Origin: an uncultured Terriglobales bacterium
Lineage (GTDB): Bacteria; Acidobacteriota; Terriglobia; Terriglobales; Acidobacteriaceae
Reading direction: 5' to 3'
DNA: 64,000 bases
Assembly (NCBI GenBank): GCA_964490255.1
Contig: CAZBCQ010000001.1
Coordinates: forward strand, 1,535 to 65,534
Numbering within the stretch: the stretch's first letter is position 1; every line of letters begins with the position of its first letter. Both the position numbers and the translations under genes were made by a program. Positions 1-64,000 of the stretch are shown one piece after another. Below the pieces are notes generated by a model. The model ran no database searches, had not been told where the DNA came from, and saw nothing but the letters and a program-made list of their open reading frames with translations.

Positions 1-57
1 GGCGAGACAGCCGCCGCCCTGATCAAATCCACCGAAGTCATGATCGTTCGCGTTTAG
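1..57 (+). CDS. 3' end of an unidentified CDS entering from upstream of the window (...GETAAALIKSTEVMIVRV*)
   Basis: Frame 1 is open from base 1 to TAG at 55-57. A hairpin plus T-run follows. Too short to identify. Confidence 0.3.
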   Translation, partial: GETAAALIKSTEVMIVRV

Positions 58-92
58 CCAGCATAAGCCTACGGCCAATTCAACCAGCTAAC

Positions 93-117
93 CCTTCGTG
101 CCACGCGAAGGCTTTTT
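93..117 (+). terminator. Candidate intrinsic terminator
   Basis: 6-bp stem ccttcg(93-98)/cgaagg(106-111) with a 7-nt loop, followed by cTTTTT (112-117), just after the partial upstream CDS. Confidence 0.45.
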
Positions 118-125
118 CCTGTGAG

Positions 126-3100
126 GTGCTCGTGACTCGAGGAGTCTGTTGTCTTGTACTGGCCTTTTCATTGGCCGCAACAGCGCATGCTCAAATGTCC
201 GCGAATTTGTCCGGCAACGTAGCCGATCCCAGTGGGTCAGCCGTGACCGATGCGTCCGTAACAGCACAAAACCTCGAGACTGGCCTGACGCGCGACACGA
301 CCACGAATCAGTACGGTCATTACCAAATACTCGCGCTTCCAGTCGGCACCTACCAAGTTTCCGCCGGAAAGCAGGGTTTCGCCGAACAAGTGCGGACTGG
401 CGTGCGGCTTGTGGTCGGTCAGGATGCCACGGTCAATATGCGCTTACGCATCGGCAAGGTCAGTCAGCAGATCAAAGTTTCCGGTGACGCCGAGGTCGTC
501 AGCACTACCACGCAGGACATTTCCGGAGTAGTCGGCGAACGACACGTCAAAGATCTTCCGTTGAATGGCCGCAGCTACGACTTGCTGATGACGCTCAACC
601 CAGGGGTGGTCAACTATACGTGGGAGAAAACCGGAGGCATCGGAGTCTCAAATTCAACCACTGGCAACGACTTTTCCGTCTCCGGCAATCGTCCGCAGCA
701 GAATCTCTTCCTGCTGAATGGTGTTGAATACACCGGCGCTGCCGAAAACAACATGACTCCCGGCGGAACCAGCGGGCAACTGCTGGGTGTCGATGCGGTG
801 CGCGAGTTCAACCTCCTGCGCGACTCCTATGGCGCGGAATACGGAAAGCATCCCGGTGGTCAGGTCATCATTGCGACGCAATCGGGAACCAATCAGCTTC
901 ACGGATCGGTCTACGAGTTTCTGCGCAACAACGACCTCGATGCAGCGAACTATTTCGATCAGGGATCGGCGCCTCCCTTTCAGCGCAATCAGTTTGGCGC
1001 CGCGATTGGCGCGCCGATAGAAAAAGACAAGACATTCTTTTTCGCGAACTATGAAGGTCTTCGTCAGCACCTGCATCAAACGTCGGTCGCCTCTGTTCCC
1101 GATGCGGCATCCCGCGCCGCCACGGTCCCCAGCGTTCGCCCACTGCTGAACCTCTGGCCAATTGCTCCTACGGGAGCGCCAGACTTCAACGGCATCGCCC
1201 AGGTCTTCAGCAGCCCGCTTCAGACTATCCGCGAAGACTTCGGCACAGTTCGCGTCGATCGTAACTTTTCCAGCCGCGATGTTCTCTCGGGCATATACAC
1301 CATCGATGATGGCGGCGATGTCACCGCGACCGTGTTAGACCCCTACAGCAGCGACATCATGAATCTGCGCGAGCAGGTCGCCAGCCTGCAATGGACGCAC
1401 ATATTTTCTTCAAACCTTATTAATGTTGCGCGCTTCGGCTACTCGCGCGCCGGATACTACTTCACTGGCGAGCCCACTCCCGGCACACCAGCGGCCAGCG
1501 TTCCCGGCTTTGTTCTTGGCAAGCAAGTGGGCGCTGTTGTTGTCGGTGGAAGCGCGGCTTCCAATCCTCAAGCTCAGATCGGACTAGCCGGCAGCAACAA
1601 CGGCAGCAATCTCAGCATTGCGCGGAACATTTATACGATCGAGAATCGCGTCAGCCTTGTCAGGGGCCGGCATCAGTTCTCGTTTGGAGTTTGGCTGCAA
1701 CCGTTCCAGTCGAACGAGAACATCCATCTCAGTCAATTTGGACAGGCCACCTTTACTAGTCTGCAGACTTTCCTTCAAGGCAACGTCGGCACGTTTCTCT
1801 ACGATCCGACTTCTACACCCTTGAATTGGCGGTCGTTTTTCGGAGCCTGGTACGCCCAGGACGCTATCCGCGTTAGTCCGTCGTTGACCGTGTCGCTCGG
1901 ATTCCGCGCAGAATCGAGCACTGGATGGAACGAGGCTCACGGCAGCGCCGCGAATTACACTTTCAGCAACGGCGTCATCTCCAGCCAACCGCGTATTTCG
2001 GATTCGCTTTTCACGGTGAACAACGCGAAGTTCTTGCCACAGCCGCGTATCGGCATTGCGTGGAGCCCAACGGATCCGAAAACGGTAATTCGCGCCCGCT
2101 TTGGAATGTACAACGATCTGCAGGATGCGCTCGGGTATCGCACTGATCAGAACGCGCCGTTCAATCCCACGTACAGCATTCCGTCCGTGACGGTTTCGAA
2201 GTTCCCGATCGATCCTGCCGCGCCGCTGCCTGCAACCGCCAAGCTGGTGCCTGGTGGCATTCAGCCTGACATGAAAACGCCCACCTTGATTTCCTGGTCG
2301 CTGCGCGTACAGCGCGAACTCTCGCCGAATACTTCTTTAACGCTGGGCTACGTCGGTTCGCACGGTTATCACGAGATCGTTGGCGTCGATGCGAACGAGC
2401 CGATCCCGACCATCTGTCCGGCGGCGCCCTGTCCGGCCGCGTACCCGGCTAATTTCCCCGCCGGCCTCGCGGGAACGCCAGTTCCGGCCGGGAGCTTCTA
2501 TATTTCTGCTGGAAGCCCGCGCGCGAATCCCTCGCTTGCGAATACTTGGACCTATCTTTCCATCGGGAATAGTTCCTACAACGCGCTGCAGGTCGATTTC
2601 AACCATCGCTTCGCCCACGGGATGGCGTTACGTGGTGCCTACACCTGGTCCAAAGCGCTTGACGACGGCGACTCCGTGAATGCCACTACTACTGCGAATG
2701 AACCTGGATTGGTTTCGAACCCGTACAACATCCGTGCTGATTGGGGCCCTGCAGGATTCGATGTCCGGCACGTGGGCGTGATCAGCGCTGTGTACGAATT
2801 GCCGTTTGGGCGTGGAAAGAAGTTCGCCAACGGGGTGGAAGGGATTCGCAATGCGCTGATCAGCGGCTGGTCCGCCAACAGCATCGTTACTGTGCAATCC
2901 GGGTTTCCGTTCACGCCGCAGCTGAGTTACAACCCATCGAACAATGGCGACACGCGCAACCCCGTGCGGCCGTTTATCAACCCGAATTTCTCCGGGCCCA
3001 TAATTCTCGGGAATCCAACTCAGTGGTATAACCCCAACGCCTTCCTGGCGGCTCCCGCTAACAGCGGCCTCTACGGAAACCTTGGACGAAATACGCTCAT

Positions 3101-3350
3101 CGGTCCGGGACTGGCGACGTGGGACTTTTCTGCGCTGAAAAACACGGCGGTTTCCGAACGATGGACAATGCAGTTCCGCGCGGAGATTTTCAATCTACTC
3201 AATCGCGCGAACTTCAATACGCCCAACTTGATTACATTTACCCCTCCGACAGCGTCGAATCCGACGGGCGTCTCTGGTACCGCTGGCGCAATCACCAGCA
3301 CTTCGACCACAGCGCGCCAGGTGCAATTTGGAATCAAGCTGCTCTGGTGA
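126..3350 (+). CDS. TonB-dependent outer-membrane receptor with N-terminal carboxypeptidase-regulatory-like domain
   Basis: 1074-aa ORF with a signal peptide (...LAATAHAQ) and a CarboxypepD_reg-like beta-sandwich (VTAQNLETGLTRDTTTNQYGHYQILALPVGTYQV). A plug-like segment (DLPLNGRSYDLL) precedes a long beta-rich body ending in the aromatic terminus FGIKLLW. Confidence 0.9.
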   Translation: MLVTRGVCCLVLAFSLAATAHAQMSANLSGNVADPSGSAVTDASVTAQNLETGLTRDTTTNQYGHYQILALPVGTYQVSAGKQGFAEQVRTGVRLVVGQDATVNMRLRIGKVSQQIKVSGDAEVVSTTTQDISGVVGERHVKDLPLNGRSYDLLMTLNPGVVNYTWEKTGGIGVSNSTTGNDFSVSGNRPQQNLFLLNGVEYTGAAENNMTPGGTSGQLLGVDAVREFNLLRDSYGAEYGKHPGGQVIIATQSGTNQLHGSVYEFLRNNDLDAANYFDQGSAPPFQRNQFGAAIGAPIEKDKTFFFANYEGLRQHLHQTSVASVPDAASRAATVPSVRPLLNLWPIAPTGAPDFNGIAQVFSSPLQTIREDFGTVRVDRNFSSRDVLSGIYTIDDGGDVTATVLDPYSSDIMNLREQVASLQWTHIFSSNLINVARFGYSRAGYYFTGEPTPGTPAASVPGFVLGKQVGAVVVGGSAASNPQAQIGLAGSNNGSNLSIARNIYTIENRVSLVRGRHQFSFGVWLQPFQSNENIHLSQFGQATFTSLQTFLQGNVGTFLYDPTSTPLNWRSFFGAWYAQDAIRVSPSLTVSLGFRAESSTGWNEAHGSAANYTFSNGVISSQPRISDSLFTVNNAKFLPQPRIGIAWSPTDPKTVIRARFGMYNDLQDALGYRTDQNAPFNPTYSIPSVTVSKFPIDPAAPLPATAKLVPGGIQPDMKTPTLISWSLRVQRELSPNTSLTLGYVGSHGYHEIVGVDANEPIPTICPAAPCPAAYPANFPAGLAGTPVPAGSFYISAGSPRANPSLANTWTYLSIGNSSYNALQVDFNHRFAHGMALRGAYTWSKALDDGDSVNATTTANEPGLVSNPYNIRADWGPAGFDVRHVGVISAVYELPFGRGKKFANGVEGIRNALISGWSANSIVTVQSGFPFTPQLSYNPSNNGDTRNPVRPFINPNFSGPIILGNPTQWYNPNAFLAAPANSGLYGNLGRNTLIGPGLATWDFSALKNTAVSERWTMQFRAEIFNLLNRANFNTPNLITFTPPTASNPTGVSGTAGAITSTSTTARQVQFGIKLLW

Positions 3351-3369
3351 GCGACGACATCAAGCTCGG

Positions 3370-4185
3370 CTATGCGACCTCAGCGCGTACTTCGAGGTAC
3401 TCGGCCCTGATCAGCGTTTTATCGCCGCTGCCCTCGTTGTGAGCTTCCCAATGGCGCACCAGGTCGCGTGTCAAGGCCTCTTGAGCTGCGGGGTCCAATC
3501 TGGCGAAGGTCGTCTTGGTCGGTCCGAAATACTGTTTGAAGAACTCCACAATTTCGGGCGCGCTGAAGGGATATTCGAACAGGAACTCGCGCTTCCATGA
3601 GTCGACGCTCGCCGCCGCGGAGAAGCGGTCCGCCACAACTTTCGGATCTCCCCAAAGCGACGGAGGAGGCACTCCCGGAGGAGGTGGCGCGTGCCTGGCA
3701 GTGATTTTGAACATTTCGCCGACGAAGCCCTCCGGGGTCCAGTTACCCATCGCGATCGCGCCGCCAGGTTTGCAAACCCGTAGCAGCTCTGAAGCGACCG
3801 CTTCCGGGCGCGGCGCAAACATCGCTCCGAACATCGACATCACCACGTCGAAACTTGCGTCATCGTGCCGCAGCTGCTCCGCATCGCCTTCAACAAATTG
3901 AGTGTTGAGTCCTTCCGACTTTGCGCGTGCGCGGGCCTGCTCCAGAAGATTCGGAGCAATATCCACTCCGGTGACTTCCGCTCCCATCTTGGCCGCCGGT
4001 ATGGATTGGTTTCCGGTACCGCAAGCGACGTCTAATACTTTCATTCCGGGCTTTAGATTGAGCCGCTCGACAAATTCGACTCCTTCGCGCTCATTCAAGC
4101 GCGCAATCTGCCCGAAGTCGCCCGCCATCCACATGCTGCGCATGCGCTGTTTCAGCTCTTGAAGATCTTTAGGCGCAGTAGCCAT
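3370..4185 (-). CDS. Class I SAM-dependent methyltransferase
   Basis: 271-aa ORF with SAM-binding motif I (VLDVACGTGN) and a downstream acidic loop (VTGVDIAP). Substrate unknown. Confidence 0.85.
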   Translation of the reverse strand: MATAPKDLQELKQRMRSMWMAGDFGQIARLNEREGVEFVERLNLKPGMKVLDVACGTGNQSIPAAKMGAEVTGVDIAPNLLEQARARAKSEGLNTQFVEGDAEQLRHDDASFDVVMSMFGAMFAPRPEAVASELLRVCKPGGAIAMGNWTPEGFVGEMFKITARHAPPPPGVPPPSLWGDPKVVADRFSAAASVDSWKREFLFEYPFSAPEIVEFFKQYFGPTKTTFARLDPAAQEALTRDLVRHWEAHNEGSGDKTLIRAEYLEVRAEVA

Positions 4186-4252
4186 ATCTCACCCCAGGAA
4201 AGTTTAGGACACACGATATGCCTGTCCTGAGTATTCGACGTTTGTTTTTGAA

Positions 4253-4906
4253 TTACGGCACAATAATTCGGCTACCCTCGTCGGGCGCCGCAATCGCGGA
4301 CTTCTGCTCCGGAAATTGGCTGAACAGAAAATCAAGGTAGGCACGCGACTTCGGACGTCCGTTGTTGCGTCCCAGAGCAATCCGCAACATGAAAACCAGC
4401 GCGCGCAACACGTCGCTGTCACGCAGCGAAGCGAATCCGAGGTTCTGCTGTTCGATCTTGCGGTATTGCTCCACCATCGACCGCAGCTCAGCGATGATCG
4501 CCTGTTGTGGCAAACTCGCGTTAGGCGCTTCGTATACCAGTCCCGACTCGACCAGCGTGTGATAGCTGCGCGCCATGTTCGTGAGTGCGCCAATCGCATC
4601 ACGGTCGTTGATACTGCGGTCGGCCCGGGCGGCCTTGGCGACGCCGAAACTCAATCCAAGGATCAGCGGTTCACGCTCGTATAGGAAGCGCTCGGGAATC
4701 TCGACATCGAGGAAGAGCGCATCGCGGTCGAGTTCCTCGATGGCACGCGGCTTTTCGTTTTGCCGCGCTTGCTGCAGATAAACACAGTCACTGGGACAGT
4801 CGAGCGTTACCTCACGCTCGGTTCCGCAGCATACCGGACAGATGCGGTCGTGCAGCGCCGGGCAAAAGCGCTTTTCTTTTCGTGTATGACAGATTTCACA
4901 AGCCAC
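4253..4906 (-). CDS. Cysteine-rich conserved hypothetical protein
   Basis: 217-aa ORF with coding-like composition. Eight Cys lie in the first 41 residues (CEIC...C...CPVCC...CPSDC), which suggests a metal or Fe-S binding module. No family recognised. Confidence 0.65.
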   Translation of the reverse strand: MACEICHTRKEKRFCPALHDRICPVCCGTEREVTLDCPSDCVYLQQARQNEKPRAIEELDRDALFLDVEIPERFLYEREPLILGLSFGVAKAARADRSINDRDAIGALTNMARSYHTLVESGLVYEAPNASLPQQAIIAELRSMVEQYRKIEQQNLGFASLRDSDVLRALVFMLRIALGRNNGRPKSRAYLDFLFSQFPEQKSAIAAPDEGSRIIVP

Positions 4907-5021
4907 ACTTAATTATTACATCCCGCGGCAATTAGCCCCGCAATGGCCCAATTGTAGAAAAATGCACCTCGGCGAATCCTTTTCCACAATTCGCCGCTCT
5001 TCCTGAATAGAGGGGATTCAA

Positions 5022-5582
5022 GTGGCACAAAAGATTACCGCCGCCGAGCTCGCAAAGCCGGGGGATCGGCTCGCGGTTCAGCTCATCGACATCTGTTCTC
5101 CGTCTGAATATGCTGCCGGCCACGTTCCCGGGGCTATCAACATTCCTATGGAGGAGATCGAGTCGCGCATTGGCGACCTGAGCTCCACTTCGCCGGTTGT
5201 TCTGATCTGCAAAAGCGGACAACGGGCCGCGGCTACGGCTCAGCTGGTAGAAATGCGCCGCCAGAATGTGCTTGTGCTCGACGGCGGGACTCGCGCCTGG
5301 AGCGCTACCGGAGCTCCCCTGATTGTGAGCGCGCGGACACGCTGGTCCCTGGAGCGTCAGGTGCGGTTAGGCGCAGGCTTGCTGGTAATTCTGGGAATTG
5401 TGCTGTCATTTGTTTGGAGTCGCGGCTGGATCGCACTCTCCGCCTTTGTCGGACTGGGTCTGACGTTTGCTGGACTCACCGACATCTGTGGAATGGCATT
5501 GTTGCTGAGAAAGATGCCCTGGAATAAGGCCAGAACGGTTTCGCCCGCCGCTCTGGCAAAGAATCACAGTTGCCCGGTGTGA
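5022..5582 (+). CDS. Rhodanese-domain protein with C-terminal two-helix membrane anchor (YgaP-like architecture)
   Basis: Rhodanese fold with the active-site Cys loop VLICKSGQRAA. The C-terminal part has two hydrophobic helices (LGAGLLVILGIVLSFVW / IALSAFVGLGLTFAGL). Confidence 0.85.
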   Translation: MAQKITAAELAKPGDRLAVQLIDICSPSEYAAGHVPGAINIPMEEIESRIGDLSSTSPVVLICKSGQRAAATAQLVEMRRQNVLVLDGGTRAWSATGAPLIVSARTRWSLERQVRLGAGLLVILGIVLSFVWSRGWIALSAFVGLGLTFAGLTDICGMALLLRKMPWNKARTVSPAALAKNHSCPV

Positions 5583-6154
5583 CTGCCCTTACAACGAACT
5601 CGCAGTGCTGGCAAAATGCGAGCGTGGACTTTGAACAGCTAGCGAACGAACACAAAGACGCTGTCTATCGACAGATGCTGCGGGTCTGCGGCAATCGCGA
5701 GGACGCCGAGGATGTCCTGATCGAAGCGCTTTTGAAGGCTTACCAGCACCTGCATCAATTGAACGATCCGGTGGCGTTTCGTGCATGGCTTGCGCAAATC
5801 GCGCGCCGGGTTTGCTGGCAATTGAAAGAGCGCGAGGCATTATCGCCTCTCTTGCAGCTTTCCATGCTGGAGGAAGAGGGGGCTGAGATAAAAGACCCGA
5901 AGCCGCCGTTGGATTCGGAACTCGCACTGCGGAGGATGAAACAGTTATTAGACGATGCGGTAAGTCAGCTGCCGCCGTCCGCGCGCGAAGTCTTTCTTTT
6001 GCGCGACATTGAAGAAGTGCCCGGTCAGGAAGTGGCACAGCGCCTTGGAATCTCACTGGCGTCGATGAAGTCTCGACTCCATCGCGCCCGCAAATTGCTT
6101 CGTGAGCGCGTCGACGCTGCGCTCACCGGCAATGCGCCAGAAACGCAATCATAG
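5570..6154 (+). CDS. ECF-type RNA polymerase sigma-70 family factor
   Basis: 194-aa ORF with sigma region-2-like (DAEDVLIEALLKAYQHL...FRAWLAQIARR) and region-4-like (REVFLLRDIEEVPGQEVAQRLGISLASMKSRLHRARKLL) segments. The start is TTG 5570 or GTG 5579 and overlaps the rhodanese stop. Confidence 0.9.
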   Translation: MPGVTALTTNSQCWQNASVDFEQLANEHKDAVYRQMLRVCGNREDAEDVLIEALLKAYQHLHQLNDPVAFRAWLAQIARRVCWQLKEREALSPLLQLSMLEEEGAEIKDPKPPLDSELALRRMKQLLDDAVSQLPPSAREVFLLRDIEEVPGQEVAQRLGISLASMKSRLHRARKLLRERVDAALTGNAPETQS

Positions 6155-6164
6155 GAGGTCTGTT

Positions 6165-6575
6165 ATGGAAATCTTGGTAGAACATCTGGGTGGTGTTCAA
6201 TTCGAAATCAAGGCGCGCCAGCACACGATTGTGTGTGACCAGCCACCGGAGAACGGCGGCTACGATGAAGGCATGACTCCGCCGGAACTCTTGCTCGCTT
6301 CACTTGGCTCTTGTGCCGGCTTTTACGCAGTCATGTACCTCAAGAAGCACAAGCTCTCCACCGAAGGTATCCGCGTGCACGTCTCCGCCGAGAAAGCGAA
6401 AGCCCCGGCGCGCATGGAAGACTTCCGTATCACGGTGGAGGTTCCCGCGGAGTTCACGGAAGAACACAAGAACGGCATCGAAGACGCTGTCCACCATTGC
6501 CTGATTCACAACACTCTGCTGAATCCGCCAAAAATTACCCTCGAAGTGAAGAGCGTGGCTCTCACGCGGTCCTGA
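6165..6575 (+). CDS. OsmC/Ohr family peroxiredoxin-like protein
   Basis: ATG 6165 is preceded by AGGAGG (6154-6159). Two conserved Cys contexts are present (LLLASLGSCAGFY and VHHCLIHNTL). The longer form in the ORF track (from 6102) overlaps the sigma gene and is less likely. Confidence 0.85.
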   Translation: MEILVEHLGGVQFEIKARQHTIVCDQPPENGGYDEGMTPPELLLASLGSCAGFYAVMYLKKHKLSTEGIRVHVSAEKAKAPARMEDFRITVEVPAEFTEEHKNGIEDAVHHCLIHNTLLNPPKITLEVKSVALTRS

Positions 6576-6660
6576 CGCACCGAAGCGCAGTAACCACGGT
6601 TATCTTTCCTGACGGCGCCGCCCCGATATGCTATGGGCGGCGTTATTTCCGGAGAGTGCC

Positions 6661-7242
6661 GTGAAGATCTACCGCATCGCTCGCTGGGTAGTACTTGCAA
6701 TCCTTCTGATCGTGATCCTGCTTGCGCTCAAGAAGCCGTCGCAAGTCGCATCGTCGCAGGTCCCCGCCGAAAACTGGAAGCAGCACGCTGCTGAATTCCA
6801 GACCAAAATCAACCAGTTAGAGCAGGCGAGCACCGACGGGAATCACGGCGGCGAAGTCCAGCTCACCTCCATGGAAGTGAACGCCGCACTGACCGAGTCA
6901 CTCCACAACGGTGCTCCTCCGGCTGCGGACCTCGGTCAGGTGCCCATTCAAGCGCCGCAAGTCAGTTTCGAGGGCGACCAGGTGCGCGGCGTCTTCCCCA
7001 CTCAGATCTACGGTAAGAACGTGTACGTGACGGTCGCGGGGCGGCTCGGATCGCAAAACGGCTACGCGACTTTCGATCCGACCGAATTTAAGCTTGGCGA
7101 TCTGACTGTTCCCGTCTCGCTGGTGAACAATGCCTTACAGAGGAAACTCGCGGATCCGGCAAATCACGAAAAACTGAAACTGCCGGAGTTCGTCGCCGAT
7201 GTTCGCGTTGTCAACAGTCAACTGGTCGTCACCCAGAAATAG
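6661..7242 (+). CDS. Hypothetical membrane-anchored protein
   Basis: GTG 6661 follows GGAGAG. The N-terminus has one TM helix (IARWVVLAILLIVILLAL) and the remainder is soluble. The start is uncertain; the ORF track offers 6628. Confidence 0.55.
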   Translation: MKIYRIARWVVLAILLIVILLALKKPSQVASSQVPAENWKQHAAEFQTKINQLEQASTDGNHGGEVQLTSMEVNAALTESLHNGAPPAADLGQVPIQAPQVSFEGDQVRGVFPTQIYGKNVYVTVAGRLGSQNGYATFDPTEFKLGDLTVPVSLVNNALQRKLADPANHEKLKLPEFVADVRVVNSQLVVTQK

Positions 7243-7244
7243 CT

Positions 7245-8555
7245 TTACTGGATTCCGGCGCTGGTTTGCGCAACGATCAGCGCATCTGACGCGGCAATCT
7301 TGAACGGCGAGCCAGCCACCGGAGTCAGTGCTCCCGTCGTCTGATCGATCGACCACGCCATGGTCTGCCCGCCAACGGCGTAGAGGAATTTGCCGTTTGC
7401 GTCGACGCGTATTTCGCCGACCTGATAAACAGTGAAGGTGCTGTTCGCAACCTCGTGGATCGCACCGGTCTTCTGATCCAGCGTGAACGACTGCACGCTC
7501 GCCGGCCCACCGTTGTAGCCCCCGCTGTTTAAGACGAAAATGAAACGGTCGTGCGGATCCGCGACAACGCGGCTGGGGGCGTTGCCAGCGGTGAGTGGCG
7601 ACCCAGCGATGGCGGCCAGCGTGCCGTCAGCGTTGACCGCGTAGACAGAAACGTGGCTGGTTTCATATTGAGGTACGAAAAGAAACTTGCCGTCGGCGCT
7701 GACAGAAACAGAGCTGGTGAGCGCACCTGTCTCAAACGGCGATCCCGCATTGGGCGAAATCAGGCCGCTGTTCTGATTGCGCGTCCAGATATTCACGAAG
7801 CTCGACCCTCGCTGCGACTCGTACAAAAACTTGTTCGTCGGATGCATGACAACCGTGTATACGGGACCGCCTCCCGATGCTGGTTGAGAGTTGCTCGGAG
7901 AAATCTCTGCCCATGTTCCGCTGCTCTGATCCACCGAATACACATGAATCGATCCGTCGTTAAGACCGCCAACGTAAGCGAATTTCCCGGCAGCATCCAC
8001 AGCGACGGTGTTGGGGCAGCAATCACCCTCGGTTGCAAAAAGGGGCAGGGTGTGGAATGTCTGGCCGGGTAGCGGCGTGATCTCGTGCGTGCCTGGATCG
8101 ACCTTTACCAAATCCATGTTCGTTCCCGGGGCCTCAAATCCGGTCACATAGAAATTGACTCCGCTCGAGTCGACTGCCATGTTCTGAGCGGCTCGCACGG
8201 GAATGATCGCTGTCGTCACTTGCGTCAGCTGTCCGGTGTTTTGATCGATCTGATAAACGGTAAACGTGCTCTGATTATTTGCGCCGGGCACGACTGCATA
8301 CAGAAATTCCTCCCCGCTATTCACCGAAGGCGTGGGCGACGGTGACGGAGATCCCGTTCCTGGACTTGGGGCTGGAGAGCTGCTTGGTGTGGTCGCAGTC
8401 GGGGCGCTGGCTGGCGGTGCCGAACTCGCGTTCGATGTCGCCGAACTGGGGGTGGACGTGTCGCCCCCACAACTTGCAAGCGCAATCACGAACAGCGCGA
8501 TGAGAAAAGAGCGAAACAGGCGAATCACCGCGCACTTGCTTCGCTGGGCGAACAT
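7245..8555 (-). CDS. Lipoprotein, lactonase-type 7-bladed beta-propeller family
   Basis: The lipobox-like signal (LFVIALASC) is followed by a low-complexity S/P/T/A linker. Repeated blades then follow, of the kind seen in 6-phosphogluconolactonase-like propellers (...NFYVTG..., ...KFAYVGG..., ...KFLYESQ..., ...KFLFVPQ..., ...RFIFVLN..., ...KFLYAVG...). The start is taken at ATG 8555; 8609 is possible. Confidence 0.75.
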   Translation of the reverse strand: MFAQRSKCAVIRLFRSFLIALFVIALASCGGDTSTPSSATSNASSAPPASAPTATTPSSSPAPSPGTGSPSPSPTPSVNSGEEFLYAVVPGANNQSTFTVYQIDQNTGQLTQVTTAIIPVRAAQNMAVDSSGVNFYVTGFEAPGTNMDLVKVDPGTHEITPLPGQTFHTLPLFATEGDCCPNTVAVDAAGKFAYVGGLNDGSIHVYSVDQSSGTWAEISPSNSQPASGGGPVYTVVMHPTNKFLYESQRGSSFVNIWTRNQNSGLISPNAGSPFETGALTSSVSVSADGKFLFVPQYETSHVSVYAVNADGTLAAIAGSPLTAGNAPSRVVADPHDRFIFVLNSGGYNGGPASVQSFTLDQKTGAIHEVANSTFTVYQVGEIRVDANGKFLYAVGGQTMAWSIDQTTGALTPVAGSPFKIAASDALIVAQTSAGIQ

Positions 8556-8731
8556 GTTGGAAGCCAAGGAAGCGCCCCTATTCAACTCTCGGTGAAGATG
8601 GCGCAACACTCTGGCCTGTTTGCCTCAGCCCAGGGTTTTTCGCGAGCTGGCCAGAGCAGCGAAAACGGCATCTCTGGTTGCGCGCTTTTTCGATTGCACC
8701 GATGCTCCGCGTTCGTTCGCAATGTCAGGAT

Positions 8732-9463
8732 CTATTGCCCGATCACTCGAAGCAGCAGAGCGCTACCGGACCGAATATCAATTCCCGAGGAGGATTTCAG
8801 TACGATCTCGCCAGCTGGTTGGGTTCGCCCGAAGTGGCTGACGCTCAGATCGGGGAATCCGTAGGCGCCGCAAGCGGAAGAAGAGAACACCCAAACCGCT
8901 TGCATCGTGTTGCCGTCCCCTTCGCAATGCCCCGCGGGATTAGCGCTAAGTACAGCGAAGATGCTCCCATCCCCTAAAGAGTTCCCAACCTTTTCCGATC
9001 CGTTCAGCACATCGCCCGGTCTGCCGTAGACCACATCGCGACCGCCGATCTGCTGTGTATTCCAAAGGCTGGGAGGGTTAGCTCGGTCTCCGGCTGAGTT
9101 TGTCGGAACTTGCGCATCCTGCACTGTCAGCATGGAAGCGATCGCGCGCATCGAGGTTCGGATTGGGAGTTCCTGTTTCCCGAGCAGCAAGCGGTCAAAC
9201 TTCAGAGTTACGGTTGTGGGATTGATCTCAACAATCTGACCGGTCACGTTTCTGCCGCGCTGAATCTTGCCACCGCTGGGAAAAGGTACGTCCTGCATGA
9301 CCCGAGCCTTGATCGTCTCCCCGGCTTTGCTCTTCTCGGAACGAATCGTCGTCGACAACATCACCGGGATGGTAATGCCCGACGGCACATCGGACTGACC
9401 CATCAGGCATAGGCCGGAGAGGAAACAGCACAGGACGGCGAGTAGAGTAACGTTTCGCAACAT
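8732..9463 (-). CDS. Secreted hypothetical protein
   Basis: Internal ATG 9463 gives the signal peptide MLRNVTLLAVLCCFLSGLCLMGQS. No recognisable family. Confidence 0.6.
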   Translation of the reverse strand: MLRNVTLLAVLCCFLSGLCLMGQSDVPSGITIPVMLSTTIRSEKSKAGETIKARVMQDVPFPSGGKIQRGRNVTGQIVEINPTTVTLKFDRLLLGKQELPIRTSMRAIASMLTVQDAQVPTNSAGDRANPPSLWNTQQIGGRDVVYGRPGDVLNGSEKVGNSLGDGSIFAVLSANPAGHCEGDGNTMQAVWVFSSSACGAYGFPDLSVSHFGRTQPAGEIVLKSSSGIDIRSGSALLLRVIGQ

Positions 9464-9582
9464 TGCGGATTCTTTATTGATGATCCTCGGCATCCTCCCG
9501 TTGCGGAAAGCGCGAGTTCCCGTTTTCAATCCAGCAGCACTGCTATAATTTCGCGCCAGTTCAGATCACCAGGAGTGAAACA

Positions 9583-10881
9583 TTGATCAAGCGAATTTTC
9601 TTCGCGATGGCGCTCGTGTGCCTGTGCATTGCGACCGCCACCGCACAGGAAGAAGCGCCAACCCGCACGATTGTTTACGTAGGCCATCTGCTGGATGTGA
9701 AATCAGGCAAGACGCTCCCGAATCAGCAGATCGTAATTGAAGGCGACAAAATTGTAAGCGTCGGACCCTCCACAGGTCCCGGCGCGAAGGCCGGATACAA
9801 CATCATTGATCTTTCTAAAGCGACAGTTCTTCCCGGCCTCATCGATGCTCATACTCACCTCACCTTTTCTCCCGACCAGTTCGGATATCAGGCGCTTGGT
9901 ATTTCCATTCCACGGGAAGCACTCACCGGAGCTAAGAACGCGAAGCTCACCCTCGACGCGGGCTTTACGACAGTGCGCAACGTCGGCGCGGACGGATTCA
10001 CGGATGTGGCTCTGCGCGATGCGATCAACGCAGGCGATCTTCCCGGTCCGCGAATGCTGGTAAGCGGTCCGCTCATCGGAATCACGGGCGGCCATTGCGA
10101 CGAAAACCTGCTCCCTTACGAATTCCACCACCAGGGGGACGGGGTAGCCGACGGTGTTGCGGCCGTTCAGCACCAGGTACGCGAAAACATCAAGTACGGT
10201 GCTGACCTGATCAAAATTTGCGCGACCGGCGGAGTCATGTCAAAGGGCGACGATCCCAACGCCTCGCAATACACGCAGGAGGAACTGCGCGCCATTGTTG
10301 CCGACGCCCACCGGCTGGGGCGCAAAGTCGCTGCACACGCGCACGGCGCTGAGGGTGTTCGCTGGGCCTCCGACGCGGGAGTGGATTCCGTCGAGCACGG
10401 CCATCTTATGAACGATGCGTCCATTGCCACGCTGAAGAAGAACGGTACCTATCTTGTCCCAACGCTCTACTTGCTCGACTGGAATCGCGACAACATGGCA
10501 AAGCGCAATGTGCCCGACTACATTCAGAAGAAAATGCAGATGGTTTCCGCCGAAGCCGAGAACAATGCGAAGAAAGCCTTCCAGGCAGGAGTGAAAATCG
10601 CGCTGGGTACAGATGCGGCCGTCTATCCACACGGGCTGAACGCGCACGAGTTCGAAGTGTACACACGGCTCGGCATGACACCTTTGCAAGCCATCCAGAG
10701 CTCAGTGATCAATGGAGCCGATCTACTTGGGTGGTCCGACAAAGTCGGCACCATCGAACCCGGAAAATGGGCCGACATCGTCGCTGTTGATGGCGATCCG
10801 CTTGCCGACATCAGGACGCTGCAACACGTCCGGTTCGTGATGAAAGGCGGCACGGTGTACAAGAACGAGTACGGTCGTTAG
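9583..10881 (+). CDS. Amidohydrolase-superfamily metallo-hydrolase (secreted)
   Basis: TTG 9583 follows AGGAG (9571-9575). The ORF has a signal peptide, the HxH metal motif LPGLIDAHTHL, later His/Asp ligand contexts (AAHAHG, SVEHG, LGTDA) and the typical C-terminal ADIVAVDGDPLADI. Confidence 0.9.
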   Translation: MIKRIFFAMALVCLCIATATAQEEAPTRTIVYVGHLLDVKSGKTLPNQQIVIEGDKIVSVGPSTGPGAKAGYNIIDLSKATVLPGLIDAHTHLTFSPDQFGYQALGISIPREALTGAKNAKLTLDAGFTTVRNVGADGFTDVALRDAINAGDLPGPRMLVSGPLIGITGGHCDENLLPYEFHHQGDGVADGVAAVQHQVRENIKYGADLIKICATGGVMSKGDDPNASQYTQEELRAIVADAHRLGRKVAAHAHGAEGVRWASDAGVDSVEHGHLMNDASIATLKKNGTYLVPTLYLLDWNRDNMAKRNVPDYIQKKMQMVSAEAENNAKKAFQAGVKIALGTDAAVYPHGLNAHEFEVYTRLGMTPLQAIQSSVINGADLLGWSDKVGTIEPGKWADIVAVDGDPLADIRTLQHVRFVMKGGTVYKNEYGR

Positions 10882-10972
10882 TTATTGGTCCTTTGTCGTT
10901 GGCAATGGCGATGTCTTGAAGTCTCTGGCGAACGACTAACGGCCATCGACTAACGACGAATGCAAAAGACTT

Positions 10973-11011
10973 GCGCGGGTACGATGGCAAGCTGTGGAAA
11001 CGTACCCGCGC
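10973..11011. other. Stable 11-bp stem-loop in convergent intergenic region
   Basis: gcgcgggtacg (10973-10983) pairs perfectly with cgtacccgcgc (11001-11011) across a 17-nt loop. No T-run lies on either side, so it is not a classical intrinsic terminator. Confidence 0.5.
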
Positions 11012-11110
11012 TGGGTGGGTGATTCAATTCTTACTACTCTAGGGCTGAAGTTCGCGGCCTCCGAAAAAATCCGATTCTTGTTCCAGATTTGGAAATCGTG
11101 CCACCAGCAA

Positions 11111-11137
11111 TAAAAAAGGCCGGCTCAGCCGGCCTTT
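11111..11137 (-). terminator. Intrinsic terminator downstream of the HU gene
   Basis: ggccggc/gccggcc stem (11118-11134). On the minus strand it is followed by T6 (the complement of A6 at 11112-11117). It lies 20 nt after the HU stop. Confidence 0.75.
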
Positions 11138-11157
11138 CCTGCGTGTGCTGCGTGAAA

Positions 11158-11454
11158 CTACTTCTTTGCGGGAGCGATGGCTTCCTTGGCCACTTTCGCC
11201 ACGCGGAATTTCACCACAGTCTTGGCGGGAATCTTGATGGGCTCGCCGGTCTGCGGATTGCGGCCAACGCGAGCTTTGCGGTTCGATTTCACCAGGCGGC
11301 CGAGGCCGGGAATGACGAACACGCCATTCTTCTTGGTCTCTTTCAGCGCAGTGTCAGCCAGGGTCTGCAGAAATGTAGCAGCTTGCTTATTGTTGACGCC
11401 CACCTTCTCAGCAAGGTGACGTACGAGTTGTGTCTTGGTCAATCCAGATGCCAT
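11158..11454 (-). CDS. hup: HU family DNA-binding protein
   Basis: 98 aa with the classic HU signature (...GFGTF-like VIPGLGRLVKSNRKARVGRNPQTGEPIKIPAKTVVKFRVAK) and a Lys/Ala-rich tail. Confidence 0.95.
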   Translation of the reverse strand: MASGLTKTQLVRHLAEKVGVNNKQAATFLQTLADTALKETKKNGVFVIPGLGRLVKSNRKARVGRNPQTGEPIKIPAKTVVKFRVAKVAKEAIAPAKK

Positions 11455-11616
11455 GAATCCTCCTTGATGTAACTTCGATTGCGACTCAGTGCGCCCATCC
11501 TACATCAGTATTTAGTGCATGAGAAGCGTTCGAGCCGCATTTTATGCGGGTTTTAGACGCTCTGGGCGAAAAAAGCCTGTGGAAATCACGTTTTTTGCGG
11601 GTTTTTTAGGAAAACC

Positions 11617-13095
11617 CTATGCTTCCAGCTTGTTCGTGAGGAGCTCGTTCACCGCTGCTGGATTCGCTTGTCCCTTCGAGGCTTTCATGACTTGGCCAAC
11701 AAAGAAGCCGATAATCGTCTTCTTCCCAGCCCTGTATTGCTCGACCTGCTTGGGATTCGCAGCAATCAATTCATCGATGATTTTCTCCAGCGCTCCGGTA
11801 TCCGTCGACTGCTTCGGACTCCCTTCTTCTTCATACACCAGCGGGAAATCCTTGTTGCGCTCGAACGAGAGATCGTAAAGCTCCTTCAGCATTTTGCTGG
11901 AGATCGCGCCCGACTCCACCAGGTCCGCCGAAACCGCCACGCCCTTCATTGAAATCGGCGAGTCTTCGATTGCGAGCCCCTTGGCTTTCAACCGTCCCTG
12001 CAACTCGCTCTGCACCAGGTTGGCCACGCGCTTCGGACTCTTCGCAGCTTTGGCCGCTTCTTCAAACTGGTCGGCGAAGCTCTTGCTCGCGGTCAGCACC
12101 TCGGCGTCGTACTGCGTAATGCCGAACTCGCGGACAAAGCGCTCGCGCCGTGCATCCGGAAGTTCGGGCATGGTTGCTTCAATCTGCTTTTCCCAAGCCG
12201 AGTCGACTACTAGGGGTAACAAGTCTGGTTCGGGGAAGTAGCGGTAGTCGTGCGCGCGCTCCTTGCTGCGCATGCCATAAGTCTTCCCCTCATTCGCGTT
12301 GTACAGGCGCGTTTCCTGCACGACTTTCTCACCAGATTCGATCAAGTCAATCTGTCGTTCGATCTCATATTCCAGCGCCTCACGTATAAAGCGGAACGAA
12401 TTCACATTTTTGACTTCCGCCTTCGTCCCAAATTCCTTCTGCCCCACCGGCCTGACGCTGACGTTGGCATCGCAACGCAGCGAGCCCTCCTCCATGTTGC
12501 AATCGCTCACCCCGGTGAACAGAATGATCTCTTTCAGCTTGGTCAGATACTCGTACGCTTCGTCGGGTGACCGCATGTCGGGCTCGCTGACAATCTCGAT
12601 GAGCGGCGTGCCGCAGCGATTCAGATCGAGATAGGTGCTGCTCCCGGAATCCACGAATCCATCGTGAATGCTTTTGCCCGCATCCTCTTCCATGTGGACG
12701 CGCGTGATGCCAATTTTCTTCGTGGCGCCATCCGCCGTGACCTCAATCGTGCCAAACTCCGCCAGCGGCTTGTCATATTGCGAGATCTGGTAGCCCTTCG
12801 GCAGATCGGGATAAAAGTAGTTCTTTCGCGCGAAGATCGACGTCTCGTTGATCCGGCAGCCCAGCGCTTTCGACGCAAGCACGGCGAATTCCACCGCCTT
12901 ACGATTCAGGACCGGCAGCGCGCCCGGCAGCCCCAGACAAACTGGGCAGACGTTCGTATTTGGCGGATCGCCAAATCTGTTCGAGCATCCACAGAAAATC
13001 TTGCTGGCCGTGAGCAGCTGTACGTGAACTTCCAGGCCGATCACCGGCTCATATTTTGCGCGCACGTCTTTCGGAAGCGCTGTCGTGGTCGCCAT
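11617..13095 (-). CDS. gatB: Asp-tRNA(Asn)/Glu-tRNA(Gln) amidotransferase subunit B
   Basis: 492 aa. The N-terminus YEPVIGLEVHVQLLTASKIFCGC...PNTNVCPVCLGLPGALPVLN and the C-terminal YqeY-like tail are diagnostic of GatB. Confidence 0.97.
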   Translation of the reverse strand: MATTTALPKDVRAKYEPVIGLEVHVQLLTASKIFCGCSNRFGDPPNTNVCPVCLGLPGALPVLNRKAVEFAVLASKALGCRINETSIFARKNYFYPDLPKGYQISQYDKPLAEFGTIEVTADGATKKIGITRVHMEEDAGKSIHDGFVDSGSSTYLDLNRCGTPLIEIVSEPDMRSPDEAYEYLTKLKEIILFTGVSDCNMEEGSLRCDANVSVRPVGQKEFGTKAEVKNVNSFRFIREALEYEIERQIDLIESGEKVVQETRLYNANEGKTYGMRSKERAHDYRYFPEPDLLPLVVDSAWEKQIEATMPELPDARRERFVREFGITQYDAEVLTASKSFADQFEEAAKAAKSPKRVANLVQSELQGRLKAKGLAIEDSPISMKGVAVSADLVESGAISSKMLKELYDLSFERNKDFPLVYEEEGSPKQSTDTGALEKIIDELIAANPKQVEQYRAGKKTIIGFFVGQVMKASKGQANPAAVNELLTNKLEA

Positions 13096-13264
13096 ATCTC
13101 TATAGTTTGTGGTTTTCGGCGCAAAGTTTCAAGAACAGAGGTCGCAGCGAATGCGCGCCGGACATTGTTTCCAGAAAGCGAAGCGAACCAGATGCTCGCT
13201 TTGAGCGGCAAAAATGGAAAGCCAATTCGCACGCTTCGCGTTCGGCTGTTTGAGGAACTGGACT

Positions 13265-14800
13265 CTACGCTGCCCGCTCCAGTGGGATGGTTACGCTGAA
13301 TACCGTTCGTCGCGGACCTTCTTCCGTCGATGCCGCAATCTCGCCCCCATATTGCTGGATGATGTTACGGCTTACCCACAATCCCAACCCAGTGCCCTTT
13401 TCGCTTTTGGTCGTGAAAAATGGTTCGAAGATTGTCTGCAACTGTGAGTTTGGGATCCCTTCGCCCGTATCCTCCACTCGCACTTCTATTGCGGCCGACT
13501 CACGCAATCGAGTGTTTTTCGTAGACACTTTGAGAGTTCCGCCTTGGGGCATGGCATCGATGGCATTCGTGATCAGATTGGAGAAGACCTGCCGGAACTC
13601 GCCGGCAACTCCCTTCAGGCAGCCGTCAGCTTCAAGATCGCGGGTCACGTGGATCTTCTTCGCAACCAGTTTTCCTGCGAACAGATCAAGCACGCTCTCC
13701 ACCGCATCCTTCAGGCAAACGATTCCCGGTTGAGAGGTGCCTCGATAGAAGCCAAGTGTCTGGCGAGCAATCTGAGAAACGCGATGCAACTCCCGGCTCG
13801 CAATCCGAAGGTACTCGCCCCCCGTCGGCGTTAGCGCCTCCCGCTCCAGCAGGTAGAGCAGGTTCACAATAGATTCCAGGGGATTATTGATCTCGTGCGC
13901 CACTGTCGCCGCCATTCGTCCCGAAGCGGCCAGACGCTCGGACTGAATCAACGCAGCTTCGGCTCGTTTTCGCTCTGTCAAATCACGTGCCACACAAGCA
14001 AAAAATGCGGGCTGGCCTGAACTGGTGGTGCCGATCACGAATAGATTGCAGAATGCGGGAATCCCGGAGTCATTTTCAAAGTTCCGCAGGTAAAGCTCCC
14101 CGCTCCATACACTCTGTTTGGTCAGTGCCGGCTTGATGACGGTTTCCAACTTGTCCTGGTCCCCCCGATGGAACAGATCAAGCATGAAACTGGCTGGGTG
14201 CGCTCTCGTGATATTTAAAGTACGTTTGCCCGAGCGATTGAGGAAAACCAGGCGTTGTTCATGGTCCGCCAAGCCGATCAGATCAGGACTATTCTCCACC
14301 AGAGCTATCAGTCGCTGGCGTTCCTGCTCGGCGGAACGCTGGTCGCGTATGTCACGCGCTACCGCCGAGAAACCCGTCAGTTTGTGATTGTCGTAGTACA
14401 CCGGAGAGATCGTTAGTGCTACATCCACGCGTGCGTCGTGCTTTGTCTTCTGGACGGTCTCGAAGTGTTCAATCCGCTCCCCGGCGCGGATCCGGGCCAG
14501 AATCCTAGCTAGCTCCTCCGCTTCTTCCGTTGGGATTAACAGTTCAATTGGCTTTCCAATGATTTCTTTGCTGGAATATCCGAACAGGCGCTCGGCAGCT
14601 GGATTCCACGTAAGTACCGTGCCGCCTACATCGAAGCTGTAGATGGCGTCGGTGCTGTGCTCGACGATCGCCGCGAGGAAGGCCTCTGCCTGCTCTTCAG
14701 GTAACCGCAGGAAACCAGCTTTCGCAATGATGTCTCTTGGCTCGGAATGATCCTTTGCTATACCGGCCTCGGCAGAGTCGTTGGTCTCAGGTCGCAGCAT
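13265..14800 (-). CDS. PAS-domain sensor histidine kinase (cytoplasmic)
   Basis: Two PAS-like segments are followed by the H-box (MAATVAHEINNPL), N-box (NLITNAIDAM) and G-boxes (DTGEGI, GTGLGLWVS). No TM helices are evident. Confidence 0.9.
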   Translation of the reverse strand: MLRPETNDSAEAGIAKDHSEPRDIIAKAGFLRLPEEQAEAFLAAIVEHSTDAIYSFDVGGTVLTWNPAAERLFGYSSKEIIGKPIELLIPTEEAEELARILARIRAGERIEHFETVQKTKHDARVDVALTISPVYYDNHKLTGFSAVARDIRDQRSAEQERQRLIALVENSPDLIGLADHEQRLVFLNRSGKRTLNITRAHPASFMLDLFHRGDQDKLETVIKPALTKQSVWSGELYLRNFENDSGIPAFCNLFVIGTTSSGQPAFFACVARDLTERKRAEAALIQSERLAASGRMAATVAHEINNPLESIVNLLYLLEREALTPTGGEYLRIASRELHRVSQIARQTLGFYRGTSQPGIVCLKDAVESVLDLFAGKLVAKKIHVTRDLEADGCLKGVAGEFRQVFSNLITNAIDAMPQGGTLKVSTKNTRLRESAAIEVRVEDTGEGIPNSQLQTIFEPFFTTKSEKGTGLGLWVSRNIIQQYGGEIAASTEEGPRRTVFSVTIPLERAA

Positions 14801-14899
14801 AATGGGGAACGGGACTTGCCAAAGCGTAATACTTCGGAATTACTTGTCACTCTGATGCCCGAATCGCATCCAGCGTTAACCTTCGGTTAAATTTCAGCG

Positions 14900-15478
14900 T
14901 CACAGTTCACTTGGCCCTCCAAGAGTCTGCAGCAGCTTCAGCAACTCTGCTGGATCGTGGGAGCTCACAAGTTCCGTGTCACTGCAGTCAAACCTGACCT
15001 TATTCGGGCTAAGCGCAACGATCTTCATACGTGAGTTCCGCTTCCGAACTTCCTTTACGAATTCTTCGCACGGCATGTCTTCCAAAGTCACATCCACCGC
15101 TACCGCGTCGACATTCGGAAAGCGATCCAGCATTTCGAGGCCTTCGTTGCCGCTGTACGCGGTGATCACGTTGTGTTTAGCCGTCTCAATGAGCAACTTA
15201 CGCGTGGAGAGACCCTGTGCGGGTTCGCTCTCTACAATTAAGAACGTGAGACGCGTCGCCACGGAACTTGGGATGCGGAAATTGGATTTCGTGCTCCCTT
15301 GTCGCAGGCCGATGGAACTCACCATCGCTGATGTGAGTTCCTGGTTGGTTGCGTACGTTGCGTGTGCACAGCAGTATTCAATCGCGCGAACGAGTGTCGT
15401 GCTCGAAACTTCAACGCGCGCGTTTCGAGAGGAATCCTTCTTTCTTTCGATTGATCGCATCCGCTTTCCAGCTAGCAC
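14900..15478 (-). CDS. Stand-alone receiver-like (response-regulator-type) protein, atypical
   Basis: The C-terminal ~120 aa resemble a CheY-like receiver (FLIVESEP...AVAVDVTLEDMPCEEF...KIVALSPN). The N-terminal ~65 aa are unassigned. It lies directly upstream of the kinase on the same strand. Confidence 0.6.
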   Translation of the reverse strand: MLAGKRMRSIERKKDSSRNARVEVSSTTLVRAIEYCCAHATYATNQELTSAMVSSIGLRQGSTKSNFRIPSSVATRLTFLIVESEPAQGLSTRKLLIETAKHNVITAYSGNEGLEMLDRFPNVDAVAVDVTLEDMPCEEFVKEVRKRNSRMKIVALSPNKVRFDCSDTELVSSHDPAELLKLLQTLGGPSEL

Positions 15479-15530
15479 TCTGCCTTGCTGAGTGCTGCCA
15501 TAGTTACAGTGTTTGCAGTAAGCACTGATA

Positions 15531-16259
15531 TTGCTGCATCTAATCAGTCACAGGCTGGAACGGTCAAATGGTCGCGGCGAGATGGAGCTAGAAGCTTCCG
15601 ACGTTACCTTCGAACGACCAGCAAAAGTGACTTGCACGCCAGAGTTACTCAAGGGAGAATGCGCGCAAATCACGACGGCGCTCTTCGCGCCGGATGTGGG
15701 AGGGGGAATGGTTCCGGAAAGCAATCCACTTAGGAGTTTCTTTTTTGATCTTGTGTCACACCACTTCGCGACTTCCTTCGAGATTCGCGACACCGAAGTG
15801 AGCGCCTACATCTCGGACATGCTCACCGAGTTCTGCCACACCGACCAGTTGCACAGAATTCGTAACGTGAATGGCCGGCCGCTGGACGATGTCGGAGAGA
15901 TGTTGCTGGAATCGGATCCAGTTTACGGACCCGCGCCCAGCTTCGACCGCGAACGCCAGGTCCGCAAGCACATTGGCGACTATACGTTGTTTTTTACGGG
16001 GATGTTTCCGGAGAGCATCAACCACTATCGCCTCCGCCGCGTTAGGCTCGAAAACATGATCGACTTTATCAAGGCAGGCAAGGAGAGTTACTACATCGTT
16101 TCGAAGTTCGACTGCTTCGAGTACCAGAAAGTCGCGCCGCTGTTTCGCAAACTGTCGGTGCACTTCGAAGAATGCGTCGTCGGACTGAACATGGTGAAGA
16201 ACGAACTGCAGGAGCGCCAGCATCCCATCGTGCGACAAGCGCCCGAGCTGCTGATGTAG
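15531..16259 (+). CDS. Conserved hypothetical protein
   Basis: 242-aa ORF with good coding character. The start is uncertain; ATG 15582 is an alternative. No family recognised. Confidence 0.65.
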   Translation: MLHLISHRLERSNGRGEMELEASDVTFERPAKVTCTPELLKGECAQITTALFAPDVGGGMVPESNPLRSFFFDLVSHHFATSFEIRDTEVSAYISDMLTEFCHTDQLHRIRNVNGRPLDDVGEMLLESDPVYGPAPSFDRERQVRKHIGDYTLFFTGMFPESINHYRLRRVRLENMIDFIKAGKESYYIVSKFDCFEYQKVAPLFRKLSVHFEECVVGLNMVKNELQERQHPIVRQAPELLM

Positions 16260-16306
16260 TTTGCTAAATGTGCTGATGTAGGTTCGCGATTGTGCTGATG
16301 CAGTTT
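16248..16306 (+). repeat. Three direct copies of a 15-mer with exact 22-bp phasing
   Basis: The copies are ctgctgatgtagttt (16248), gtgctgatgtaggtt (16270) and gtgctgatgcagttt (16292). The first copy contains the TAG stop (16257-16259) of the preceding CDS. Confidence 0.8.
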
Positions 16307-16320
16307 AGTCATTGTTAGTG

Positions 16321-16350
16321 GCGCGGGCGCGCTCTTGCCCGCGCTTTGAT
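16321..16350 (+). terminator. Candidate intrinsic terminator (between convergent genes)
   Basis: gcgcgggc (16321-16328) pairs with gcccgcgc (16337-16344) across an 8-nt loop, followed by tttgatt. Confidence 0.6.
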
Positions 16351-16360
16351 TCGATTTCGC

Positions 16361-16918
16361 TTACCCAACGCGATAAAAGCTCAGCCCCGCATCTCCCTGC
16401 AATAGCGTCCTGAACCGTCTTACTCTCCCAACGCCTTCCCCCGGATCGAATCTTTTGTCGTGCTCGGCAATCACCACCGCGCCCGCCCTCATCACGCTCA
16501 GCTCCGACAACGCTCGCAGCACGCCTTCGTACTGACCTTCCATCCGGTATGGCGGGTCGAAAAAGCAGTAGTCGTACGAACCAGATAATTGCGGTAGCGC
16601 CTTCAGCGCATCCTGCTCGATCACGTCCGCGCCATCGCTGATCTCCAGGCTCTTCAGATTCTCGCGGATCGCTCTCGCTGCCTGCTTGGCTTTTTCGACA
16701 AACGTTACCGATCCAGCGCCCCGGCTCAGTGCCTCGATCCCCACGGCTCCCGTTCCCGCATACAAGTCCAGCCATGCCGTTCCCTCGAGCGCATCCGGTG
16801 CGCCTGCGGTCAAAACGTTGAACAGCGTTTCGCGTAAGCGGTCCGACGTCGGACGGACATCGAGTCCCGCCAGCGCGCGCAGCGGCCGGCTGCGGTATTT
16901 GCCAGAAATGATGCGCAT
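16361..16918 (-). CDS. rsmD: 16S rRNA (guanine966-N2)-methyltransferase RsmD
   Basis: From ATG 16918 the protein reads MRIISGKYRSRPL...TSDRLRETLFN...LDLYAGTGAVGIEALSRGA...FFDPPY, the RsmD signature. The longer track ORF (to 17050) would overlap the divergent gene. Confidence 0.9.
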   Translation of the reverse strand: MRIISGKYRSRPLRALAGLDVRPTSDRLRETLFNVLTAGAPDALEGTAWLDLYAGTGAVGIEALSRGAGSVTFVEKAKQAARAIRENLKSLEISDGADVIEQDALKALPQLSGSYDYCFFDPPYRMEGQYEGVLRALSELSVMRAGAVVIAEHDKRFDPGEGVGRVRRFRTLLQGDAGLSFYRVG

Positions 16919-16988
16919 GCGAACGTATTCTATTCTGCGGCCGCAGCCACTCTGGATAGCGTCGGGCACGCCCGTCCAGATAAAATGA

Positions 16989-18125
16989 GTGCACATGGGA
17001 AACTGGGCCGCATCGATTCTGCGCAGCTGGTCAATTCCGGTGGGCCGCATCGGTAATGCGCACGTGCGCTTGCATCTGTCTTTTTTCTTTTTGCTGGCAT
17101 ACGTCTGGATGACCGATTCGAAGGCGCTGGGCAGCGCCGTCTACAGCCGCGGACTCGCGTTGATGGGCCTCATTCTCCTCTCAGTCATCATCCACGAACT
17201 GGCGCATGGCCTTATCACCATTCACCGGAAGCTTCCCGTCCGGGTGCTGGTCCTGATGCCCATCGGCGGTATTGTTCTGGCCGACGACTCCGCCCAGCAG
17301 GAGCGTGATAGTGGCGGTGAACTCGCGGTAGCGCTCGCGGGTCCGGTGGCGAATCTGTTCGTCTCGTTCGTTGCCGGAAGCATTGTCCTTGGCCTGATCC
17401 CCGGCGCCGCGCTTTGGTCCTCGCCTTTCGTTTCCAGTGAGAACCTGTTACGCAGTTTCGTCTGGATCAATTTCGCGCTCTTTGCCCTGAATCTGATGCC
17501 TGCATATCCGCTCGATGGCGGCCGCATCCTGCGTGCTCAACTCGCACGCCGCGCAGACGCTTTCCGTGCCACGCGCCAGGCCGTCAGCCTTGGACAGATG
17601 TTTGCCATCGCACTTGTCTTGCCTGGCATCATCGTCCCTGACTTCTGGAACCGCTGGCTGATGCTGGTGGGTCTTGTTCTGTTCCTCGCAGCACAACTGG
17701 AGCAGCGCGCGGTCTTGTTGCAGTCGGTACTCGAAAATCTGCGGCTCGAAGACGTGATGCTTACCGACTTCGCCTTCCTCTCACCGGCCGACACGCTCGA
17801 GGATGCGCTCAAGAAGGCCGTTCACACGCTTCAGGACGATTTCCCCGTCATCCGCAGCGGCGATCTCGTGGGCGTCGTCTCGCGCCAGCGTATAGTCGAG
17901 GAGCTTCGTGGCGAAGGCAATGGTTACGTGCAATCCGCCATGGACCGCGCGTTCCAGATCGCCCAGAAAGGCGAATCACTGGCTTCGGCCTTGCGTAAAC
18001 TCACAGCCCAGCGCCTGACGCTAATCCCCGTCGTCGACGAAGGCCGCCTGGTCGGAATCATCACCTTCCAGAACCTGATGCACAGCATGCGCCTGTTGGC
18101 CGAGTCCCGCCGCCTCAAGCGTTAG
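16989..18125 (+). CDS. Site-2 protease family (M50) metalloprotease with tandem CBS domains
   Basis: Contains the HExxH motif (IHELAHG), multiple TM helices, a second metal-ligand region (NLMPAYPLDGGRIL) and a C-terminal CBS pair. The start is GTG 16989 or ATG 16995. Confidence 0.9.
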   Translation: MHMGNWAASILRSWSIPVGRIGNAHVRLHLSFFFLLAYVWMTDSKALGSAVYSRGLALMGLILLSVIIHELAHGLITIHRKLPVRVLVLMPIGGIVLADDSAQQERDSGGELAVALAGPVANLFVSFVAGSIVLGLIPGAALWSSPFVSSENLLRSFVWINFALFALNLMPAYPLDGGRILRAQLARRADAFRATRQAVSLGQMFAIALVLPGIIVPDFWNRWLMLVGLVLFLAAQLEQRAVLLQSVLENLRLEDVMLTDFAFLSPADTLEDALKKAVHTLQDDFPVIRSGDLVGVVSRQRIVEELRGEGNGYVQSAMDRAFQIAQKGESLASALRKLTAQRLTLIPVVDEGRLVGIITFQNLMHSMRLLAESRRLKR

Positions 18126-18241
18126 AACAAAAATGGGTGTTTTCCCAATTTGTTGGGCTATTTTGATAACATTCTTCGCGTTCGCTCGTCTTAAACCGTT
18201 TCGGGTGAAATAGAGTAGCCCAGCCCCCTCCAGGAGATCCT

Positions 18242-21073
18242 ATGACTAAACATCTAACGGCCCTTCTTCTTGTATTGACCCTGAGTCTCTGCGGCACCGC
18301 CGCCCTGTCGCAATCTGCCGCACCGGCCGCGAAGTCCGAGCCTCTGCCCACGATCAAGTATGAGAAGTACAAGCTCAAGAACGGGCTGGAAGTCATCCTC
18401 TCCGAGGATCATCGCCTGCCGCTGGTCGCGGTAAATCTGTGGTACCACGTGGGCCCGGCGAACGAGCGCGAGGGACGCACTGGTTTTGCCCACCTCTTTG
18501 AGCACATGATGTTCGAGGGCTCGAAGCATATTGGCAGCAAGGCGCACTTCCGCTATCTGGAAGGTGCGGGCGCGACCGGAATCAACGGCACCACGAATTT
18601 CGACCGCACCAATTATTTCGAAACCGTGCCGTCGAACCGGCTTGATCTCGCGCTCTGGCTTGAGAGCGATCGTATGGGATACCTGCTCGATACGCTTGAT
18701 GCCGAAAAGCTGGCCAACCAGCGCGACGTCGTCCGCAACGAGCGGCGGCAGAGCATCGAGAATCGGCCCTACGGGTTGGCTGAGGAAGACATCTACCACG
18801 AGCTCTTCCCCAAGGGGCATCCTTACTATCCCGCCGTCATGGGATCGCACGCCGATATCGAAGCCGCCCAGATCGATGACATTCGCCAATTCTCCGAGCT
18901 CTACTACACCCCGAATAATGCCAGCCTCACGATCGTCGGCGATTTCAATCCCGCCACGGTAAAGGCGCAAATCGACAAGTATTTCGGCACGATTCCCGCG
19001 GGTCCTGCGGTGCCTAAGATCGAGGTAAAAGTCCCGGTCATCACCGCTGAAAAACGTGTGACTGTTACGGACGATGTCGAGCTGCCACGCGTCTACATGG
19101 CGTGGATTACACCGTCCATCTACACGCCCGGGGATGCCGAGTCCGACCTGCTAGCCCGGATCCTCGGCGGCGGCAAATCGAGCCGTCTTTATAAGAAGCT
19201 GGTGTACGAACAGCAGATCGCGCAGGACGTCGAAGTTGAGAATGACAGCGAACTGCTCGGCTCGGTGCTGGATATACAGGCGACGGCGAAACCTGGGGTC
19301 ACACCCGAACAGCTTGAGAAAGCCATCAATATCGAACTCGACGAGATCCGTAAGAACGGGCCTACCGAAGCCGAACTGGAGCGCGCGCGCAATTCTATTG
19401 AGTCCGACATTATTCGCAAACTCGAGAATCTCGGTGGATTCGGCGGCGTCTCCGATCGCCTGAACCAGTACAACCACTATCTCGGCAATCCTGGCTACCT
19501 ACCTGAAGATCTGCAGCGCTACAACAAGGCTACAGTCGAGTCGGTTCATCAGTTAGCTGCGCAGCATCTCGAAGACAATCAGCGCGTTGTAATTTATGCC
19601 GTAAAAGGCAAGAAGCAGATTCAGGACGTGCCGAAGAGCCCTGAGTCAAATGAGAAGGTTGCCATTACCGGTCGTATGCCCGATGAGCCATGGCGCAAGG
19701 ACGCTCCCAAACCCGCGGCTCTGGCGAAGTTCACGCTGCCCGCTCCACAAAAAATCGAGCTGAAGAATGGCCTGACCGTGCTGTTGGTTGAGCGCCACAG
19801 CTTGCCGGTGTTTGCTGCTAACCTGGTTGTGCTCGGCGGAGGTGGCGCCAATCCCATCGATCGTCCGGGACTGGCTTCCTTCACCACCTCCATGTTGCAG
19901 GAAGGAACCAAGACCCGACCCGCGTTGACGCTGGCAGACAACATCGATCAGATCGGCGCGGTTATCAGCACCGAGAGCAACTACGACTACTCGTCGGTGA
20001 GCATTCGCGCGCTGTCTACCAATGCGGCGCCCGCATTTGATCTGCTCTCCGACATGGCCCTGCATCCCGCGTTTGATCCGAAGGATGTAGACCGCGTCCG
20101 CAACGAGCGCATTACCGAGATACTCCAGCAGAAGGATAGTGCCCGCATGCTGGTGACCAAAGCTGCGAATCGCGTCGTCTATGGCGACAAGCATCCCTAT
20201 GGCTACCTGACTACCGGAACCGACACCTCCAACAAAGACATATCGCGTGACGATCTAGTCTCGTTCTGGAAGACTACATTTGTTCCGGGCAATGCTGCGC
20301 TGGTTCTAACAGGCGATCTTACGCCCGCACAGGCGCGCTCTCTCGCTGAGAAATACTTCGGCGGATGGACCGGGTCTGGCAAGAAACAGGTTCCACCGCC
20401 CATCGATACCAAGTTGGCAAAAGGATTGGTCATTATGGATAAGCCCGATGCGCCTCAGACCGAAGTTCGTGTCGTCGGTCTCGGCGTACCTCGCAGCTCG
20501 CCTGACTATGTTCCTTTGCAAGTAATGAATACCGCCCTTGGCGGCCTGTTTTCCAGCCGCATCAACATGAACCTCCGCGAAAAGCACGGCTACACCTACG
20601 GCGCGTTCTCGCGGTTTGAATTCCGCCGTGAGCCGGGACTGTTCGCCGCGGGTGGCGGCATACGAGCCAATGTGACCGCGCCCGCCGTCAGCGAATTGCT
20701 GAAGGAAATCAATGCCATTCAGCAGAGCCCTATCTCACCCGATGAACTGACACTGGCGAAGAATGCCTTTGCGCTCTCTCTGGCTGGTCGCTTTGAAACC
20801 TCGCCGCAGACGGCGCTGATCATGGGCGACCTTTTTGCGTACGATCTGCCGCTCGACTACTACCGAACGCTGCCGGCAAAGATTGAAGCCGTCACTGCGC
20901 CGGAAGTGGAAACTATGGCAAAGAAGTATCTGGTGCCGGCGAACATGGCGGTGGTCGCGGTCGGTGATCGCGCCAAGATCGAACCGGAGTTGGTCAAGCT
21001 TGACATCGGACCCGTGGAACATATGGACTACGCCGCGAACCCCGTAAAGGCAGACAGCGCAGCCGCAAAGTAA
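18242..21073 (+). CDS. Secreted M16 (pitrilysin/insulinase) family zinc peptidase, fused double-module form
   Basis: 943 aa with a signal peptide, the inverted zinc motif HxxEH (AHLFEHMMFEG) in the first half and an M16 inactive-type module in the second half. Confidence 0.92.
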   Translation: MTKHLTALLLVLTLSLCGTAALSQSAAPAAKSEPLPTIKYEKYKLKNGLEVILSEDHRLPLVAVNLWYHVGPANEREGRTGFAHLFEHMMFEGSKHIGSKAHFRYLEGAGATGINGTTNFDRTNYFETVPSNRLDLALWLESDRMGYLLDTLDAEKLANQRDVVRNERRQSIENRPYGLAEEDIYHELFPKGHPYYPAVMGSHADIEAAQIDDIRQFSELYYTPNNASLTIVGDFNPATVKAQIDKYFGTIPAGPAVPKIEVKVPVITAEKRVTVTDDVELPRVYMAWITPSIYTPGDAESDLLARILGGGKSSRLYKKLVYEQQIAQDVEVENDSELLGSVLDIQATAKPGVTPEQLEKAINIELDEIRKNGPTEAELERARNSIESDIIRKLENLGGFGGVSDRLNQYNHYLGNPGYLPEDLQRYNKATVESVHQLAAQHLEDNQRVVIYAVKGKKQIQDVPKSPESNEKVAITGRMPDEPWRKDAPKPAALAKFTLPAPQKIELKNGLTVLLVERHSLPVFAANLVVLGGGGANPIDRPGLASFTTSMLQEGTKTRPALTLADNIDQIGAVISTESNYDYSSVSIRALSTNAAPAFDLLSDMALHPAFDPKDVDRVRNERITEILQQKDSARMLVTKAANRVVYGDKHPYGYLTTGTDTSNKDISRDDLVSFWKTTFVPGNAALVLTGDLTPAQARSLAEKYFGGWTGSGKKQVPPPIDTKLAKGLVIMDKPDAPQTEVRVVGLGVPRSSPDYVPLQVMNTALGGLFSSRINMNLREKHGYTYGAFSRFEFRREPGLFAAGGGIRANVTAPAVSELLKEINAIQQSPISPDELTLAKNAFALSLAGRFETSPQTALIMGDLFAYDLPLDYYRTLPAKIEAVTAPEVETMAKKYLVPANMAVVAVGDRAKIEPELVKLDIGPVEHMDYAANPVKADSAAAK

Positions 21074-21099
21074 GTACAAAGTGAGAAGTTCGAAGTGGA

Positions 21100-21130
21100 G
21101 CCCGCTCGCCCCCGAGCGGGCTTCTGCTTA
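21100..21130 (+). terminator. Intrinsic terminator after the M16 peptidase gene
   Basis: gcccgctcg (21100-21108) pairs with cgagcgggc (21113-21121) across a 4-nt loop, followed by ttctgctt. Confidence 0.7.
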
Positions 21131-21210
21131 TCATCACGAGCGCGCAGAACGGGCGAGGGATCTGCAATTGGTTTGTGTGTACAGGCGATCCCGCCTATCA
21201 GCTGCCGCCG

Positions 21211-23136
21211 CTACTTTGACGGCGCGCTGCCCTGATTATCCGTCGGCACCTTCGGTTTCTCAGTAGCCTCAGTCGCAAAAAGCATGAAGTGGTCGAAGCT
21301 TTCGCTGCGATGGAATCGTGCCTTGCCGAGATGTACGTACAGCTCTGCAGTCTTTGGCAGCCAAAGCTCGGCATTGTTTTTCTTGAATTGAACTGGGCCG
21401 TAACTGACGCTCGTGTGTTCGGTCATGAGCCGAACATCAGGAATTCCCTTCACGAGATCGGTTTCCATATGAGCGATCTGGAAGCTGTCAGCCAAAATCC
21501 AGGCGCGTCCTTTGAGATTTACCGGATAGCCGACCTTATTTACAACGTAAGAGCGGAGTCGGCTGGGTTTTGCGTCAGACTGTCGGAAGTGAACCAGCCA
21601 TGCTGGCTGTCCCTGCCAATCGCCGAGGCCTTCGCAACGCATGTCGAAATCGTCGCGGAAGAGTGGATGAAATGCGATTGCCAGTGCCGGCAGGCCAGTC
21701 GTCGTAATCTTGTCCGGCATCTCCAAGTTTCCGGCATCGCGGTACTCCTGAATGAGCAGCATGCCTTTATCGGATTCACTGATGGACGCGATGTAATTGA
21801 ATTGCCGGGTCTGACGGGTCCTGGGAGTTCCTTGCGGCGAAATGTTTTCGTGAACCATGTGTTCGATCGCCGCGAACTGAGAAATGCTACCGACCAACTC
21901 CTTTGATCGGGTGCCAGTTTCATCCAGAATATTGGCGGGACATTGCACTCCCGCGACGAGTGACGGCTGCTGCGAATCTACATCGGAAGGCATGCCGGCA
22001 TTTCCCGCGTCATCGCCAGCCAACAGTTCCGGATCGCCGATTTCAGGGTTTTTGTCCGCATCGGTTGATTTCGCGAGCCGCGAAATCATTTCCCGTATTT
22101 GGGGAGCGACTGAACTGTGTGGATCTCCGTCAAGGTAAGCGGTCAGCACCTGGATGGCATCCTCGCGCTTGCCCAATCCCGCCAGCGCTTGTCCAAGAAC
22201 GAGTCGCGCCGAGGATCCCTCGCTTCCGCCGTGATCTACCATCCATTGCGCGTGCTCGCGAGCCTTCTCGAACTGGTTCAGCTTCAGATACGAATTTGCG
22301 AGTACCTTGCGGGCACTCAGCGACTCGCCGCTGCTCGCAACCACGATCTCTTCTTCTTCCGCAGCGTGAGTGTAATCAGCACGGCGGTAATACAGTTGTC
22401 CAAGTAGATTTCGCGCCTGCAAATTCTTCGGATCCAGCTTTGTCGCTGTGGTCAGGTAATTCAGTTCACCGTTCTCATCTTTTTGCTGGAGCGCCAGGTA
22501 TCCGAGCAGGAAGTTAATCGAGGAGCTGGATGGAAAACGATGATTCGCCGATTCCAGATACTTGCGCGCTTCGACGTAGTTTGACAGCTCCAGAGCTTGC
22601 AAACCCCTCTCAGCTTCTTTGCGAGCCTTCGCCGGAAGCTGTCCTGCGTCGGTCAAACGGATGTCGACCGCGACCGGGTCGCGCACCAGGGTCACGTTTT
22701 CGTTCAAATCATGGCTGATATCCGGGACCGCGATCTGCGCATGCCATCCCAGATAACCAACCGCCCCAACCTCAATCAGGTATTTTGCGGCGGGGACATC
22801 TAAAAACGCCGTTTCCGAGCCATTCGTCGTCTGAAAATAGACCCTCCCGTTCTCTTCGCCAGTCAGCCTGACCAATGCCTGGCCCATCAATGGCTTCTTA
22901 TTCTCATCGAGAACGGTGACATGAATGACAACCCCAGTGCGGGATGGCGCCGGCGTACCCAAGGGGGTAGATGCCATCGGCGTCCCAATGCCCTGGGCGC
23001 TCGAATGTTGGACTGACAGGACAATGCTCAGCGAAAGTGTGAGGACTGCAGCGAGCAGACCGAATCGATTCCGCGAACAGCGGAGCGAACCTTGCGGCGT
23101 CTGATCGCAATGGGCCGAAGTGGTGTGGGTCTTCAC
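21211..23136 (-). CDS. Membrane-anchored/secreted protein with CarboxypepD_reg-like, TPR and unknown C-terminal domains
   Basis: 641 aa with an N-terminal hydrophobic segment (FGLLAAVLTLSLSIVLSV) and a beta-sandwich (VVIHVTVLDENKKPLMGQALVRL...YLIEVGAVGY). TPR-like helices follow (YVEARKYLESA..., ARNLLGQLYYRRADY...). The C-terminal ~230 aa are unassigned. Confidence 0.75.
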   Translation of the reverse strand: MKTHTTSAHCDQTPQGSLRCSRNRFGLLAAVLTLSLSIVLSVQHSSAQGIGTPMASTPLGTPAPSRTGVVIHVTVLDENKKPLMGQALVRLTGEENGRVYFQTTNGSETAFLDVPAAKYLIEVGAVGYLGWHAQIAVPDISHDLNENVTLVRDPVAVDIRLTDAGQLPAKARKEAERGLQALELSNYVEARKYLESANHRFPSSSSINFLLGYLALQQKDENGELNYLTTATKLDPKNLQARNLLGQLYYRRADYTHAAEEEEIVVASSGESLSARKVLANSYLKLNQFEKAREHAQWMVDHGGSEGSSARLVLGQALAGLGKREDAIQVLTAYLDGDPHSSVAPQIREMISRLAKSTDADKNPEIGDPELLAGDDAGNAGMPSDVDSQQPSLVAGVQCPANILDETGTRSKELVGSISQFAAIEHMVHENISPQGTPRTRQTRQFNYIASISESDKGMLLIQEYRDAGNLEMPDKITTTGLPALAIAFHPLFRDDFDMRCEGLGDWQGQPAWLVHFRQSDAKPSRLRSYVVNKVGYPVNLKGRAWILADSFQIAHMETDLVKGIPDVRLMTEHTSVSYGPVQFKKNNAELWLPKTAELYVHLGKARFHRSESFDHFMLFATEATEKPKVPTDNQGSAPSK

Positions 23137-23617
23137 GACGTCCAGAATAGTACAAACGTCAGAAGGCCTCGCCTGAATTTCAAAACACGAGCAGAAGTTC
23201 GGAATGATTGAGCGCGTCGTCCACTCTCATCCATAAGTTGTCAAGGCCCTGTGCCTGCCAGAAATTCACCCAAGCGCATCATTCCAGAGAAGATATAAAT
23301 CTCGCGAAAGTGTCCGGTAGGTCCCCCTCAATTTGTCACAATTAAGACAGGAGTAGAGCTCAAGAAGCGCAGGTCGGAAGACAGTCGTATTTCTTTGTGA
23401 CTTCATCAGAGTAAGTCCTTTCAAGCAACTCCCTTGTTTTCAGGACTTTGAGCCTTAAGTCTTTTCCTCTGAGGAGTTTACGAGACAGTGTTTTTGTTAA
23501 CTCACTGAAAAAACCATACTTAGTGTGCTGCAAAACGTGTATATACCAGGCTAGCCATTCATCCGACTCGGAGGGCTAGGGTTCCACTCGTGCGCAAGCA
23601 CAAGTGAAGCGCTGTAA

Positions 23618-25249
23618 TTACAAATGCACCGCCCTCGCCACCGTCATCGCGGGAATTTTTTGCAAATCCGTGAGCACTGCGTCCGGCACCCGTCCATCGA
23701 CCTGGACGACTGCAACCGCCAACGCCGGTTCCGAAGCTTGGCCGTTTCCAGCTGCGGCCGCCTGGGCTGCATTTTCTCCGCGTCCCAGCGAGAAATTCGC
23801 AATGTTGATCTTGTGCTCGCCCAGGATCGTGCCCACTTGCCCAACGACGCCCGGAACATCGCGGTTGCGCAGGTAGAGCAGATCGTTCTCGAGTGGCGCT
23901 TCGATGTCGATGCCCTCGATGCTCAGCAGGCGCGACAATCGCCCGTGCAGCACGGTGCCGGAAATCGAATGCTCGCCGCCATCGCCCTTCAGGGTAATGG
24001 TGATGACGTCACCTGCACCGCTAGCCGGCTTATCTTTGGTATATTCGCGGATCTTCACGCCGCGCGAATCGGCAATCGAGTTGGCGTTGATCAGGTTCGT
24101 GCCTTCGGCGCCAATCGAGTTCAGCACGCCCATCACGCCGGAGTTGCGAATCAGCTGCGTCTTCCATCCCGCGAGCCGTCCGGTGTAGCGCAGATGAATT
24201 TCGTTCAAATTGCCTTTGAGTTCGACGGCCTGCGCAAGGAAGGAACCGAGCCTTTCCGCCAGTACCAGGAACGGATGCATGTCCACGTACTCTTCGTAGC
24301 TGACGGAAGGGACGTTCACCGCGTTCTGAATGACGCCGCGCGCCAGGTATTCCTTCACTTGCTGCGCGATCTGCACGCCTACGGCTTCCTGCGCTTCTTT
24401 CGTCGAACCGGCGATATGTGGCGTCGCAATGACATTCTCCAGCGCGAGCAACGGAGAATCCTTCGCTGGCGGCTCGGGCGCGAAGACATCCAATGCCGCT
24501 CCACCAATGTGTCCGGACTTAAGCGCCTCTGCGAGAGCCGCTTCGTTGATCAACTCGCCGCGCGCGCAGTTGATGATGCGCACGCCCTTCTTCATCTTCG
24601 AGAGCGACTCGGCGTTGATCATGCCGCGCGTCTGAGGCGTGAGCGCCAGGTGCAGGCTGAGGTAATCGACCATCGGATAGAGATCATCGAGCGTCTTCAA
24701 CTCAACGGCCTTTTCGCGTGCCAGCTCGGTCGAAATATACGGATCGTGCGCAACGACTTTCATACCGAACGCTTGCGCGCGCGTTACCACTTCCATGCCG
24801 ATGCGACCGAGGCCAATCACACCGAGCGTCTTGCCGCGCAACTCGGTACCTTCTAGGGATTTCTTCTCCCACTTGCCTGCCTTTGTGGTTTCGTTCGCGC
24901 GCGGAAGATGTCGCGCCAGGCACAGCATCATCCCGATCGTTTGTTCCGCAACGGCGACGGCGTTTGCGCCCGGCGTGTTCATCACCGCGATGCCTTTGCG
25001 CGTAGCCGCCGGCAGCTCGATGTTGTCCACACCGATTCCAGCGCGGCCGATAACGCGCAGCCTTTGCGCATGCTCGAGCAGAGCGCCCGTAACCTTCACC
25101 GCCGAGCGCACAATTAGCGCGTCAGCATCGTTGAGTTCATCAGCAAGCCGCGTACCGACCTGATCGGCCGTAAGTACGGTCCAGCTCGGCTCATCTTTGA
25201 AGACAGCGATAGTTGCGGGAGAAACCTTTTCGGCAAGTATGATTTTCAT
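23618..25249 (-). CDS. serA: D-3-phosphoglycerate dehydrogenase (long form with ASB and ACT domains)
   Basis: 543 aa with the NAD-binding GxGxxG (GVIGLGRIG), catalytic-region motifs (INCARG..., ALDVF..EP, TPHIAGST) and a C-terminal regulatory domain. Confidence 0.95.
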   Translation of the reverse strand: MKIILAEKVSPATIAVFKDEPSWTVLTADQVGTRLADELNDADALIVRSAVKVTGALLEHAQRLRVIGRAGIGVDNIELPAATRKGIAVMNTPGANAVAVAEQTIGMMLCLARHLPRANETTKAGKWEKKSLEGTELRGKTLGVIGLGRIGMEVVTRAQAFGMKVVAHDPYISTELAREKAVELKTLDDLYPMVDYLSLHLALTPQTRGMINAESLSKMKKGVRIINCARGELINEAALAEALKSGHIGGAALDVFAPEPPAKDSPLLALENVIATPHIAGSTKEAQEAVGVQIAQQVKEYLARGVIQNAVNVPSVSYEEYVDMHPFLVLAERLGSFLAQAVELKGNLNEIHLRYTGRLAGWKTQLIRNSGVMGVLNSIGAEGTNLINANSIADSRGVKIREYTKDKPASGAGDVITITLKGDGGEHSISGTVLHGRLSRLLSIEGIDIEAPLENDLLYLRNRDVPGVVGQVGTILGEHKINIANFSLGRGENAAQAAAAGNGQASEPALAVAVVQVDGRVPDAVLTDLQKIPAMTVARAVHL

Positions 25250-25272
25250 AAAAACCTGTTCTCAAGAAGAAT

Positions 25273-25340
25273 CCACCACGGAGACACAGAGACACGGAGG
25301 AATTCGGGTTTAACTTCTGATTTCTCCGTGCCTCCGTGGT
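25273..25340 (-). other. Two-tier imperfect hairpin in the aminotransferase-serA intercistronic spacer
   Basis: accacggag (25275-25283) pairs with ctccgtggt (25332-25340). cacggag (25294-25300) pairs with ctccgtg (25324-25330). Confidence 0.4.
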
Positions 25341-25349
25341 AAAAGGGTT

Positions 25350-26540
25350 TTAAGCCGTTACCAGCGCACGCTTTTCTGTCCGGCTCGCCGCGTACACTTC
25401 CTGCGCGGCTCGAACTGCACTGCCGAAATTCACCTTCTCCGGCTGCAATTCCGCCATGATCTGTTCCAGCGCCGCAATAATCGCGATCGTGTCGAGATAG
25501 TCGTAATAGCCGAGGTGCGCGATGCGGATCATCTTCCCTTTCATCTCGCCCTGGCCATTCGCCACAACCGCGCCGAATTCATCGCGGAAGCGCTTTACGA
25601 TTTCGCTCGAATCCATTCCGCCCGGCGAGAGAATCGCGCTGACTGCTGCTGCTGGCGCATGTGGCGCGAACAGCTTCAGTCCGAGTGCTTCGGCGCCCGC
25701 ACGAGTCATCGCCGCGGCGAGTTCCGCGTTGTTCACCAGGACTTCGCGGCCTTTCGCCAGATCGCCTTTGCCGGATTCGCGAATGTAGTCGAGTGCAGCT
25801 CCGAGCGCGGCGATCAGCGCAGTGGCTGGCGTATACGCCGACTCGCCTTTGGCCGCCGACTTACGCTCCTTGCGCAGATCGAAGTAGTACTTCGGCTGCT
25901 TCGATGTCTCCATACGCTTCCACGCCTTTTCACTGACGGCGCAGAATGCGAGACCTGGAGGAATCATGACGGCCTTCTGCGAACCACCAATGATGATGTC
26001 GACACCCCAGGCGTCTACATCAAAGTGCGTTGTGCCTAGACCGGTGATTGCGTCCACGACCAGCAGGGTGTCCGTTCCCCTCAGCAGATGAGCGATCGCC
26101 TTCACATCGTGGCGAGCGCCTGTAGAGGTCTCGGTTCCCTGCATGTAGACCACGCGAGTATCGGGCTTCAGCGCCGAACGCACTGCTTCGAGCGAGAATG
26201 TCTCGCCATAAGGCGCGCTGACTTCGTCGATCGTGCAACCATACGCTTTGGCCAGCGCGGTCCAGCGCTCGCCAAATTTGCCGGCCGAAAGCACCAGCAC
26301 GCGATCGCCTGGCGAAGTCAGGTTCGCGACCGACGCTTCCATGGCGCCCGTGCCCGATGCGGCCATCAGGATCACATCCTTTTGAGTGCCGACGAAGACC
26401 TTCAGGTCGGCGAGAACCCGCTGATAGAGAGCCCGGAAGTCAGCGGTACGGTGGTGGACATTTGCGGCCGCCATCGCGAACTGTGCCGCTGGCAGCAGTT
26501 GCGTCGGCCCAGGAGTATAAAGACGATTCTTACGAAGCAT
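25350..26540 (-). CDS. Class V pyridoxal-phosphate aminotransferase (serine-glyoxylate / phosphoserine aminotransferase-type)
   Basis: 396 aa with the class V fold pattern (SGTGAMEA..., VDAITGLG..., GGSQKAVMIPPGL with the PLP Lys). Adjacency to serA suggests a role in serine biosynthesis. Confidence 0.88.
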   Translation of the reverse strand: MLRKNRLYTPGPTQLLPAAQFAMAAANVHHRTADFRALYQRVLADLKVFVGTQKDVILMAASGTGAMEASVANLTSPGDRVLVLSAGKFGERWTALAKAYGCTIDEVSAPYGETFSLEAVRSALKPDTRVVYMQGTETSTGARHDVKAIAHLLRGTDTLLVVDAITGLGTTHFDVDAWGVDIIIGGSQKAVMIPPGLAFCAVSEKAWKRMETSKQPKYYFDLRKERKSAAKGESAYTPATALIAALGAALDYIRESGKGDLAKGREVLVNNAELAAAMTRAGAEALGLKLFAPHAPAAAVSAILSPGGMDSSEIVKRFRDEFGAVVANGQGEMKGKMIRIAHLGYYDYLDTIAIIAALEQIMAELQPEKVNFGSAVRAAQEVYAASRTEKRALVTA

Positions 26541-26660
26541 ATGTGATGGTACTACGCCGACGCGCTCTCCCGCATTAAGAGAGCACGTCTATAATTGCAA
26601 GTTACGCCGTCATAAGCTGCAGTAATCAGTGCTTCGAACGACCGTTCGACGGAGCGACCC

Positions 26661-27113
26661 ATGAGCATTTCTGAGCAGATCACAAAAGATATGACCGCGG
26701 CGATGAAAGCCCGCGAGGAACTGAGGCTTTCGACGCTTCGCATGATGAAGAGCGCAATCAAGAACAAAGAGATCGAGAAGCGCTCGCCGCTCGACGACAA
26801 AGAGGCTCTCCAGGTCCTGAGCACGATGATCAAGCAGCGCAAGGACTCAATCGAACAGTTCACTAAGGGCGGACGACAGGAGCTCGCCGACAAAGAAGCG
26901 TCCGAGATCGCGATTATCGAAACTTACATGCCGAAGGCAGTTGGCGAAGAAGAGATCATCGCCGCAGTCCGCGCCACGATAGCGGAGATGGGTTCTCCAA
27001 CGATGAAGGACATGGGTACGGTCATGAAGAACACCATGGCGAAATTCGCGGGGGCGCGCGTCGATGGCAAGATTGTCAGCGAAGCGGTGAAAAAGGAATT
27101 GGCGGGAAAATAA
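26661..27113 (+). CDS. GatB/YqeY domain-containing protein
   Basis: 150 aa (MSISEQITKDMTAAMKAREELRLSTLRMMKSAIKNKEIE...) that is typical of the YqeY family. Confidence 0.9.
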   Translation: MSISEQITKDMTAAMKAREELRLSTLRMMKSAIKNKEIEKRSPLDDKEALQVLSTMIKQRKDSIEQFTKGGRQELADKEASEIAIIETYMPKAVGEEEIIAAVRATIAEMGSPTMKDMGTVMKNTMAKFAGARVDGKIVSEAVKKELAGK

Positions 27114-27335
27114 TCTAATCTCGGACTGCTCATGTCGCCATTCGATTGATTCTGTTCGTTCATCTCACTTTGAGCCGCAGCCTCCGATTTTCCCGCTACC
27201 AGCCTTGTGTTTCCTCATCTACATAGGCGAGTAAAAAAGAGAAACGAACGGCGCCTCCAAAGCGCTGCGGAACGCGAAACAGCAGTCTCCAGCGCAACCG
27301 TTCGGAGCCGAGAAACCGGCCCGGGAGGTGCGTAC

Positions 27336-27545
27336 ATGAAGACTCGCCTGAAAATTCTGATTAGCGCCGCGGTAATTCTGTTGAGCCTGGGAACGCTCAG
27401 CTGGTGCTTCCACTGGATGAACCAACCCAGCGACTTCGGGTTCTACGCGGGCGCGCTCGGTGCTTTGTCGGTGCTGGTCCTGGTTCCAGCCGTAGTGGCT
27501 GCGATCTGGCGTGGGGGCCGAGAGCGCTCTCCTCGACGCCCTTAA
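27336..27545 (+). CDS. Small two-helix membrane protein (hypothetical)
   Basis: ATG 27336 follows GGGAGG. The 69-aa product has two hydrophobic helices. The longer track ORF (from 27207) has an implausible basic leader. Confidence 0.5.
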   Translation: MKTRLKILISAAVILLSLGTLSWCFHWMNQPSDFGFYAGALGALSVLVLVPAVVAAIWRGGRERSPRRP

Positions 27546-27634
27546 AGAACAACTCATAACCGCGTTAGCGGAAGCCGCAATCGACGTGTGTTTGCGAACG
27601 GCATGATCACGCATTGGCGTGGGGAGGAAGAACT

Positions 27635-28630
27635 ATGAAACCAATCACTCTGAATTCAACCATGGATGATGTTCGCAGCGGGATCGGCTTTGGCATTCGC
27701 GCTGCGCTGGTCGGGGTCGGCGTAGTGATCGCCGCGATTGTTCTGTTCAATGTGGCGCGTGCGACGCGCATTGCTGCGGGCTTCGTCGGCGTTGAGGTAA
27801 ACCTTGCTGGTAGCCAACGTGGCGCTCAGGATATTCCTGTTCGCACCGGATGGGTGTTCTACAGTCCGCTGAAGACGCAGATCATCCAATTCCCGACTTT
27901 CGTGCAAACGGTGAAGTGGACCGCTGACACGAATGAAGGTCATCCGGTCAACGAGGAGCTTATTTTCAACTCCAAAGAAGGACAGGAAGTGCGTGCGGAT
28001 GTTTCAGTGTCGTATGCGATCGATCCGCTCAGGGTGCCTGACTTCTACGTGAAATATCGCGCCGATGATCTGGAGAAGTTCACGCACGGCATTCTGAAGG
28101 ACATCGTGCGCAACTCGCTGAATGAGGTCGCGTCGACGTATACGTTGGAGGATATCTATGGCGAAAACAAAGCGCGGTTCCTGACCGAAGCGAGAGATCG
28201 CGTGCAAGCGCAGGTCGCACCGGTTGGGGTGGAGATCCAGCAGTTCGGATTTATCGGCAAGCCACGGTTCACAGCTGCGATCGAGCAGGCGATCACGCAG
28301 AAGACGCAAGCGATTACCGAAGCCGAACGTGCGCGTAACCAGTTGGCGGTCACGCAGGCGGAGATGGCGAAGACTGTCGCCGAAGCCGAGGGCGAAGCAA
28401 AGAGCCAGATCGAGCGTGCGCGTGGTGAAGCACAGAGCGCCATCGAACGTGCCCGCGGCGAGGCGGAAGCAAACCGTTTGCGCCAGGCGTCGATCACCCC
28501 ACAGTTGCTGGAGTGGCGTCGTCTGGAAAACGAACGTGCTCGGATCGATGCGTGGGATGGTCAGTTACCGCGGACCATCATTACAACGAAGCCAAACATG
28601 CTTCTGCAGCTTCCTAACGAGGCTCAGTAA
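27635..28630 (+). CDS. SPFH/band-7 (prohibitin-like) family membrane protein
   Basis: ATG 27635 follows GGAGG. The protein has an N-terminal TM helix, an SPFH core and a C-terminal coiled coil with the repeated AEGEAKSQIERARGEAQSAIERARGEAEA. Confidence 0.9.
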   Translation: MKPITLNSTMDDVRSGIGFGIRAALVGVGVVIAAIVLFNVARATRIAAGFVGVEVNLAGSQRGAQDIPVRTGWVFYSPLKTQIIQFPTFVQTVKWTADTNEGHPVNEELIFNSKEGQEVRADVSVSYAIDPLRVPDFYVKYRADDLEKFTHGILKDIVRNSLNEVASTYTLEDIYGENKARFLTEARDRVQAQVAPVGVEIQQFGFIGKPRFTAAIEQAITQKTQAITEAERARNQLAVTQAEMAKTVAEAEGEAKSQIERARGEAQSAIERARGEAEANRLRQASITPQLLEWRRLENERARIDAWDGQLPRTIITTKPNMLLQLPNEAQ

Positions 28631-28639
28631 GCGAAACAG

Positions 28640-28673
28640 CCCGGCAGGTTCCGCAGCCTGCCGGGTTCTTGTT
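28640..28673 (+). terminator. Intrinsic terminator after the SPFH gene
   Basis: cccggcagg (28640-28648) pairs with cctgccggg (28657-28665), followed by ttcttgtt. Confidence 0.7.
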
Positions 28674-28699
28674 GGGCAATGTTGTCAAAGCAGGATCGC

Positions 28700-28813
28700 T
28701 CAGTGATAGAGGTGCAACGCGCGCCCGATGGAGTAAGGAATCCAGTGAAATCGCCAAGCGATTACCAGCGCCAAAATGATCAGCAAAACGATTCTGCGTA
28801 CCCGTGCACTCAT
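28700..28813 (-). CDS. Possible 37-aa single-TM micro-ORF
   Basis: Not in the ORF track because it is under 60 aa. It translates as MSARVRRIVLLIILALVIAWRFHWIPYSIGRALHLYH*. There is no obvious RBS. It sits downstream of parB. Confidence 0.25.
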   Translation of the reverse strand: MSARVRRIVLLIILALVIAWRFHWIPYSIGRALHLYH

Positions 28814-28870
28814 ACTCAGTAGCAAGTAGTTAGTAGCAAGTAGTCAGGAAACGCAACAGCACAATAGGTG

Positions 28871-29770
28871 CTACTTTCCGAGCGCCTCGAGAATGCGGTC
28901 AAAGTCTTCCAGAGACTTGTATTCTAGAACGACTTTGCCTTTTCCTTTGCGATCATAGATACGCGCGCGGACGCCGAGCGTGCGTTCCAGTTCGCGCTCG
29001 GCTTCTTTCACGTTGGGATCGACTACGCGCTCTTTCTTCTCTGGCTTGGGCGCTGGATGCAGGATGTCGTAGACGAGCTTTTCGGTCTGGCGCACGGAGA
29101 GGGCGTCGGCCACCACTTTTCGTGCGGTCGGCTCGATCAAAGTCGCATCCAGCCCCATGAGGGCACGAGCGTGTCCCATGGTGAGCGATCCCTGGCGCAG
29201 GCCTTGCTTCACCCAATCAGGCAGTCGCAGCAGGCGCATGTAATTCGCAACCGTGGTGCGGTCTTTTCCGGTGCGCTGCGCAATTTGCTCCTGGGTGAGT
29301 CCGCACTTCTGGCTGAGGTTCTCGAAGGCTGCAGCCTGTTCCAGCGGATTCAGGTTCTCGCGCTGAAGGTTCTCGATGATGGTGATTTCAATGGCCTGCT
29401 CGTCGGAGATCTGGCGCATAATTGCCGGGACGGTCGTCTTCCCTGCCGCCTGGGATGCCAGCAGGCGCCGCTGTCCAGCGACCAGTTCCAGCTTGCCTTC
29501 CGCGAGCTTGCGCACCAGGATCGGCTGGAGGACGCCCTGCACCTTGATGGAATCCGCGAGTTCCTGCAGCGCAACCGGATCGATGTCGACGCGCGTCTGC
29601 GCCGGATTGGGCAGGATGTCGGCAATTGCGATGTCACGTACGGCCTCGCCAGAAAGCACAGCAGTTGGACCGGCTTGTACCGGGGTCGGGGCTTCGCCGC
29701 GCGCGGCAGGGATCAGCGAATTCAGTCCGCGGCCCAATACTCTTTTTTTGTCCTGCGTCATGGTCTGCAC
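28871..29770 (-). CDS. parB: Chromosome partitioning protein ParB (Spo0J)
   Basis: 299 aa with ParB box motifs (LGRGLNSLI, QPILVR, ELVAGQRRLLAS arginine patch), an HTH (LTQEQIAQRTGKDRTTVANYMRLLRL) and a C-terminal dimerisation tail. Confidence 0.95.
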   Translation of the reverse strand: MQTMTQDKKRVLGRGLNSLIPAARGEAPTPVQAGPTAVLSGEAVRDIAIADILPNPAQTRVDIDPVALQELADSIKVQGVLQPILVRKLAEGKLELVAGQRRLLASQAAGKTTVPAIMRQISDEQAIEITIIENLQRENLNPLEQAAAFENLSQKCGLTQEQIAQRTGKDRTTVANYMRLLRLPDWVKQGLRQGSLTMGHARALMGLDATLIEPTARKVVADALSVRQTEKLVYDILHPAPKPEKKERVVDPNVKEAERELERTLGVRARIYDRKGKGKVVLEYKSLEDFDRILEALGK

Positions 29771-29810
29771 GTCAAAGGTCCTTTAGGAATAAATATCGTA
29801 TGACGATACA

Positions 29811-30590
29811 TCAAGCGGAGGCCCGCAACATCACCTTCTCCATAATCTCTTTGGCCAGCTTGATGTAAGCTTCTGCGCCGCGCGAGCGAACGTCATACAG
29901 CAAAGCCGGCTTGCCGTGGCTCGGAGCTTCCGCCAGGCGAACGTTGCGAGGGATCGATGTGGCTAACAACCGATCGCCGAAATAGCTCTTCAGTTCCTCG
30001 GTGACCTGCTGCGCGAGGTTGGTGCGGTCGTCATACATGGTGAGGACCACGCCTTCGACCGACAGGCCCGGGTTGAACGTTTGCTTGATGCGGTCAATGG
30101 TATCGAGCAGTTCGCTGACGCCTTCAAGGGCGAAATACTCGGCCTGCATAGGTATGAGGACCGAGTCTGCGGCGACCAGGGCGTTCAAGGTCAGCAGATC
30201 CAGGGCTGGCGGGCAATCCAGCACGATGAACTGATAGCGGTTGCGCACCCGCTCCAGCGCGTCTCTCAGCCGAAACTCGCGGCGATCCAGTGAAACGAGC
30301 TCGATGTTGGCGCCAGTCAGCTCTTTACTGGAAGGAACGATCCAGAGCTGATCCAGCGCAGAAGTAAGCGTAAGCTGCTCCAGTTGGGCGTCCCCCATCA
30401 ATAGATGATAGGTGCTGAGGCGCTGGGGGTCTTTGGGATAGCCGAGTCCGCTGCTGCTGTTGGACTGAGGATCGCAGTCAACTAATAAGGTGGGCACTTC
30501 GGCAGCGGCGAAAGAAGCAGCGAGGTTGATGGCGGTTGTGGTCTTGCCGACCCCGCCCTTTTGATTCGCGACAGCGATAACACGTCCCAT
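29811..30590 (-). CDS. parA: Chromosome partitioning ATPase ParA (Soj)
   Basis: 259 aa with the deviant Walker A motif (NQKGGVGKTTT) and the typical ParA/Soj body. Confidence 0.95.
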   Translation of the reverse strand: MGRVIAVANQKGGVGKTTTAINLAASFAAAEVPTLLVDCDPQSNSSSGLGYPKDPQRLSTYHLLMGDAQLEQLTLTSALDQLWIVPSSKELTGANIELVSLDRREFRLRDALERVRNRYQFIVLDCPPALDLLTLNALVAADSVLIPMQAEYFALEGVSELLDTIDRIKQTFNPGLSVEGVVLTMYDDRTNLAQQVTEELKSYFGDRLLATSIPRNVRLAEAPSHGKPALLYDVRSRGAEAYIKLAKEIMEKVMLRASA

Positions 30591-30698
30591 GATTTTCAGT
30601 TGCCCTGTTACAGCTCTGCAGACTATCGAAGTGGCTGGTGAGGCGCAACGATGTATTTATGTGCAAAAGGCGTGACTCACGTGGAAGTCTGGCGCAAT

Positions 30699-30714
30699 TG
30701 TTCCACGTGGAACA
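30699..30714. promoter_or_regulatory. parS: parS site 1 (perfect 16-bp palindrome TGTTCCACGTGGAACA)
   Basis: Read directly from the sequence. It matches the canonical parS consensus tGTTNCACGTGAAACa at all but one position and is fully self-complementary. Confidence 0.85.
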
Positions 30715-30752
30715 GTTTAGAAGGCTGTGGGACGGTGGAAAACAAACGAGAA

Positions 30753-30768
30753 TGTTCCACGTGGAACA
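30753..30768. promoter_or_regulatory. parS: parS site 2 (perfect 16-bp palindrome TGTTCCACGTGGAACA)
   Basis: Identical to site 1 and 54 bp downstream of it. Confidence 0.85.
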
Positions 30769-30864
30769 CTCACCAGGACAAAGGCAGTTCGAATTCGCCT
30801 CCGTCAATAAACGTTCATGGCGAAAACTCGGGAGGATGAAACCATGCACGTCGGCGGTAACAAA

Positions 30865-30880
30865 TGTTCCACGTGGAACG
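30865..30880. promoter_or_regulatory. parS: parS site 3 (TGTTCCACGTGGAACG, 15/16 match to sites 1 and 2)
   Basis: Read directly from the sequence. Only the last base differs from sites 1 and 2. Confidence 0.8.
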
Positions 30881-30949
30881 TCACGAGCCCCTTTCTTTGT
30901 TGTAGAATCCGCGCGGCTGTAAATGTAAGCCGGAGCGAGGCCTTAGACC

Positions 30950-32095
30950 ATGGCTACGACTATCTCATCTGTTCCGAGCACAATGCTGTCGGCGACCGCG
31001 AAACTCGGCGGGCGGCTCGAGTCCCTGGATGTCTTCCGAGGACTGACCATTGCCGGCATGATGCTGGTAAACAATGCCGGTGACTGGGAACACATTTACT
31101 GGCCCCTGGAACACGCCGAATGGAATGGGTGGACGCCAACGGACCTGATTTTCCCCTTCTTCTTATTCATCGTGGGCGTCTCCATAGTCTATTCGTTCGC
31201 GAATCGCCAAAAGAAGGGCGAATCGCGTGGTTCCCTGCTGGCCCACTCGGTCCGTCGGGCCCTGCTGATCTTCGCTATTGGCTTGTTTCTCAATGGCTTT
31301 CCGCATTTCCACCTCGCGACTTGGCGGATCGCCGGGGTTCTACAGCGGATCGCCATCGTGTATCTCATAACTTCTGTAATCGTGCTGTTCGCGGGATGGC
31401 GCGGGCGACTGGCGGCCCTGGTTGGGTGTTTGGTTGGGTATTGGGCGATTATGAGATTCGTTCCGGTGCCGGGGTTTGGAGTCGGAAATCTAACGCCAGA
31501 AGGCAATCTGGCCGCCTGGCTGGATCGCCTGACCATGTATAACCACCTTTACATTGAGCACGTTAGAGATCCGGAAGGTATTTTGAGCACAATTCCGGCG
31601 ATCGGTACCTGCCTCCTAGGGGTGTTCACGGGTGAATGGCTGCGCTCTGCCCGGAGTTCAAGCCAGAAACTGCTCGGCATGCTTGCCGCTGGAGTGGTCG
31701 GTGTGGTCCTCGGGACGCTCTGGGCATACGAGTTCCCTATCAACAAGAATCTCTGGACCAGTTCCTACGTTCTCTTCGCGGGCGGCCTGGCGCTTCTGTT
31801 CTTAGGGTTCTGTTACTGGACAATTGATATCAAAGGCTGGAAAGCGTGGGGTAAGCCCTTCATGATGATGGGAATGAATCCGCTAGCGCTCTATGCCTTG
31901 GCCAGCCTGATCGCTCACGTCTCTATCAATGTTCACATCGGCGACGAGACTTTGAAGAGTTGGGTCTATGACCGGCTGTATGCACACGTGGCAAGTCCGT
32001 ATAACGCATCGATGCTGTACGGTTTGACGTATGTAGTTGCATTTTTGATTCTCGGATGGATCCTTTACCGGCGAAAGATCTTCCTGAAGGTTTGA
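30950..32095 (+). CDS. Polytopic membrane acyltransferase-like protein (heparan-alpha-glucosaminide N-acetyltransferase / DUF1624-like)
   Basis: 381 aa. The N-terminal RLESLDVFRGLTIAGMMLVNNAGDW... motif and ~10 TM helices match the HGSNAT-catalytic/DUF1624 family pattern. Confidence 0.8.
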   Translation: MATTISSVPSTMLSATAKLGGRLESLDVFRGLTIAGMMLVNNAGDWEHIYWPLEHAEWNGWTPTDLIFPFFLFIVGVSIVYSFANRQKKGESRGSLLAHSVRRALLIFAIGLFLNGFPHFHLATWRIAGVLQRIAIVYLITSVIVLFAGWRGRLAALVGCLVGYWAIMRFVPVPGFGVGNLTPEGNLAAWLDRLTMYNHLYIEHVRDPEGILSTIPAIGTCLLGVFTGEWLRSARSSSQKLLGMLAAGVVGVVLGTLWAYEFPINKNLWTSSYVLFAGGLALLFLGFCYWTIDIKGWKAWGKPFMMMGMNPLALYALASLIAHVSINVHIGDETLKSWVYDRLYAHVASPYNASMLYGLTYVVAFLILGWILYRRKIFLKV

Positions 32096-32405
32096 TCCCG
32101 TTTGTTCTGCACTATTTGTTCCACTTCGGCAGCTGTACGGGCCAAGTGGAGGTCACTGGGAGCTGGATCTGCCCGCAATGCGTCCTGTGCAGACCACGTT
32201 TACCCTCTTGATTCCAGGATTGCGTGATCTGTGGAAAACCGCAGATATTGTGGTGCATATAGGTTCTGAACAGGAACCATCATGATCAATGAAGCGGGTT
32301 GTTTGCCTTTCGCCTACCACTTTGGCGCGTTTGCACGGACCATCTTCCCTGTTTAGGACTTCTAAACAGCGATTCCTTCCCACTTGCTATCATTTGCAGC
32401 TCTCT

Positions 32406-33059
32406 TTACCGAGTTGATTCCCTGCGTCTCCCAATGAGAATGATGCGTGAGAGCGAAAGAGGCACCTGAATCTCGGGCTGCCAGTCGAAGCCAGGCAGAG
32501 CTTCCCCGGCGACCGCCGCCTGTTCCCTGCCGACGAGCAAGCCGAGCCTACCTTCATTGGAAGTCAACCGGGCGGCCGTGGGCAGGACGTCGGAGAAACG
32601 CTCGACGGCGCGGAGGGTAACAAGATCGCCGGAGCCAGCTTCTGCCTGAGCCAGAACTTCGGCCCGTTGCGCGACGACCTCGCAGTCTCGCAACTCCAGA
32701 TGACGGATGACTTCGCGTAAAAATATCGCTTTACGATGTTGTGCCTCGACCAGGCGCATCCGGAGTGAAGGAGCGAAGATCTTGATAGGCAGCCCTGGAA
32801 ACCCGGCGCCGGACCCGATATCAATCGCGGACTTCCCTGCCGGGTCTTCCCTTCCCAAGATCTGGCTGGCGGCAAAGAACGATTCGCCAAAGTGGCGAGT
32901 GATGATCTGCTCGGAATCGCGCACCGAGGTGAGATTCATCCGCGCATTCCAGCGCAAGAGACGGTCGAGATAAGCGGAAACCTGCTCAAGTTGCTGAGCC
33001 GAAAGAGTGCGATCGCCGAGGAAAGGTGCTAGAAGTTCGGCGATGCGGACACAATCCAT
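32406..33059 (-). CDS. rsmG: 16S rRNA (guanine527-N7)-methyltransferase RsmG (GidB)
   Basis: From ATG 33059 the protein contains ...LLRWNARMNLTSVRD...ITRHFGESF...IDIGSGAGFPGLPIKI..., the RsmG signature. The extra 28 residues in the track ORF are unlikely to be real. Confidence 0.9.
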   Translation of the reverse strand: MDCVRIAELLAPFLGDRTLSAQQLEQVSAYLDRLLRWNARMNLTSVRDSEQIITRHFGESFFAASQILGREDPAGKSAIDIGSGAGFPGLPIKIFAPSLRMRLVEAQHRKAIFLREVIRHLELRDCEVVAQRAEVLAQAEAGSGDLVTLRAVERFSDVLPTAARLTSNEGRLGLLVGREQAAVAGEALPGFDWQPEIQVPLSLSRIILIGRRRESTR

Positions 33060-33166
33060 TATGGTGAGAGTAACGGAAATTGCTTCGGCAGGGCTATAGT
33101 GATGCTCGCGCGCAGGCTCATTCAGTACAATTAGGCAGCTCACATTTCTGATTCAGAACGCCCGAC

Positions 33167-33844
33167 ATGACAAACGAACAGACCAACACACAACAAAACG
33201 GCAGCACTGCGGCAACAACTTATGTCACCTTGAGCGGCATTCCGCTCAACATTGAGATCGACTGGCCCTTTCATCGCTCCACATCTGGTGCGGACTTCTA
33301 CGTGGTCCATGCGGACCTGAAGCTGGCGGATGGCAGCGGCCTGCATGCGCCGGTGGCCGTCAATCTGTCAACGACAGTCAAGGAAGTGCTGCCTTCGTTG
33401 GATCGTGAAATCACGGAAGGTCCTGTCATCAATGCGCTGCGCAAGGAAGTAGATCGCAAGCAGATCGAGTTTCTAAAGTCCGGGAAGCTGGTGCCAGTTC
33501 ATTTTTCCAGCCGGCATTACGATTTCAAACGCAGTCGCTGGGCTTTCGGCGCGAAGAGCGAAGAAGAGATCACGCAGCTGATCCTGCGCAAGGTTTATTG
33601 GCATACAAAGGGAAATCACGACAAAGTCTGGATGGCGGATCCGATTGACGCACTTTATGTGGACGCCGCGCCGAAGCATCTGTTGGATCTGGCGAAGGCA
33701 TTGTCAGGGAAAAAGCTGATCCATTTGGAAGGCGAGTGGGCTACCGCGACCGAACAGTTACTGAAACACGCTGAAGGCTTCGAAAACGATCTGAAGCATG
33801 CGTTGATTGATCTGGAGAAAAAGCACGCGTTCGAAAGAGGGTAG
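33167..33844 (+). CDS. Hypothetical protein (no family recognised)
   Basis: 225-aa ORF with coding-like composition, a polar Q/T/N-rich N-terminus and no TM helix or signal peptide. Confidence 0.6.
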   Translation: MTNEQTNTQQNGSTAATTYVTLSGIPLNIEIDWPFHRSTSGADFYVVHADLKLADGSGLHAPVAVNLSTTVKEVLPSLDREITEGPVINALRKEVDRKQIEFLKSGKLVPVHFSSRHYDFKRSRWAFGAKSEEEITQLILRKVYWHTKGNHDKVWMADPIDALYVDAAPKHLLDLAKALSGKKLIHLEGEWATATEQLLKHAEGFENDLKHALIDLEKKHAFERG

Positions 33845-34102
33845 TCTTAACTGCATACGTTTGCGGCGTGACGTGTGCGATATCCATTGTTCCCGCCATC
33901 GAAATCGCCGCTCCTATTATCCCTTGCATCGGAGTAGTCGCTGATGAGCTCTCGAAGCTAGACCTGCAAGTTCCCAGCGCTACGTTGTGCACTAGTATCT
34001 GTACCTTTTCCTTAATCCCAAAGAGGTATTGAGCCAGCTTTATGCGGTCACTAGGATTGGCTTCGGTGATCGAAACGTTAGGACCACAAAGGGAAGCCAC
34101 AC

Positions 34103-34615
34103 ATGGGGAAAATCCTACCTGCAGGAACACAAGCTCCAGATTTCACACTCAACGTAACTCCTGACCAGAAACTATCACTTCGAGAAATGCAAGGCAGGCC
34201 AGTGATCCTGGCGTTCTATCCCGCCGATTGGAGTCCGGTTTGCGGCGACGAGATGAGCCTCTACAACGAAGTCCTGCCGGAGTTCCAGAAGTACGGAGCT
34301 GAGGTGATAGGGATTTCGGTTGACGGCGCGTGGTGCCACGCTGCATACGCACGGCACAACAACATACATTTCCCGCTGCTTGCGGACTTCGAGCCGAAGG
34401 GCGCGGTCGCCAGAAGTTACGGAGCGTATCGCGAGGGAGACGGAGTGTGTGAGCGAGCGCTCTTCGTACTTGATCCGGAAGGGAAGATTTTCTGGAGCTA
34501 TCTTTCGCCAATCGCAGTGAACCCCGGGGCAGAGGGCATTCTCCAGGCTCTGGAAGATATGAAGACACAGAGGAGCAGCCATGGCAAGGTTGAAAGTCCC
34601 AGTTACGCCCATTGA
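34103..34615 (+). CDS. Peroxiredoxin (AhpC/TSA-redoxin family)
   Basis: 170 aa with the peroxidatic Cys context FYPADWSPVCGDEM and the typical Prx fold pattern. Confidence 0.9.
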   Translation: MGKILPAGTQAPDFTLNVTPDQKLSLREMQGRPVILAFYPADWSPVCGDEMSLYNEVLPEFQKYGAEVIGISVDGAWCHAAYARHNNIHFPLLADFEPKGAVARSYGAYREGDGVCERALFVLDPEGKIFWSYLSPIAVNPGAEGILQALEDMKTQRSSHGKVESPSYAH

Positions 34616-35120
34616 TCATGTTCGAGGGCCGGAGAATGCGCCCGTCACTCTGGTCGAGTACGGTGACTACCAATGCCCATACTGCGGCGGCGCTTATCCG
34701 ATTTTGAAATCGCTACAGGAAGACTTTGGCAACCAACTTCGGTTTGTGTTCCGGCACTTTCCATTAGCGCAGATTCATCCCCTGGCGGAACCGGCTGCGG
34801 AAAGCGCCGAGTATGCAGGATTCAAGGCGCGATTCTGGGAAATGCACGATGGTCTGTACGAGAATCAGCCCCGGCTGGGAGTGCCGCTCTTTTTCGAACT
34901 GGCGCAAAACTTAGGACTGTCGGAAGACGGCCTACGCGACGCCCTGGAGAAACACGAGTTTCTGCCGAGGATCCGACGCGACTTTATGGGAGGCGTGAAG
35001 AGCGGCGTCAACGGTACTCCAAGTTTCTTCATCAATGGCGTCCGTCACGAGGGCAGTTGGGGGTATGAGGACCTCGCGCAGGCGATCGAGTCGCAATTGG
35101 AGTTGCGGCGGGCCGCGTAG
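34581..35120 (+). CDS. DsbA-family thioredoxin-fold thiol:disulfide oxidoreductase
   Basis: 179 aa with the CPYC active site (YGDYQCPYCGG) and C-terminal GTPSFFINGV. It overlaps the peroxiredoxin gene by 35 nt. Confidence 0.9.
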   Translation: MARLKVPVTPIDHVRGPENAPVTLVEYGDYQCPYCGGAYPILKSLQEDFGNQLRFVFRHFPLAQIHPLAEPAAESAEYAGFKARFWEMHDGLYENQPRLGVPLFFELAQNLGLSEDGLRDALEKHEFLPRIRRDFMGGVKSGVNGTPSFFINGVRHEGSWGYEDLAQAIESQLELRRAA

Positions 35121-35172
35121 CGGCGTCCCAGGTTCAACTGCCCGTGAGTGAAATGCGAAACACCCGCGGTCG

Positions 35173-35865
35173 GTGGGACCGGCAGTGGCTACGATTATCG
35201 GTTGGCTGAAGTTCGGAGTGGTGCCGATGCTCCCTTGGTTGGACAGCCACGCAGGCGCAGTTCAGGCATTCGCGGCGGTCGCGTCCGTGTTGCTGACTGC
35301 AATGCTGGCGTACGTCACATGGCGATATACGAATCTGACGCATAGGATCGCGACCATCACAGAAAAGCAGCTTGCCTCCAGCATTCAGCCTGTACTTCGC
35401 GTGGAGATTGTCGACCGACTACACGGACAAGCATCCGATGCCGTGGATGTTTCGTCATTTCACCTCTATGTCCGTAATGAGGGAACTACTCCGTTGAAGC
35501 TCAAGGCGATTGCGGCGTTCGTAAAATACAAAAACACTGACGTCATCAGGCACGACATTGTGACCGACGACAACATCGTCGTCATGCCTAACAATAACGA
35601 TCAGAGGCAATTGGAACTGGACGTGAGTTCCGATCAAGAATCACCGCAGGACTACCACATTGCTATCGGGGTGGATTGTACTGATTTGGCAGGAGTGACC
35701 GATCACTCGTTTATCTACGACGAGCGAGAGGGTCTTAAACACTACTTCGGCTACGTAACTCTTGACTCCACCGAGACTCGACAATCCCGAACGCCTGGCC
35801 CTTGGCCGCCCTCGGCATCGATGGAAAGTGCCGACAAACCAAACGTGATTCGATTTGGGAATTGA
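35173..35865 (+). CDS. Hypothetical membrane-anchored protein
   Basis: 230-aa ORF with N-terminal hydrophobic helices (AVQAFAAVASVLLTAMLAYV) followed by a beta-rich soluble part. It is visibly more A/T-rich than its neighbours. Confidence 0.55.
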   Translation: MGPAVATIIGWLKFGVVPMLPWLDSHAGAVQAFAAVASVLLTAMLAYVTWRYTNLTHRIATITEKQLASSIQPVLRVEIVDRLHGQASDAVDVSSFHLYVRNEGTTPLKLKAIAAFVKYKNTDVIRHDIVTDDNIVVMPNNNDQRQLELDVSSDQESPQDYHIAIGVDCTDLAGVTDHSFIYDEREGLKHYFGYVTLDSTETRQSRTPGPWPPSASMESADKPNVIRFGN

Positions 35866-35956
35866 TGAAAACGATGGGACAGTTCGAATTTATGAATTGA
35901 AATTGTGAGCGCGGTCACGGTGGGCTTTCGCACATTGCGCAGAGTCTGGAATCACT

Positions 35957-36133
35957 ATGGAGCCAACTGCGGATGAAATGGGAGCATACTTGGCCGAACT
36001 TTCTGCGGAGGAACGAGGTCAATTACGAATTCTGGTGCGGGACGAAAAGCTGGAAGACGTCCTGCGATTAATGGATCGATTGGAAACCGAACAGATGGCG
36101 ATGTACACCATCGTGGGAGAGGGAGCAGCGTAG
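35957..36133 (+). CDS. Possible 58-aa acidic helical protein
   Basis: Below the ORF-track cutoff. It translates as MEPTADEMGAYLAELSAEERGQLRILVRDEKLEDVLRLMDRLETEQMAMYTIVGEGAA*. No clear RBS. Confidence 0.3.
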   Translation: MEPTADEMGAYLAELSAEERGQLRILVRDEKLEDVLRLMDRLETEQMAMYTIVGEGAA

Positions 36134-36200
36134 AGGCTGTCCCACTCCCAGTACCAGAGCCTCTTGACGAGGGGGGACAGGGAATTGTTCGCCCCATAAA

Positions 36201-37796
36201 TCACCGACCAACGCTGGCCGTTTCGAAGCGCTTGAAGAAACTCGTCTCTTTCCAGTGCGGGGGCCGATCGGCGTCGGCGACATCGAGCGCAAGTTCGCGC
36301 ACCAAATCCTCGAACTTGGCGGCTGCCGCTAGATCGACGGGCTGATTCAGGTCATCAGACGGCGCGTGATACCGTTCAGTAAGCCATTTCTTGGCGATCG
36401 CCTCTTCCGGTGATCCCTTTTCGAATCCCACCTTCATCGCGACTGAGGGCACGCCTTCGCGAATGAAGCTGTACTGATCGCTGCGAACAAAGAGGTTGCG
36501 CAGCGGCTCCGGATCAGGCTGTACAGCGACGTGTTCTTTCGCGGCCACCCGGCGGATGGTGTCGCCGAGGTCCGATTCATCCAAGCCATACACCGTGACC
36601 AACTTCAAAGGGAAGATGGGCAGGAACATGTCCGTGTTGATGTCGGCAACGATCGATTTGGCAGGAACGGTGGGATTCGCGGCAAAGTATCGTGATCCGA
36701 GCAGACCTTTCTCTTCGGCTGTAACCCAGACAAACAGAAGCGATCGCCGCGGTCTGATCTTCGCCTGGGCAAGATGCGCGGCGATGTCGAGCAGCAGGGC
36801 AGAGCCGGAGCCGTTATCCATGGCGCCGTTATAAAGACGATCGCCATTGATGGGCTCACCGATGCCGAGGTGATCCAGATGAGCGGAAAGAACAACATTC
36901 TGCTCCTTAAGCTTGGGATCGGAGCCGGGAAGCCGCGCGACGATATTCTTCGAAACGACATCGGTGACAATAACCTTCGCGCGCGCTTGGATGGAGACCG
37001 GAAGCGCAAACCGGGGAAGCGGCTTGCGATCCTTGCCCAGGGCCGCAAGTTCATCGAAGGTGTGTCCGGAACCGGCGAACAGCTTTCCAGCCGCAGCAGG
37101 ATTCCAGGTAACGGACAGTTGGATTCCAGCAGCATCGTCGAGCGACTTGTCCGCAAGCGCCATGCTCGGGCGGGTGCGAGCCAACCGCATGCGAGACCAG
37201 GGGATGTCCATCGAGGCGGGATTTGGGATCGAAATGTAGCCGAGAGCGCCAACCGCTCGCAAACTGGCACTGCGTTGCGCCGTCGACTGATAATGCGAGG
37301 CAAGAGCCGCTGACATTGTCGACGGCGATCCCGCAAGGATGACCGCGACTTTGCCCTTCAGATCGAGACCGGCGAAATCGTCGTAATTGGCTTCGGGAAC
37401 CCGAAGTCCGTAGCCGACAAAAACAAGCGGGGCATCGACCGACGGAGCCAGATCGACTCGCGTGCTGAACATCGCTTCGTCCCCGAGGACCATCGGCTCG
37501 ACTTTGCCGTCGCGAACCAGCGCGAGACTCGACTGGGATTCGTCGATTTGCTTGCTACGGAACTTCACCGGCTGATAGAAGCCGTTTGCCGCAGCGGGTT
37601 GAAGTCCGGCGGCCTTCGCCTGCTCGACGACGTACGCGGCCGCCCTGTCATATCCGGGACTTCCAGTCTCGCGGCCTTCCATATTGTCATCAGCGATAAC
37701 TTTGACGTAGTTCCACCAGGACTGGCCATCGTTTGGAGACTGAGCAAGGGCTACGGTAGCAAAGGCGATAAGCAGGAGTGAGAGAAGTTTTCGCAT
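36201..37796 (-). CDS. Secreted M28 family aminopeptidase with PA domain
   Basis: ATG 37796 gives the signal peptide MRKLLSLLLIAFATVALAQS. M28 zinc-ligand contexts are present (LSAHLDHLG, GAMDNGSGSALLLDIA, VTAEEKGLLGS, H near the C-terminus). Confidence 0.9.
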   Translation of the reverse strand: MRKLLSLLLIAFATVALAQSPNDGQSWWNYVKVIADDNMEGRETGSPGYDRAAAYVVEQAKAAGLQPAAANGFYQPVKFRSKQIDESQSSLALVRDGKVEPMVLGDEAMFSTRVDLAPSVDAPLVFVGYGLRVPEANYDDFAGLDLKGKVAVILAGSPSTMSAALASHYQSTAQRSASLRAVGALGYISIPNPASMDIPWSRMRLARTRPSMALADKSLDDAAGIQLSVTWNPAAAGKLFAGSGHTFDELAALGKDRKPLPRFALPVSIQARAKVIVTDVVSKNIVARLPGSDPKLKEQNVVLSAHLDHLGIGEPINGDRLYNGAMDNGSGSALLLDIAAHLAQAKIRPRRSLLFVWVTAEEKGLLGSRYFAANPTVPAKSIVADINTDMFLPIFPLKLVTVYGLDESDLGDTIRRVAAKEHVAVQPDPEPLRNLFVRSDQYSFIREGVPSVAMKVGFEKGSPEEAIAKKWLTERYHAPSDDLNQPVDLAAAAKFEDLVRELALDVADADRPPHWKETSFFKRFETASVGR

Positions 37797-37938
37797 TCGG
37801 TCCTCGAGTAGTCGAGAATAGTAACAGCAGATCAGGCTTAAGCTGAAGAGGCACGTAGGGCGATGTGATTCGTGGCAGTCTCGAGATTGCCTCCCTATAG
37901 CTTGGGATCCCAGAATCAGTTGATTCGAAATCGCAATC

Positions 37939-38790
37939 ATGCAACTTAAAGACGCATTGATCGGAGCGGTTCAGCAGTTGGAGGAAGCTGCGGTGGGATC
38001 GCCGCGTCTGAATGCGGAGATGCTGTTGATGTTCGTGCTAGGCGTGGGGCGAGCGTACTTGTACGGGCATCCGGAAAGGGAACTAACAGCACAGGAAGAA
38101 GCGAGCTACGCGGAAGCAATCGCGGAGCGGGCCCGAGGTGTGCCGGCGCAGTACATCATCGGCCATCAGGAATTTTGGGGATTGGACTTTGTGGTAACGC
38201 CGGCAGTGCTCATTCCGCGTCCGGAAACTGAGCACCTCGTGGAAGCGGCACTTGAGCTGGCGCAGGGAATCGAGCGGCCCCGAATTGTGGATGTGGGGAC
38301 CGGATCGGGGTGCATCGCGCTGGCGCTGGCCTCGGAGTTGAAGCGAGCCGAAATTGATGCGGTAGACATCTCGGCTGACGCGCTGGAGATTGCAAAGGCG
38401 AACGCGGCTCGATTGCAGTTGGCGGATAACGTGAGGTTTCGAACGGGGAATCTGCTGGAAGGATTCGGCGCAGACGAATTTGATCTCGTGGTTTCGAATC
38501 CGCCGTACGTGGGGGAGTGCGAGGCTGACAAAGTTCAGGCGGAGGTAAGGAAATTTGAGCCGCACGTGGCTGTATTTGGGGGGCCGCAAGGTACGGAGAT
38601 CGTCACGCAATTGTTGGAGCAGTCACACCGCGTCTTGAAGCCAGGCGGACACGTGCTGGTAGAGATCGGCTTTTCGCAGTCGGAAAAGGTGCGGCATTTA
38701 GCCAGGGAATTTGAGGACGTGCACTTCGTCGAGGATCTGCAGGGGATTCCGCGGGTGTTAGTAGGAAAGAAGTCAGAAGCCAGAAGTTAG
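37939..38790 (+). CDS. prmC: Peptide chain release factor N5-glutamine methyltransferase
   Basis: 283 aa with PAQYIIGHQEFWGLDFVVTPAVLIPRPETE, the SAM motif VDVGTGSGCIA and the catalytic SNPPYV. Confidence 0.93.
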   Translation: MQLKDALIGAVQQLEEAAVGSPRLNAEMLLMFVLGVGRAYLYGHPERELTAQEEASYAEAIAERARGVPAQYIIGHQEFWGLDFVVTPAVLIPRPETEHLVEAALELAQGIERPRIVDVGTGSGCIALALASELKRAEIDAVDISADALEIAKANAARLQLADNVRFRTGNLLEGFGADEFDLVVSNPPYVGECEADKVQAEVRKFEPHVAVFGGPQGTEIVTQLLEQSHRVLKPGGHVLVEIGFSQSEKVRHLAREFEDVHFVEDLQGIPRVLVGKKSEARS

Positions 38791-38847
38791 AACTCAGAAC
38801 TCGCGGGCGAGTGCGCCCCGCGCCACCAGAGTACCAGCGCCCCCGCG

Positions 38848-39348
38848 CTATTTTGCAGCTGGCAGAGCTTGCAGGACTCGCACCTTCCAGCGATTCTCTC
38901 CGGCGGTCATGACGACCAGATAGTTCTGCGTGAATTGATCAGAGTGGACGACCTTGTCACCGTCAAGCAGCTGCACTTCAAGGCGCGCAGTGTCGCGAAG
39001 TTGCATGGCTGAACCATCCTGCGAATAGAGCACCGCCTCAAGACTGTGGCCGTGATCGACGTAGCGAGTGTGCAGCCCCGATTTTTGCTGCTCGGCTACG
39101 CGCTGTCGAAGTTCATCCTGAGCGTAGCCAATGAAGTCATTCGCGAGCGCGTCGGCACGGTTTTCAGAAAGCGCTGTGGCAAGCGACTGCCAGGCACGAG
39201 TGTAATCACGAACTACCGCTTTCTCCGTGTTGTCTTCCATTTCGCGAGGCGCAACCCTCGACGGATTCAGCTGGACCGACAAAGGCTCAGCACCGAAGGC
39301 CGAAGCGCACAATAACAAGGAAGCGCCAACCGAAAGCAAGCGTTTCAT
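38848..39348 (-). CDS. Secreted hypothetical protein (NTF2/Tim44-like by eye)
   Basis: 166 aa with a signal peptide (LLLCASAFGA). It is the last gene of a four-gene operon and its ATG overlaps the upstream TGA (TGATG). Confidence 0.7.
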   Translation of the reverse strand: MKRLLSVGASLLLCASAFGAEPLSVQLNPSRVAPREMEDNTEKAVVRDYTRAWQSLATALSENRADALANDFIGYAQDELRQRVAEQQKSGLHTRYVDHGHSLEAVLYSQDGSAMQLRDTARLEVQLLDGDKVVHSDQFTQNYLVVMTAGENRWKVRVLQALPAAK

Positions 39349-40214
39349 CAGCGACCACTCCAGTGAATTTCATTTCCCACCACAACGCCCGCGGCAACAG
39401 AGAGCTGGGCGCTCTGCGACTGTGGTAACAGCGCCTGTGCGATTCCTTTTTTAATCCGCGCGTCGACGGTGCTACGCCCGCTGTTGTCGACCTCGGTGAA
39501 AGTCACGATCGTTCCATCGGGCACAGTATTTCCTGCGCAGTCACGGATCGCGTCCGTTTCGACGGCGATGCCGTTTTTTGCAGGCTGAGCCCGCATGCGC
39601 AGATTACATGGTTCGGACGCGGTCACCTGAACCACGCGCCGTACATTGTCGGCGTTGAGGCTAGCCGTGAACTGCGCTGCGCCGGCCTGACGGCCGGAGT
39701 CAAGAATCGCATAGGCGACACCGTCTTTCGTGTTCGTGGTGCGAGTTTCGGCACGTCCTCCTGGAACACCGAGACTGAAGTTGATGGGAGTGGGTTGCGT
39801 GACCAGATTGTGGTTCGCATCGAAGACGAACGCGGTTCCCGAGATCACCTGGCGCGTACTGGCTGGAACACGCGAGGGCCGCGCCAGGAAAGCGATATCG
39901 GCAGGCTTTGATGGCGCAACAAAAAATACGACGGAATCGTTGTTGCCACTGCCGCTTAGCACGGCTGTGTAGCGGCCGGAGAACTGTAGATCGTTACCGG
40001 TGAGGCGAATCTCTTCGCCGAGCTTCACAGCACGCTTGATTGCTGTACCGGGCCCAAAAAGATAGAAGGTTGCGTCACCGGAGCCGCTAGTCGGAATGCT
40101 GACCTCGGCTCCGGCGGTTGCGTCCGTTGGCACGCGCAACTCGGCGGCGTCTGCAACATGAGCAGCAAACAACAGCGCCGCCAGGAGAAATGCAAATTGA
40201 ATCAGTCTTAGCAT
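39348..40214 (-). CDS. Secreted hypothetical protein with Ig-like (Big_1-type) repeats by eye
   Basis: 288 aa with a signal peptide (FAFLLAALLFAAHVADA) and two beta-rich segments resembling invasin-type Ig domains. Confidence 0.7.
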   Translation of the reverse strand: MLRLIQFAFLLAALLFAAHVADAAELRVPTDATAGAEVSIPTSGSGDATFYLFGPGTAIKRAVKLGEEIRLTGNDLQFSGRYTAVLSGSGNNDSVVFFVAPSKPADIAFLARPSRVPASTRQVISGTAFVFDANHNLVTQPTPINFSLGVPGGRAETRTTNTKDGVAYAILDSGRQAGAAQFTASLNADNVRRVVQVTASEPCNLRMRAQPAKNGIAVETDAIRDCAGNTVPDGTIVTFTEVDNSGRSTVDARIKKGIAQALLPQSQSAQLSVAAGVVVGNEIHWSGR

Positions 40215-40219
40215 GTTCG

Positions 40220-41326
40220 TTAGCTTTGCTCGCGATTGATGCTGTACTGGTTCACGCTTACCCGATAGGTCTGAACCTTCGGCGCAATGTCATCACGCAG
40301 CGCCAGCGAGAAAGGAACTGGCGTCTGCGGCTGTAGGGCATGGTCAACGTAGCCGTCTGAAACCCAAATTACGCGGCCCTGGTTGTCGTAGAAGGTTGCG
40401 AGCACGTGCGGAATGTTCACGACCTCGCCGCTCTCGTTCGTCAACTCGCCGCGAAGAACGTGATGGCCATCAGCATCCTGCTCCAGACGCTGGTGGAGCA
40501 CGCCAATCGTGGGATCGGCCGAAGCCGGAACCAGCAGTGAGTTTGGCTGAATGTGCACGCTCTTTACTTCCTGCCGCGGAACCTTGGGGAAGTCAATGCG
40601 GAAGGGAGAAACTTCCTTGGGCAGCAGTACATGAGAAATCTTGTCGAAGCTGCTTTCATCCCCGAGCGTTCCACCATTCTGTCCCAGCAAGGAAGCGCTG
40701 ACGGACACGAAGCCGGGCACAGTATCCTCGTTCACCACTTCGCCGACGATCACTGTACCGCCCTGGTAGTCGACGGCGTTCATCGACACGATGCGGACAT
40801 GCGGCGCGTCAACGTTCTGCGCGCCCCAATCGTCGCCCGAGCCGCGAGTCACGATATCCCAACGCAAGAAATTAACGGGAATGACCTGTGGAGGAACGTT
40901 GGCCTGCTTCTGAACCGGCCAGATGACCTTCCAGCTGCCATCGTTGTTCACAACTTTCAAATCGCGTGAGTCGTAGATTGCTCCGACCGCGGTCGACCAC
41001 TGCATGTCGGCATGAACCAGAGCATCATTATCGGTGGTACGAAGAACGCGCGTCTTGATGTTGGCGAGACTAGAGAAGGTGCGCAGGTCGCCGTTCGCGC
41101 CGTTCAGATCCGCGATGAAGCTGTTGAGATCGGTGTCATTCGTGTTGGCGACGAACGAGTATGCCTGCTGCCAGTTTCTGGCCTGGACGTTGGAAAGCAA
41201 TGCCTGAACGGCGCCATCCGGAGTTTTCGGGGTGCCGCTGCCCGTACCTCCTGCAGAAAGGACGCCAATCGCGAGAAACAGAACAGTTAATGCGACAGTG
41301 ACAATAAGAAGGAGGCTACGTGACAT
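40220..41326 (-). CDS. N-terminally anchored hypothetical protein (NTF2-like module plus two beta-sandwich repeats by eye)
   Basis: 368 aa with one TM helix (LLLIVTVALTVLFLAIGVL). An internal duplication is visible (VIVGEVVNEDTVPGFVSVSASLLGQNG... versus VLRGELTNESGEVVNIPHVLATFYDNQG...). Its ATG overlaps the upstream TAA (TAATG). Confidence 0.7.
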   Translation of the reverse strand: MSRSLLLIVTVALTVLFLAIGVLSAGGTGSGTPKTPDGAVQALLSNVQARNWQQAYSFVANTNDTDLNSFIADLNGANGDLRTFSSLANIKTRVLRTTDNDALVHADMQWSTAVGAIYDSRDLKVVNNDGSWKVIWPVQKQANVPPQVIPVNFLRWDIVTRGSGDDWGAQNVDAPHVRIVSMNAVDYQGGTVIVGEVVNEDTVPGFVSVSASLLGQNGGTLGDESSFDKISHVLLPKEVSPFRIDFPKVPRQEVKSVHIQPNSLLVPASADPTIGVLHQRLEQDADGHHVLRGELTNESGEVVNIPHVLATFYDNQGRVIWVSDGYVDHALQPQTPVPFSLALRDDIAPKVQTYRVSVNQYSINREQS

Positions 41327-43071
41327 TATCGTGCCTCCCGCAAAACGACATCAGAGGCTGGAAATTCGAGCGGAATGGAAGCACGCCGCCGTTCGGGAAT
41401 CAGGAACACAGCAAGTAGAGAAAGTACGGCTACACCCATCGGCGCAAATCCCCAAAGCATTCCTTCCCAAGCGGCTGGCCTGGTCCCGAACTCGATCGGT
41501 TGGGCCGGCGGAACGTCATCCTTGACCCAGAGCGTGACTAATCCTCCGTCGTAGCTTTCGGTGGGACGCCATCCGGCAAAGGCGAGCAGAGGCTCGTAAT
41601 AGCGGTCGCGCACGAAGATATATTTCAGACCGTATTGATTGGCGTGCTTCAACATCGCGCGTAGCGATTCCATGCCGCCCACGCCGAAATACTTGGCACT
41701 GTCGAGTTTCGCCGCGCCGTACGATGTCATTTCCGGCAGGAGACGCGCGGTGTTGTAATCACCGTCGACGCTATCGGCGCGCGAATCGATGGACAGCTTA
41801 TCGAAAAGGCTACCGAACCCGAGGGTCACATAGCGGTACTTGGCGTGATCATCGCGATTCAGAAAATCGGATATCGGTCGCGTATCAAACGGTGTGACAG
41901 AAATAGGATTAAAGGTGACCCATGCCACGCCCATTGCGAATGTACCGGCAGCGGCGATCCACAATGCGATTGTGGCTTTGCTGCGGAACCGGGAGATCAG
42001 ATCTTCTGCAAGTAATCCCACAAAGGGCAACGCCATGCAGGTTGAGAGAAATGTAAAGCGCTCGTAGGTAAAGACGTAGTACAGGCGGCCAAACAGCAGG
42101 TGGGCAACCGGTGTGGTTCCGCCCAGGCCGATGAGAGTCGTGACCCACCAACCAATAAACAGAGGTTGCAAGCGCCGATCGCGCGCGCCTCGCCAAAAGA
42201 TAAACGGGATGGCGAGGATCATCGCCCCATACGGAATAATCCAGAAATTGACCCCATTCCGCAGGTCGAGCAGGTAATTGGTGCGGCTGGGGTGGGGAAT
42301 CGGCATCTGCGTCACTGGATTCTTGAAGAACGAGATCCAGAATGGCAGGAGTACCGCTGCGATTCCCGCGCCCGTGAGCGCGCCGAAGACGACGGCACGA
42401 CCGAGAATTCCTCCCACCGACGCTTCCGTGCCTTGTGTTTCATCATTGCGGTCGACCAACGCCAGCCAGATAACTGGGAATGAAAACAAGACGATCGTGA
42501 TCAGCGTCAAGTGGTGAACCGCTGCGGCGGACACAGTAATAAGGAACGCCTTCACCAGGTCAGCCACACGCGCTTCGCGCAGCCATCGATAGAAATAAGG
42601 AATGGCATTCACGGTGATCGCAGCACCAAGCGTCGTATTCAACTGACCCGATTGGTAGACCAGCATTGCCAGCGAACCCAGGAATATGCTGCCGAGCGCG
42701 GCGTAGCTGGCGGCGACTTCATCCACCCAGAGTCGTGCAAAGCGATAAACGCCGACCGTCAACAGCAGGATTGCGATCAGCTGGACAAACATATACGCGA
42801 GCAGCAATCCCATAGGAAACGAGAACAGCGCGATCAACTGGTGCGCGAGGGGTGGATATGTGGTCTGCGAGAAACCCGCGAACCACTTGGTATTCCATGG
42901 ATCGAACCAGTGCTGCGCGTAATGCGATGCGAAGAACATGTGGACGTACGCGTCGTATGAGCCGCTTGGAAGCTGCATCAGCAAGAGCGGCCCATGCACC
43001 GCGAACGCGATAAGCAAGATAGAAGTCAGGGATAAGCCGCGATTAGGACTGCCAGGAGAAACCGCAATCAC
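41326..43071 (-). CDS. Large polytopic membrane protein, GT-C-fold-like (family unassigned)
   Basis: 581 aa with more than 10 hydrophobic helices, an early loop SGSYDAYVHMFFASHY...YPPLAH and a soluble C-terminal ~170 aa. It is the first gene of the four-gene operon. Confidence 0.75.
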   Translation of the reverse strand: MIAVSPGSPNRGLSLTSILLIAFAVHGPLLLMQLPSGSYDAYVHMFFASHYAQHWFDPWNTKWFAGFSQTTYPPLAHQLIALFSFPMGLLLAYMFVQLIAILLLTVGVYRFARLWVDEVAASYAALGSIFLGSLAMLVYQSGQLNTTLGAAITVNAIPYFYRWLREARVADLVKAFLITVSAAAVHHLTLITIVLFSFPVIWLALVDRNDETQGTEASVGGILGRAVVFGALTGAGIAAVLLPFWISFFKNPVTQMPIPHPSRTNYLLDLRNGVNFWIIPYGAMILAIPFIFWRGARDRRLQPLFIGWWVTTLIGLGGTTPVAHLLFGRLYYVFTYERFTFLSTCMALPFVGLLAEDLISRFRSKATIALWIAAAGTFAMGVAWVTFNPISVTPFDTRPISDFLNRDDHAKYRYVTLGFGSLFDKLSIDSRADSVDGDYNTARLLPEMTSYGAAKLDSAKYFGVGGMESLRAMLKHANQYGLKYIFVRDRYYEPLLAFAGWRPTESYDGGLVTLWVKDDVPPAQPIEFGTRPAAWEGMLWGFAPMGVAVLSLLAVFLIPERRRASIPLEFPASDVVLREAR

Positions 43072-43472
43072 CGATTAGCCTCCGCAAGCATCGTTTCGGT
43101 GCAAGTAGGATTCCCAACTCGGCTGTTCGGGTTTTCTGATTTCCGGCGATTCCGTAACAAAAATTCCCCAGACAGAGAAGCTGGATCGCAAGAATGCGCG
43201 GTTCACGATGCGTTGGGTGCTTCGAATCTCACTATTTTCAGGGCGAATGCAAAGTGAGCGGCTGGGGAGAATACGTAACTCTGAAGCCGCCACAAGGGAA
43301 AAGTGAGTACTGGTCTGGACAATGAGGGAACCCCAGTACTCTTCGATCAGAAACGCCCAATGCAGAATACCCGCTGAAAATCACAGGATTCGGGAGAAAC
43401 AAAGCGAAGAATGCAACTTGGAACGCCATTTGCGAAACGTAACTAGCCACAGCTCCTAAATCCGGTGGTCTT

Positions 43473-46400
43473 GTGAAAAGTTTTCTAAATTACGTTACGT
43501 TCTGTTCCGTTCTATTGAGTGTTGCCGCCGCAGGTCAGACCTTCGAAGTCGGCGGGCAAGAGCAAAATAATGCGCCCCAGAAACCGGCCGCAGTGGGAAA
43601 GAAGAGCTCGCCTGCTTCCGGCGAGATTGGTTGGGGAAGCAGTATAGAAGTAGGGCGACTGGCGCGCGCCGCCGATAATGCGCTCGCGAAAGGCGACTAC
43701 ACAGGCGCTGCGAACTATGCAGATCGGGCCGTTCACGCCGCGCCGCAGGATCCCCAACTTTGGTTTCTCCTCGGATATGCATCGCGGCTGGCGGGTCGCT
43801 ACGGCGCTTCGCTGGACGCATACAAACACGGACTATCGATCAAGCCAGCATCGGTCGAAGGCCTGTCGGGTATGGCGCAGACCTACGCGCGCATGGGTCA
43901 AACCGAGGAAGCCAAGCGATTGCTTGTACAGTTGATCGCTGCGAATCCCAAGCGCGATAACGACCTTCTGATTGCCGGCGAGCTATTTATGCAGACCGGC
44001 GACGTGCCACAGGGGCTGACGTATCTGCAACGCGCTGAAGCGATGAAGCCCTCGCCACACGCCGAGTTGCTGATGGCAACCGCTTACATGAAATTGAAGC
44101 AGCCGGATCGTGCGCGTCAACTGCTCGAGTCGGCGAAGCGACGCGCCCCCAATGATCCTGATATCTACCGTGCCATCGCGAACTACTACCGTGAAGTTCA
44201 CGATTACAAGAGTGCGATCGCGACTTTGAAGTCGATCCCAAAGCCGACGTCCGAGGTTCTTGCGGACCTCGCCTACAGTTACGCACTAAATGGAGATAAG
44301 GAAGAATCGGCGGCGACGTATGCGCGTGCCGCACAGGAAGCGCCCCACCAGATCGGCCTGCAATTGAGCGCAGCGCAAGCCGAATTGGTTGCCGGAGAGT
44401 CTGAAAAGGCGCGGCAATTCCTGGCGAAGGCCGAAGCGATGGATCCGAATCACTACAGGCTGCATGCCATCAAGGCTGCGCTTGCGAAGAGCGAAAAGCG
44501 CAATGCGGACGCGATTGTCGAATACAAGATCGCGATCAGCCGGCTGCCGGGCGACGGCGTACCTGAGGGCGTGCTGTTTCCGATCCAGTTGCGATTGAAC
44601 CTGGCGGAACTTTACCGCGAGCAGGGTGATGTCGAATCCGCCAAGCGGGTGGTTGCCGAAGCCGAGCAGCAGATGCAATCGCTCAACCTGCAAGGGCCCG
44701 AGCGCGCGGAATTCCTGCGGGTAAGGGCTGGAATCAAAACAGCGGGTGAGGACTATACCGGCGCAGAGGCGGATCTAAGAGAAGCGCTCACGTTGGACCC
44801 GGAGAACACGAACATTTCTCTGGAGTACGCAAATCTGCTGTGGAAGCTGAAGCGAAAAGACGAGGCGCGGAAGTTGTATGCAGCGGTGCTGAACACCGAC
44901 CCCAAGAACCGTTATGCACTCGAGGGGATGGGCTATCTCTATCGCGAAGATGGCGATGTGAAGATGTCAGCAGCGTATTTTCACAAGCTGGCGGACGCAT
45001 ATCCCACTGACTATGTCCCTTATTTAGCGCTGGGAGATTTGTACGCCTCGGTCGCTCAGTACAAAGAAGCTGACGCCAATTATGTGAAGGCGCACGAACT
45101 CGCACCCGACAATGCCACGGTGATCGCCAATGCGACCAACGCGGCAATCGAAGCGCACGACACACCGCTCGCGGGCCAGTGGGTTAAGTACATCAAAGAC
45201 GAGATGAGGGACGACCCGCGCATCATGCGCGAGGAGGCACGTTACCTCTTCCACGAAGGCAAATATCGTGAGTCGGCGCAGCTTGCGGCGAAGGCGCTGC
45301 AGAAACTGCCCAATGACAGGAACGCCTCGGTCTACCTCGCTTACGACTACTACAATCTGGGTCGCTACGACGACACCCTGGCGCTGACGACCAAATACGA
45401 GAAGCTGCTTCCCAAAGAGCCAAACTTCCCGCTGCTCAGCGGGCATGTGCATAAGCAAACACAATTGCTGAGCCAGGCGGTGGACGACTATACGCGCGCC
45501 ATCGATAAGGACCCGAAACTTGCCGAGTCGTACATCAACCGTGGATATGTCCTCAACGATCTGCAAAACCCGGAAGCGGCAGCACAGGATTTTGATGTAG
45601 CACTCAAGTTGAGTCCGAATAACGGAGTCGCGCACCTGGGCGTGGCATTTTCAGATCTGCAACTGCGCAGAAGCAAGTCAGCGCTGGACCAGGTAGACAC
45701 GGCAGAAAAATTGATCGGCGAATCAGGTGCAACGCATCTGGTGCGCGCTACCGCATATCGGCAGGAGCGGTTGCTGAACAAGGCGGACACGGAGTATCGC
45801 GCAGCGCTGAAGTATTCCCCGCAAGATGTGCGTTTGCAACTGGCTTTGGCAGACACGTTGTACTACATGCGCCACTACAACGATGCACTCGGCACGTTGA
45901 AAGACGCTTTAGCTCTGCAACCGGACGATCCATTCATCTATGCGCAAATGGCGCAAACGAGCGCCGAGCTGAAGAACCGCGACGAGACGTTGAAGTACGT
46001 CAGCCTGGCTGAGAAAGAAGGCGGCGATCAGGCCAGCGTTCTGTTGGCAACTGGAAGCGCGCTACTGACGTTGGGTGAAAAAGATCCAGCGATGCAGCGG
46101 TTCACGGAAGCATTGGACGCTCCGGACTCGGATCGAGTAAGCGTTCGCCTGGCATTCGCTCGCGTGATGCAGAAGCAAGGCAAGTGGGACGACGCGCGCG
46201 AACAAATCAGCCTGGCATTTGCGGAAGCGCGGATTGGCGAAGCGAATCCGGTCACGCCCGACAATCTGATCGAAGCCGGCAACATTTTCCTCGCCATGCA
46301 TGACTTCGACCTGGCGCAGCGCATGTTTGAGCGCGCCGGCAAGGAAGGCGCGGCCGACGAGGTTGTTGCCGTGGGATTGGCGAACACCTACCTGGCTCAG

Positions 46401-47654
46401 GGAAACACGGCCCTCGCGCAGACGGAATTGGCGCGCCTGGGCAGTCCGTCCGATCTGCAGCAGAACTATGACTATCAGATGGCGATGGCTGGAATGTATC
46501 GGCAACGCCATGATGACGTGCACGCGCTCGGCGCCTTTGCGCAAGCGAATATGCTGGGCGGAGAGACAGACGACAGCGTCGAACTCAGTTTGCAAGAGAT
46601 TGCCGCATCCGAAGGCTTGCGAATCAATGATCGACTGAGCGTGGGAACAGACTTATTGCTGACGCCCGTCTTTCTCGATCCTACGATTTACATCCTTGAC
46701 GCACAATTGTTTGGAGCCGGGCCGAATGGAGCACTGCCGCCTCCACGTCGTCAGTACCAGACGCAATGGACGAATGGCTTCAAAATGCATGTTAACGGTC
46801 TGCCGGTTATTAGCGGCTTCGTGCAGGAGCGTAATTTCCAGGGGCAGCTGTCGCTGCCAAGTCAGCTGGTAATCGTAAATAACAACACCTTTGACACCTC
46901 ATTCAACGGAGCGCTGAACCCCGTATTGCGATTCGGCCGGAACACGCTTGTGTTCAATGCCGGGCTTCAATACACGATCCGTCGCGACAAAGACTCGCCG
47001 GTGCTGATCAACCAAAACCTGTTTCGGCAGTTTGTTTACATGAATTCGAACTCCTTCTGGAACTGGATCTCGGTCCAGGGGAGTGCGTATCACGAAGCTG
47101 GGCCGTACACGCTCCAAAACCTCAATTCTCGCGATCTTGGTGCGAATCTGCAGTTCACGGTTGGCAGACCATGGGGAAAAACAGCGTTTGTAACCGGCTA
47201 CACGGTCAGGGACCTGCTTTTCAATCCGCTGATACGCGAATTCTTTACGACCTCGACATACGGGGGCTTCACTCGGAAATTCGGGACGAGAGTAAATGTA
47301 ACAGCCGTCGGGGAGTACATCAGATCGTGGCGTGTACAGAATTCTGCGTATGCGATCGCACAAGCGTTGCGTCCGGCGGGTGTGGTCGATTTTCGCGTCA
47401 ACAGAAACTGGGAGGTGAACTTCAGCGCATCGTGGGGAAAAGGCGAAGGAAACTCAATCTATGACAACGTCCAGAGTGGATTTCTCATCTCTTATGTAAA
47501 GCCGATACGCCGCTCTGTAGATTCTGGAGCCGGTCCGATACCGGTCGATTATCCGCTGCGAATATCCGCCGGATTGCAACTGCAAGATTTTTACAGCTTC
47601 ACTGGCCAGAAGCAGGCAATGTACGAACCCGTATTTCGCCTGAGTCTTTTTTAG
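43473..47654 (+). CDS. Giant secreted TPR-repeat protein with C-terminal outer-membrane beta-barrel-like domain (PelB/BcsC/PgaA-type architecture)
   Basis: GTG 43473; 1393 aa. The signal peptide (VLLSVAAAGQ) is followed by ~1000 aa of TPR-like repeats. The last ~350 aa are beta-rich with alternating aromatics and end in ...YEPVFRLSLF, a terminal Phe typical of the OMP beta-signal. Confidence 0.85.
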   Translation: MKSFLNYVTFCSVLLSVAAAGQTFEVGGQEQNNAPQKPAAVGKKSSPASGEIGWGSSIEVGRLARAADNALAKGDYTGAANYADRAVHAAPQDPQLWFLLGYASRLAGRYGASLDAYKHGLSIKPASVEGLSGMAQTYARMGQTEEAKRLLVQLIAANPKRDNDLLIAGELFMQTGDVPQGLTYLQRAEAMKPSPHAELLMATAYMKLKQPDRARQLLESAKRRAPNDPDIYRAIANYYREVHDYKSAIATLKSIPKPTSEVLADLAYSYALNGDKEESAATYARAAQEAPHQIGLQLSAAQAELVAGESEKARQFLAKAEAMDPNHYRLHAIKAALAKSEKRNADAIVEYKIAISRLPGDGVPEGVLFPIQLRLNLAELYREQGDVESAKRVVAEAEQQMQSLNLQGPERAEFLRVRAGIKTAGEDYTGAEADLREALTLDPENTNISLEYANLLWKLKRKDEARKLYAAVLNTDPKNRYALEGMGYLYREDGDVKMSAAYFHKLADAYPTDYVPYLALGDLYASVAQYKEADANYVKAHELAPDNATVIANATNAAIEAHDTPLAGQWVKYIKDEMRDDPRIMREEARYLFHEGKYRESAQLAAKALQKLPNDRNASVYLAYDYYNLGRYDDTLALTTKYEKLLPKEPNFPLLSGHVHKQTQLLSQAVDDYTRAIDKDPKLAESYINRGYVLNDLQNPEAAAQDFDVALKLSPNNGVAHLGVAFSDLQLRRSKSALDQVDTAEKLIGESGATHLVRATAYRQERLLNKADTEYRAALKYSPQDVRLQLALADTLYYMRHYNDALGTLKDALALQPDDPFIYAQMAQTSAELKNRDETLKYVSLAEKEGGDQASVLLATGSALLTLGEKDPAMQRFTEALDAPDSDRVSVRLAFARVMQKQGKWDDAREQISLAFAEARIGEANPVTPDNLIEAGNIFLAMHDFDLAQRMFERAGKEGAADEVVAVGLANTYLAQGNTALAQTELARLGSPSDLQQNYDYQMAMAGMYRQRHDDVHALGAFAQANMLGGETDDSVELSLQEIAASEGLRINDRLSVGTDLLLTPVFLDPTIYILDAQLFGAGPNGALPPPRRQYQTQWTNGFKMHVNGLPVISGFVQERNFQGQLSLPSQLVIVNNNTFDTSFNGALNPVLRFGRNTLVFNAGLQYTIRRDKDSPVLINQNLFRQFVYMNSNSFWNWISVQGSAYHEAGPYTLQNLNSRDLGANLQFTVGRPWGKTAFVTGYTVRDLLFNPLIREFFTTSTYGGFTRKFGTRVNVTAVGEYIRSWRVQNSAYAIAQALRPAGVVDFRVNRNWEVNFSASWGKGEGNSIYDNVQSGFLISYVKPIRRSVDSGAGPIPVDYPLRISAGLQLQDFYSFTGQKQAMYEPVFRLSLF

Positions 47655-47668
47655 GTCAGAAGGGATTC

Positions 47669-48919
47669 ATGAAAATCTGTCTAGTTACTGCATTTCCGCC
47701 GAGCCGGCGGGGGCTGAACGAATACGGGTATCACATTGCACGGGAGCTGCAGGCAGACTCACTGCTTAGCGTTACGGTGCTGGCGGACGAAATCGAGCCA
47801 GACAAAACTGAGCTGCCCGACTTTGATGTGCAGCGGTGCTGGAAGTTCAACAGTGTTGCGAATCCCGTGAAACTGCTGAAAGCAGTGCGGGAGATCAGGC
47901 CTGACGTGGTGTGGTTCAACCTGCTGTTCTCGACTTTCGGAAACGATCCGATACCGGCATTCAATGGATTGGCCACGCCGGCACTTACGAGAATGGCCGG
48001 ATATTACACGCACGTTACGTTGCATCACCTAATGGACAATGTCGATCTTTCGCACGCAGGCGTCCGATCTCAGCGTTTGTATCGTGCGGCGGGATCGATG
48101 GCAACGCGCATGTTGCTGACCGCGAATTCGGTGTCGGTGCTCCTTCCCGCCTATCGCAGGACGCTGATGGAGAAATATCGGGGCGAAAATGTGCATTTTC
48201 GTTCCCACGGCATCCTCTCGGCGCGACCGGAATATCCAAACCTTGCGCTACGAGGGAACCCGGAACATCGAATCCTGGCGTTTGGCAAGTGGGGAACTTA
48301 CAAACGGCTGGAATTACTGATTGATGCATTCAAGATTGTCAGCAAGCAGCTCCCGAATGTGAGGCTAGTTGTTGCGGGTGAGAACCACCCCATGACTCCG
48401 GGATACGTCGAATCAATAGCGGAACGAGTCGGACGCGACGATCGCGTAGAGTTCACCGGCTATGTAGCAGAGGAGAACCTACAAAACCTGTTTTCAACGG
48501 CTACGTTACTGGTGATGCCCTATTCGTCGGCTACCGGTAGCAGTGGCGTTGCGCATTTGGCTTGTCAGTACGGTGTGCCCATCATCTGTGCCGATATCGA
48601 TGATTTTCGCGACATGGCTACTGATGAGGGGTTAGCTATTGATTTTTATCACCGCGGCCAGCCGGAGCATCTGGCGGAAAAAATTGCGGAGCTAGTGCAG
48701 TCTCCGGAGAGGCAATACGAGATGGCCGAAGCGAACTTCTATGCAGCGCTCAGAATGACTATGCCGCAGATCATGAGGCGTTATTTGCGCTCGTTCGATG
48801 TTCATCAACGAGCGAAGGCCCTGGAACCGATTTCAAGGTTTCGGCGCTTACCCGCGTGGATTCCTTCAAGGTCTGCGATATTTCGAGCAGCCGCACCGAG
48901 GTGGTCGCCGTGGATGTAA
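47669..48919 (+). CDS. Glycosyltransferase, GT4 (group 1) family
   Basis: 416 aa. The N-terminus MKICLVTAFPPSRRGLNEYG and a C-terminal Rossmann half (RLVVAGE..., VEFTGYV..., LLVMPY..., GVPIICADI) fit the GT-B/GT4 pattern. It lies 14 nt after the TPR gene. Confidence 0.88.
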   Translation: MKICLVTAFPPSRRGLNEYGYHIARELQADSLLSVTVLADEIEPDKTELPDFDVQRCWKFNSVANPVKLLKAVREIRPDVVWFNLLFSTFGNDPIPAFNGLATPALTRMAGYYTHVTLHHLMDNVDLSHAGVRSQRLYRAAGSMATRMLLTANSVSVLLPAYRRTLMEKYRGENVHFRSHGILSARPEYPNLALRGNPEHRILAFGKWGTYKRLELLIDAFKIVSKQLPNVRLVVAGENHPMTPGYVESIAERVGRDDRVEFTGYVAEENLQNLFSTATLLVMPYSSATGSSGVAHLACQYGVPIICADIDDFRDMATDEGLAIDFYHRGQPEHLAEKIAELVQSPERQYEMAEANFYAALRMTMPQIMRRYLRSFDVHQRAKALEPISRFRRLPAWIPSRSAIFRAAAPRWSPWM

Positions 48920-50091
48920 AAGCAATCCTAATCGTGGCGCCGCCCGCAGAAGACAGACAGGGCTCTGGCGCGGAACTAGTCGGCGGTATGCCACTGGCGT
49001 TTGCCGATGTCCTCGGTCGGCCAATGCTCTACCGTATCGCCGACCGCCTTGCAAAGAACGGAATTCAACCGGTAGCGGTCATCAGCGAATCGGTCGTGAA
49101 CTCGTGGCCTACCGCCATGCCGGGCGAAGCTCCCAACGTTCAATGGACACAAGCCAGCGCGCCCAATCTGTGGCGAGCCGCGGAAAACGTCTTTACAGAA
49201 TTCGCACAGTCCGGCGCCGACGCGGTGCTGGTCTGGCGAGTCGGCGCTTACGCTGAATTCGATATAGACGAGTTCATTCAGTTCCACGTGGACAATCAAT
49301 GCCATGTGACCACCATGGCCGATGCGGATGGCTTTCCGCTGGACATCTGCATGATCGCGGCTTCCCGCAGAAATGACGCCGCCTATGCGTTGCGTCACCA
49401 GTTGCACAAATTCCGCGGTTCGAACACGACCTACTACTTCGACGGATTCTGCAACCGTTTGTGCGACAGCCACGACTTGCGACAGTTGGCGATTGACTCA
49501 CTGCAACAACTAACAGACATCAAGCCCGAAGGCCGGGAAGTGAAGCCAGGCATTTGGTTCGGTAAAGGAGCGCGTGTCCATAAACGCGCACGAGTCCTGA
49601 GCCCGGCATTCATTGGCAGCAAAGTTCGAGTAAGAGCGTCAGCGGTGATCACACGATGCACTTCGCTCGAACACCACGCCATCATTGATTGCGGCACCGT
49701 AGTGGAAGACGTCAGCGTGCTGCCATACAGTTACGTTGGAGCCGGGCTTGATGTTAGCCACTCGGTGGTAGGTTTCCGCCGCCTGTGGAACCTGCCGCGA
49801 AATGTAGAGGTTGAGATTTCCGACGCGAAGCTGGTGGGAATGGCCTCGAGCAATGCGCCCATGCGAGTGCTGGCCAGCGCCGCCTCGCTGGTCAGTTTTA
49901 TCCCTGCACAAGTCTTGCGTGGCCTGTTTGCGCCGTCCCAGCGCGGATATGCCACATCGCTGCCGGAAGCTGTCAGCGAACCCTGTGCAGCACTTAAGAA
50001 TCCGGCAAGCTTGCCCGCAGCCGCGCCGTCAGTGGATGCAGGCGAGTTCCCTGCCAATTTAGTAGCCGCGAGGAGATATGGAAACGAGTAA
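48856..50091 (+). CDS. Nucleotidyltransferase-like / left-handed beta-helix (hexapeptide-repeat) protein
   Basis: The N-terminal part resembles sugar-1-P nucleotidyltransferases (VKAILIVAPP...GRPMLYRIADRLAKNGIQPVAVI). The C-terminal part has hexapeptide repeats (VHKRARVLSPAFIGSKVRVRASAVITRCTSLEHHAIIDCGTVVEDVSVL...). The real start may be GTG 48901 or 48910. It overlaps the GT4 stop. Confidence 0.72.
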   Translation: MDSFKVCDISSSRTEVVAVDVKAILIVAPPAEDRQGSGAELVGGMPLAFADVLGRPMLYRIADRLAKNGIQPVAVISESVVNSWPTAMPGEAPNVQWTQASAPNLWRAAENVFTEFAQSGADAVLVWRVGAYAEFDIDEFIQFHVDNQCHVTTMADADGFPLDICMIAASRRNDAAYALRHQLHKFRGSNTTYYFDGFCNRLCDSHDLRQLAIDSLQQLTDIKPEGREVKPGIWFGKGARVHKRARVLSPAFIGSKVRVRASAVITRCTSLEHHAIIDCGTVVEDVSVLPYSYVGAGLDVSHSVVGFRRLWNLPRNVEVEISDAKLVGMASSNAPMRVLASAASLVSFIPAQVLRGLFAPSQRGYATSLPEAVSEPCAALKNPASLPAAAPSVDAGEFPANLVAARRYGNE

Positions 50092-50506
50092 GCCCGTCAT
50101 CGTAAAACGCATGCCCGATCGCCTGAACCAGAAGCAGGCGCGCACGTTTCTTAACGAAGTACAGCCGTTCCTGAATACAGATCGCCCACAGCTCGTTTTC
50201 GATTGCTCACAGATTCGCCAGATGGACGCAGCAGGAGTCGATATGCTGCTTCGCTGCATGGCCGAGGTGATGAGACGCGACGGCGAGTTGAAGCTCGCGA
50301 AACTGTCACCTCAAGCAGCCGTGATTCTGGAACTTACACGGACGGATCGCTTGTTTGAAATTTTTGAGACGTCCGGCGACGCAGTAAAGAGCTTCCAGCG
50401 TTTCCTTCCTGGCGCGATGAAGAACCTTCCAGTTGCCAGCCCGATTCTGATGAAGCGGGCCCAAGCGGAATATTACCCCGAGTCTGACAAACCGGCCGCG
50501 GCCTGA
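50078..50506 (+). CDS. STAS-domain protein (anti-sigma-factor-antagonist fold)
   Basis: ATG 50078 follows AGGAGA and overlaps the upstream gene by 14 nt. The STAS pattern is ...QLVFDCSQIRQMDAAGVDMLLRC...ELKLAKLSPQAAVILELTRTDRLFEIFET. Confidence 0.85.
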   Translation: METSKPVIVKRMPDRLNQKQARTFLNEVQPFLNTDRPQLVFDCSQIRQMDAAGVDMLLRCMAEVMRRDGELKLAKLSPQAAVILELTRTDRLFEIFETSGDAVKSFQRFLPGAMKNLPVASPILMKRAQAEYYPESDKPAAA

Positions 50507-50598
50507 GCATCTGAAGGTTTAAGGATGGGGCAAGAACGAAGGAACATGAACGCCCATTGCAAGCTGCCGGAGAGGATCCACTTGGGTCGAGGTAGAAC

Positions 50599-51915
50599 GT
50601 GGTGATGAAACCTGGAACGCTCGCACCTGATCCCCCACGCCTTGGTTGGCGCGATGCCGTCGCGACACTGCGATCAGAGCCTGCACACACGCGCATTCTG
50701 GGCGGCAGCATCATCATGCTGGTAGGTTCGGGGCTGGTGAGCGTAGTCAACTTCGGCTACAACGTCGCAGTCGCGCGCATGCTCGGTCCTAGAGCCTTCG
50801 GACACGCGGCAGCAGCAGTTACGCTGCTCATGCTGGTATCAGCCATCACGCTATCGTTCCAGCTAGTTTGCGCGAAGCTGCTTGCCAAGACGGAGATCAA
50901 GACCGAGCGTGCCGCTCTTTACTCCGCTCTTCTCCGTCGCTCGTGGGCGGTTGGTCTGATACTTGGTTCTGCACTGTTGCTTGCGAGCGGGCCGGTGGCA
51001 CGGTATCTGAACCTACCCTCGCCCTTGATCGTCGTACTTTTAGCGCTGGGTATCGCGTTCTACATTCCGCTTGGAACCAAACGGGGTGGGCTCCAGGGAA
51101 CATGCGCGTTCACAAAGCTAAGCTGGAACTTCCTTCTCGAGGCCAGCGTCAAGTTCTGTGGAGCGCTGTCCCTGATTGAGCTTGGGTACGGAGTGAACGG
51201 CGCGGTGGCTGCCATTTCCATCTCGGTCGTTCTGGCCTACTTCATACCTCCTATTCCCGAGGAGCTGAAGATCGCTCCTGGCGGCCACGTCAAGACATCG
51301 TTCCGCGAGGGAATGCAGGCCATCGTCTTTTTCACCGGGCAGGTGGTGATCAACAATATCGACATCTTGCTTGTGAAACATTTCTTTGCGCCCGACAGTG
51401 CGGGACAGTACGCGGCAATCGCGCTAGTTGGTCGCGTCATCTATTTCGCATCGTGGTCGGTTGTCAGTGCAATGTTCCCGATTTCCGCCGCAGCGCAGCC
51501 CAAGAAAGAAAATGTTTCGGTGCTGGTGGTGCCAATCCTGATTGTGCTGGGGATTGCGATTACTTTCATTATTGGACTAAGCCTATTTCCGGATCCTGTG
51601 CTGCAAGCGGTGTTCGGTGCCGGATTCCAGGGCGGAGCAAACCTCGACGGCCTGCTGAGCCTGTATGCCGCCGCAACCGGCACCTATTCCCTCGGCGTCG
51701 TTTTGATGGCGTATGAGATGTCGCGCCGCATTGCCAACACGGGTTGGCTGCAGCTGGCCGTCAGTGGCGCGATTGTTATTGGAATTTACCTGTTTCACAG
51801 CACCCTGCACCAGGTCGTGCTCGTCCAGCTCGTATTGATGGTTGGGCTACTCATGATTGTTTCTATTCCGTTCTTTCGCCAAGACCGGCACTCTGTCCTG
51901 GAGGAAGCAGCATGA
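50599..51915 (+). CDS. MOP/PST-superfamily polysaccharide transporter (Wzx/PelG-like flippase)
   Basis: 438 aa with ~12-14 TM helices. The N-terminal GGSIIMLVGSGLVSVVNFGYNVAVARMLGP..FG is typical of polysaccharide biosynthesis (PST) proteins. The start is GTG 50599 or ATG 50605. Confidence 0.85.
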   Translation: MVMKPGTLAPDPPRLGWRDAVATLRSEPAHTRILGGSIIMLVGSGLVSVVNFGYNVAVARMLGPRAFGHAAAAVTLLMLVSAITLSFQLVCAKLLAKTEIKTERAALYSALLRRSWAVGLILGSALLLASGPVARYLNLPSPLIVVLLALGIAFYIPLGTKRGGLQGTCAFTKLSWNFLLEASVKFCGALSLIELGYGVNGAVAAISISVVLAYFIPPIPEELKIAPGGHVKTSFREGMQAIVFFTGQVVINNIDILLVKHFFAPDSAGQYAAIALVGRVIYFASWSVVSAMFPISAAAQPKKENVSVLVVPILIVLGIAITFIIGLSLFPDPVLQAVFGAGFQGGANLDGLLSLYAAATGTYSLGVVLMAYEMSRRIANTGWLQLAVSGAIVIGIYLFHSTLHQVVLVQLVLMVGLLMIVSIPFFRQDRHSVLEEAA

Positions 51916-52658
51916 AACGACTGCGACGCGTCACCGAATCAGAAGTGATCGCGGAATTCCTCAAGAATGAGTTCTACCAGGAAGAATTCCACCGTGACCG
52001 CCACCGGTACGAACATTTAGTGCTGGATGCGGACCTCACGAACGAAGAAGACAACCTGCTCCGGCGGGTATTGCTGTTCCGTCGCCGCGGCCACATGTGG
52101 CGCGAACTACCGACGGACACGCAATGGTGGGAGGTAGAACTCGAGCCTGAAGACCTGATGCTGATCCGCGTCTTCCCGCGTGCACACTGGCGGAAAATCG
52201 CCAATGGCAGCTTCGCGTTGAATGACATCGTTCATCAAATCCGGTCGCACAAGTTCTCCGGGCGTGTCGGAGATTTCATCTCCAAAATTCAGTCGCTGAG
52301 CTATCGATTGCGCTACGACAACGATTCCAGTTCGGTGATCCTGATCGGATTGGATGAGGAGCACCCAATCACGATCATCGAGGGTAATCACCGAATGACC
52401 GCGGGCATGCTCAGTTCGCCAGAAACGATACACAAACGATTCCGCGTCTTCATGGGAATGTCGGAACGGATGTCTGAGGTGTGTTGGTACAACGGCACCT
52501 TGGGGAACATCTTGCGATACGTGAAAAACCGGGTCCGGCACATGTGGATTGACTCGGATGGCGATCTTATCCAGCCGAAGGACGTGGAAGCCGCACCAAC
52601 AACAACTTATTCACCGAAGGCAGTAGCTGCACGGAATTCAATGTCGGAGCCGAAGTAG
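51912..52658 (+). CDS. Uncharacterised soluble protein with ParB/Srx-like 'EGNHR' motif
   Basis: ATG 51912 overlaps the flippase TGA (ATGA). The 248-aa product has no TM helix. The motif is ...VILIGLDEEHPITIIEGNHRMTAGML... No family is confidently recognised. Confidence 0.7.
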   Translation: MKRLRRVTESEVIAEFLKNEFYQEEFHRDRHRYEHLVLDADLTNEEDNLLRRVLLFRRRGHMWRELPTDTQWWEVELEPEDLMLIRVFPRAHWRKIANGSFALNDIVHQIRSHKFSGRVGDFISKIQSLSYRLRYDNDSSSVILIGLDEEHPITIIEGNHRMTAGMLSSPETIHKRFRVFMGMSERMSEVCWYNGTLGNILRYVKNRVRHMWIDSDGDLIQPKDVEAAPTTTYSPKAVAARNSMSEPK

Positions 52659-52677
52659 GTCCGGCCCAAGTCACGAA

Positions 52678-53223
52678 ATGGAGTACCCCATGAGCAACAG
52701 ATCACAATGGCTGACTCGAATGATGATCGGAGCGATGTCCTTCGCTCTTTGCGGCGGTCCCGAACTGATGCAAGCTCAATCCACCACGCCGCAAGCTTCC
52801 ACTCCGCAAAGCGCAACGCCCGATCCGAGCCGTGGACCGCAGCAGCCTGCCGGGAATCAGCCGGCTGCGCCGCTTCCTGAAGCGCCGAGCGCCGACGTGC
52901 CGAGCACCGCTCCGGCTACTCCGAGCGCCAGTAGCTCATCGCAAAAGGACGCAAGCGCCAGCAGTCCGCAGACGCAGTCGACGCAAGCACCGACTGGAGC
53001 CGCCGCTGCTCAGCGTGCCGAGACTGCAGGTGGCGCGGCGTCGAGACCGGCCGGAAACGCGATTGCGCCTGCGAAACAACGACAGACGCGATCGCTGCTC
53101 ATCAAAGTCGGTGCAGTTGCCGCAGCGGGAGCCGCGGCCGGAATCATTTACGGACTTTCGCGTGGAACGGGTTCGGTGCCTCCCGGAGCCAGGACAACTG
53201 CAACCGCGGCAGGCGGACACTAA
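52678..53223 (+). CDS. Low-complexity P/A/S/Q/T-rich secreted protein with C-terminal hydrophobic anchor
   Basis: 181 aa with a signal-like N-terminus (MMIGAMSFALCGGPELMQAQS), a ~110-aa disordered region and then IKVGAVAAAGAAAGIIYGL. Confidence 0.55.
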   Translation: MEYPMSNRSQWLTRMMIGAMSFALCGGPELMQAQSTTPQASTPQSATPDPSRGPQQPAGNQPAAPLPEAPSADVPSTAPATPSASSSSQKDASASSPQTQSTQAPTGAAAAQRAETAGGAASRPAGNAIAPAKQRQTRSLLIKVGAVAAAGAAAGIIYGLSRGTGSVPPGARTTATAAGGH

Positions 53224-53293
53224 GTAAATAGGCACGTAAAACGGATTGGTCCCTCTTCGCGACAGAACGGGATCCCGCCGGGTTCGACTGAGC

Positions 53294-54001
53294 ATGCAAA
53301 AATTCCAGGCCCACGACAAAAAACAGCCGATGTTGATCAGTTTTTCCGGTATGGACGGCGCTGGGAAAAGCACACAAATCTCAAACTTGCGAGCGTATGC
53401 AGAAGATCTTGGGCTGCACGTTACCCAACTCGCATTCTGGGATGATGTGGTGGTGTTGAAGCCCTACCGCGAGAGCTTCGTTCAAAAAGTGTTCAAGAGC
53501 GAAAAAGGAATCGGTTCACCAGAGAAGCCCGTCGAGCGCCGGGATAAGAATGTGCGCGGGTGGCATTTGAACCTGGTGCGGCACGGGCTGTACTCGCTCG
53601 ACGCGGTTCACCTCCGCGGAGTTGCGGGACGAGCGGGGTCGAGTGAAGCTGATCTGGTGATCATGGATCGCTACATCTACGATGAGCTTGCAAATCTGCC
53701 GCTGGAGAATCCAGTAACCCGCGCCTATGTGCGTGCGGTGATGAAAATGGTGCCGCAACCGGACATAAGCTTCGTGCTGGATGCGGATCCAGTAGCAGCG
53801 CGAGCACGCAAACCAGAGTACCCGGTAGACTTTCTGCACAAATGCCGGGCTTCTTACCTGCGATTGGCGGAACTACTCGGGAACATTACGGTGGTGCCCG
53901 CGCTCGGCCTCGCGGACGCGCGCCATTTCATCGAAGTAGCGTTCCGCGCCCTGCTGGAACGCCGCCGAAGGGCACGCGCAGCAGCCTGGCGCGCTGCTTA
54001 A
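53294..54001 (+). CDS. Thymidylate-kinase-like P-loop kinase (divergent)
   Basis: From ATG 53294 the sequence reads ...MLISFSGMDGAGKSTQ (P-loop, dTMP-kinase style), then MDRYIYDE (DRY-like) and a lid-like ARARKPEY. It is the last gene of the co-directional cluster. Confidence 0.72.
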   Translation: MQKFQAHDKKQPMLISFSGMDGAGKSTQISNLRAYAEDLGLHVTQLAFWDDVVVLKPYRESFVQKVFKSEKGIGSPEKPVERRDKNVRGWHLNLVRHGLYSLDAVHLRGVAGRAGSSEADLVIMDRYIYDELANLPLENPVTRAYVRAVMKMVPQPDISFVLDADPVAARARKPEYPVDFLHKCRASYLRLAELLGNITVVPALGLADARHFIEVAFRALLERRRRARAAAWRAA

Positions 54002-54008
54002 GCTAGGT

Positions 54009-55106
54009 TCACTCAAGAAACATGCAGTCGCCGTATGAGTAGAAGCGATAGCGCTGTTCGACGGCGTGTCTGTAAGCTGCCAGGACATGCTCTTTACCTC
54101 CAAATGCCGACACCAGCATCAGCAGCGTGGACTTCGGCAAATGGAAGTTCGTGAGCATCGCGCTGACGACTTTGAAGTGGAATCCCGGATAGATGAATAG
54201 CCCCGTTTCGCCCGAGCCAGGGTGAATCGTTCCATCAAGCGCGTTTCGAGCAGCATGTTCGAGCGTTCGCACGCTGGTTGTGCCTACCGCGATGACACGT
54301 CGATGCTCCTGAAGAGCCCGCGTGATTTTTGCGGCAGCGCCCTCCGTGATCTGATACCACTCGCGATGAAGCTGATGATCTTCGACCCGCTCTTCATGGA
54401 CCGGCTGGAACGTTCCCAAACCGACGTGGAGGGTGAGTTCTGCTGTTTCGATTCGACGTGTCCCAAGTTCCGCCAGGATTTCCGGGGTGAAGTGCAGACC
54501 CGCAGTCGGAGCAGCCACGGACCCGCGCTCGCGAGCGTAGACCGTCTGATAACGTTCGCGGTCGCCGGGCTGATCGTCGCGTCCGATGTAGGGCGGCAGC
54601 GGTACGTGCCCGATGCGCTCGACGACGTCGAAGAAATCTGCCTTCCGGTTGAAGCGCAATGTGCGCTCGCCGAACTCGCCGCGGGCTGTGACTTCAGCTT
54701 CTAACTCATCGGATTCGCCGAAATAGAGATACTCGCCCACTCCGATCTTGCGCCCGGGACGAACCAGGGCCGTCCATTCGTTTGTCGCGGAGCCTGCAAC
54801 TTGCTTGACGAGTAGCGCCTCCACGCGGCCGTGAAGGAAGTCTTTCATCGCCGGATTCTGCGGGCTTAGCTGTTGTGCGCGGGCACCGCTTCGATGCCCA
54901 TAAAGCCTTGCCGGAAACACGCGCGTGTTGTTGAAGACGAGCAGGTCGCCCGGACGGAGAAGCCCAGGAAAGTCGCGAAACGACATATCGCGAAACTCGC
55001 CAGAGTGGCGACCGACGCGCAGCATGCGCGAGGCGGCGCGATCGGCAAGGGGCTCCTGCGCAATCAGATCTTCGGGTAGGTGGTAATCAAACTCGGAGAC
55101 GAGCAC
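54009..55106 (-). CDS. queA: S-adenosylmethionine:tRNA ribosyltransferase-isomerase
   Basis: 365 aa. [40 protein letters not shown] and [10 protein letters not shown] are all QueA hallmarks. Confidence 0.95.
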
Positions 55107-55137
55107 ACACTATTTTACGATTGAGTCATGGCCCTTA

Positions 55138-56490
55138 TCAGTCGGTGGCAGAGACTCGATACAACGCCGAAGCATGCGGTCTCAGCGTGACGTTCAGTGA
55201 CGTGAGCTTAGGCTTGTTGGAGCCGCTCCACAGGTCATGCAGCTTATAATCGCCCGCGGTCAGGCCCAAATCCTTCCACTCATAGTGAAGCGACTGTTCC
55301 GCTTCGCTGATGTTGAACACGGCTATGTAGTGGTCCTCCCAGTTTTCCCCGCGCGCAGTCCATACAACAGTGTTGTCTGTGGTGACCACTGGGCGATTCT
55401 CACGCGAGTGCTGATTAACCCCAATCACCTCCGGGTTCGAGAGCAGAGAGGTGGTCCATTCGTCCATGGAGAGCAGATCGCCCCCGATCATCAGCGGAGA
55501 GCGCATCATCGACCACAGCGTCACGAGCGTGTTCTGTTCGTCACTCGTAAACTTGGTGTCGCGCACGTCACCTTCGCCGGGATGCGGTGCAAGCCGTCCG
55601 ATAGGCAGCATATCCGCGTCCGGCCAGTGTCCGGGAGCCTTGAACGAAGCCCACTGCGCCGCCGTGGTGAATTGCGCAAGAAGCCCTTGCGACCACGCGT
55701 GTCCCTCCCACGTGCCCCAGTGATCCCAGAAGTCATTGGAGATGCGCCACATTTCCGCAGATTTCGAAACTTCGTCTGCCTTGTCGAGTGCGGTCGGACC
55801 GGGTGAAAGGCTCAGCACAATGGGACGTCCAGTCTTATCGAGCGCAGCGCGAAGCATGCGGATCTCGTCCGCCTTATACGGATGGTCAGCGATGCAATCG
55901 GCTTTCACGAAATCCACGCCCCAACTCGCATACAGCTTCGCGATCGAGTCATAGTAGGCCTGCCCCGCAGCATTGTCCTTCACACCGTAGTTGTAGGCAT
56001 TCCACGGACAGACGTCGGATCGATCCGCGGCATCGGCCGCATGGAAAGACGAATCCGCGATTGGCAAATTCTTGTCTACTGCCTGGCGGGGAATACCGCG
56101 AATGATGTGGACGCCAAATTTCAGGCCTAGCGAGTGAACGTAATCCGCGAGCGGCTTGAATCCCGCTGCTTTAACTGCAGACGGATACCGCGCCGGAGCG
56201 GGGATAAAGCGTCCGTCATCGGTGAGGGCGAAACGAAACTCCTCAGGCTTCCCTCCAACATTCACGATGTACCACCCCTCGTCGATTACGACGTATTGCC
56301 ATCCGAAACGCTTCAGATGCTTCGCCATCCAGTCGGCATTCGCACGGAATTGTGATTCCGTGAGGGTCTGTCCATAGGAATCCCAGCTGTTCCAGCCCAT
56401 GGGCGGCGTGGGAGCGAGAAGTGCGTCGGCAGCAAAGAGGGGAACGGACATCGATACGAACGCGATCGTCAGGAGCGCACAGATCTTCAT
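55138..56490 (-). CDS. Secreted alpha-galactosidase-like glycoside hydrolase (GH27 family)
   Basis: ATG 56490 gives a signal peptide. PPMGWNSWDSYG, YVVIDEGW, VDFVKADC and a C-terminal beta-sandwich are typical of GH27. Confidence 0.88.
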   Translation of the reverse strand: MKICALLTIAFVSMSVPLFAADALLAPTPPMGWNSWDSYGQTLTESQFRANADWMAKHLKRFGWQYVVIDEGWYIVNVGGKPEEFRFALTDDGRFIPAPARYPSAVKAAGFKPLADYVHSLGLKFGVHIIRGIPRQAVDKNLPIADSSFHAADAADRSDVCPWNAYNYGVKDNAAGQAYYDSIAKLYASWGVDFVKADCIADHPYKADEIRMLRAALDKTGRPIVLSLSPGPTALDKADEVSKSAEMWRISNDFWDHWGTWEGHAWSQGLLAQFTTAAQWASFKAPGHWPDADMLPIGRLAPHPGEGDVRDTKFTSDEQNTLVTLWSMMRSPLMIGGDLLSMDEWTTSLLSNPEVIGVNQHSRENRPVVTTDNTVVWTARGENWEDHYIAVFNISEAEQSLHYEWKDLGLTAGDYKLHDLWSGSNKPKLTSLNVTLRPHASALYRVSATD

Positions 56491-56642
56491 GGGAATATCT
56501 TCGGCTGTCCGAATCATGCCAGCCACACAAATCTACACCGGTCGCAACTTTGCCAAACAGAATTTTCCCGGAGAGAAACTGTTGCTTTTCGATTGCATCA
56601 GCTCACTGTTCTGAACGCCGCGCGGCGTGATACAACAACCGT

Positions 56643-57770
56643 TTGCCCATGCCAGGTTATTTCAGTCGAGAGCGCTTCGGTTTGCCGCAGGCGATTGGCG
56701 CCGTGCTGCTGCTGGCGTTCGTGGCGCAGTGCGCCTGGTTTTGCGCAAAGGCGCCGCTCTCGGATGGCGAAGTGCAATATCTACATCCGGAAGCCATGCA
56801 GTCCATGCATGCAGCGGATGCGCCGTCCATTGTCTCTCCGGCGACGCACACGCTTGCGGTAGTTGTAGCAAGCATTCCAGCACCGCAGTGGGCAGACGCA
56901 GGAGGACGATTTATCCTGCGATTCCCGTTCCTCCTGATGGCAACGGCCCTGGCAGCTTCGCTATGGTACGTATCCCGGCGACTGTTTGGAAACTCCGGCG
57001 GTTACGTCGCGATGGTTCTGTACGTTTTCTCGCCATGGGCGGTGATATACGGGGCTACCATTCAACCTGGCGGTCCGGCTTCGTGGGCAGTATTCGGAAT
57101 GGTGTTCACCGGAATTGCCGTAGCGCACACACTCTATGCTCCGCGCGAAGTTGTGTTGTGGAACTGGAAGCGCATTCTGTTGCTGGGAATCTCGATCGGA
57201 CTGGCTGTCGGTTCGATCTTTGCGACCATCCTCCTGGTGCCTGCGACTGCCTTCTTCATTCTTTATCTTGCGCCGCATCGGCGTGGAGCCGCGCTGACGA
57301 TCCTTGCCGCGGCTTGCGCGTTGGGATTGTTAGTGGCATGGATCCTCTGCGCATTCCATCTGCGCGCACTGCTTCCGGACCAGGCACAGGCAGCCCTGCA
57401 GTTTTCACCCAAACTGTACAAGACATGGATCAGCTATTCCCTGGTTGCGCGCTTTCTAGCGGAGATGCCGTCGGTGCTGCTGTTATTCGTTGTAGCCCTC
57501 ACAGGCTTTGCGGCCTGGCCGAAAACTCGCTATTTCAGCACGACCGCACCGTTGATTGTGTTCGTGCTTCTGGTGTTGCTGGGGATCGGAATGCCGCACC
57601 AGGGCGGGATCGACTTCTTCCGCATCGCGCTGCCTTTTGCCTATGTGTTCATCGCGGGAGTCGTTGCCGATCTACTGCAAACCAGGTGGTCTGAGCTGAT
57701 AACCGCGGTCTTAGCGGCGATACTACTTGCACATGCAGTCTTCAGCGTAGTTGGGCTGGCGAGAATGTAA
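56643..57770 (+). CDS. Polytopic membrane protein, GT-C (ArnT/PMT-like) pattern, short form
   Basis: 375 aa and TM-rich. The segment RFPFLLMATALAASLWYVSRRLFGNSGGYVAMVLYVFSPWAVIYG resembles the conserved N-terminal region of GT39/GT83 enzymes. The overlapping ORF 56627..57694 is Arg/Cys-rich and was rejected. Confidence 0.65.
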   Translation: MPMPGYFSRERFGLPQAIGAVLLLAFVAQCAWFCAKAPLSDGEVQYLHPEAMQSMHAADAPSIVSPATHTLAVVVASIPAPQWADAGGRFILRFPFLLMATALAASLWYVSRRLFGNSGGYVAMVLYVFSPWAVIYGATIQPGGPASWAVFGMVFTGIAVAHTLYAPREVVLWNWKRILLLGISIGLAVGSIFATILLVPATAFFILYLAPHRRGAALTILAAACALGLLVAWILCAFHLRALLPDQAQAALQFSPKLYKTWISYSLVARFLAEMPSVLLLFVVALTGFAAWPKTRYFSTTAPLIVFVLLVLLGIGMPHQGGIDFFRIALPFAYVFIAGVVADLLQTRWSELITAVLAAILLAHAVFSVVGLARM

Positions 57771-57899
57771 CGGACCACTTTCGCGCTTTCAAGCGCTAGC
57801 CTTACGGCTTTCTGTCACAGAAAGGCGCTATTCAGGCCACTCACGGCAGAATCAGGTCGGTTAATAGCAGACGCGTTTCCCGCCTTTATCCCATTGTGT

Positions 57900-57921
57900 G
57901 GGCAGCCAACCTCGGCTGCCC
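57900..57921. other. 8-bp GC hairpin between convergent genes
   Basis: gggcagcc (57900-57907) pairs with ggctgccc (57914-57921). No T-run, so it is only a possible terminator for acnA or the membrane gene. Confidence 0.35.
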
Positions 57922-57924
57922 GCA

Positions 57925-60657
57925 CTAGCTCTTCGTCGATACCGACGCTACCCCCGCCGGTTCTTCTTTGCCGGACAACAACTGCCGCAGCACGTACTGC
58001 AGAATCCCGCCATGCTTGTAGTAGAGCACTTCCTGCGGGGTGTCGATGCGCAATGTGCACTTAATCTCTCTTATCAATCCGTCCGGTGACTTCGCGCGGA
58101 CGGTGATCACCGTACCCGGCTTGAAGTTATTCAGGATCGACTCGAGTCCGGTTATCTCGAAAAGTTCTTCGCCGCTCAGACCAAGCGAGTCGGCATCTTC
58201 GCCCGACATGAACTGTAGCGGCAGAATGCCCATGCCGACGAGATTTGACCGGTGGATGCGTTCGAAGCTCTCGGCAATCACGGCGCGCACTCCCTGCAGC
58301 GCGGGACCTTTGGCGGCCCAGTCACGCGAGGAGCCTGAGCCATATTCTTTGCCTGCCAGAATTACGAGCGGCACTTTTTCGCCGCGATACTTCATGGCCG
58401 CTTCGAAGATCGTCATCTCGGCTCCATCAGGCAGGTGACGCGTGTAGCCGCCCTCGCGATTGGGTACCAGCTTGTTGCGCAATCGCGTATTCGCAAATGT
58501 CCCGCGCACCATCACCTCGTGATTGCCGCGACGCGATCCGTAGGAGTTGAAGTCCTTCACGGCGACGCCGTGCTCGATCAGATATTTGCCGGCGGGACTG
58601 TCAGGCTTGATCGATCCGGCCGGGGAGATGTGGTCGGTAGTGATGCTGTGTCCAAACTTCGCGAGCACGCGCGCGCCCTTGATGTCCTTCACCGGAGGCA
58701 CCTGGGTCGACATGTCGTCGAAATACGGCGCCTTCTTAATGTACGTGGAGCTATCCTGCCACGCGAAGGTTTCGCCCTTGGGTACGTCGAGACCTCGCCA
58801 GAGCGCGTCGCCTTCAAAGACCTCCGCATACGTCTTGCGATACTGCCCGGAATTGATGGCCTGACGAATCGTATCTTCTACTTCCTTTTCAGTTGGCCAG
58901 ATGTCGCGCAGATAGACCGGGCTCCCATCCTTGCTGATGCCGAGTGGTTCGTTTACTGGATTGAAATCGATCCTGCCGGCGAGCGCAAACGCCACGACGA
59001 GCGGCGGCGACATCAAATAGTTCGCGCGCACTTCGGAGTTGATGCGGCCTTCAAAGTTGCGATTGCCCGACAGCACAGAAGCAACAACGAGATCGCTATC
59101 GTTCACAACCTGCGAAACCTCCGCGGGCAGCGGACCCGAGTTGCCGATGCAAGTCGTGCATCCGTATCCCACCAGGTTGAACCGCAGTTTCTCAAGATAG
59201 GGCGTCAGACCCGCGGCGTCGTAGTACTCAGTAACAACCTTCGAGCCAGGAGCAAGCGACGTCTTCACCCAGGGTGGAGTGGAGAGCCCGCGCTCCACGG
59301 CCTTTTTGGCGAGCAGACCGGCGGCAATCATCACCGAAGGATTCGAAGTGTTCGTACAGCTCGTGATCGCCGCGATAACGACGCTTCCATGATGCAGATT
59401 CTTGCGAATCTCATCGCCATTGGTGTGGGCAGCATCCGGCTTCGAGCTGGGCTTCATCAGGCCCGGCAATGCTTCGGAAAAGCTCTTGCCGACGGCGCCG
59501 AGGTACACGCGATCTTGCGGCCGTTTCGGCCCGGCGACGCTAGGCTCAACCGAGCCGAGATCGAGCTGCAGAATCTTGGTGTAGCTCGCCTCCGGGGAAT
59601 CAGGCGTGTGGAACATCCCCTGCTCTTTGCAGTAAGCCTCGACGAGCGCGATCTGCTCGGGCGAACGTCCGGTGAGCGCCAGGAACTTCAACGTTTCGGC
59701 GTCGATTGGGAAGATACCGCACGTAGCGCCGTACTCAGGCGCCATGTTGCCAATCGTCGCGCGATCAGCGAGCGGCAATGTATGCAGGCCGGGTCCGAAG
59801 AACTCGACAAACTTACCGACCACGCCTTCTTTACGCAGCATTTCGGTGATGGTCAGCACAAGGTCGGTGGAGGTCGAACCTTCTCGCAGTGATCCGGAGA
59901 GGCGCACACCGATGACTTGCGGGATCAACATCGACACCGGTTGATTCAGCATCGCCGCTTCGGCTTCAATGCCGCCCACGCCCCAGCCGAGCACGCCGAG
60001 CCCGTTGATCATTGTCGTATGCGAGTCGGTGCCGACAAGCGTGTCTGGGTACGCAAGCGGATTTCCGCTCGAGCCTTCCTTGCCAATGAAAACCACGCGC
60101 GCCAGATATTCCAGATTCACCTGGTGAACGATGCCGGTATCCGGCGGGACAATTGCGAAGTTCTTGAATCCAGTCTGTCCCCAGCGCAGGAATGCGTAGC
60201 GCTCCTTGTTGCGCTGGAATTCGAGTTCGGCATTGAGCAGGAAAGCCTTCGGTGTACCGAATTCATCCACCTGCACGGAGTGGTCAATCACCAGTTCCGC
60301 TGGCGAAATTGGGTTAATCTTCGCCGGATCGCCGCCCATTCGCTTCATCGCGTCGCGCATCGCGGCGAGGTCGACCACGGCAGGAACGCCGGTGAAGTCC
60401 TGCATCAAAACGCGGGCAGGCGTGAAGGCAATCTCCTGAGTAGGAATGCTCGTTGGACTCCACGAAGCAAGCGCGAGGATGTCGTCGCGGCGAACATTGC
60501 GTCCGTCTTCAGTGCGCAGCAGATTCTCAAGCAGAATGCGAAGCGAGAAAGGCAGATGCGCGGTGCTCGTCCCCTTCTTATCCAGAGAATCAATTCGATA
60601 GATTTCATACTCGCGATTGCCGACACGAAGAGTGGAACGAGCGCCAAAACTATTCAT
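57925..60657 (-). CDS. acnA: Aconitate hydratase A
   Basis: 910 aa. The N-terminus ...YEIYRIDSL..., Fe-S ligand contexts ([20 protein letters not shown]) and the C-terminal swivel domain (...[16 protein letters not shown]...) are all present. Confidence 0.97.
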
Positions 60658-60785
60658 GATGTCCTCTTACCGATTGGATGAACGCAACCCAGTTCTCGAT
60701 TGGGGAGCAAACGGTCACGCTGACCGTCCCCATAGAACCCAACAGCAGAACCGCAACTTAACAGTGTAAAACAGCAGACAGCAGT

Positions 60786-62108
60786 TTAGAAATTGCCGCC
60801 GAACGCTTGATACAGCAAAAGTCCATTCAGAACCACGATCACTGTCGCCGATATGTAGGCGAGCCAATTTGTACGGCGGCTGTTGACCAGGTCGCCCATC
60901 ACCTTCGCGCGACGCGTGAGCACAATCAACGGAACCAGCGCGAACGGCAGGGTGAAGCTTAATACAACTTGCGAGAGCACCAGAATCTTCAGTGCATCGA
61001 GTTTCAGTCCAATGACAATCAGTGCCGGAAGTACGGTGACGAAGCGCCGAAGGAAGATGCTGAACTTTACTTCCAGAAAGCCCTCAATGATCACCTGACC
61101 AGCCATGGTTCCGACCGTCGATGACGATAGCCCTGACAGAAGCAGCGCTAGTCCGAAAGCCCCGGCCGACAGCGAGCCGAGCAGCGGCTTCAATGTCCGA
61201 TGAGCATCTTCAATGCTCGCGACATGTTGTCCGCTGTGAAAGAAAACCGCGGCGGCCATGATGATCATCGCGGAGTTGATCAGCCAGGCGCCGTTCATAG
61301 CGGCGAGCACATCAATGAGTTCGTAACGCGCGTGACGCAGGCGAACGATCCACTGTCCGGTAGCGCACTTGAATTCATCCCCCTGCATGCGCTTTTGCAC
61401 TAATGCCGAATGCAGATAGACGACGTGGGGCATCACCGTTGCACCGAGCATGCTCACCGCGATATAGATGCTGCTTGAATTGACCCGTGGTACCAGCACG
61501 CCGGTTGCGACCTGTGCCCAGTCGGGTTTCGCCAGGAACATTTCGATCGCGTAACAGGCGCCGATACCGAAAACGAACAACATGATGACTTGCTCGAGCG
61601 AGCGGTATCCATAGAGTTCAACGGCAAGAATGAGGAACACGAGCACCGCGGTGATCAGCGCTGCGATAAACAAATTGATGTTGAAAAGCAGGTAGAAGCC
61701 GAGAGCAGCACCGAGAAATTCCGCGAGATCGGTTGCGGCTGCCGCAAGCTCCGCGGCCATCCAAAGCAGGATCGTCGTTGGCCGCGAAAAATGAGTGCGG
61801 CAATTCTGCGGTAGGGAAAGTCCGGTCGCAATACCCAGCTTTGCGGATAGATACTGCACCAGGATGGCCATCGCATTCGACCACAGCAGCACCCACAGCA
61901 GGGTATAGCCGAAGCGCGTGCCACCTTCGATGTTGGTGGCGAAGTTGCCGGGATCGATATACGCGATGCTGGCGACGAACGCGGGACCGAAGTAAGACCA
62001 CAACTCACCACGCTTGTACGCCGGAAGAATCTTAAAGGGACTTGGAGCTTCAGGAGCGAGGGTGACCGCGGCCTTGCCGTTCAGATCCGAATTGGAGGGT
62101 TGCGACAT
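60786..62108 (-). CDS. mntH: Nramp-family divalent metal (Mn2+/Fe2+) transporter
   Basis: 440 aa with FGPAFVASIAYIDPGNFATNIEGG (the DPGN motif), 11-12 TM helices and the MPHVVYLHS motif. Confidence 0.95.
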   Translation of the reverse strand: MSQPSNSDLNGKAAVTLAPEAPSPFKILPAYKRGELWSYFGPAFVASIAYIDPGNFATNIEGGTRFGYTLLWVLLWSNAMAILVQYLSAKLGIATGLSLPQNCRTHFSRPTTILLWMAAELAAAATDLAEFLGAALGFYLLFNINLFIAALITAVLVFLILAVELYGYRSLEQVIMLFVFGIGACYAIEMFLAKPDWAQVATGVLVPRVNSSSIYIAVSMLGATVMPHVVYLHSALVQKRMQGDEFKCATGQWIVRLRHARYELIDVLAAMNGAWLINSAMIIMAAAVFFHSGQHVASIEDAHRTLKPLLGSLSAGAFGLALLLSGLSSSTVGTMAGQVIIEGFLEVKFSIFLRRFVTVLPALIVIGLKLDALKILVLSQVVLSFTLPFALVPLIVLTRRAKVMGDLVNSRRTNWLAYISATVIVVLNGLLLYQAFGGNF

Positions 62109-62111
62109 CTC

Positions 62112-62786
62112 TCAGCTCTTCCGCCTTCCATCCTTTTCGGCGATAACCCATACCTGCTCCGCCGCGACTTCCCCAAGGTGCACTTTCCCGGCCTCGGTAT
62201 CGAGAACCATCGTTTTGTCGCAGTTGCGGTCGAGCACGCGAACCGTGCTCCCTGGACGAATACCGCGTTTATCCAGATATTCGAGCAGCTTGCGATCGTG
62301 CTCCGAGGTACTACGAACGCGATAGCTGTGCCCAGCCTCTGCCGACGAGAGCAGTTGCATACCACGCTTGCGTCGCGCGGCAGCCGTCTCGGGCATCACC
62401 GGATTTCCATGCGGGCATACCCCGCCTGCCCCCAGCTTGGTTACCAGCTTGGCCTCGAAGTCGGCGGATACGGCATGCTCCAGGCGCTCAGCTTCATCGT
62501 GCGTCTTGTACCACTCCATCCCAAACTGCTCGGATAGCATCCGCTCGATCAGGTGATGTCGAACCATCAGACGGCGCGCGATCTGGCGTCCCTCGGTCGT
62601 GAGCTGCACGCGGCCGTCAGCCCGTACGGTAGCCAAGCCGTCGCGCTTCAGTCGCCGCAGCGCCATTGAAACCGCCGGTGCGGACACCGAGAGCCGATGC
62701 GCCAGCGTGGCAGAGATCACCTGCTGGCCCTCCCCTTCCGCCTCAAGGATCGCCTTGAGGTAGTCCTCCTTGGATCCGGTAATCAT
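62112..62786 (-). CDS. mntR: DtxR/MntR-family metal-dependent transcriptional repressor with C-terminal FeoA/SH3-like domain
   Basis: 224 aa with EDYLKAILE, the wHTH LAHRLSVSAPAVSMALRRLKRDGL and metal-site region RHHLIERML...EAERLEHAVS. It ends 3 nt before mntH begins on the same strand. Confidence 0.9.
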   Translation of the reverse strand: MITGSKEDYLKAILEAEGEGQQVISATLAHRLSVSAPAVSMALRRLKRDGLATVRADGRVQLTTEGRQIARRLMVRHHLIERMLSEQFGMEWYKTHDEAERLEHAVSADFEAKLVTKLGAGGVCPHGNPVMPETAAARRKRGMQLLSSAEAGHSYRVRSTSEHDRKLLEYLDKRGIRPGSTVRVLDRNCDKTMVLDTEAGKVHLGEVAAEQVWVIAEKDGRRKS

Positions 62787-62810
62787 GAAACTAGGATTAT
62801 ACCTGATACG

Positions 62811-62824
62811 TTAACTGCAGTTAA
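62811..62824. promoter_or_regulatory. Candidate operator: perfect 14-bp palindrome TTAACTGCAGTTAA upstream of the DtxR-family gene
   Basis: Read directly from the sequence. It lies 25-38 nt upstream of the ATG at 62786, in an A/T-rich 76-bp spacer. Confidence 0.4.
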
Positions 62825-62862
62825 TTAGTTGCGAAATGAGTAATAGATGAACGCGAAGACTT

Positions 62863-64000
62863 TCAGTGTGGCTGGTAGCTCTCCATCATCTGGGCGGCAC
62901 GGTTGAGGGCATTGGTGAGTTCCGCGATTTGCGCGCGCGTAAGTTCCAAATCGTGGCGTTCGATGGCGTCGTTGATCCCTGGCAAGACAGCCGCAGAGTA
63001 AACCTTCAACTCGGAAGGCGCGAAAATCGAGTGCTTGAACCACGGACGCCGTGGCAGGCCATTGGTCAGCAAGAGCGACCGCTCGGTCTGAATGAGTACA
63101 TGGTTCAGTTGCGCAGGTTTTTTCCCCGACGCCGCCTGCAACGCGACAGTCCGGGCCGCCTGCGTGAAACGAGCGGCGGCGGTATCGATCTCAGCAAAGC
63201 TGGGGGCTTGTTCGCCGAAGGCATCACGGCAATTCTTCTCCGCGCTCTTCAAGTCACTGACGATCTCATTCCCATACGATTCGTAGTCGTAAGGCAGGAC
63301 GTCCGCATCCGCCATCCGTAACACTTCGAGTCCAAAAACACGAGATAGTTCCTGGGAGTAAACAAATGTCGTGTCGCCGAAGCGGCGGAACCAGTCGTAA
63401 TTGTCGAACGCAGAATGGTAGACGCCGTAATCCCCCGTGGAGCGCACGTCAGTTGATGGAATGCCGAGATGATCGATGAAGGCAGTGTAGTCGGAACCGC
63501 TGCCCAGGTCGCCAAGCGCTACGTCGTACCCCCCGCTCGTAGCCGGAGAGTTCATGTGACCGGATCCGCTCCAGCTATCGTAAAGGGTGCCACCCTTAGG
63601 GTTCGGCACGCTCCGCGTCACGTCACGCACAAAACGTTTCAGGCTGGGCGTGGCCGAAGCGCGGAAGTTCGGCCCGTACGCTCCTATGTCAGTATTGAAG
63701 TACGCAACCGCGCTCTGAAGGTCCGCTTCGTGTTCTTCAGCCCATTCAGTCGAGCCGATCAGGCCCTGTTCTTCGCCATCCCAACTGGCAATGACGATGG
63801 TCCGCTTGGGCCGCCACCCAGCTTTGAGCAATTCTCCGACGCCGTGGACAGCCTCCAGCATGGCAACGGTTCCGCTCACGGGATCGACCGCGCCGTAAAC
63901 CCATGCATCGCGATGATTGCCGGCGATCACCCACTCGTTCGGATACTGCGTCCCAGGGATTTTCCCGATCACATTCCAGATGGACCTATAGGCATATTCC
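62863..64000 (-). CDS. Glutamate carboxypeptidase II-like M28B peptidase (C-terminal ~380 aa; N-terminus lies beyond the window)
   Basis: The frame stays open to base 64000. ...NVIGKIPG...VIAGNHRDAWVYGAVDPVSGTVAML...WRPKRTIVIASWDGEEQGLIGSTEWAEE...LGSGSDYTAF...YHSAFD... plus a C-terminal helical dimerisation domain closely parallel GCPII/NAALADase-type enzymes. Confidence 0.9.
   Translation of the reverse strand, partial: EYAYRSIWNVIGKIPGTQYPNEWVIAGNHRDAWVYGAVDPVSGTVAMLEAVHGVGELLKAGWRPKRTIVIASWDGEEQGLIGSTEWAEEHEADLQSAVAYFNTDIGAYGPNFRASATPSLKRFVRDVTRSVPNPKGGTLYDSWSGSGHMNSPATSGGYDVALGDLGSGSDYTAFIDHLGIPSTDVRSTGDYGVYHSAFDNYDWFRRFGDTTFVYSQELSRVFGLEVLRMADADVLPYDYESYGNEIVSDLKSAEKNCRDAFGEQAPSFAEIDTAAARFTQAARTVALQAASGKKPAQLNHVLIQTERSLLLTNGLPRRPWFKHSIFAPSELKVYSAAVLPGINDAIERHDLELTRAQIAELTNALNRAAQMMESYQPH

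Follow-up and report, generated by a model that had tools for sequence, protein, structure and literature searches.

We found that a twelve-gene locus in a 64,000-nt window of DNA from an uncultured Terriglobales bacterium most likely serves to make a sugar polymer and to export it via a pore in the outer membrane, judging from its predicted proteins. The gene cluster is real and tightly conserved in soil Acidobacteria of the class Terriglobia. An earlier note had described it as an eight-gene, co-directional glycan secretion locus with a TPR-barrel exporter, a GT4 glycosyltransferase and a MOP-superfamily protein. Our results agree with this description, and the eight genes are indeed conserved as a unit. 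However, the unit reaches upstream to 38848, as an equally conserved set of four divergent genes (38848-43071) had been overlooked.

The plus-strand genes g1 to g8 occupy positions 43473-54001, and both their number and the junctions previously described match the ORF list of the window and a direct reading of the sequence. A 14-nt gap separates g1 (43473-47654, 1393 aa) from g2 (47669-48919, 416 aa), which overlaps g3 (48856-50091, with a start at 48910 more likely). The next junction is a 14-nt overlap, ATGGAAACGAGTAA, with g4 (50078-50506, 142 aa), which starts inside g3 and has an AGGAG 3 nt 5' of its ATG. After a 92-nt gap come g5 (50599-51915, 438 aa) and, through an ATGA overlap, g6 (51912-52658, 248 aa). 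Gaps of 19 nt and about 70 nt lead to g7 (52678-53223, 181 aa) and to g8, whose frame runs from 53246 to 54001 with a probable start ATG at 53294. Overlaps between genes measure 4-26 nt. These tiny gaps and overlaps, the location of ribosome-binding sites within preceding genes and the lack of terminator-like sites in any g1-g8 gap of our terminator scan would fit co-transcription of the eight genes.

The comparison of gene order across Acidobacteriota that had been proposed earlier showed g1-g8 arranged identically in 68 of the 69 eligible species-level related genomes, all from Terriglobia. Median protein identity across the conserved loci is 44-70%, and the flanking genes vary between lineages while this order is kept. 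The first divergent gene, u1, is found upstream of g1 in 68/70 loci, and u1-u4 are conserved in distant loci also. Conservation is high for g2 (70% identity) and u1 (63%). An OmpA-family gene comes next after the cluster in 43/79 loci, and in a single locus, L087, g8 is directly followed by a PF00953 phosphoglycosyltransferase, a GT2, a UDP-sugar dehydrogenase and a 4,6-dehydratase. The GT4 gene is not in its usual slot in the relatives L008 and L086, and in L083 it is relocated 8 kb away, where g8 adjoins it. Some variant loci lack g3 and g4 (g3 in L082 and L083). Domain searches of the cluster and its conserved flanks retrieved no initiating phosphoglycosyltransferase, no Wzy_C or O-antigen-polymerase family, no Wzz/Wzc co-polymerase and no Wza/OPX protein. 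Within the cluster, Pfam and NCBIfam searches found no PelA, PelC, PelD or PelE, and GT2 synthases, including GT2-PilZ proteins, are likewise absent. This agrees with the previous claim that PelA/C/D/E, Wza/Wzc and a GT2-PilZ synthase are missing.

The N-terminal part of g1 (43473..46634, plus strand) encodes a signal peptide and about 1000 aa of periplasmic TPR repeats (Pfam TPR_19 E 3e-61, with many further TPR families up to about residue 986). Its C-terminal part (46635..47654, plus strand), ending in ...RLSLF, is a predicted 16-strand outer-membrane beta-barrel. A barrel had been suspected here, and an AlphaFold2 model of residues 1001-1393 (pLDDT 83.9) bears this out, with 16 strands and the barrel at residues 1055-1393. 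A Foldseek search of the PDB returned 104 matches at E<=1e-3, and 50/50 among the matches listed were outer-membrane barrels; the highest TM-scores were those of PgaA 4y25 (0.50/0.65) and BcsC 6tzk/9b8a (0.48-0.49). The two parts form a single ORF in 55/70 relatives, with variable split positions elsewhere. Hence the model supports g1 as a TPR plus beta-barrel exporter of the PgaA/BcsC/PelB architectural type. It shares with the PNAG and cellulose exporters PgaA and BcsC the signal peptide, the long TPR superhelix and the C-terminal 16-strand barrel. Unlike them, it shows no sequence-level match to a PgaA or BcsC barrel; its top NCBIfam matches (PrsT, PilW, PgaA) are TPR-level and far below their cut-offs, and its partners in the locus are not a GT2 synthase with PilZ or a PgaD-type co-subunit. 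Porins of this type are already known beside Wzx/Wzy-type pathways as well (bioRxiv 10.1101/2022.02.11.480155), and therefore the TPR-porin alone is no proof of a synthase-dependent mechanism.

On the basis of its Pfam matches (Glyco_trans_1_4 E 1e-19, Glycos_transf_1 E 2e-19), g2 is a GT4-family (GT-B) glycosyltransferase of the cytoplasm, atypical at the motif positions of its active site. GT4 enzymes usually have an EX7E motif. In the g2 family (median identity 70%, mean column identity 80%), the stretch S287..G290.SGVAH296, which we take to be the position of this motif, is invariant. By its family matches, g5 is a polytopic MOP-superfamily transporter with about 11 hydrophobic segments, a Wzx-type PST (PF01943, Wzx/RfbX family) and not a PelG. 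Seven families were matched in all by the 28 members of its family; PF01943 Polysacc_synt was matched by 25 (best E 2.8e-13), PF13440 by 3, and a PelG-named family by none at E<=1. Source records name its homologues 'oligosaccharide flippase family protein'. The earlier note had also claimed PelF-type and PelG-type parts. We could sustain neither, as NCBIfam searches gave no PelF-specific match for g2.

The g6 protein is a predicted cytoplasmic protein of an unannotated family; its more than 1150 homologues are all hypothetical and without Pfam domains, and the EGNHR motif (E157 G158 N159 H160 R161) is invariant. Many relatives carry it, by homology, as a C-terminal domain of their PST protein, and g5+g6 fusions of 675-739 aa account for 33 of the best 120 g5 matches. 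The fold may be ParB/Srx-like, as previously suggested: sulfiredoxin, ParB, Noc, DndB and GmrSD-N head the Foldseek lists of its AlphaFold2 model (pLDDT 82.7) in two libraries. However, none of these matches is significant, and hhalign against the ParB encoded in the same window was negative.

The divergent unit is led by u1 (41326..43071, minus strand), a 581-aa polytopic membrane protein. Its N-terminal part has some 10 TM segments and is followed by a soluble domain (residues ~385-540) and a single last TM. Searches found 816 relatives. We place u1 in the PTPS_related family of the GT-C clan. The protein itself has no direct Pfam match, and the assignment rests on transitive homology, through distant relatives (P0450 reaches 35.1 bits for PF10131, above the gathering score of 26.4), and on the precomputed PF10131 match of the orthologue in L087. 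PF10131 is a member of clan CL0111 (PMC7801869). The first periplasmic loop carries the motif SYDAYxHMFFAxHY...YPPLxHQ with a near-invariant Asp39. u2 (40220..41326, minus strand) shares a start/stop codon position with u1 (41326) and encodes a 368-aa bitopic periplasmic protein with one TM at residues 5-23; its C-terminal part scores 29.4 bits for NCBIfam FxLYD_dom (cut-off 23) and 27.6 bits for DUF3426 (cut-off 27.7). u3 (39348..40214, minus strand, 288 aa) begins with a hydrophobic leader, either signal or anchor, and weakly resembles bacterial Ig-like domains (Invasin_D3/Big_1; Pfam Invasin_D3 E 6e-5, below cut-off). Its position is kept in L081-L083 (47-64% identity across pieces), and the L081 homologue has faint precomputed Big_1/Invasin_D3 matches. 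The final gene, u4 (38848..39348, minus strand), encodes a 166-aa secreted protein with a signal-like N-terminal leader, for which Pfam and NCBIfam searches gave no match; homologues occupy the matching position in L081-L083 (39-48% identity) and in one JGI contig. The 401 nt between both units (43072..43472) presumably hold their promoters. This region spans 207-575 nt in 64 related loci, its conservation is limited to the vicinity of the gene starts, and it matches neither Rfam nor a sigma-70 consensus.

Gene fusions connect these proteins. In many relatives, u2 lies at the C-terminus of u1 in fusions of 965-1160 aa (u2 is 47% identical to P0361 and 27% to P0370). P0363, encoded on a single 12-kb contig, joins u1 to a GT4 of the g2 type (50% full-length identity), and in P0489 a u1-like protein is fused to Wzy_C. 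Together with the g5+g6 fusions, these tie the parts of both units together. GT-C enzymes take lipid-linked (polyprenyl) donors in the periplasm, a chemistry foreign to carrier-free synthase-dependent systems. The proposal of a synthase-dependent variant is only partly supported. It left out the GT-C-led operon, whose first protein occurs in relatives fused to its periplasmic neighbour, a g2-type GT4 or Wzy_C.

As for the remaining genes, the g3 family profile matches UTP-glucose-1-P uridylyltransferase 8x7s (E 2e-7) and ST0452-type enzymes in the PDB. Hexapeptide (Hexapep)/LbH matches are present in 23/25 members, LbH_EIF2B in 22/25 and NTP_transf_3 in 8/25, and the family has not kept the GxGTR(L) phosphate-binding motif. 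g3 combines a nucleotidyltransferase-like domain with a left-handed beta-helix and is probably catalytically degenerate. By its sequence, g4 is a single-domain STAS protein (Pfam STAS E 1.7e-12) of the non-phosphorylatable type, with DAAG at the anti-sigma-antagonist phospho-serine position in 18/22 orthologues, DAGG in 2 and DSAG in 2. The unusual accessory set seen earlier is thus present, but the STAS protein and the pseudo-nucleotidyltransferase are accessory rather than core, since some variant loci lack them. g7 is of low complexity and Ala/Ser/Pro/Gly/Thr/Gln-rich (22% Ala, 12% Ser, 12% Pro, 8% Gln). Its translation starts with a hydrophobic leader, and a C-terminal TM covers residues 139-157; a homologue (~44% identity) sits at the same position in 80/80 loci, and no match was found in the variant loci L082/L083. 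g8 (Pfam Thymidylate_kin E 1.6e-9; 40.9 bits vs the cut-off of 83 of the NCBIfam Tmk equivalog TIGR00041) is, from its invariant family motifs FSGxDGxGK[ST]T, DRY and RKPEYP, an active-looking TMK-like P-loop kinase. Pfam/NCBIfam searches, family profiles and composition therefore uphold the original calls for all eight proteins (TPR, GT4, nucleotidyltransferase-like/LbH, STAS, PST, EGNHR, P/A/S/Q-rich and dTMP-kinase-like).

From the observed domain identities, synteny and fusions we infer every step of a mosaic route that we favour tentatively, as possible but somewhat short of probable: the twelve genes would make a lipid-linked glycan with a GT4, a PST and a GT-C enzyme and export it through a TPR-porin. 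At the membrane, g2, docked on u1, would extend a polyprenyl-phosphate-linked acceptor by one or more sugars; the gene for the initiating transferase would lie elsewhere in the genome. The Wzx-type g5 would flip the lipid-linked unit, and g6, as cytoplasmic partner or fused domain and possibly a ParB/Srx-like nucleotide-binding module, would control or modify flipping. In the periplasm, u1 would polymerise or transfer the unit together with its partner u2 and two secreted proteins, u3 and u4. The polymer would then be led along the ~1000-aa TPR scaffold of g1 and out via its 16-strand barrel. The degenerate g3 and the non-phosphorylatable g4 could form a dispensable, binding-type regulatory pair, g7 would be a membrane-anchored accessory protein, and g8 likely acts on a nucleotide or other phosphorylated intermediate.

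We favour the lipid-linked step because g5 falls in PF01943 and not in a PelG-named family, because u1, with its near-invariant first-loop Asp, belongs to a clan using polyprenyl-linked donors, because L087 has a phosphoglycosyltransferase and sugar enzymes after g8, and because PgaA/BcsC-type porins accompany Wzx/Wzy-type pathways. Such pathways resemble the locus in their Wzx-type PST, their GT4-type sugar addition in the cytoplasm and a polytopic membrane protein as candidate for the periplasmic step; L087 adds the adjoining phosphoglycosyltransferase and sugar-nucleotide enzymes, and the Myxococcus EPS, MASC and BPS pathways, with their PgaA-like Wzp porins, also exit through a PgaA-like barrel. 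They differ in that our conserved unit and flanks lack a Wzy_C-type polymerase, Wzc/Wzz, Wza/OPX and an initiating transferase, absences that weigh against the mosaic route itself. Moreover, the periplasmic enzyme here is of the PTPS_related GT-C family, the porin has its own TPR scaffold, and a novel domain in the cytoplasm is coupled to the flippase or fused with it. In three-component periplasmic glycosylation (ArnC/ArnEF/ArnT, GtrA/GtrB/GtrC, CsbB/GtcA/YfhO), the lipid-linked sugar comes from a transferase in the cytoplasm, crosses the membrane by means of a flippase and is then used outside by a GT-C enzyme. A shared logic would apply here, and the P0363 fusion of transferase and membrane enzyme would fit such coupling. 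In contrast, those systems use a GT2 and a small GtrA/EmrE-like flippase, whereas the locus has a GT4 and a 12-TM-class PST, and its dedicated TPR-porin implies that a polymer is exported, not that a molecule already in the envelope is decorated. Also against the mosaic route are the transitive nature of the u1 assignment, the single contig behind the u1+GT4 fusion, the lack of the GT4 in its usual slot in L008 and L086, its relocation in L083 and the non-significant fold assignment of g6.

A strictly Pel-like, carrier-free mechanism is a serious rival, although we consider it unlikely. Here, g2 would polymerise a nucleotide sugar, g5+g6 would translocate the chain and g1 would export it; g4, g3 and g6 would stand in for PelD/PelE as regulators or co-polymerase, and u1-u4 would merely modify or anchor the polymer in the periplasm. 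Pel is thought to work without a lipid carrier, and the combination of GT4, MOP-family membrane protein and TPR-porin, otherwise known in Pel only, is the exact Pel trio, which speaks against the mosaic route. As in the PelA-G system of Pseudomonas aeruginosa, a long periplasmic TPR protein with an outer-membrane barrel (g1, PelB), a cytoplasmic GT4 (g2, PelF) and a polytopic MOP-superfamily protein (g5, PelG) lie in a single co-directional operon, with additional cytoplasmic or membrane proteins around the transferase. Transferase and translocation functions sit on separate subunits in Pel, the conserved unit has no phosphoglycosyltransferase, Wzy, Wzc or Wza, and sensor-like cytoplasmic proteins (g3, g4, g6) take the place of PelD/PelE. 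In addition, 'pel-like' clusters defined by pelF and pelG alone proved to be distant Pel homologues, but the same study seldom detected pel among soil genomes (epsSMASH preprint). Unlike Pel, the locus lacks the PelA deacetylase/hydrolase, the PelC lipoprotein ring, the PelD c-di-GMP receptor and PelE, its g5 and g2 show Wzx-type and no PelF-specific similarity, respectively, g2 has atypical motif residues, and there is, in addition, a conserved membrane enzyme of the GT-C clan together with three partners in the periplasm. Variant loci can do without the proposed stand-ins g3 and g4. Finally, a merely peripheral u1 is hard to reconcile with its core-level conservation (68/70 loci) and its fusion to a GT4 in one relative.

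Less probable still is a periplasmic glycosylation system, in which GT4 and PST would provide a lipid-linked sugar or oligosaccharide that u1 transfers to an envelope acceptor, such as a surface protein, be it the Ser/Thr/Pro/Ala-rich anchored g7 or a different one, or a glycolipid of the outer membrane, with g1 as assembly or translocation factor for the glycoconjugate in the outer membrane. u1 shares its clan with GT-C enzymes of the PMT/ArnT/PglB kind, whose acceptors are proteins or lipids. The composition of g7, which is always in the operon, is typical for bacterial O-glycosylation targets, an OmpA-family gene is often next to the cluster, and the very high conservation of g2 and u1 points to a housekeeping function in the envelope and not to a variable EPS. 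On the other hand, the sequence of g7 is poorly conserved, and L082/L083 yielded no match to it. Moreover, every characterised protein that joins a long TPR scaffold to a 16-strand barrel like that of PgaA/BcsC is, to our knowledge, a polymer exporter, and we know of no precedent for such a porin in protein glycosylation. That two or more unrelated systems lie side by side by chance or local genome stability is very improbable. The absence or relocation of the GT4 and the g3/g4 pair in some relatives would fit this view, but order and spacing persist in 68/69 genomes at only 44-70% identity, with changing flanks on both outer sides. Moreover, there are gene overlaps of 4-26 nt, and three independent kinds of fusion join members of both units. 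Altogether, the locus is not a true Pel system, and its mix of parts is unlike that of any characterised system.

Eight plus-strand genes, here called g1 to g8, occupy positions 43473-54001, and the ORF table and translations agree on this with the earlier note, which had read them as an eight-gene Pel-like exopolysaccharide secretion locus. The eight genes are real, but that reading had missed four divergent upstream genes on the minus strand (u1 to u4, 38848-43071), a unit bounded by prmC. Direct reading of the junctions reproduced the sizes reported before: a 14-nt gap between g1 and g2; a g2/g3 overlap, which measures 10 nt when the GTG at 48910 is taken as the g3 start in line with relatives; a g3/g4 overlap of 14 nt (ATGGAAACGAGTAA), where AGGAG precedes the start of g4 by 3 nt; 92 nt between g4 and g5; an ATGA overlap of g5 and g6; a 19-nt gap between g6 and g7; and about 70 nt from g7 to the g8 ATG at 53294. 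None of these gaps contains a terminator-like hairpin. Downstream of g8, queA starts on the opposite strand at 54009 and the 3' boundary of the cluster is therefore sharp. In the divergent intergenic region, an alignment from 64 loci revealed conservation only beside the start codons, and scans for promoter and terminator consensus sequences were uninformative, with counts below shuffle expectation. An Rfam search of 38500-54500 at E<=1 gave no match, so that no riboswitch, for c-di-GMP or another ligand, can be detected upstream of g1.

The gene order, whose conservation across Acidobacteriota the earlier note had put forward for testing, proved to be conserved in related genomes, nearly all of them labelled as Terriglobia or groups within it. 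A pattern scan with the g6 family, using one representative genome per species, found a g6 relative encoded in at least 173 species-level genomes. The best 80 loci belong to MAGs labelled Terriglobia, Terriglobales, Acidobacteriaceae or Korobacteraceae, except for three labelled Clostridia, Verrucomicrobiia and Saccharimonadales, and the closest share about 90% amino-acid identity. When all window proteins were compared with these loci by tblastn, 68 of the 69 loci with enough flank had the complete set of eight genes, with order and strand unchanged. Median identities were highest for g2 (70%) and g4 (67%), followed by g6 and g8 (59% each), g1 (57%), g5 (55%), and g7 and g3 (44% each). The surroundings differ: only the six closest relatives have queA, an alpha-galactosidase gene and an aconitase gene behind g8, an OmpA-family protein is encoded next after g8 in 43 of 79 loci, and housekeeping genes are found otherwise. 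Since the order is kept beyond chance while the flanks differ, the eight genes define a functional unit, with conservation far beyond chance.

Variant loci help to delimit the core of this unit. Two related loci (L082 and L083) show the order u4-u1, then g1, then a fused g5g6 gene, and lack g3, g4 and g7; in L083, the genes for the GT4 glycosyltransferase (g2) and the TMK-like protein (g8) lie together about 8 kb away. In L008 and L086, the GT4 gene is missing between g1 and g3. In a further locus, L087, g8 is immediately followed by genes for a UDP-sugar dehydrogenase, a GT2, an oxidoreductase, a phosphoglycosyltransferase (PF00953) and a 4,6-dehydratase. From these variants it follows that the core comprises u1-u4, g1 and g5-g6, that the genes for the GT4 and the kinase-like protein lie near it, and that the STAS gene g4 and the pseudo-nucleotidyltransferase gene g3 are accessory.

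Several neighbours deserve a brief description. The OmpA-family (peptidoglycan-binding) protein has a low-complexity N-terminus and its gene directly follows g8, for example in L074 (12248-13306, plus strand) and in a JGI contig; in the window, as in the six relatives closest to it, the opposite-strand queA takes its place. Just downstream in the window lie the alpha-galactosidase gene (Melibiase_2 plus a C-terminal domain; 55138-56526, minus strand) and a gene for a 355-aa protein without Pfam match (56627-57694, plus strand), both kept only in the six closest relatives. Within L087:13505-22121, the oxidoreductase is of the GFO/IDH/MocA type, the phosphoglycosyltransferase has 594 aa, and the row of genes is interrupted by a type II restriction-modification fusion gene. 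Upstream of u4 in L081-L083, a weak Glyco_hydro_99-like protein, an NTP_transf_5 protein and a response regulator are common to several distant relatives, and a PF04185 phosphoesterase is encoded downstream; none of these outer neighbours adjoins the cluster in the window. The window itself is probably adjacent to the origin of chromosome replication, because parB (28871-29770), parA (29811-30590) and rsmG/gidB (32406-33143), all on the minus strand, are present and the minimum of the cumulative GC skew falls at about 24-26 kb. It also encodes a 1074-aa outer-membrane barrel protein with CarboxypepD_reg and OMP_b-brl_4 domains (126-3350, plus strand), a 641-aa TPR protein (21211-23136, minus strand) and an HGSNAT_cat-type membrane acyltransferase (30950-32095, plus strand).

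The first protein of the cluster, g1 (1393 aa), carries a signal peptide and, according to Pfam, TPR repeats to about residue 986. Its last 393 residues have no Pfam or PDB sequence match. An AlphaFold2 model built with 37 homologues (pLDDT 83.9) predicts a barrel of 16 strands that starts near residue 1055 and ends with the C-terminal RLSLF, and a Foldseek search of this model against the PDB returned 104 matches at E<=1e-3, all 50 listed being outer-membrane barrels. The best TM-scores were obtained with PgaA (4y25, 0.50/0.65), BcsC (6tzk and 9b8a, 0.48-0.49) and AlgE (0.40). The model thus supports the C-terminal beta-barrel that had been proposed for checking by AlphaFold and Foldseek. The likeness to a PelB-type exporter is one of architecture (TPR plus outer-membrane barrel). 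A natural split of g1 into TPR and porin genes, as in AlgK/AlgE, was considered and rejected: the splits, seen in 15 of 70 loci, break at variable positions, occur mostly in MFD metagenome assemblies and are accompanied by fragmentation of other genes of the same loci, and we read them as assembly frameshifts. Indels of this kind would also account for the many "stand-alone" barrel proteins of 390-450 aa from the g1 family in databases. More broadly, g1 is broken into several frames at variable positions in many related loci (L013, L016, L018, L037, L041, L042, L047, L049, L054, L055, L060, L062, L072, L074, L078, L082 and L083), some of which show such breaks in u1, u3 or g3 as well; this looks like indel errors of the assemblies.

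The product of g2 (47669-48919) is assigned by Pfam to the GT4/GT-B glycosyltransferases, and its family is unusually conserved (80% mean column identity). GT4 enzymes normally have an EX7E motif. At the expected position of this motif, residues 284-305, the g2 family has an invariant PY.S..G.SGVAH.A...G.PI in which both glutamates are replaced and His296 is invariant, and the C-terminal tail is conserved, basic and Trp-rich. These features suggest that g2 may use an unusual donor or mechanism. Of its designation as a PelF-type GT4, the enzyme class is confirmed, and g2 may or may not be a PelF: it matched 21 NCBIfam families at E<=10, none of them a PelF model in a library that may contain none.

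The membrane protein g5 belongs to a family in which 25 of 28 members match PF01943 Polysacc_synt (best E 2.8e-13) and the remaining 3 match PF13440. For g5 itself there is no direct Pfam match, the protein falling just under detection; its homologues have precomputed Pfam matches and the source name "oligosaccharide flippase". The family named PelG, which we take to be PF16933, was matched by none of the 28 at E<=1, and the earlier identification of g5 as a PelG-type membrane protein was not borne out. Scans of g5, g6, u1, u4 and the g1 barrel against Pfam and NCBIfam gave no match even at E<=10, and sequence and profile searches of the PDB with g5, g6, the g1 barrel and the g5 family returned nothing useful.

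The neighbouring g6 represents an unannotated protein family with more than 1150 matches and an invariant EGNHR motif. Its AlphaFold2 model (pLDDT 82.7) had no significant structure match by Foldseek in the PDB or in the viral library BFVD (all E>0.1). Proteins of the ParB/Srx fold nevertheless dominate the top of the lists from both libraries, namely sulfiredoxin-ADP, Noc, ParB-CDP, Spo0J, serine kinase, DndB and GmrSD-N. The motif and the predicted topology of g6 also agree with this fold: a local strand-turn-strand-G-x-x-R-helix pattern (ITIIEGNHRMTAGML) resembles the GxxR box of the genuine ParB of the window (LELVAGQRRLLASQAAG). Pfam ParB_N was not matched by any of 19 g6-family members, and hhalign of g6 against the ParB of the window was negative (probability 0.1). 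That g6 is a nucleotide-binding domain of ParB/Srx type, located at the cytoplasmic face of the PST protein g5, is plausible but unproven. The two proteins are closely linked: 33 of the 120 best g5 matches are 675-739 aa long and carry g6 as their C-terminal part (57% identity), two such fusion genes were located in normal operon context, and in other genomes the genes are separate and overlap by 4 or 26 nt.

The family profile of g3 matches sugar-1-phosphate nucleotidylyltransferases with a C-terminal beta-helix (8x7s, E 2e-7; ST0452), but where these have the GxGTR phosphate-binding motif, g3 has a variable stretch; "pseudo-nucleotidyltransferase-LbH" is a fair label for it. The STAS domain of g4, assigned by Pfam, is shared with the anti-sigma-factor antagonists SpoIIAA and RsbV. 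The position that carries the phospho-serine in those antagonists reads DAAG in 18 of 22 orthologues of g4, DAGG in 2 and DSAG in 2, and Pfam and NCBIfam scans found neither a HATPase-type kinase nor a PP2C phosphatase in the cluster. Because of this site and the lack of an encoded partner, g4 should act by binding rather than by partner-switching phosphorylation. The 14-nt g3/g4 overlap is kept across the family, suggesting strict translational coupling of both genes. The invariant C-terminal RRYGNE of g3 was also considered as a docking peptide; it is encoded by the same nucleotides as the g4 Shine-Dalgarno AGGAG and start (METS..., 50070-50100), and a nucleotide-level constraint therefore explains its invariance at least as well.

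The remaining genes of the operon encode g7, a low-complexity protein rich in Ala, Ser, Pro, Gly, Thr and Gln with a leader and a C-terminal TM segment, and g8. The latter scores 40.9 bits against TIGR00041, the NCBIfam dTMP-kinase equivalog, for which the curated cut-off is 83.25, while its P-loop, DRY and RKPEYP motifs are invariant. For these reasons, g8 has a TMK-like fold and probably kinase activity, and by its score it is not the housekeeping Tmk.

The divergent unit is as tightly associated with the cluster as its own genes: in 68 of 70 loci, u1 precedes g1 in divergent orientation. Behind u1, the genes u2, u3 and u4 are present in L081, L083, L086, L087, a JGI contig and the frameshift-fragmented L082, a check that covered every locus with visible sequence that far. 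The membrane protein u1 (581 aa) starts with about 10 TM segments, which are followed by a soluble domain (about residues 385-540) and a single final TM segment. It has no Pfam match itself and is not a Wzy_C family member. Among the 816 relatives found, distant ones (E 1e-50 to 1e-100 to u1) reach PF10131 PTPS_related above the gathering score and PMT_2 weakly, and the orthologue in L087 has a precomputed PF10131 match. This family belongs to the GT-C clan CL0111 (PMC7801869). The first loop of the u1 family contains the motif SYDAYxHMFFAxHY...YPPLxHQ, with Asp39 and YPPL near-invariant. A conserved acidic first-loop pattern is expected for GT-C enzymes. Regarding u3, Pfam and NCBIfam scans reported no match apart from a weak, sub-cut-off Invasin_D3 signal.

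Natural fusions connect u1 with other proteins. Many relatives of 965-1160 aa are u1+u2 fusions, and one other joins a u1-like module to a Wzy_C domain. In the relative P0363 (1007 aa), an N-terminal u1 part (50% identity) is joined to a complete GT4 of the g2 type (50% identity). Taken with the caution that a single 12-kb contig calls for, this fusion implies that the C-terminus of u1 would be cytoplasmic and that the GT4 would work on u1.

None of the characterised systems matches the cluster. As the earlier note had stated, Pfam and NCBIfam scans detect no PelA (deacetylase/hydrolase), PelC, PelD (GAF-GGDEF c-di-GMP receptor) or PelE in the twelve proteins and flanking genes; the TPR-porin architecture is common to both systems. 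Because these proteins are absent and the PelG test failed, with g2 no more than a candidate PelF, the cluster is, by domain content, not a Pel family member. Synthase-dependent systems for cellulose, PNAG and alginate differ from it in their processive GT2 synthase, co-polymerase and c-di-GMP module. The same scans agree with the previously claimed absence of a GT2 synthase with PilZ: the cluster contains no GT2, PilZ, BcsB, Alg44 or PgaD-like protein, the only GT2 being the downstream one in L087, and on these assignments it is not a GT2-synthase system. With the Wzx/Wzy pathway it shares a Wzx-type PST flippase, g5. Wzy, PCP (Wzc/Wzz), OPX (Wza) and initiating phosphoglycosyltransferase are all lacking from the twelve genes and recurrent flanks, as had been proposed for Wzy, Wzc and Wza, and the PF00953 transferase adjoins the cluster only in L087. 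Without a Wzy_C, PCP or OPX protein, the cluster is, by gene content, not a standard Wzx/Wzy cluster.

That this is a glycan assembly and export locus, the looser statement, we consider very likely. Our preferred reading in mechanistic terms, a mosaic lipid-linked route, is tentative and falls a little short of an even chance. Docked on u1, the GT4 g2 would extend a polyprenyl-linked acceptor; the Wzx-type g5, controlled by g6, would flip the lipid-linked glycan; the putative GT-C enzyme u1, a candidate for the periplasmic step of a Wzx/Wzy-type route, would with u2-u4 polymerise or transfer the glycan in the periplasm; and the TPR scaffold and barrel of g1 would export it from the cell. Domain identities, the barrel model, synteny and fusions are the observed basis from which all four steps are inferred. 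A lipid-linked step is favoured by the PF01943 class of g5, by the probable GT-C clan membership of the tightly linked u1 with its fusions to GT4 and Wzy_C, and by the initiating transferase occasionally adjacent, in L087. The absence of an initiating transferase, Wzy_C, Wzc and Wza from the conserved unit counts against it. Porins of the PgaA/BcsC type, even with TPR domains, occur beside Wzx/Wzy-type and ABC-type pathways (bioRxiv 10.1101/2022.02.11.480155), and the combination of a TPR-porin with a lipid-linked route is therefore biologically reasonable.

More doubtful is a true hybrid of the Wzx/Wzy and synthase-dependent types, widespread in soil Terriglobia, in which a Wzx-type flippase would be gated by the fused or partnered nucleotide-binding domain g6, which represents a new family, polymerisation in the periplasm would be the task of a PTPS_related GT-C enzyme with its own GT4 physically coupled to it, and the polymer would be handed straight to the synthase-type TPR-porin without Wzc or Wza. 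A Pel-like synthase would dispense with the lipid carrier, Pel being described as carrier-free. The trio of GT4, MOP protein and TPR-porin is a Pel hallmark and as such counts against the lipid-linked route; given the missing Pel components and the class of g5, we hold the Pel-like explanation to be a serious rival but rather unlikely. A system for envelope glycosylation, for example of the leader-bearing g7, has a still lower probability in our judgement, and the idea that the genes are unrelated neighbours, set against their conserved order, is close to negligible.

Terriglobia rank with the most abundant bacteria of soils, where their extracellular polymers are believed to influence aggregation; to our knowledge, the genetics behind these polymers is essentially unknown. 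Many uncharacterised EPS loci are already expected in the field. The epsSMASH preprint reports that the largest cluster families from soil (Microflora Danica) are all uncharacterised and that pel is rarely detected in soil genomes. Our literature searches found no paper describing the cluster: its module types are known, and we could not find their combination and accessory domains described. Altogether, the evidence, entirely computational, supports well a real, widespread and unexplained system, which is among the most conserved glycan loci of Terriglobia. The natural gene fusions provide concrete, testable predictions of protein-protein contacts. If the mosaic route is true, the textbook division into Wzx/Wzy, ABC and synthase-dependent pathways would be too simple, and three unannotated families, namely the EGNHR proteins (g6), the PTPS_related GT-C proteins with u2, and the TMK-like g8, would gain their first functional context.
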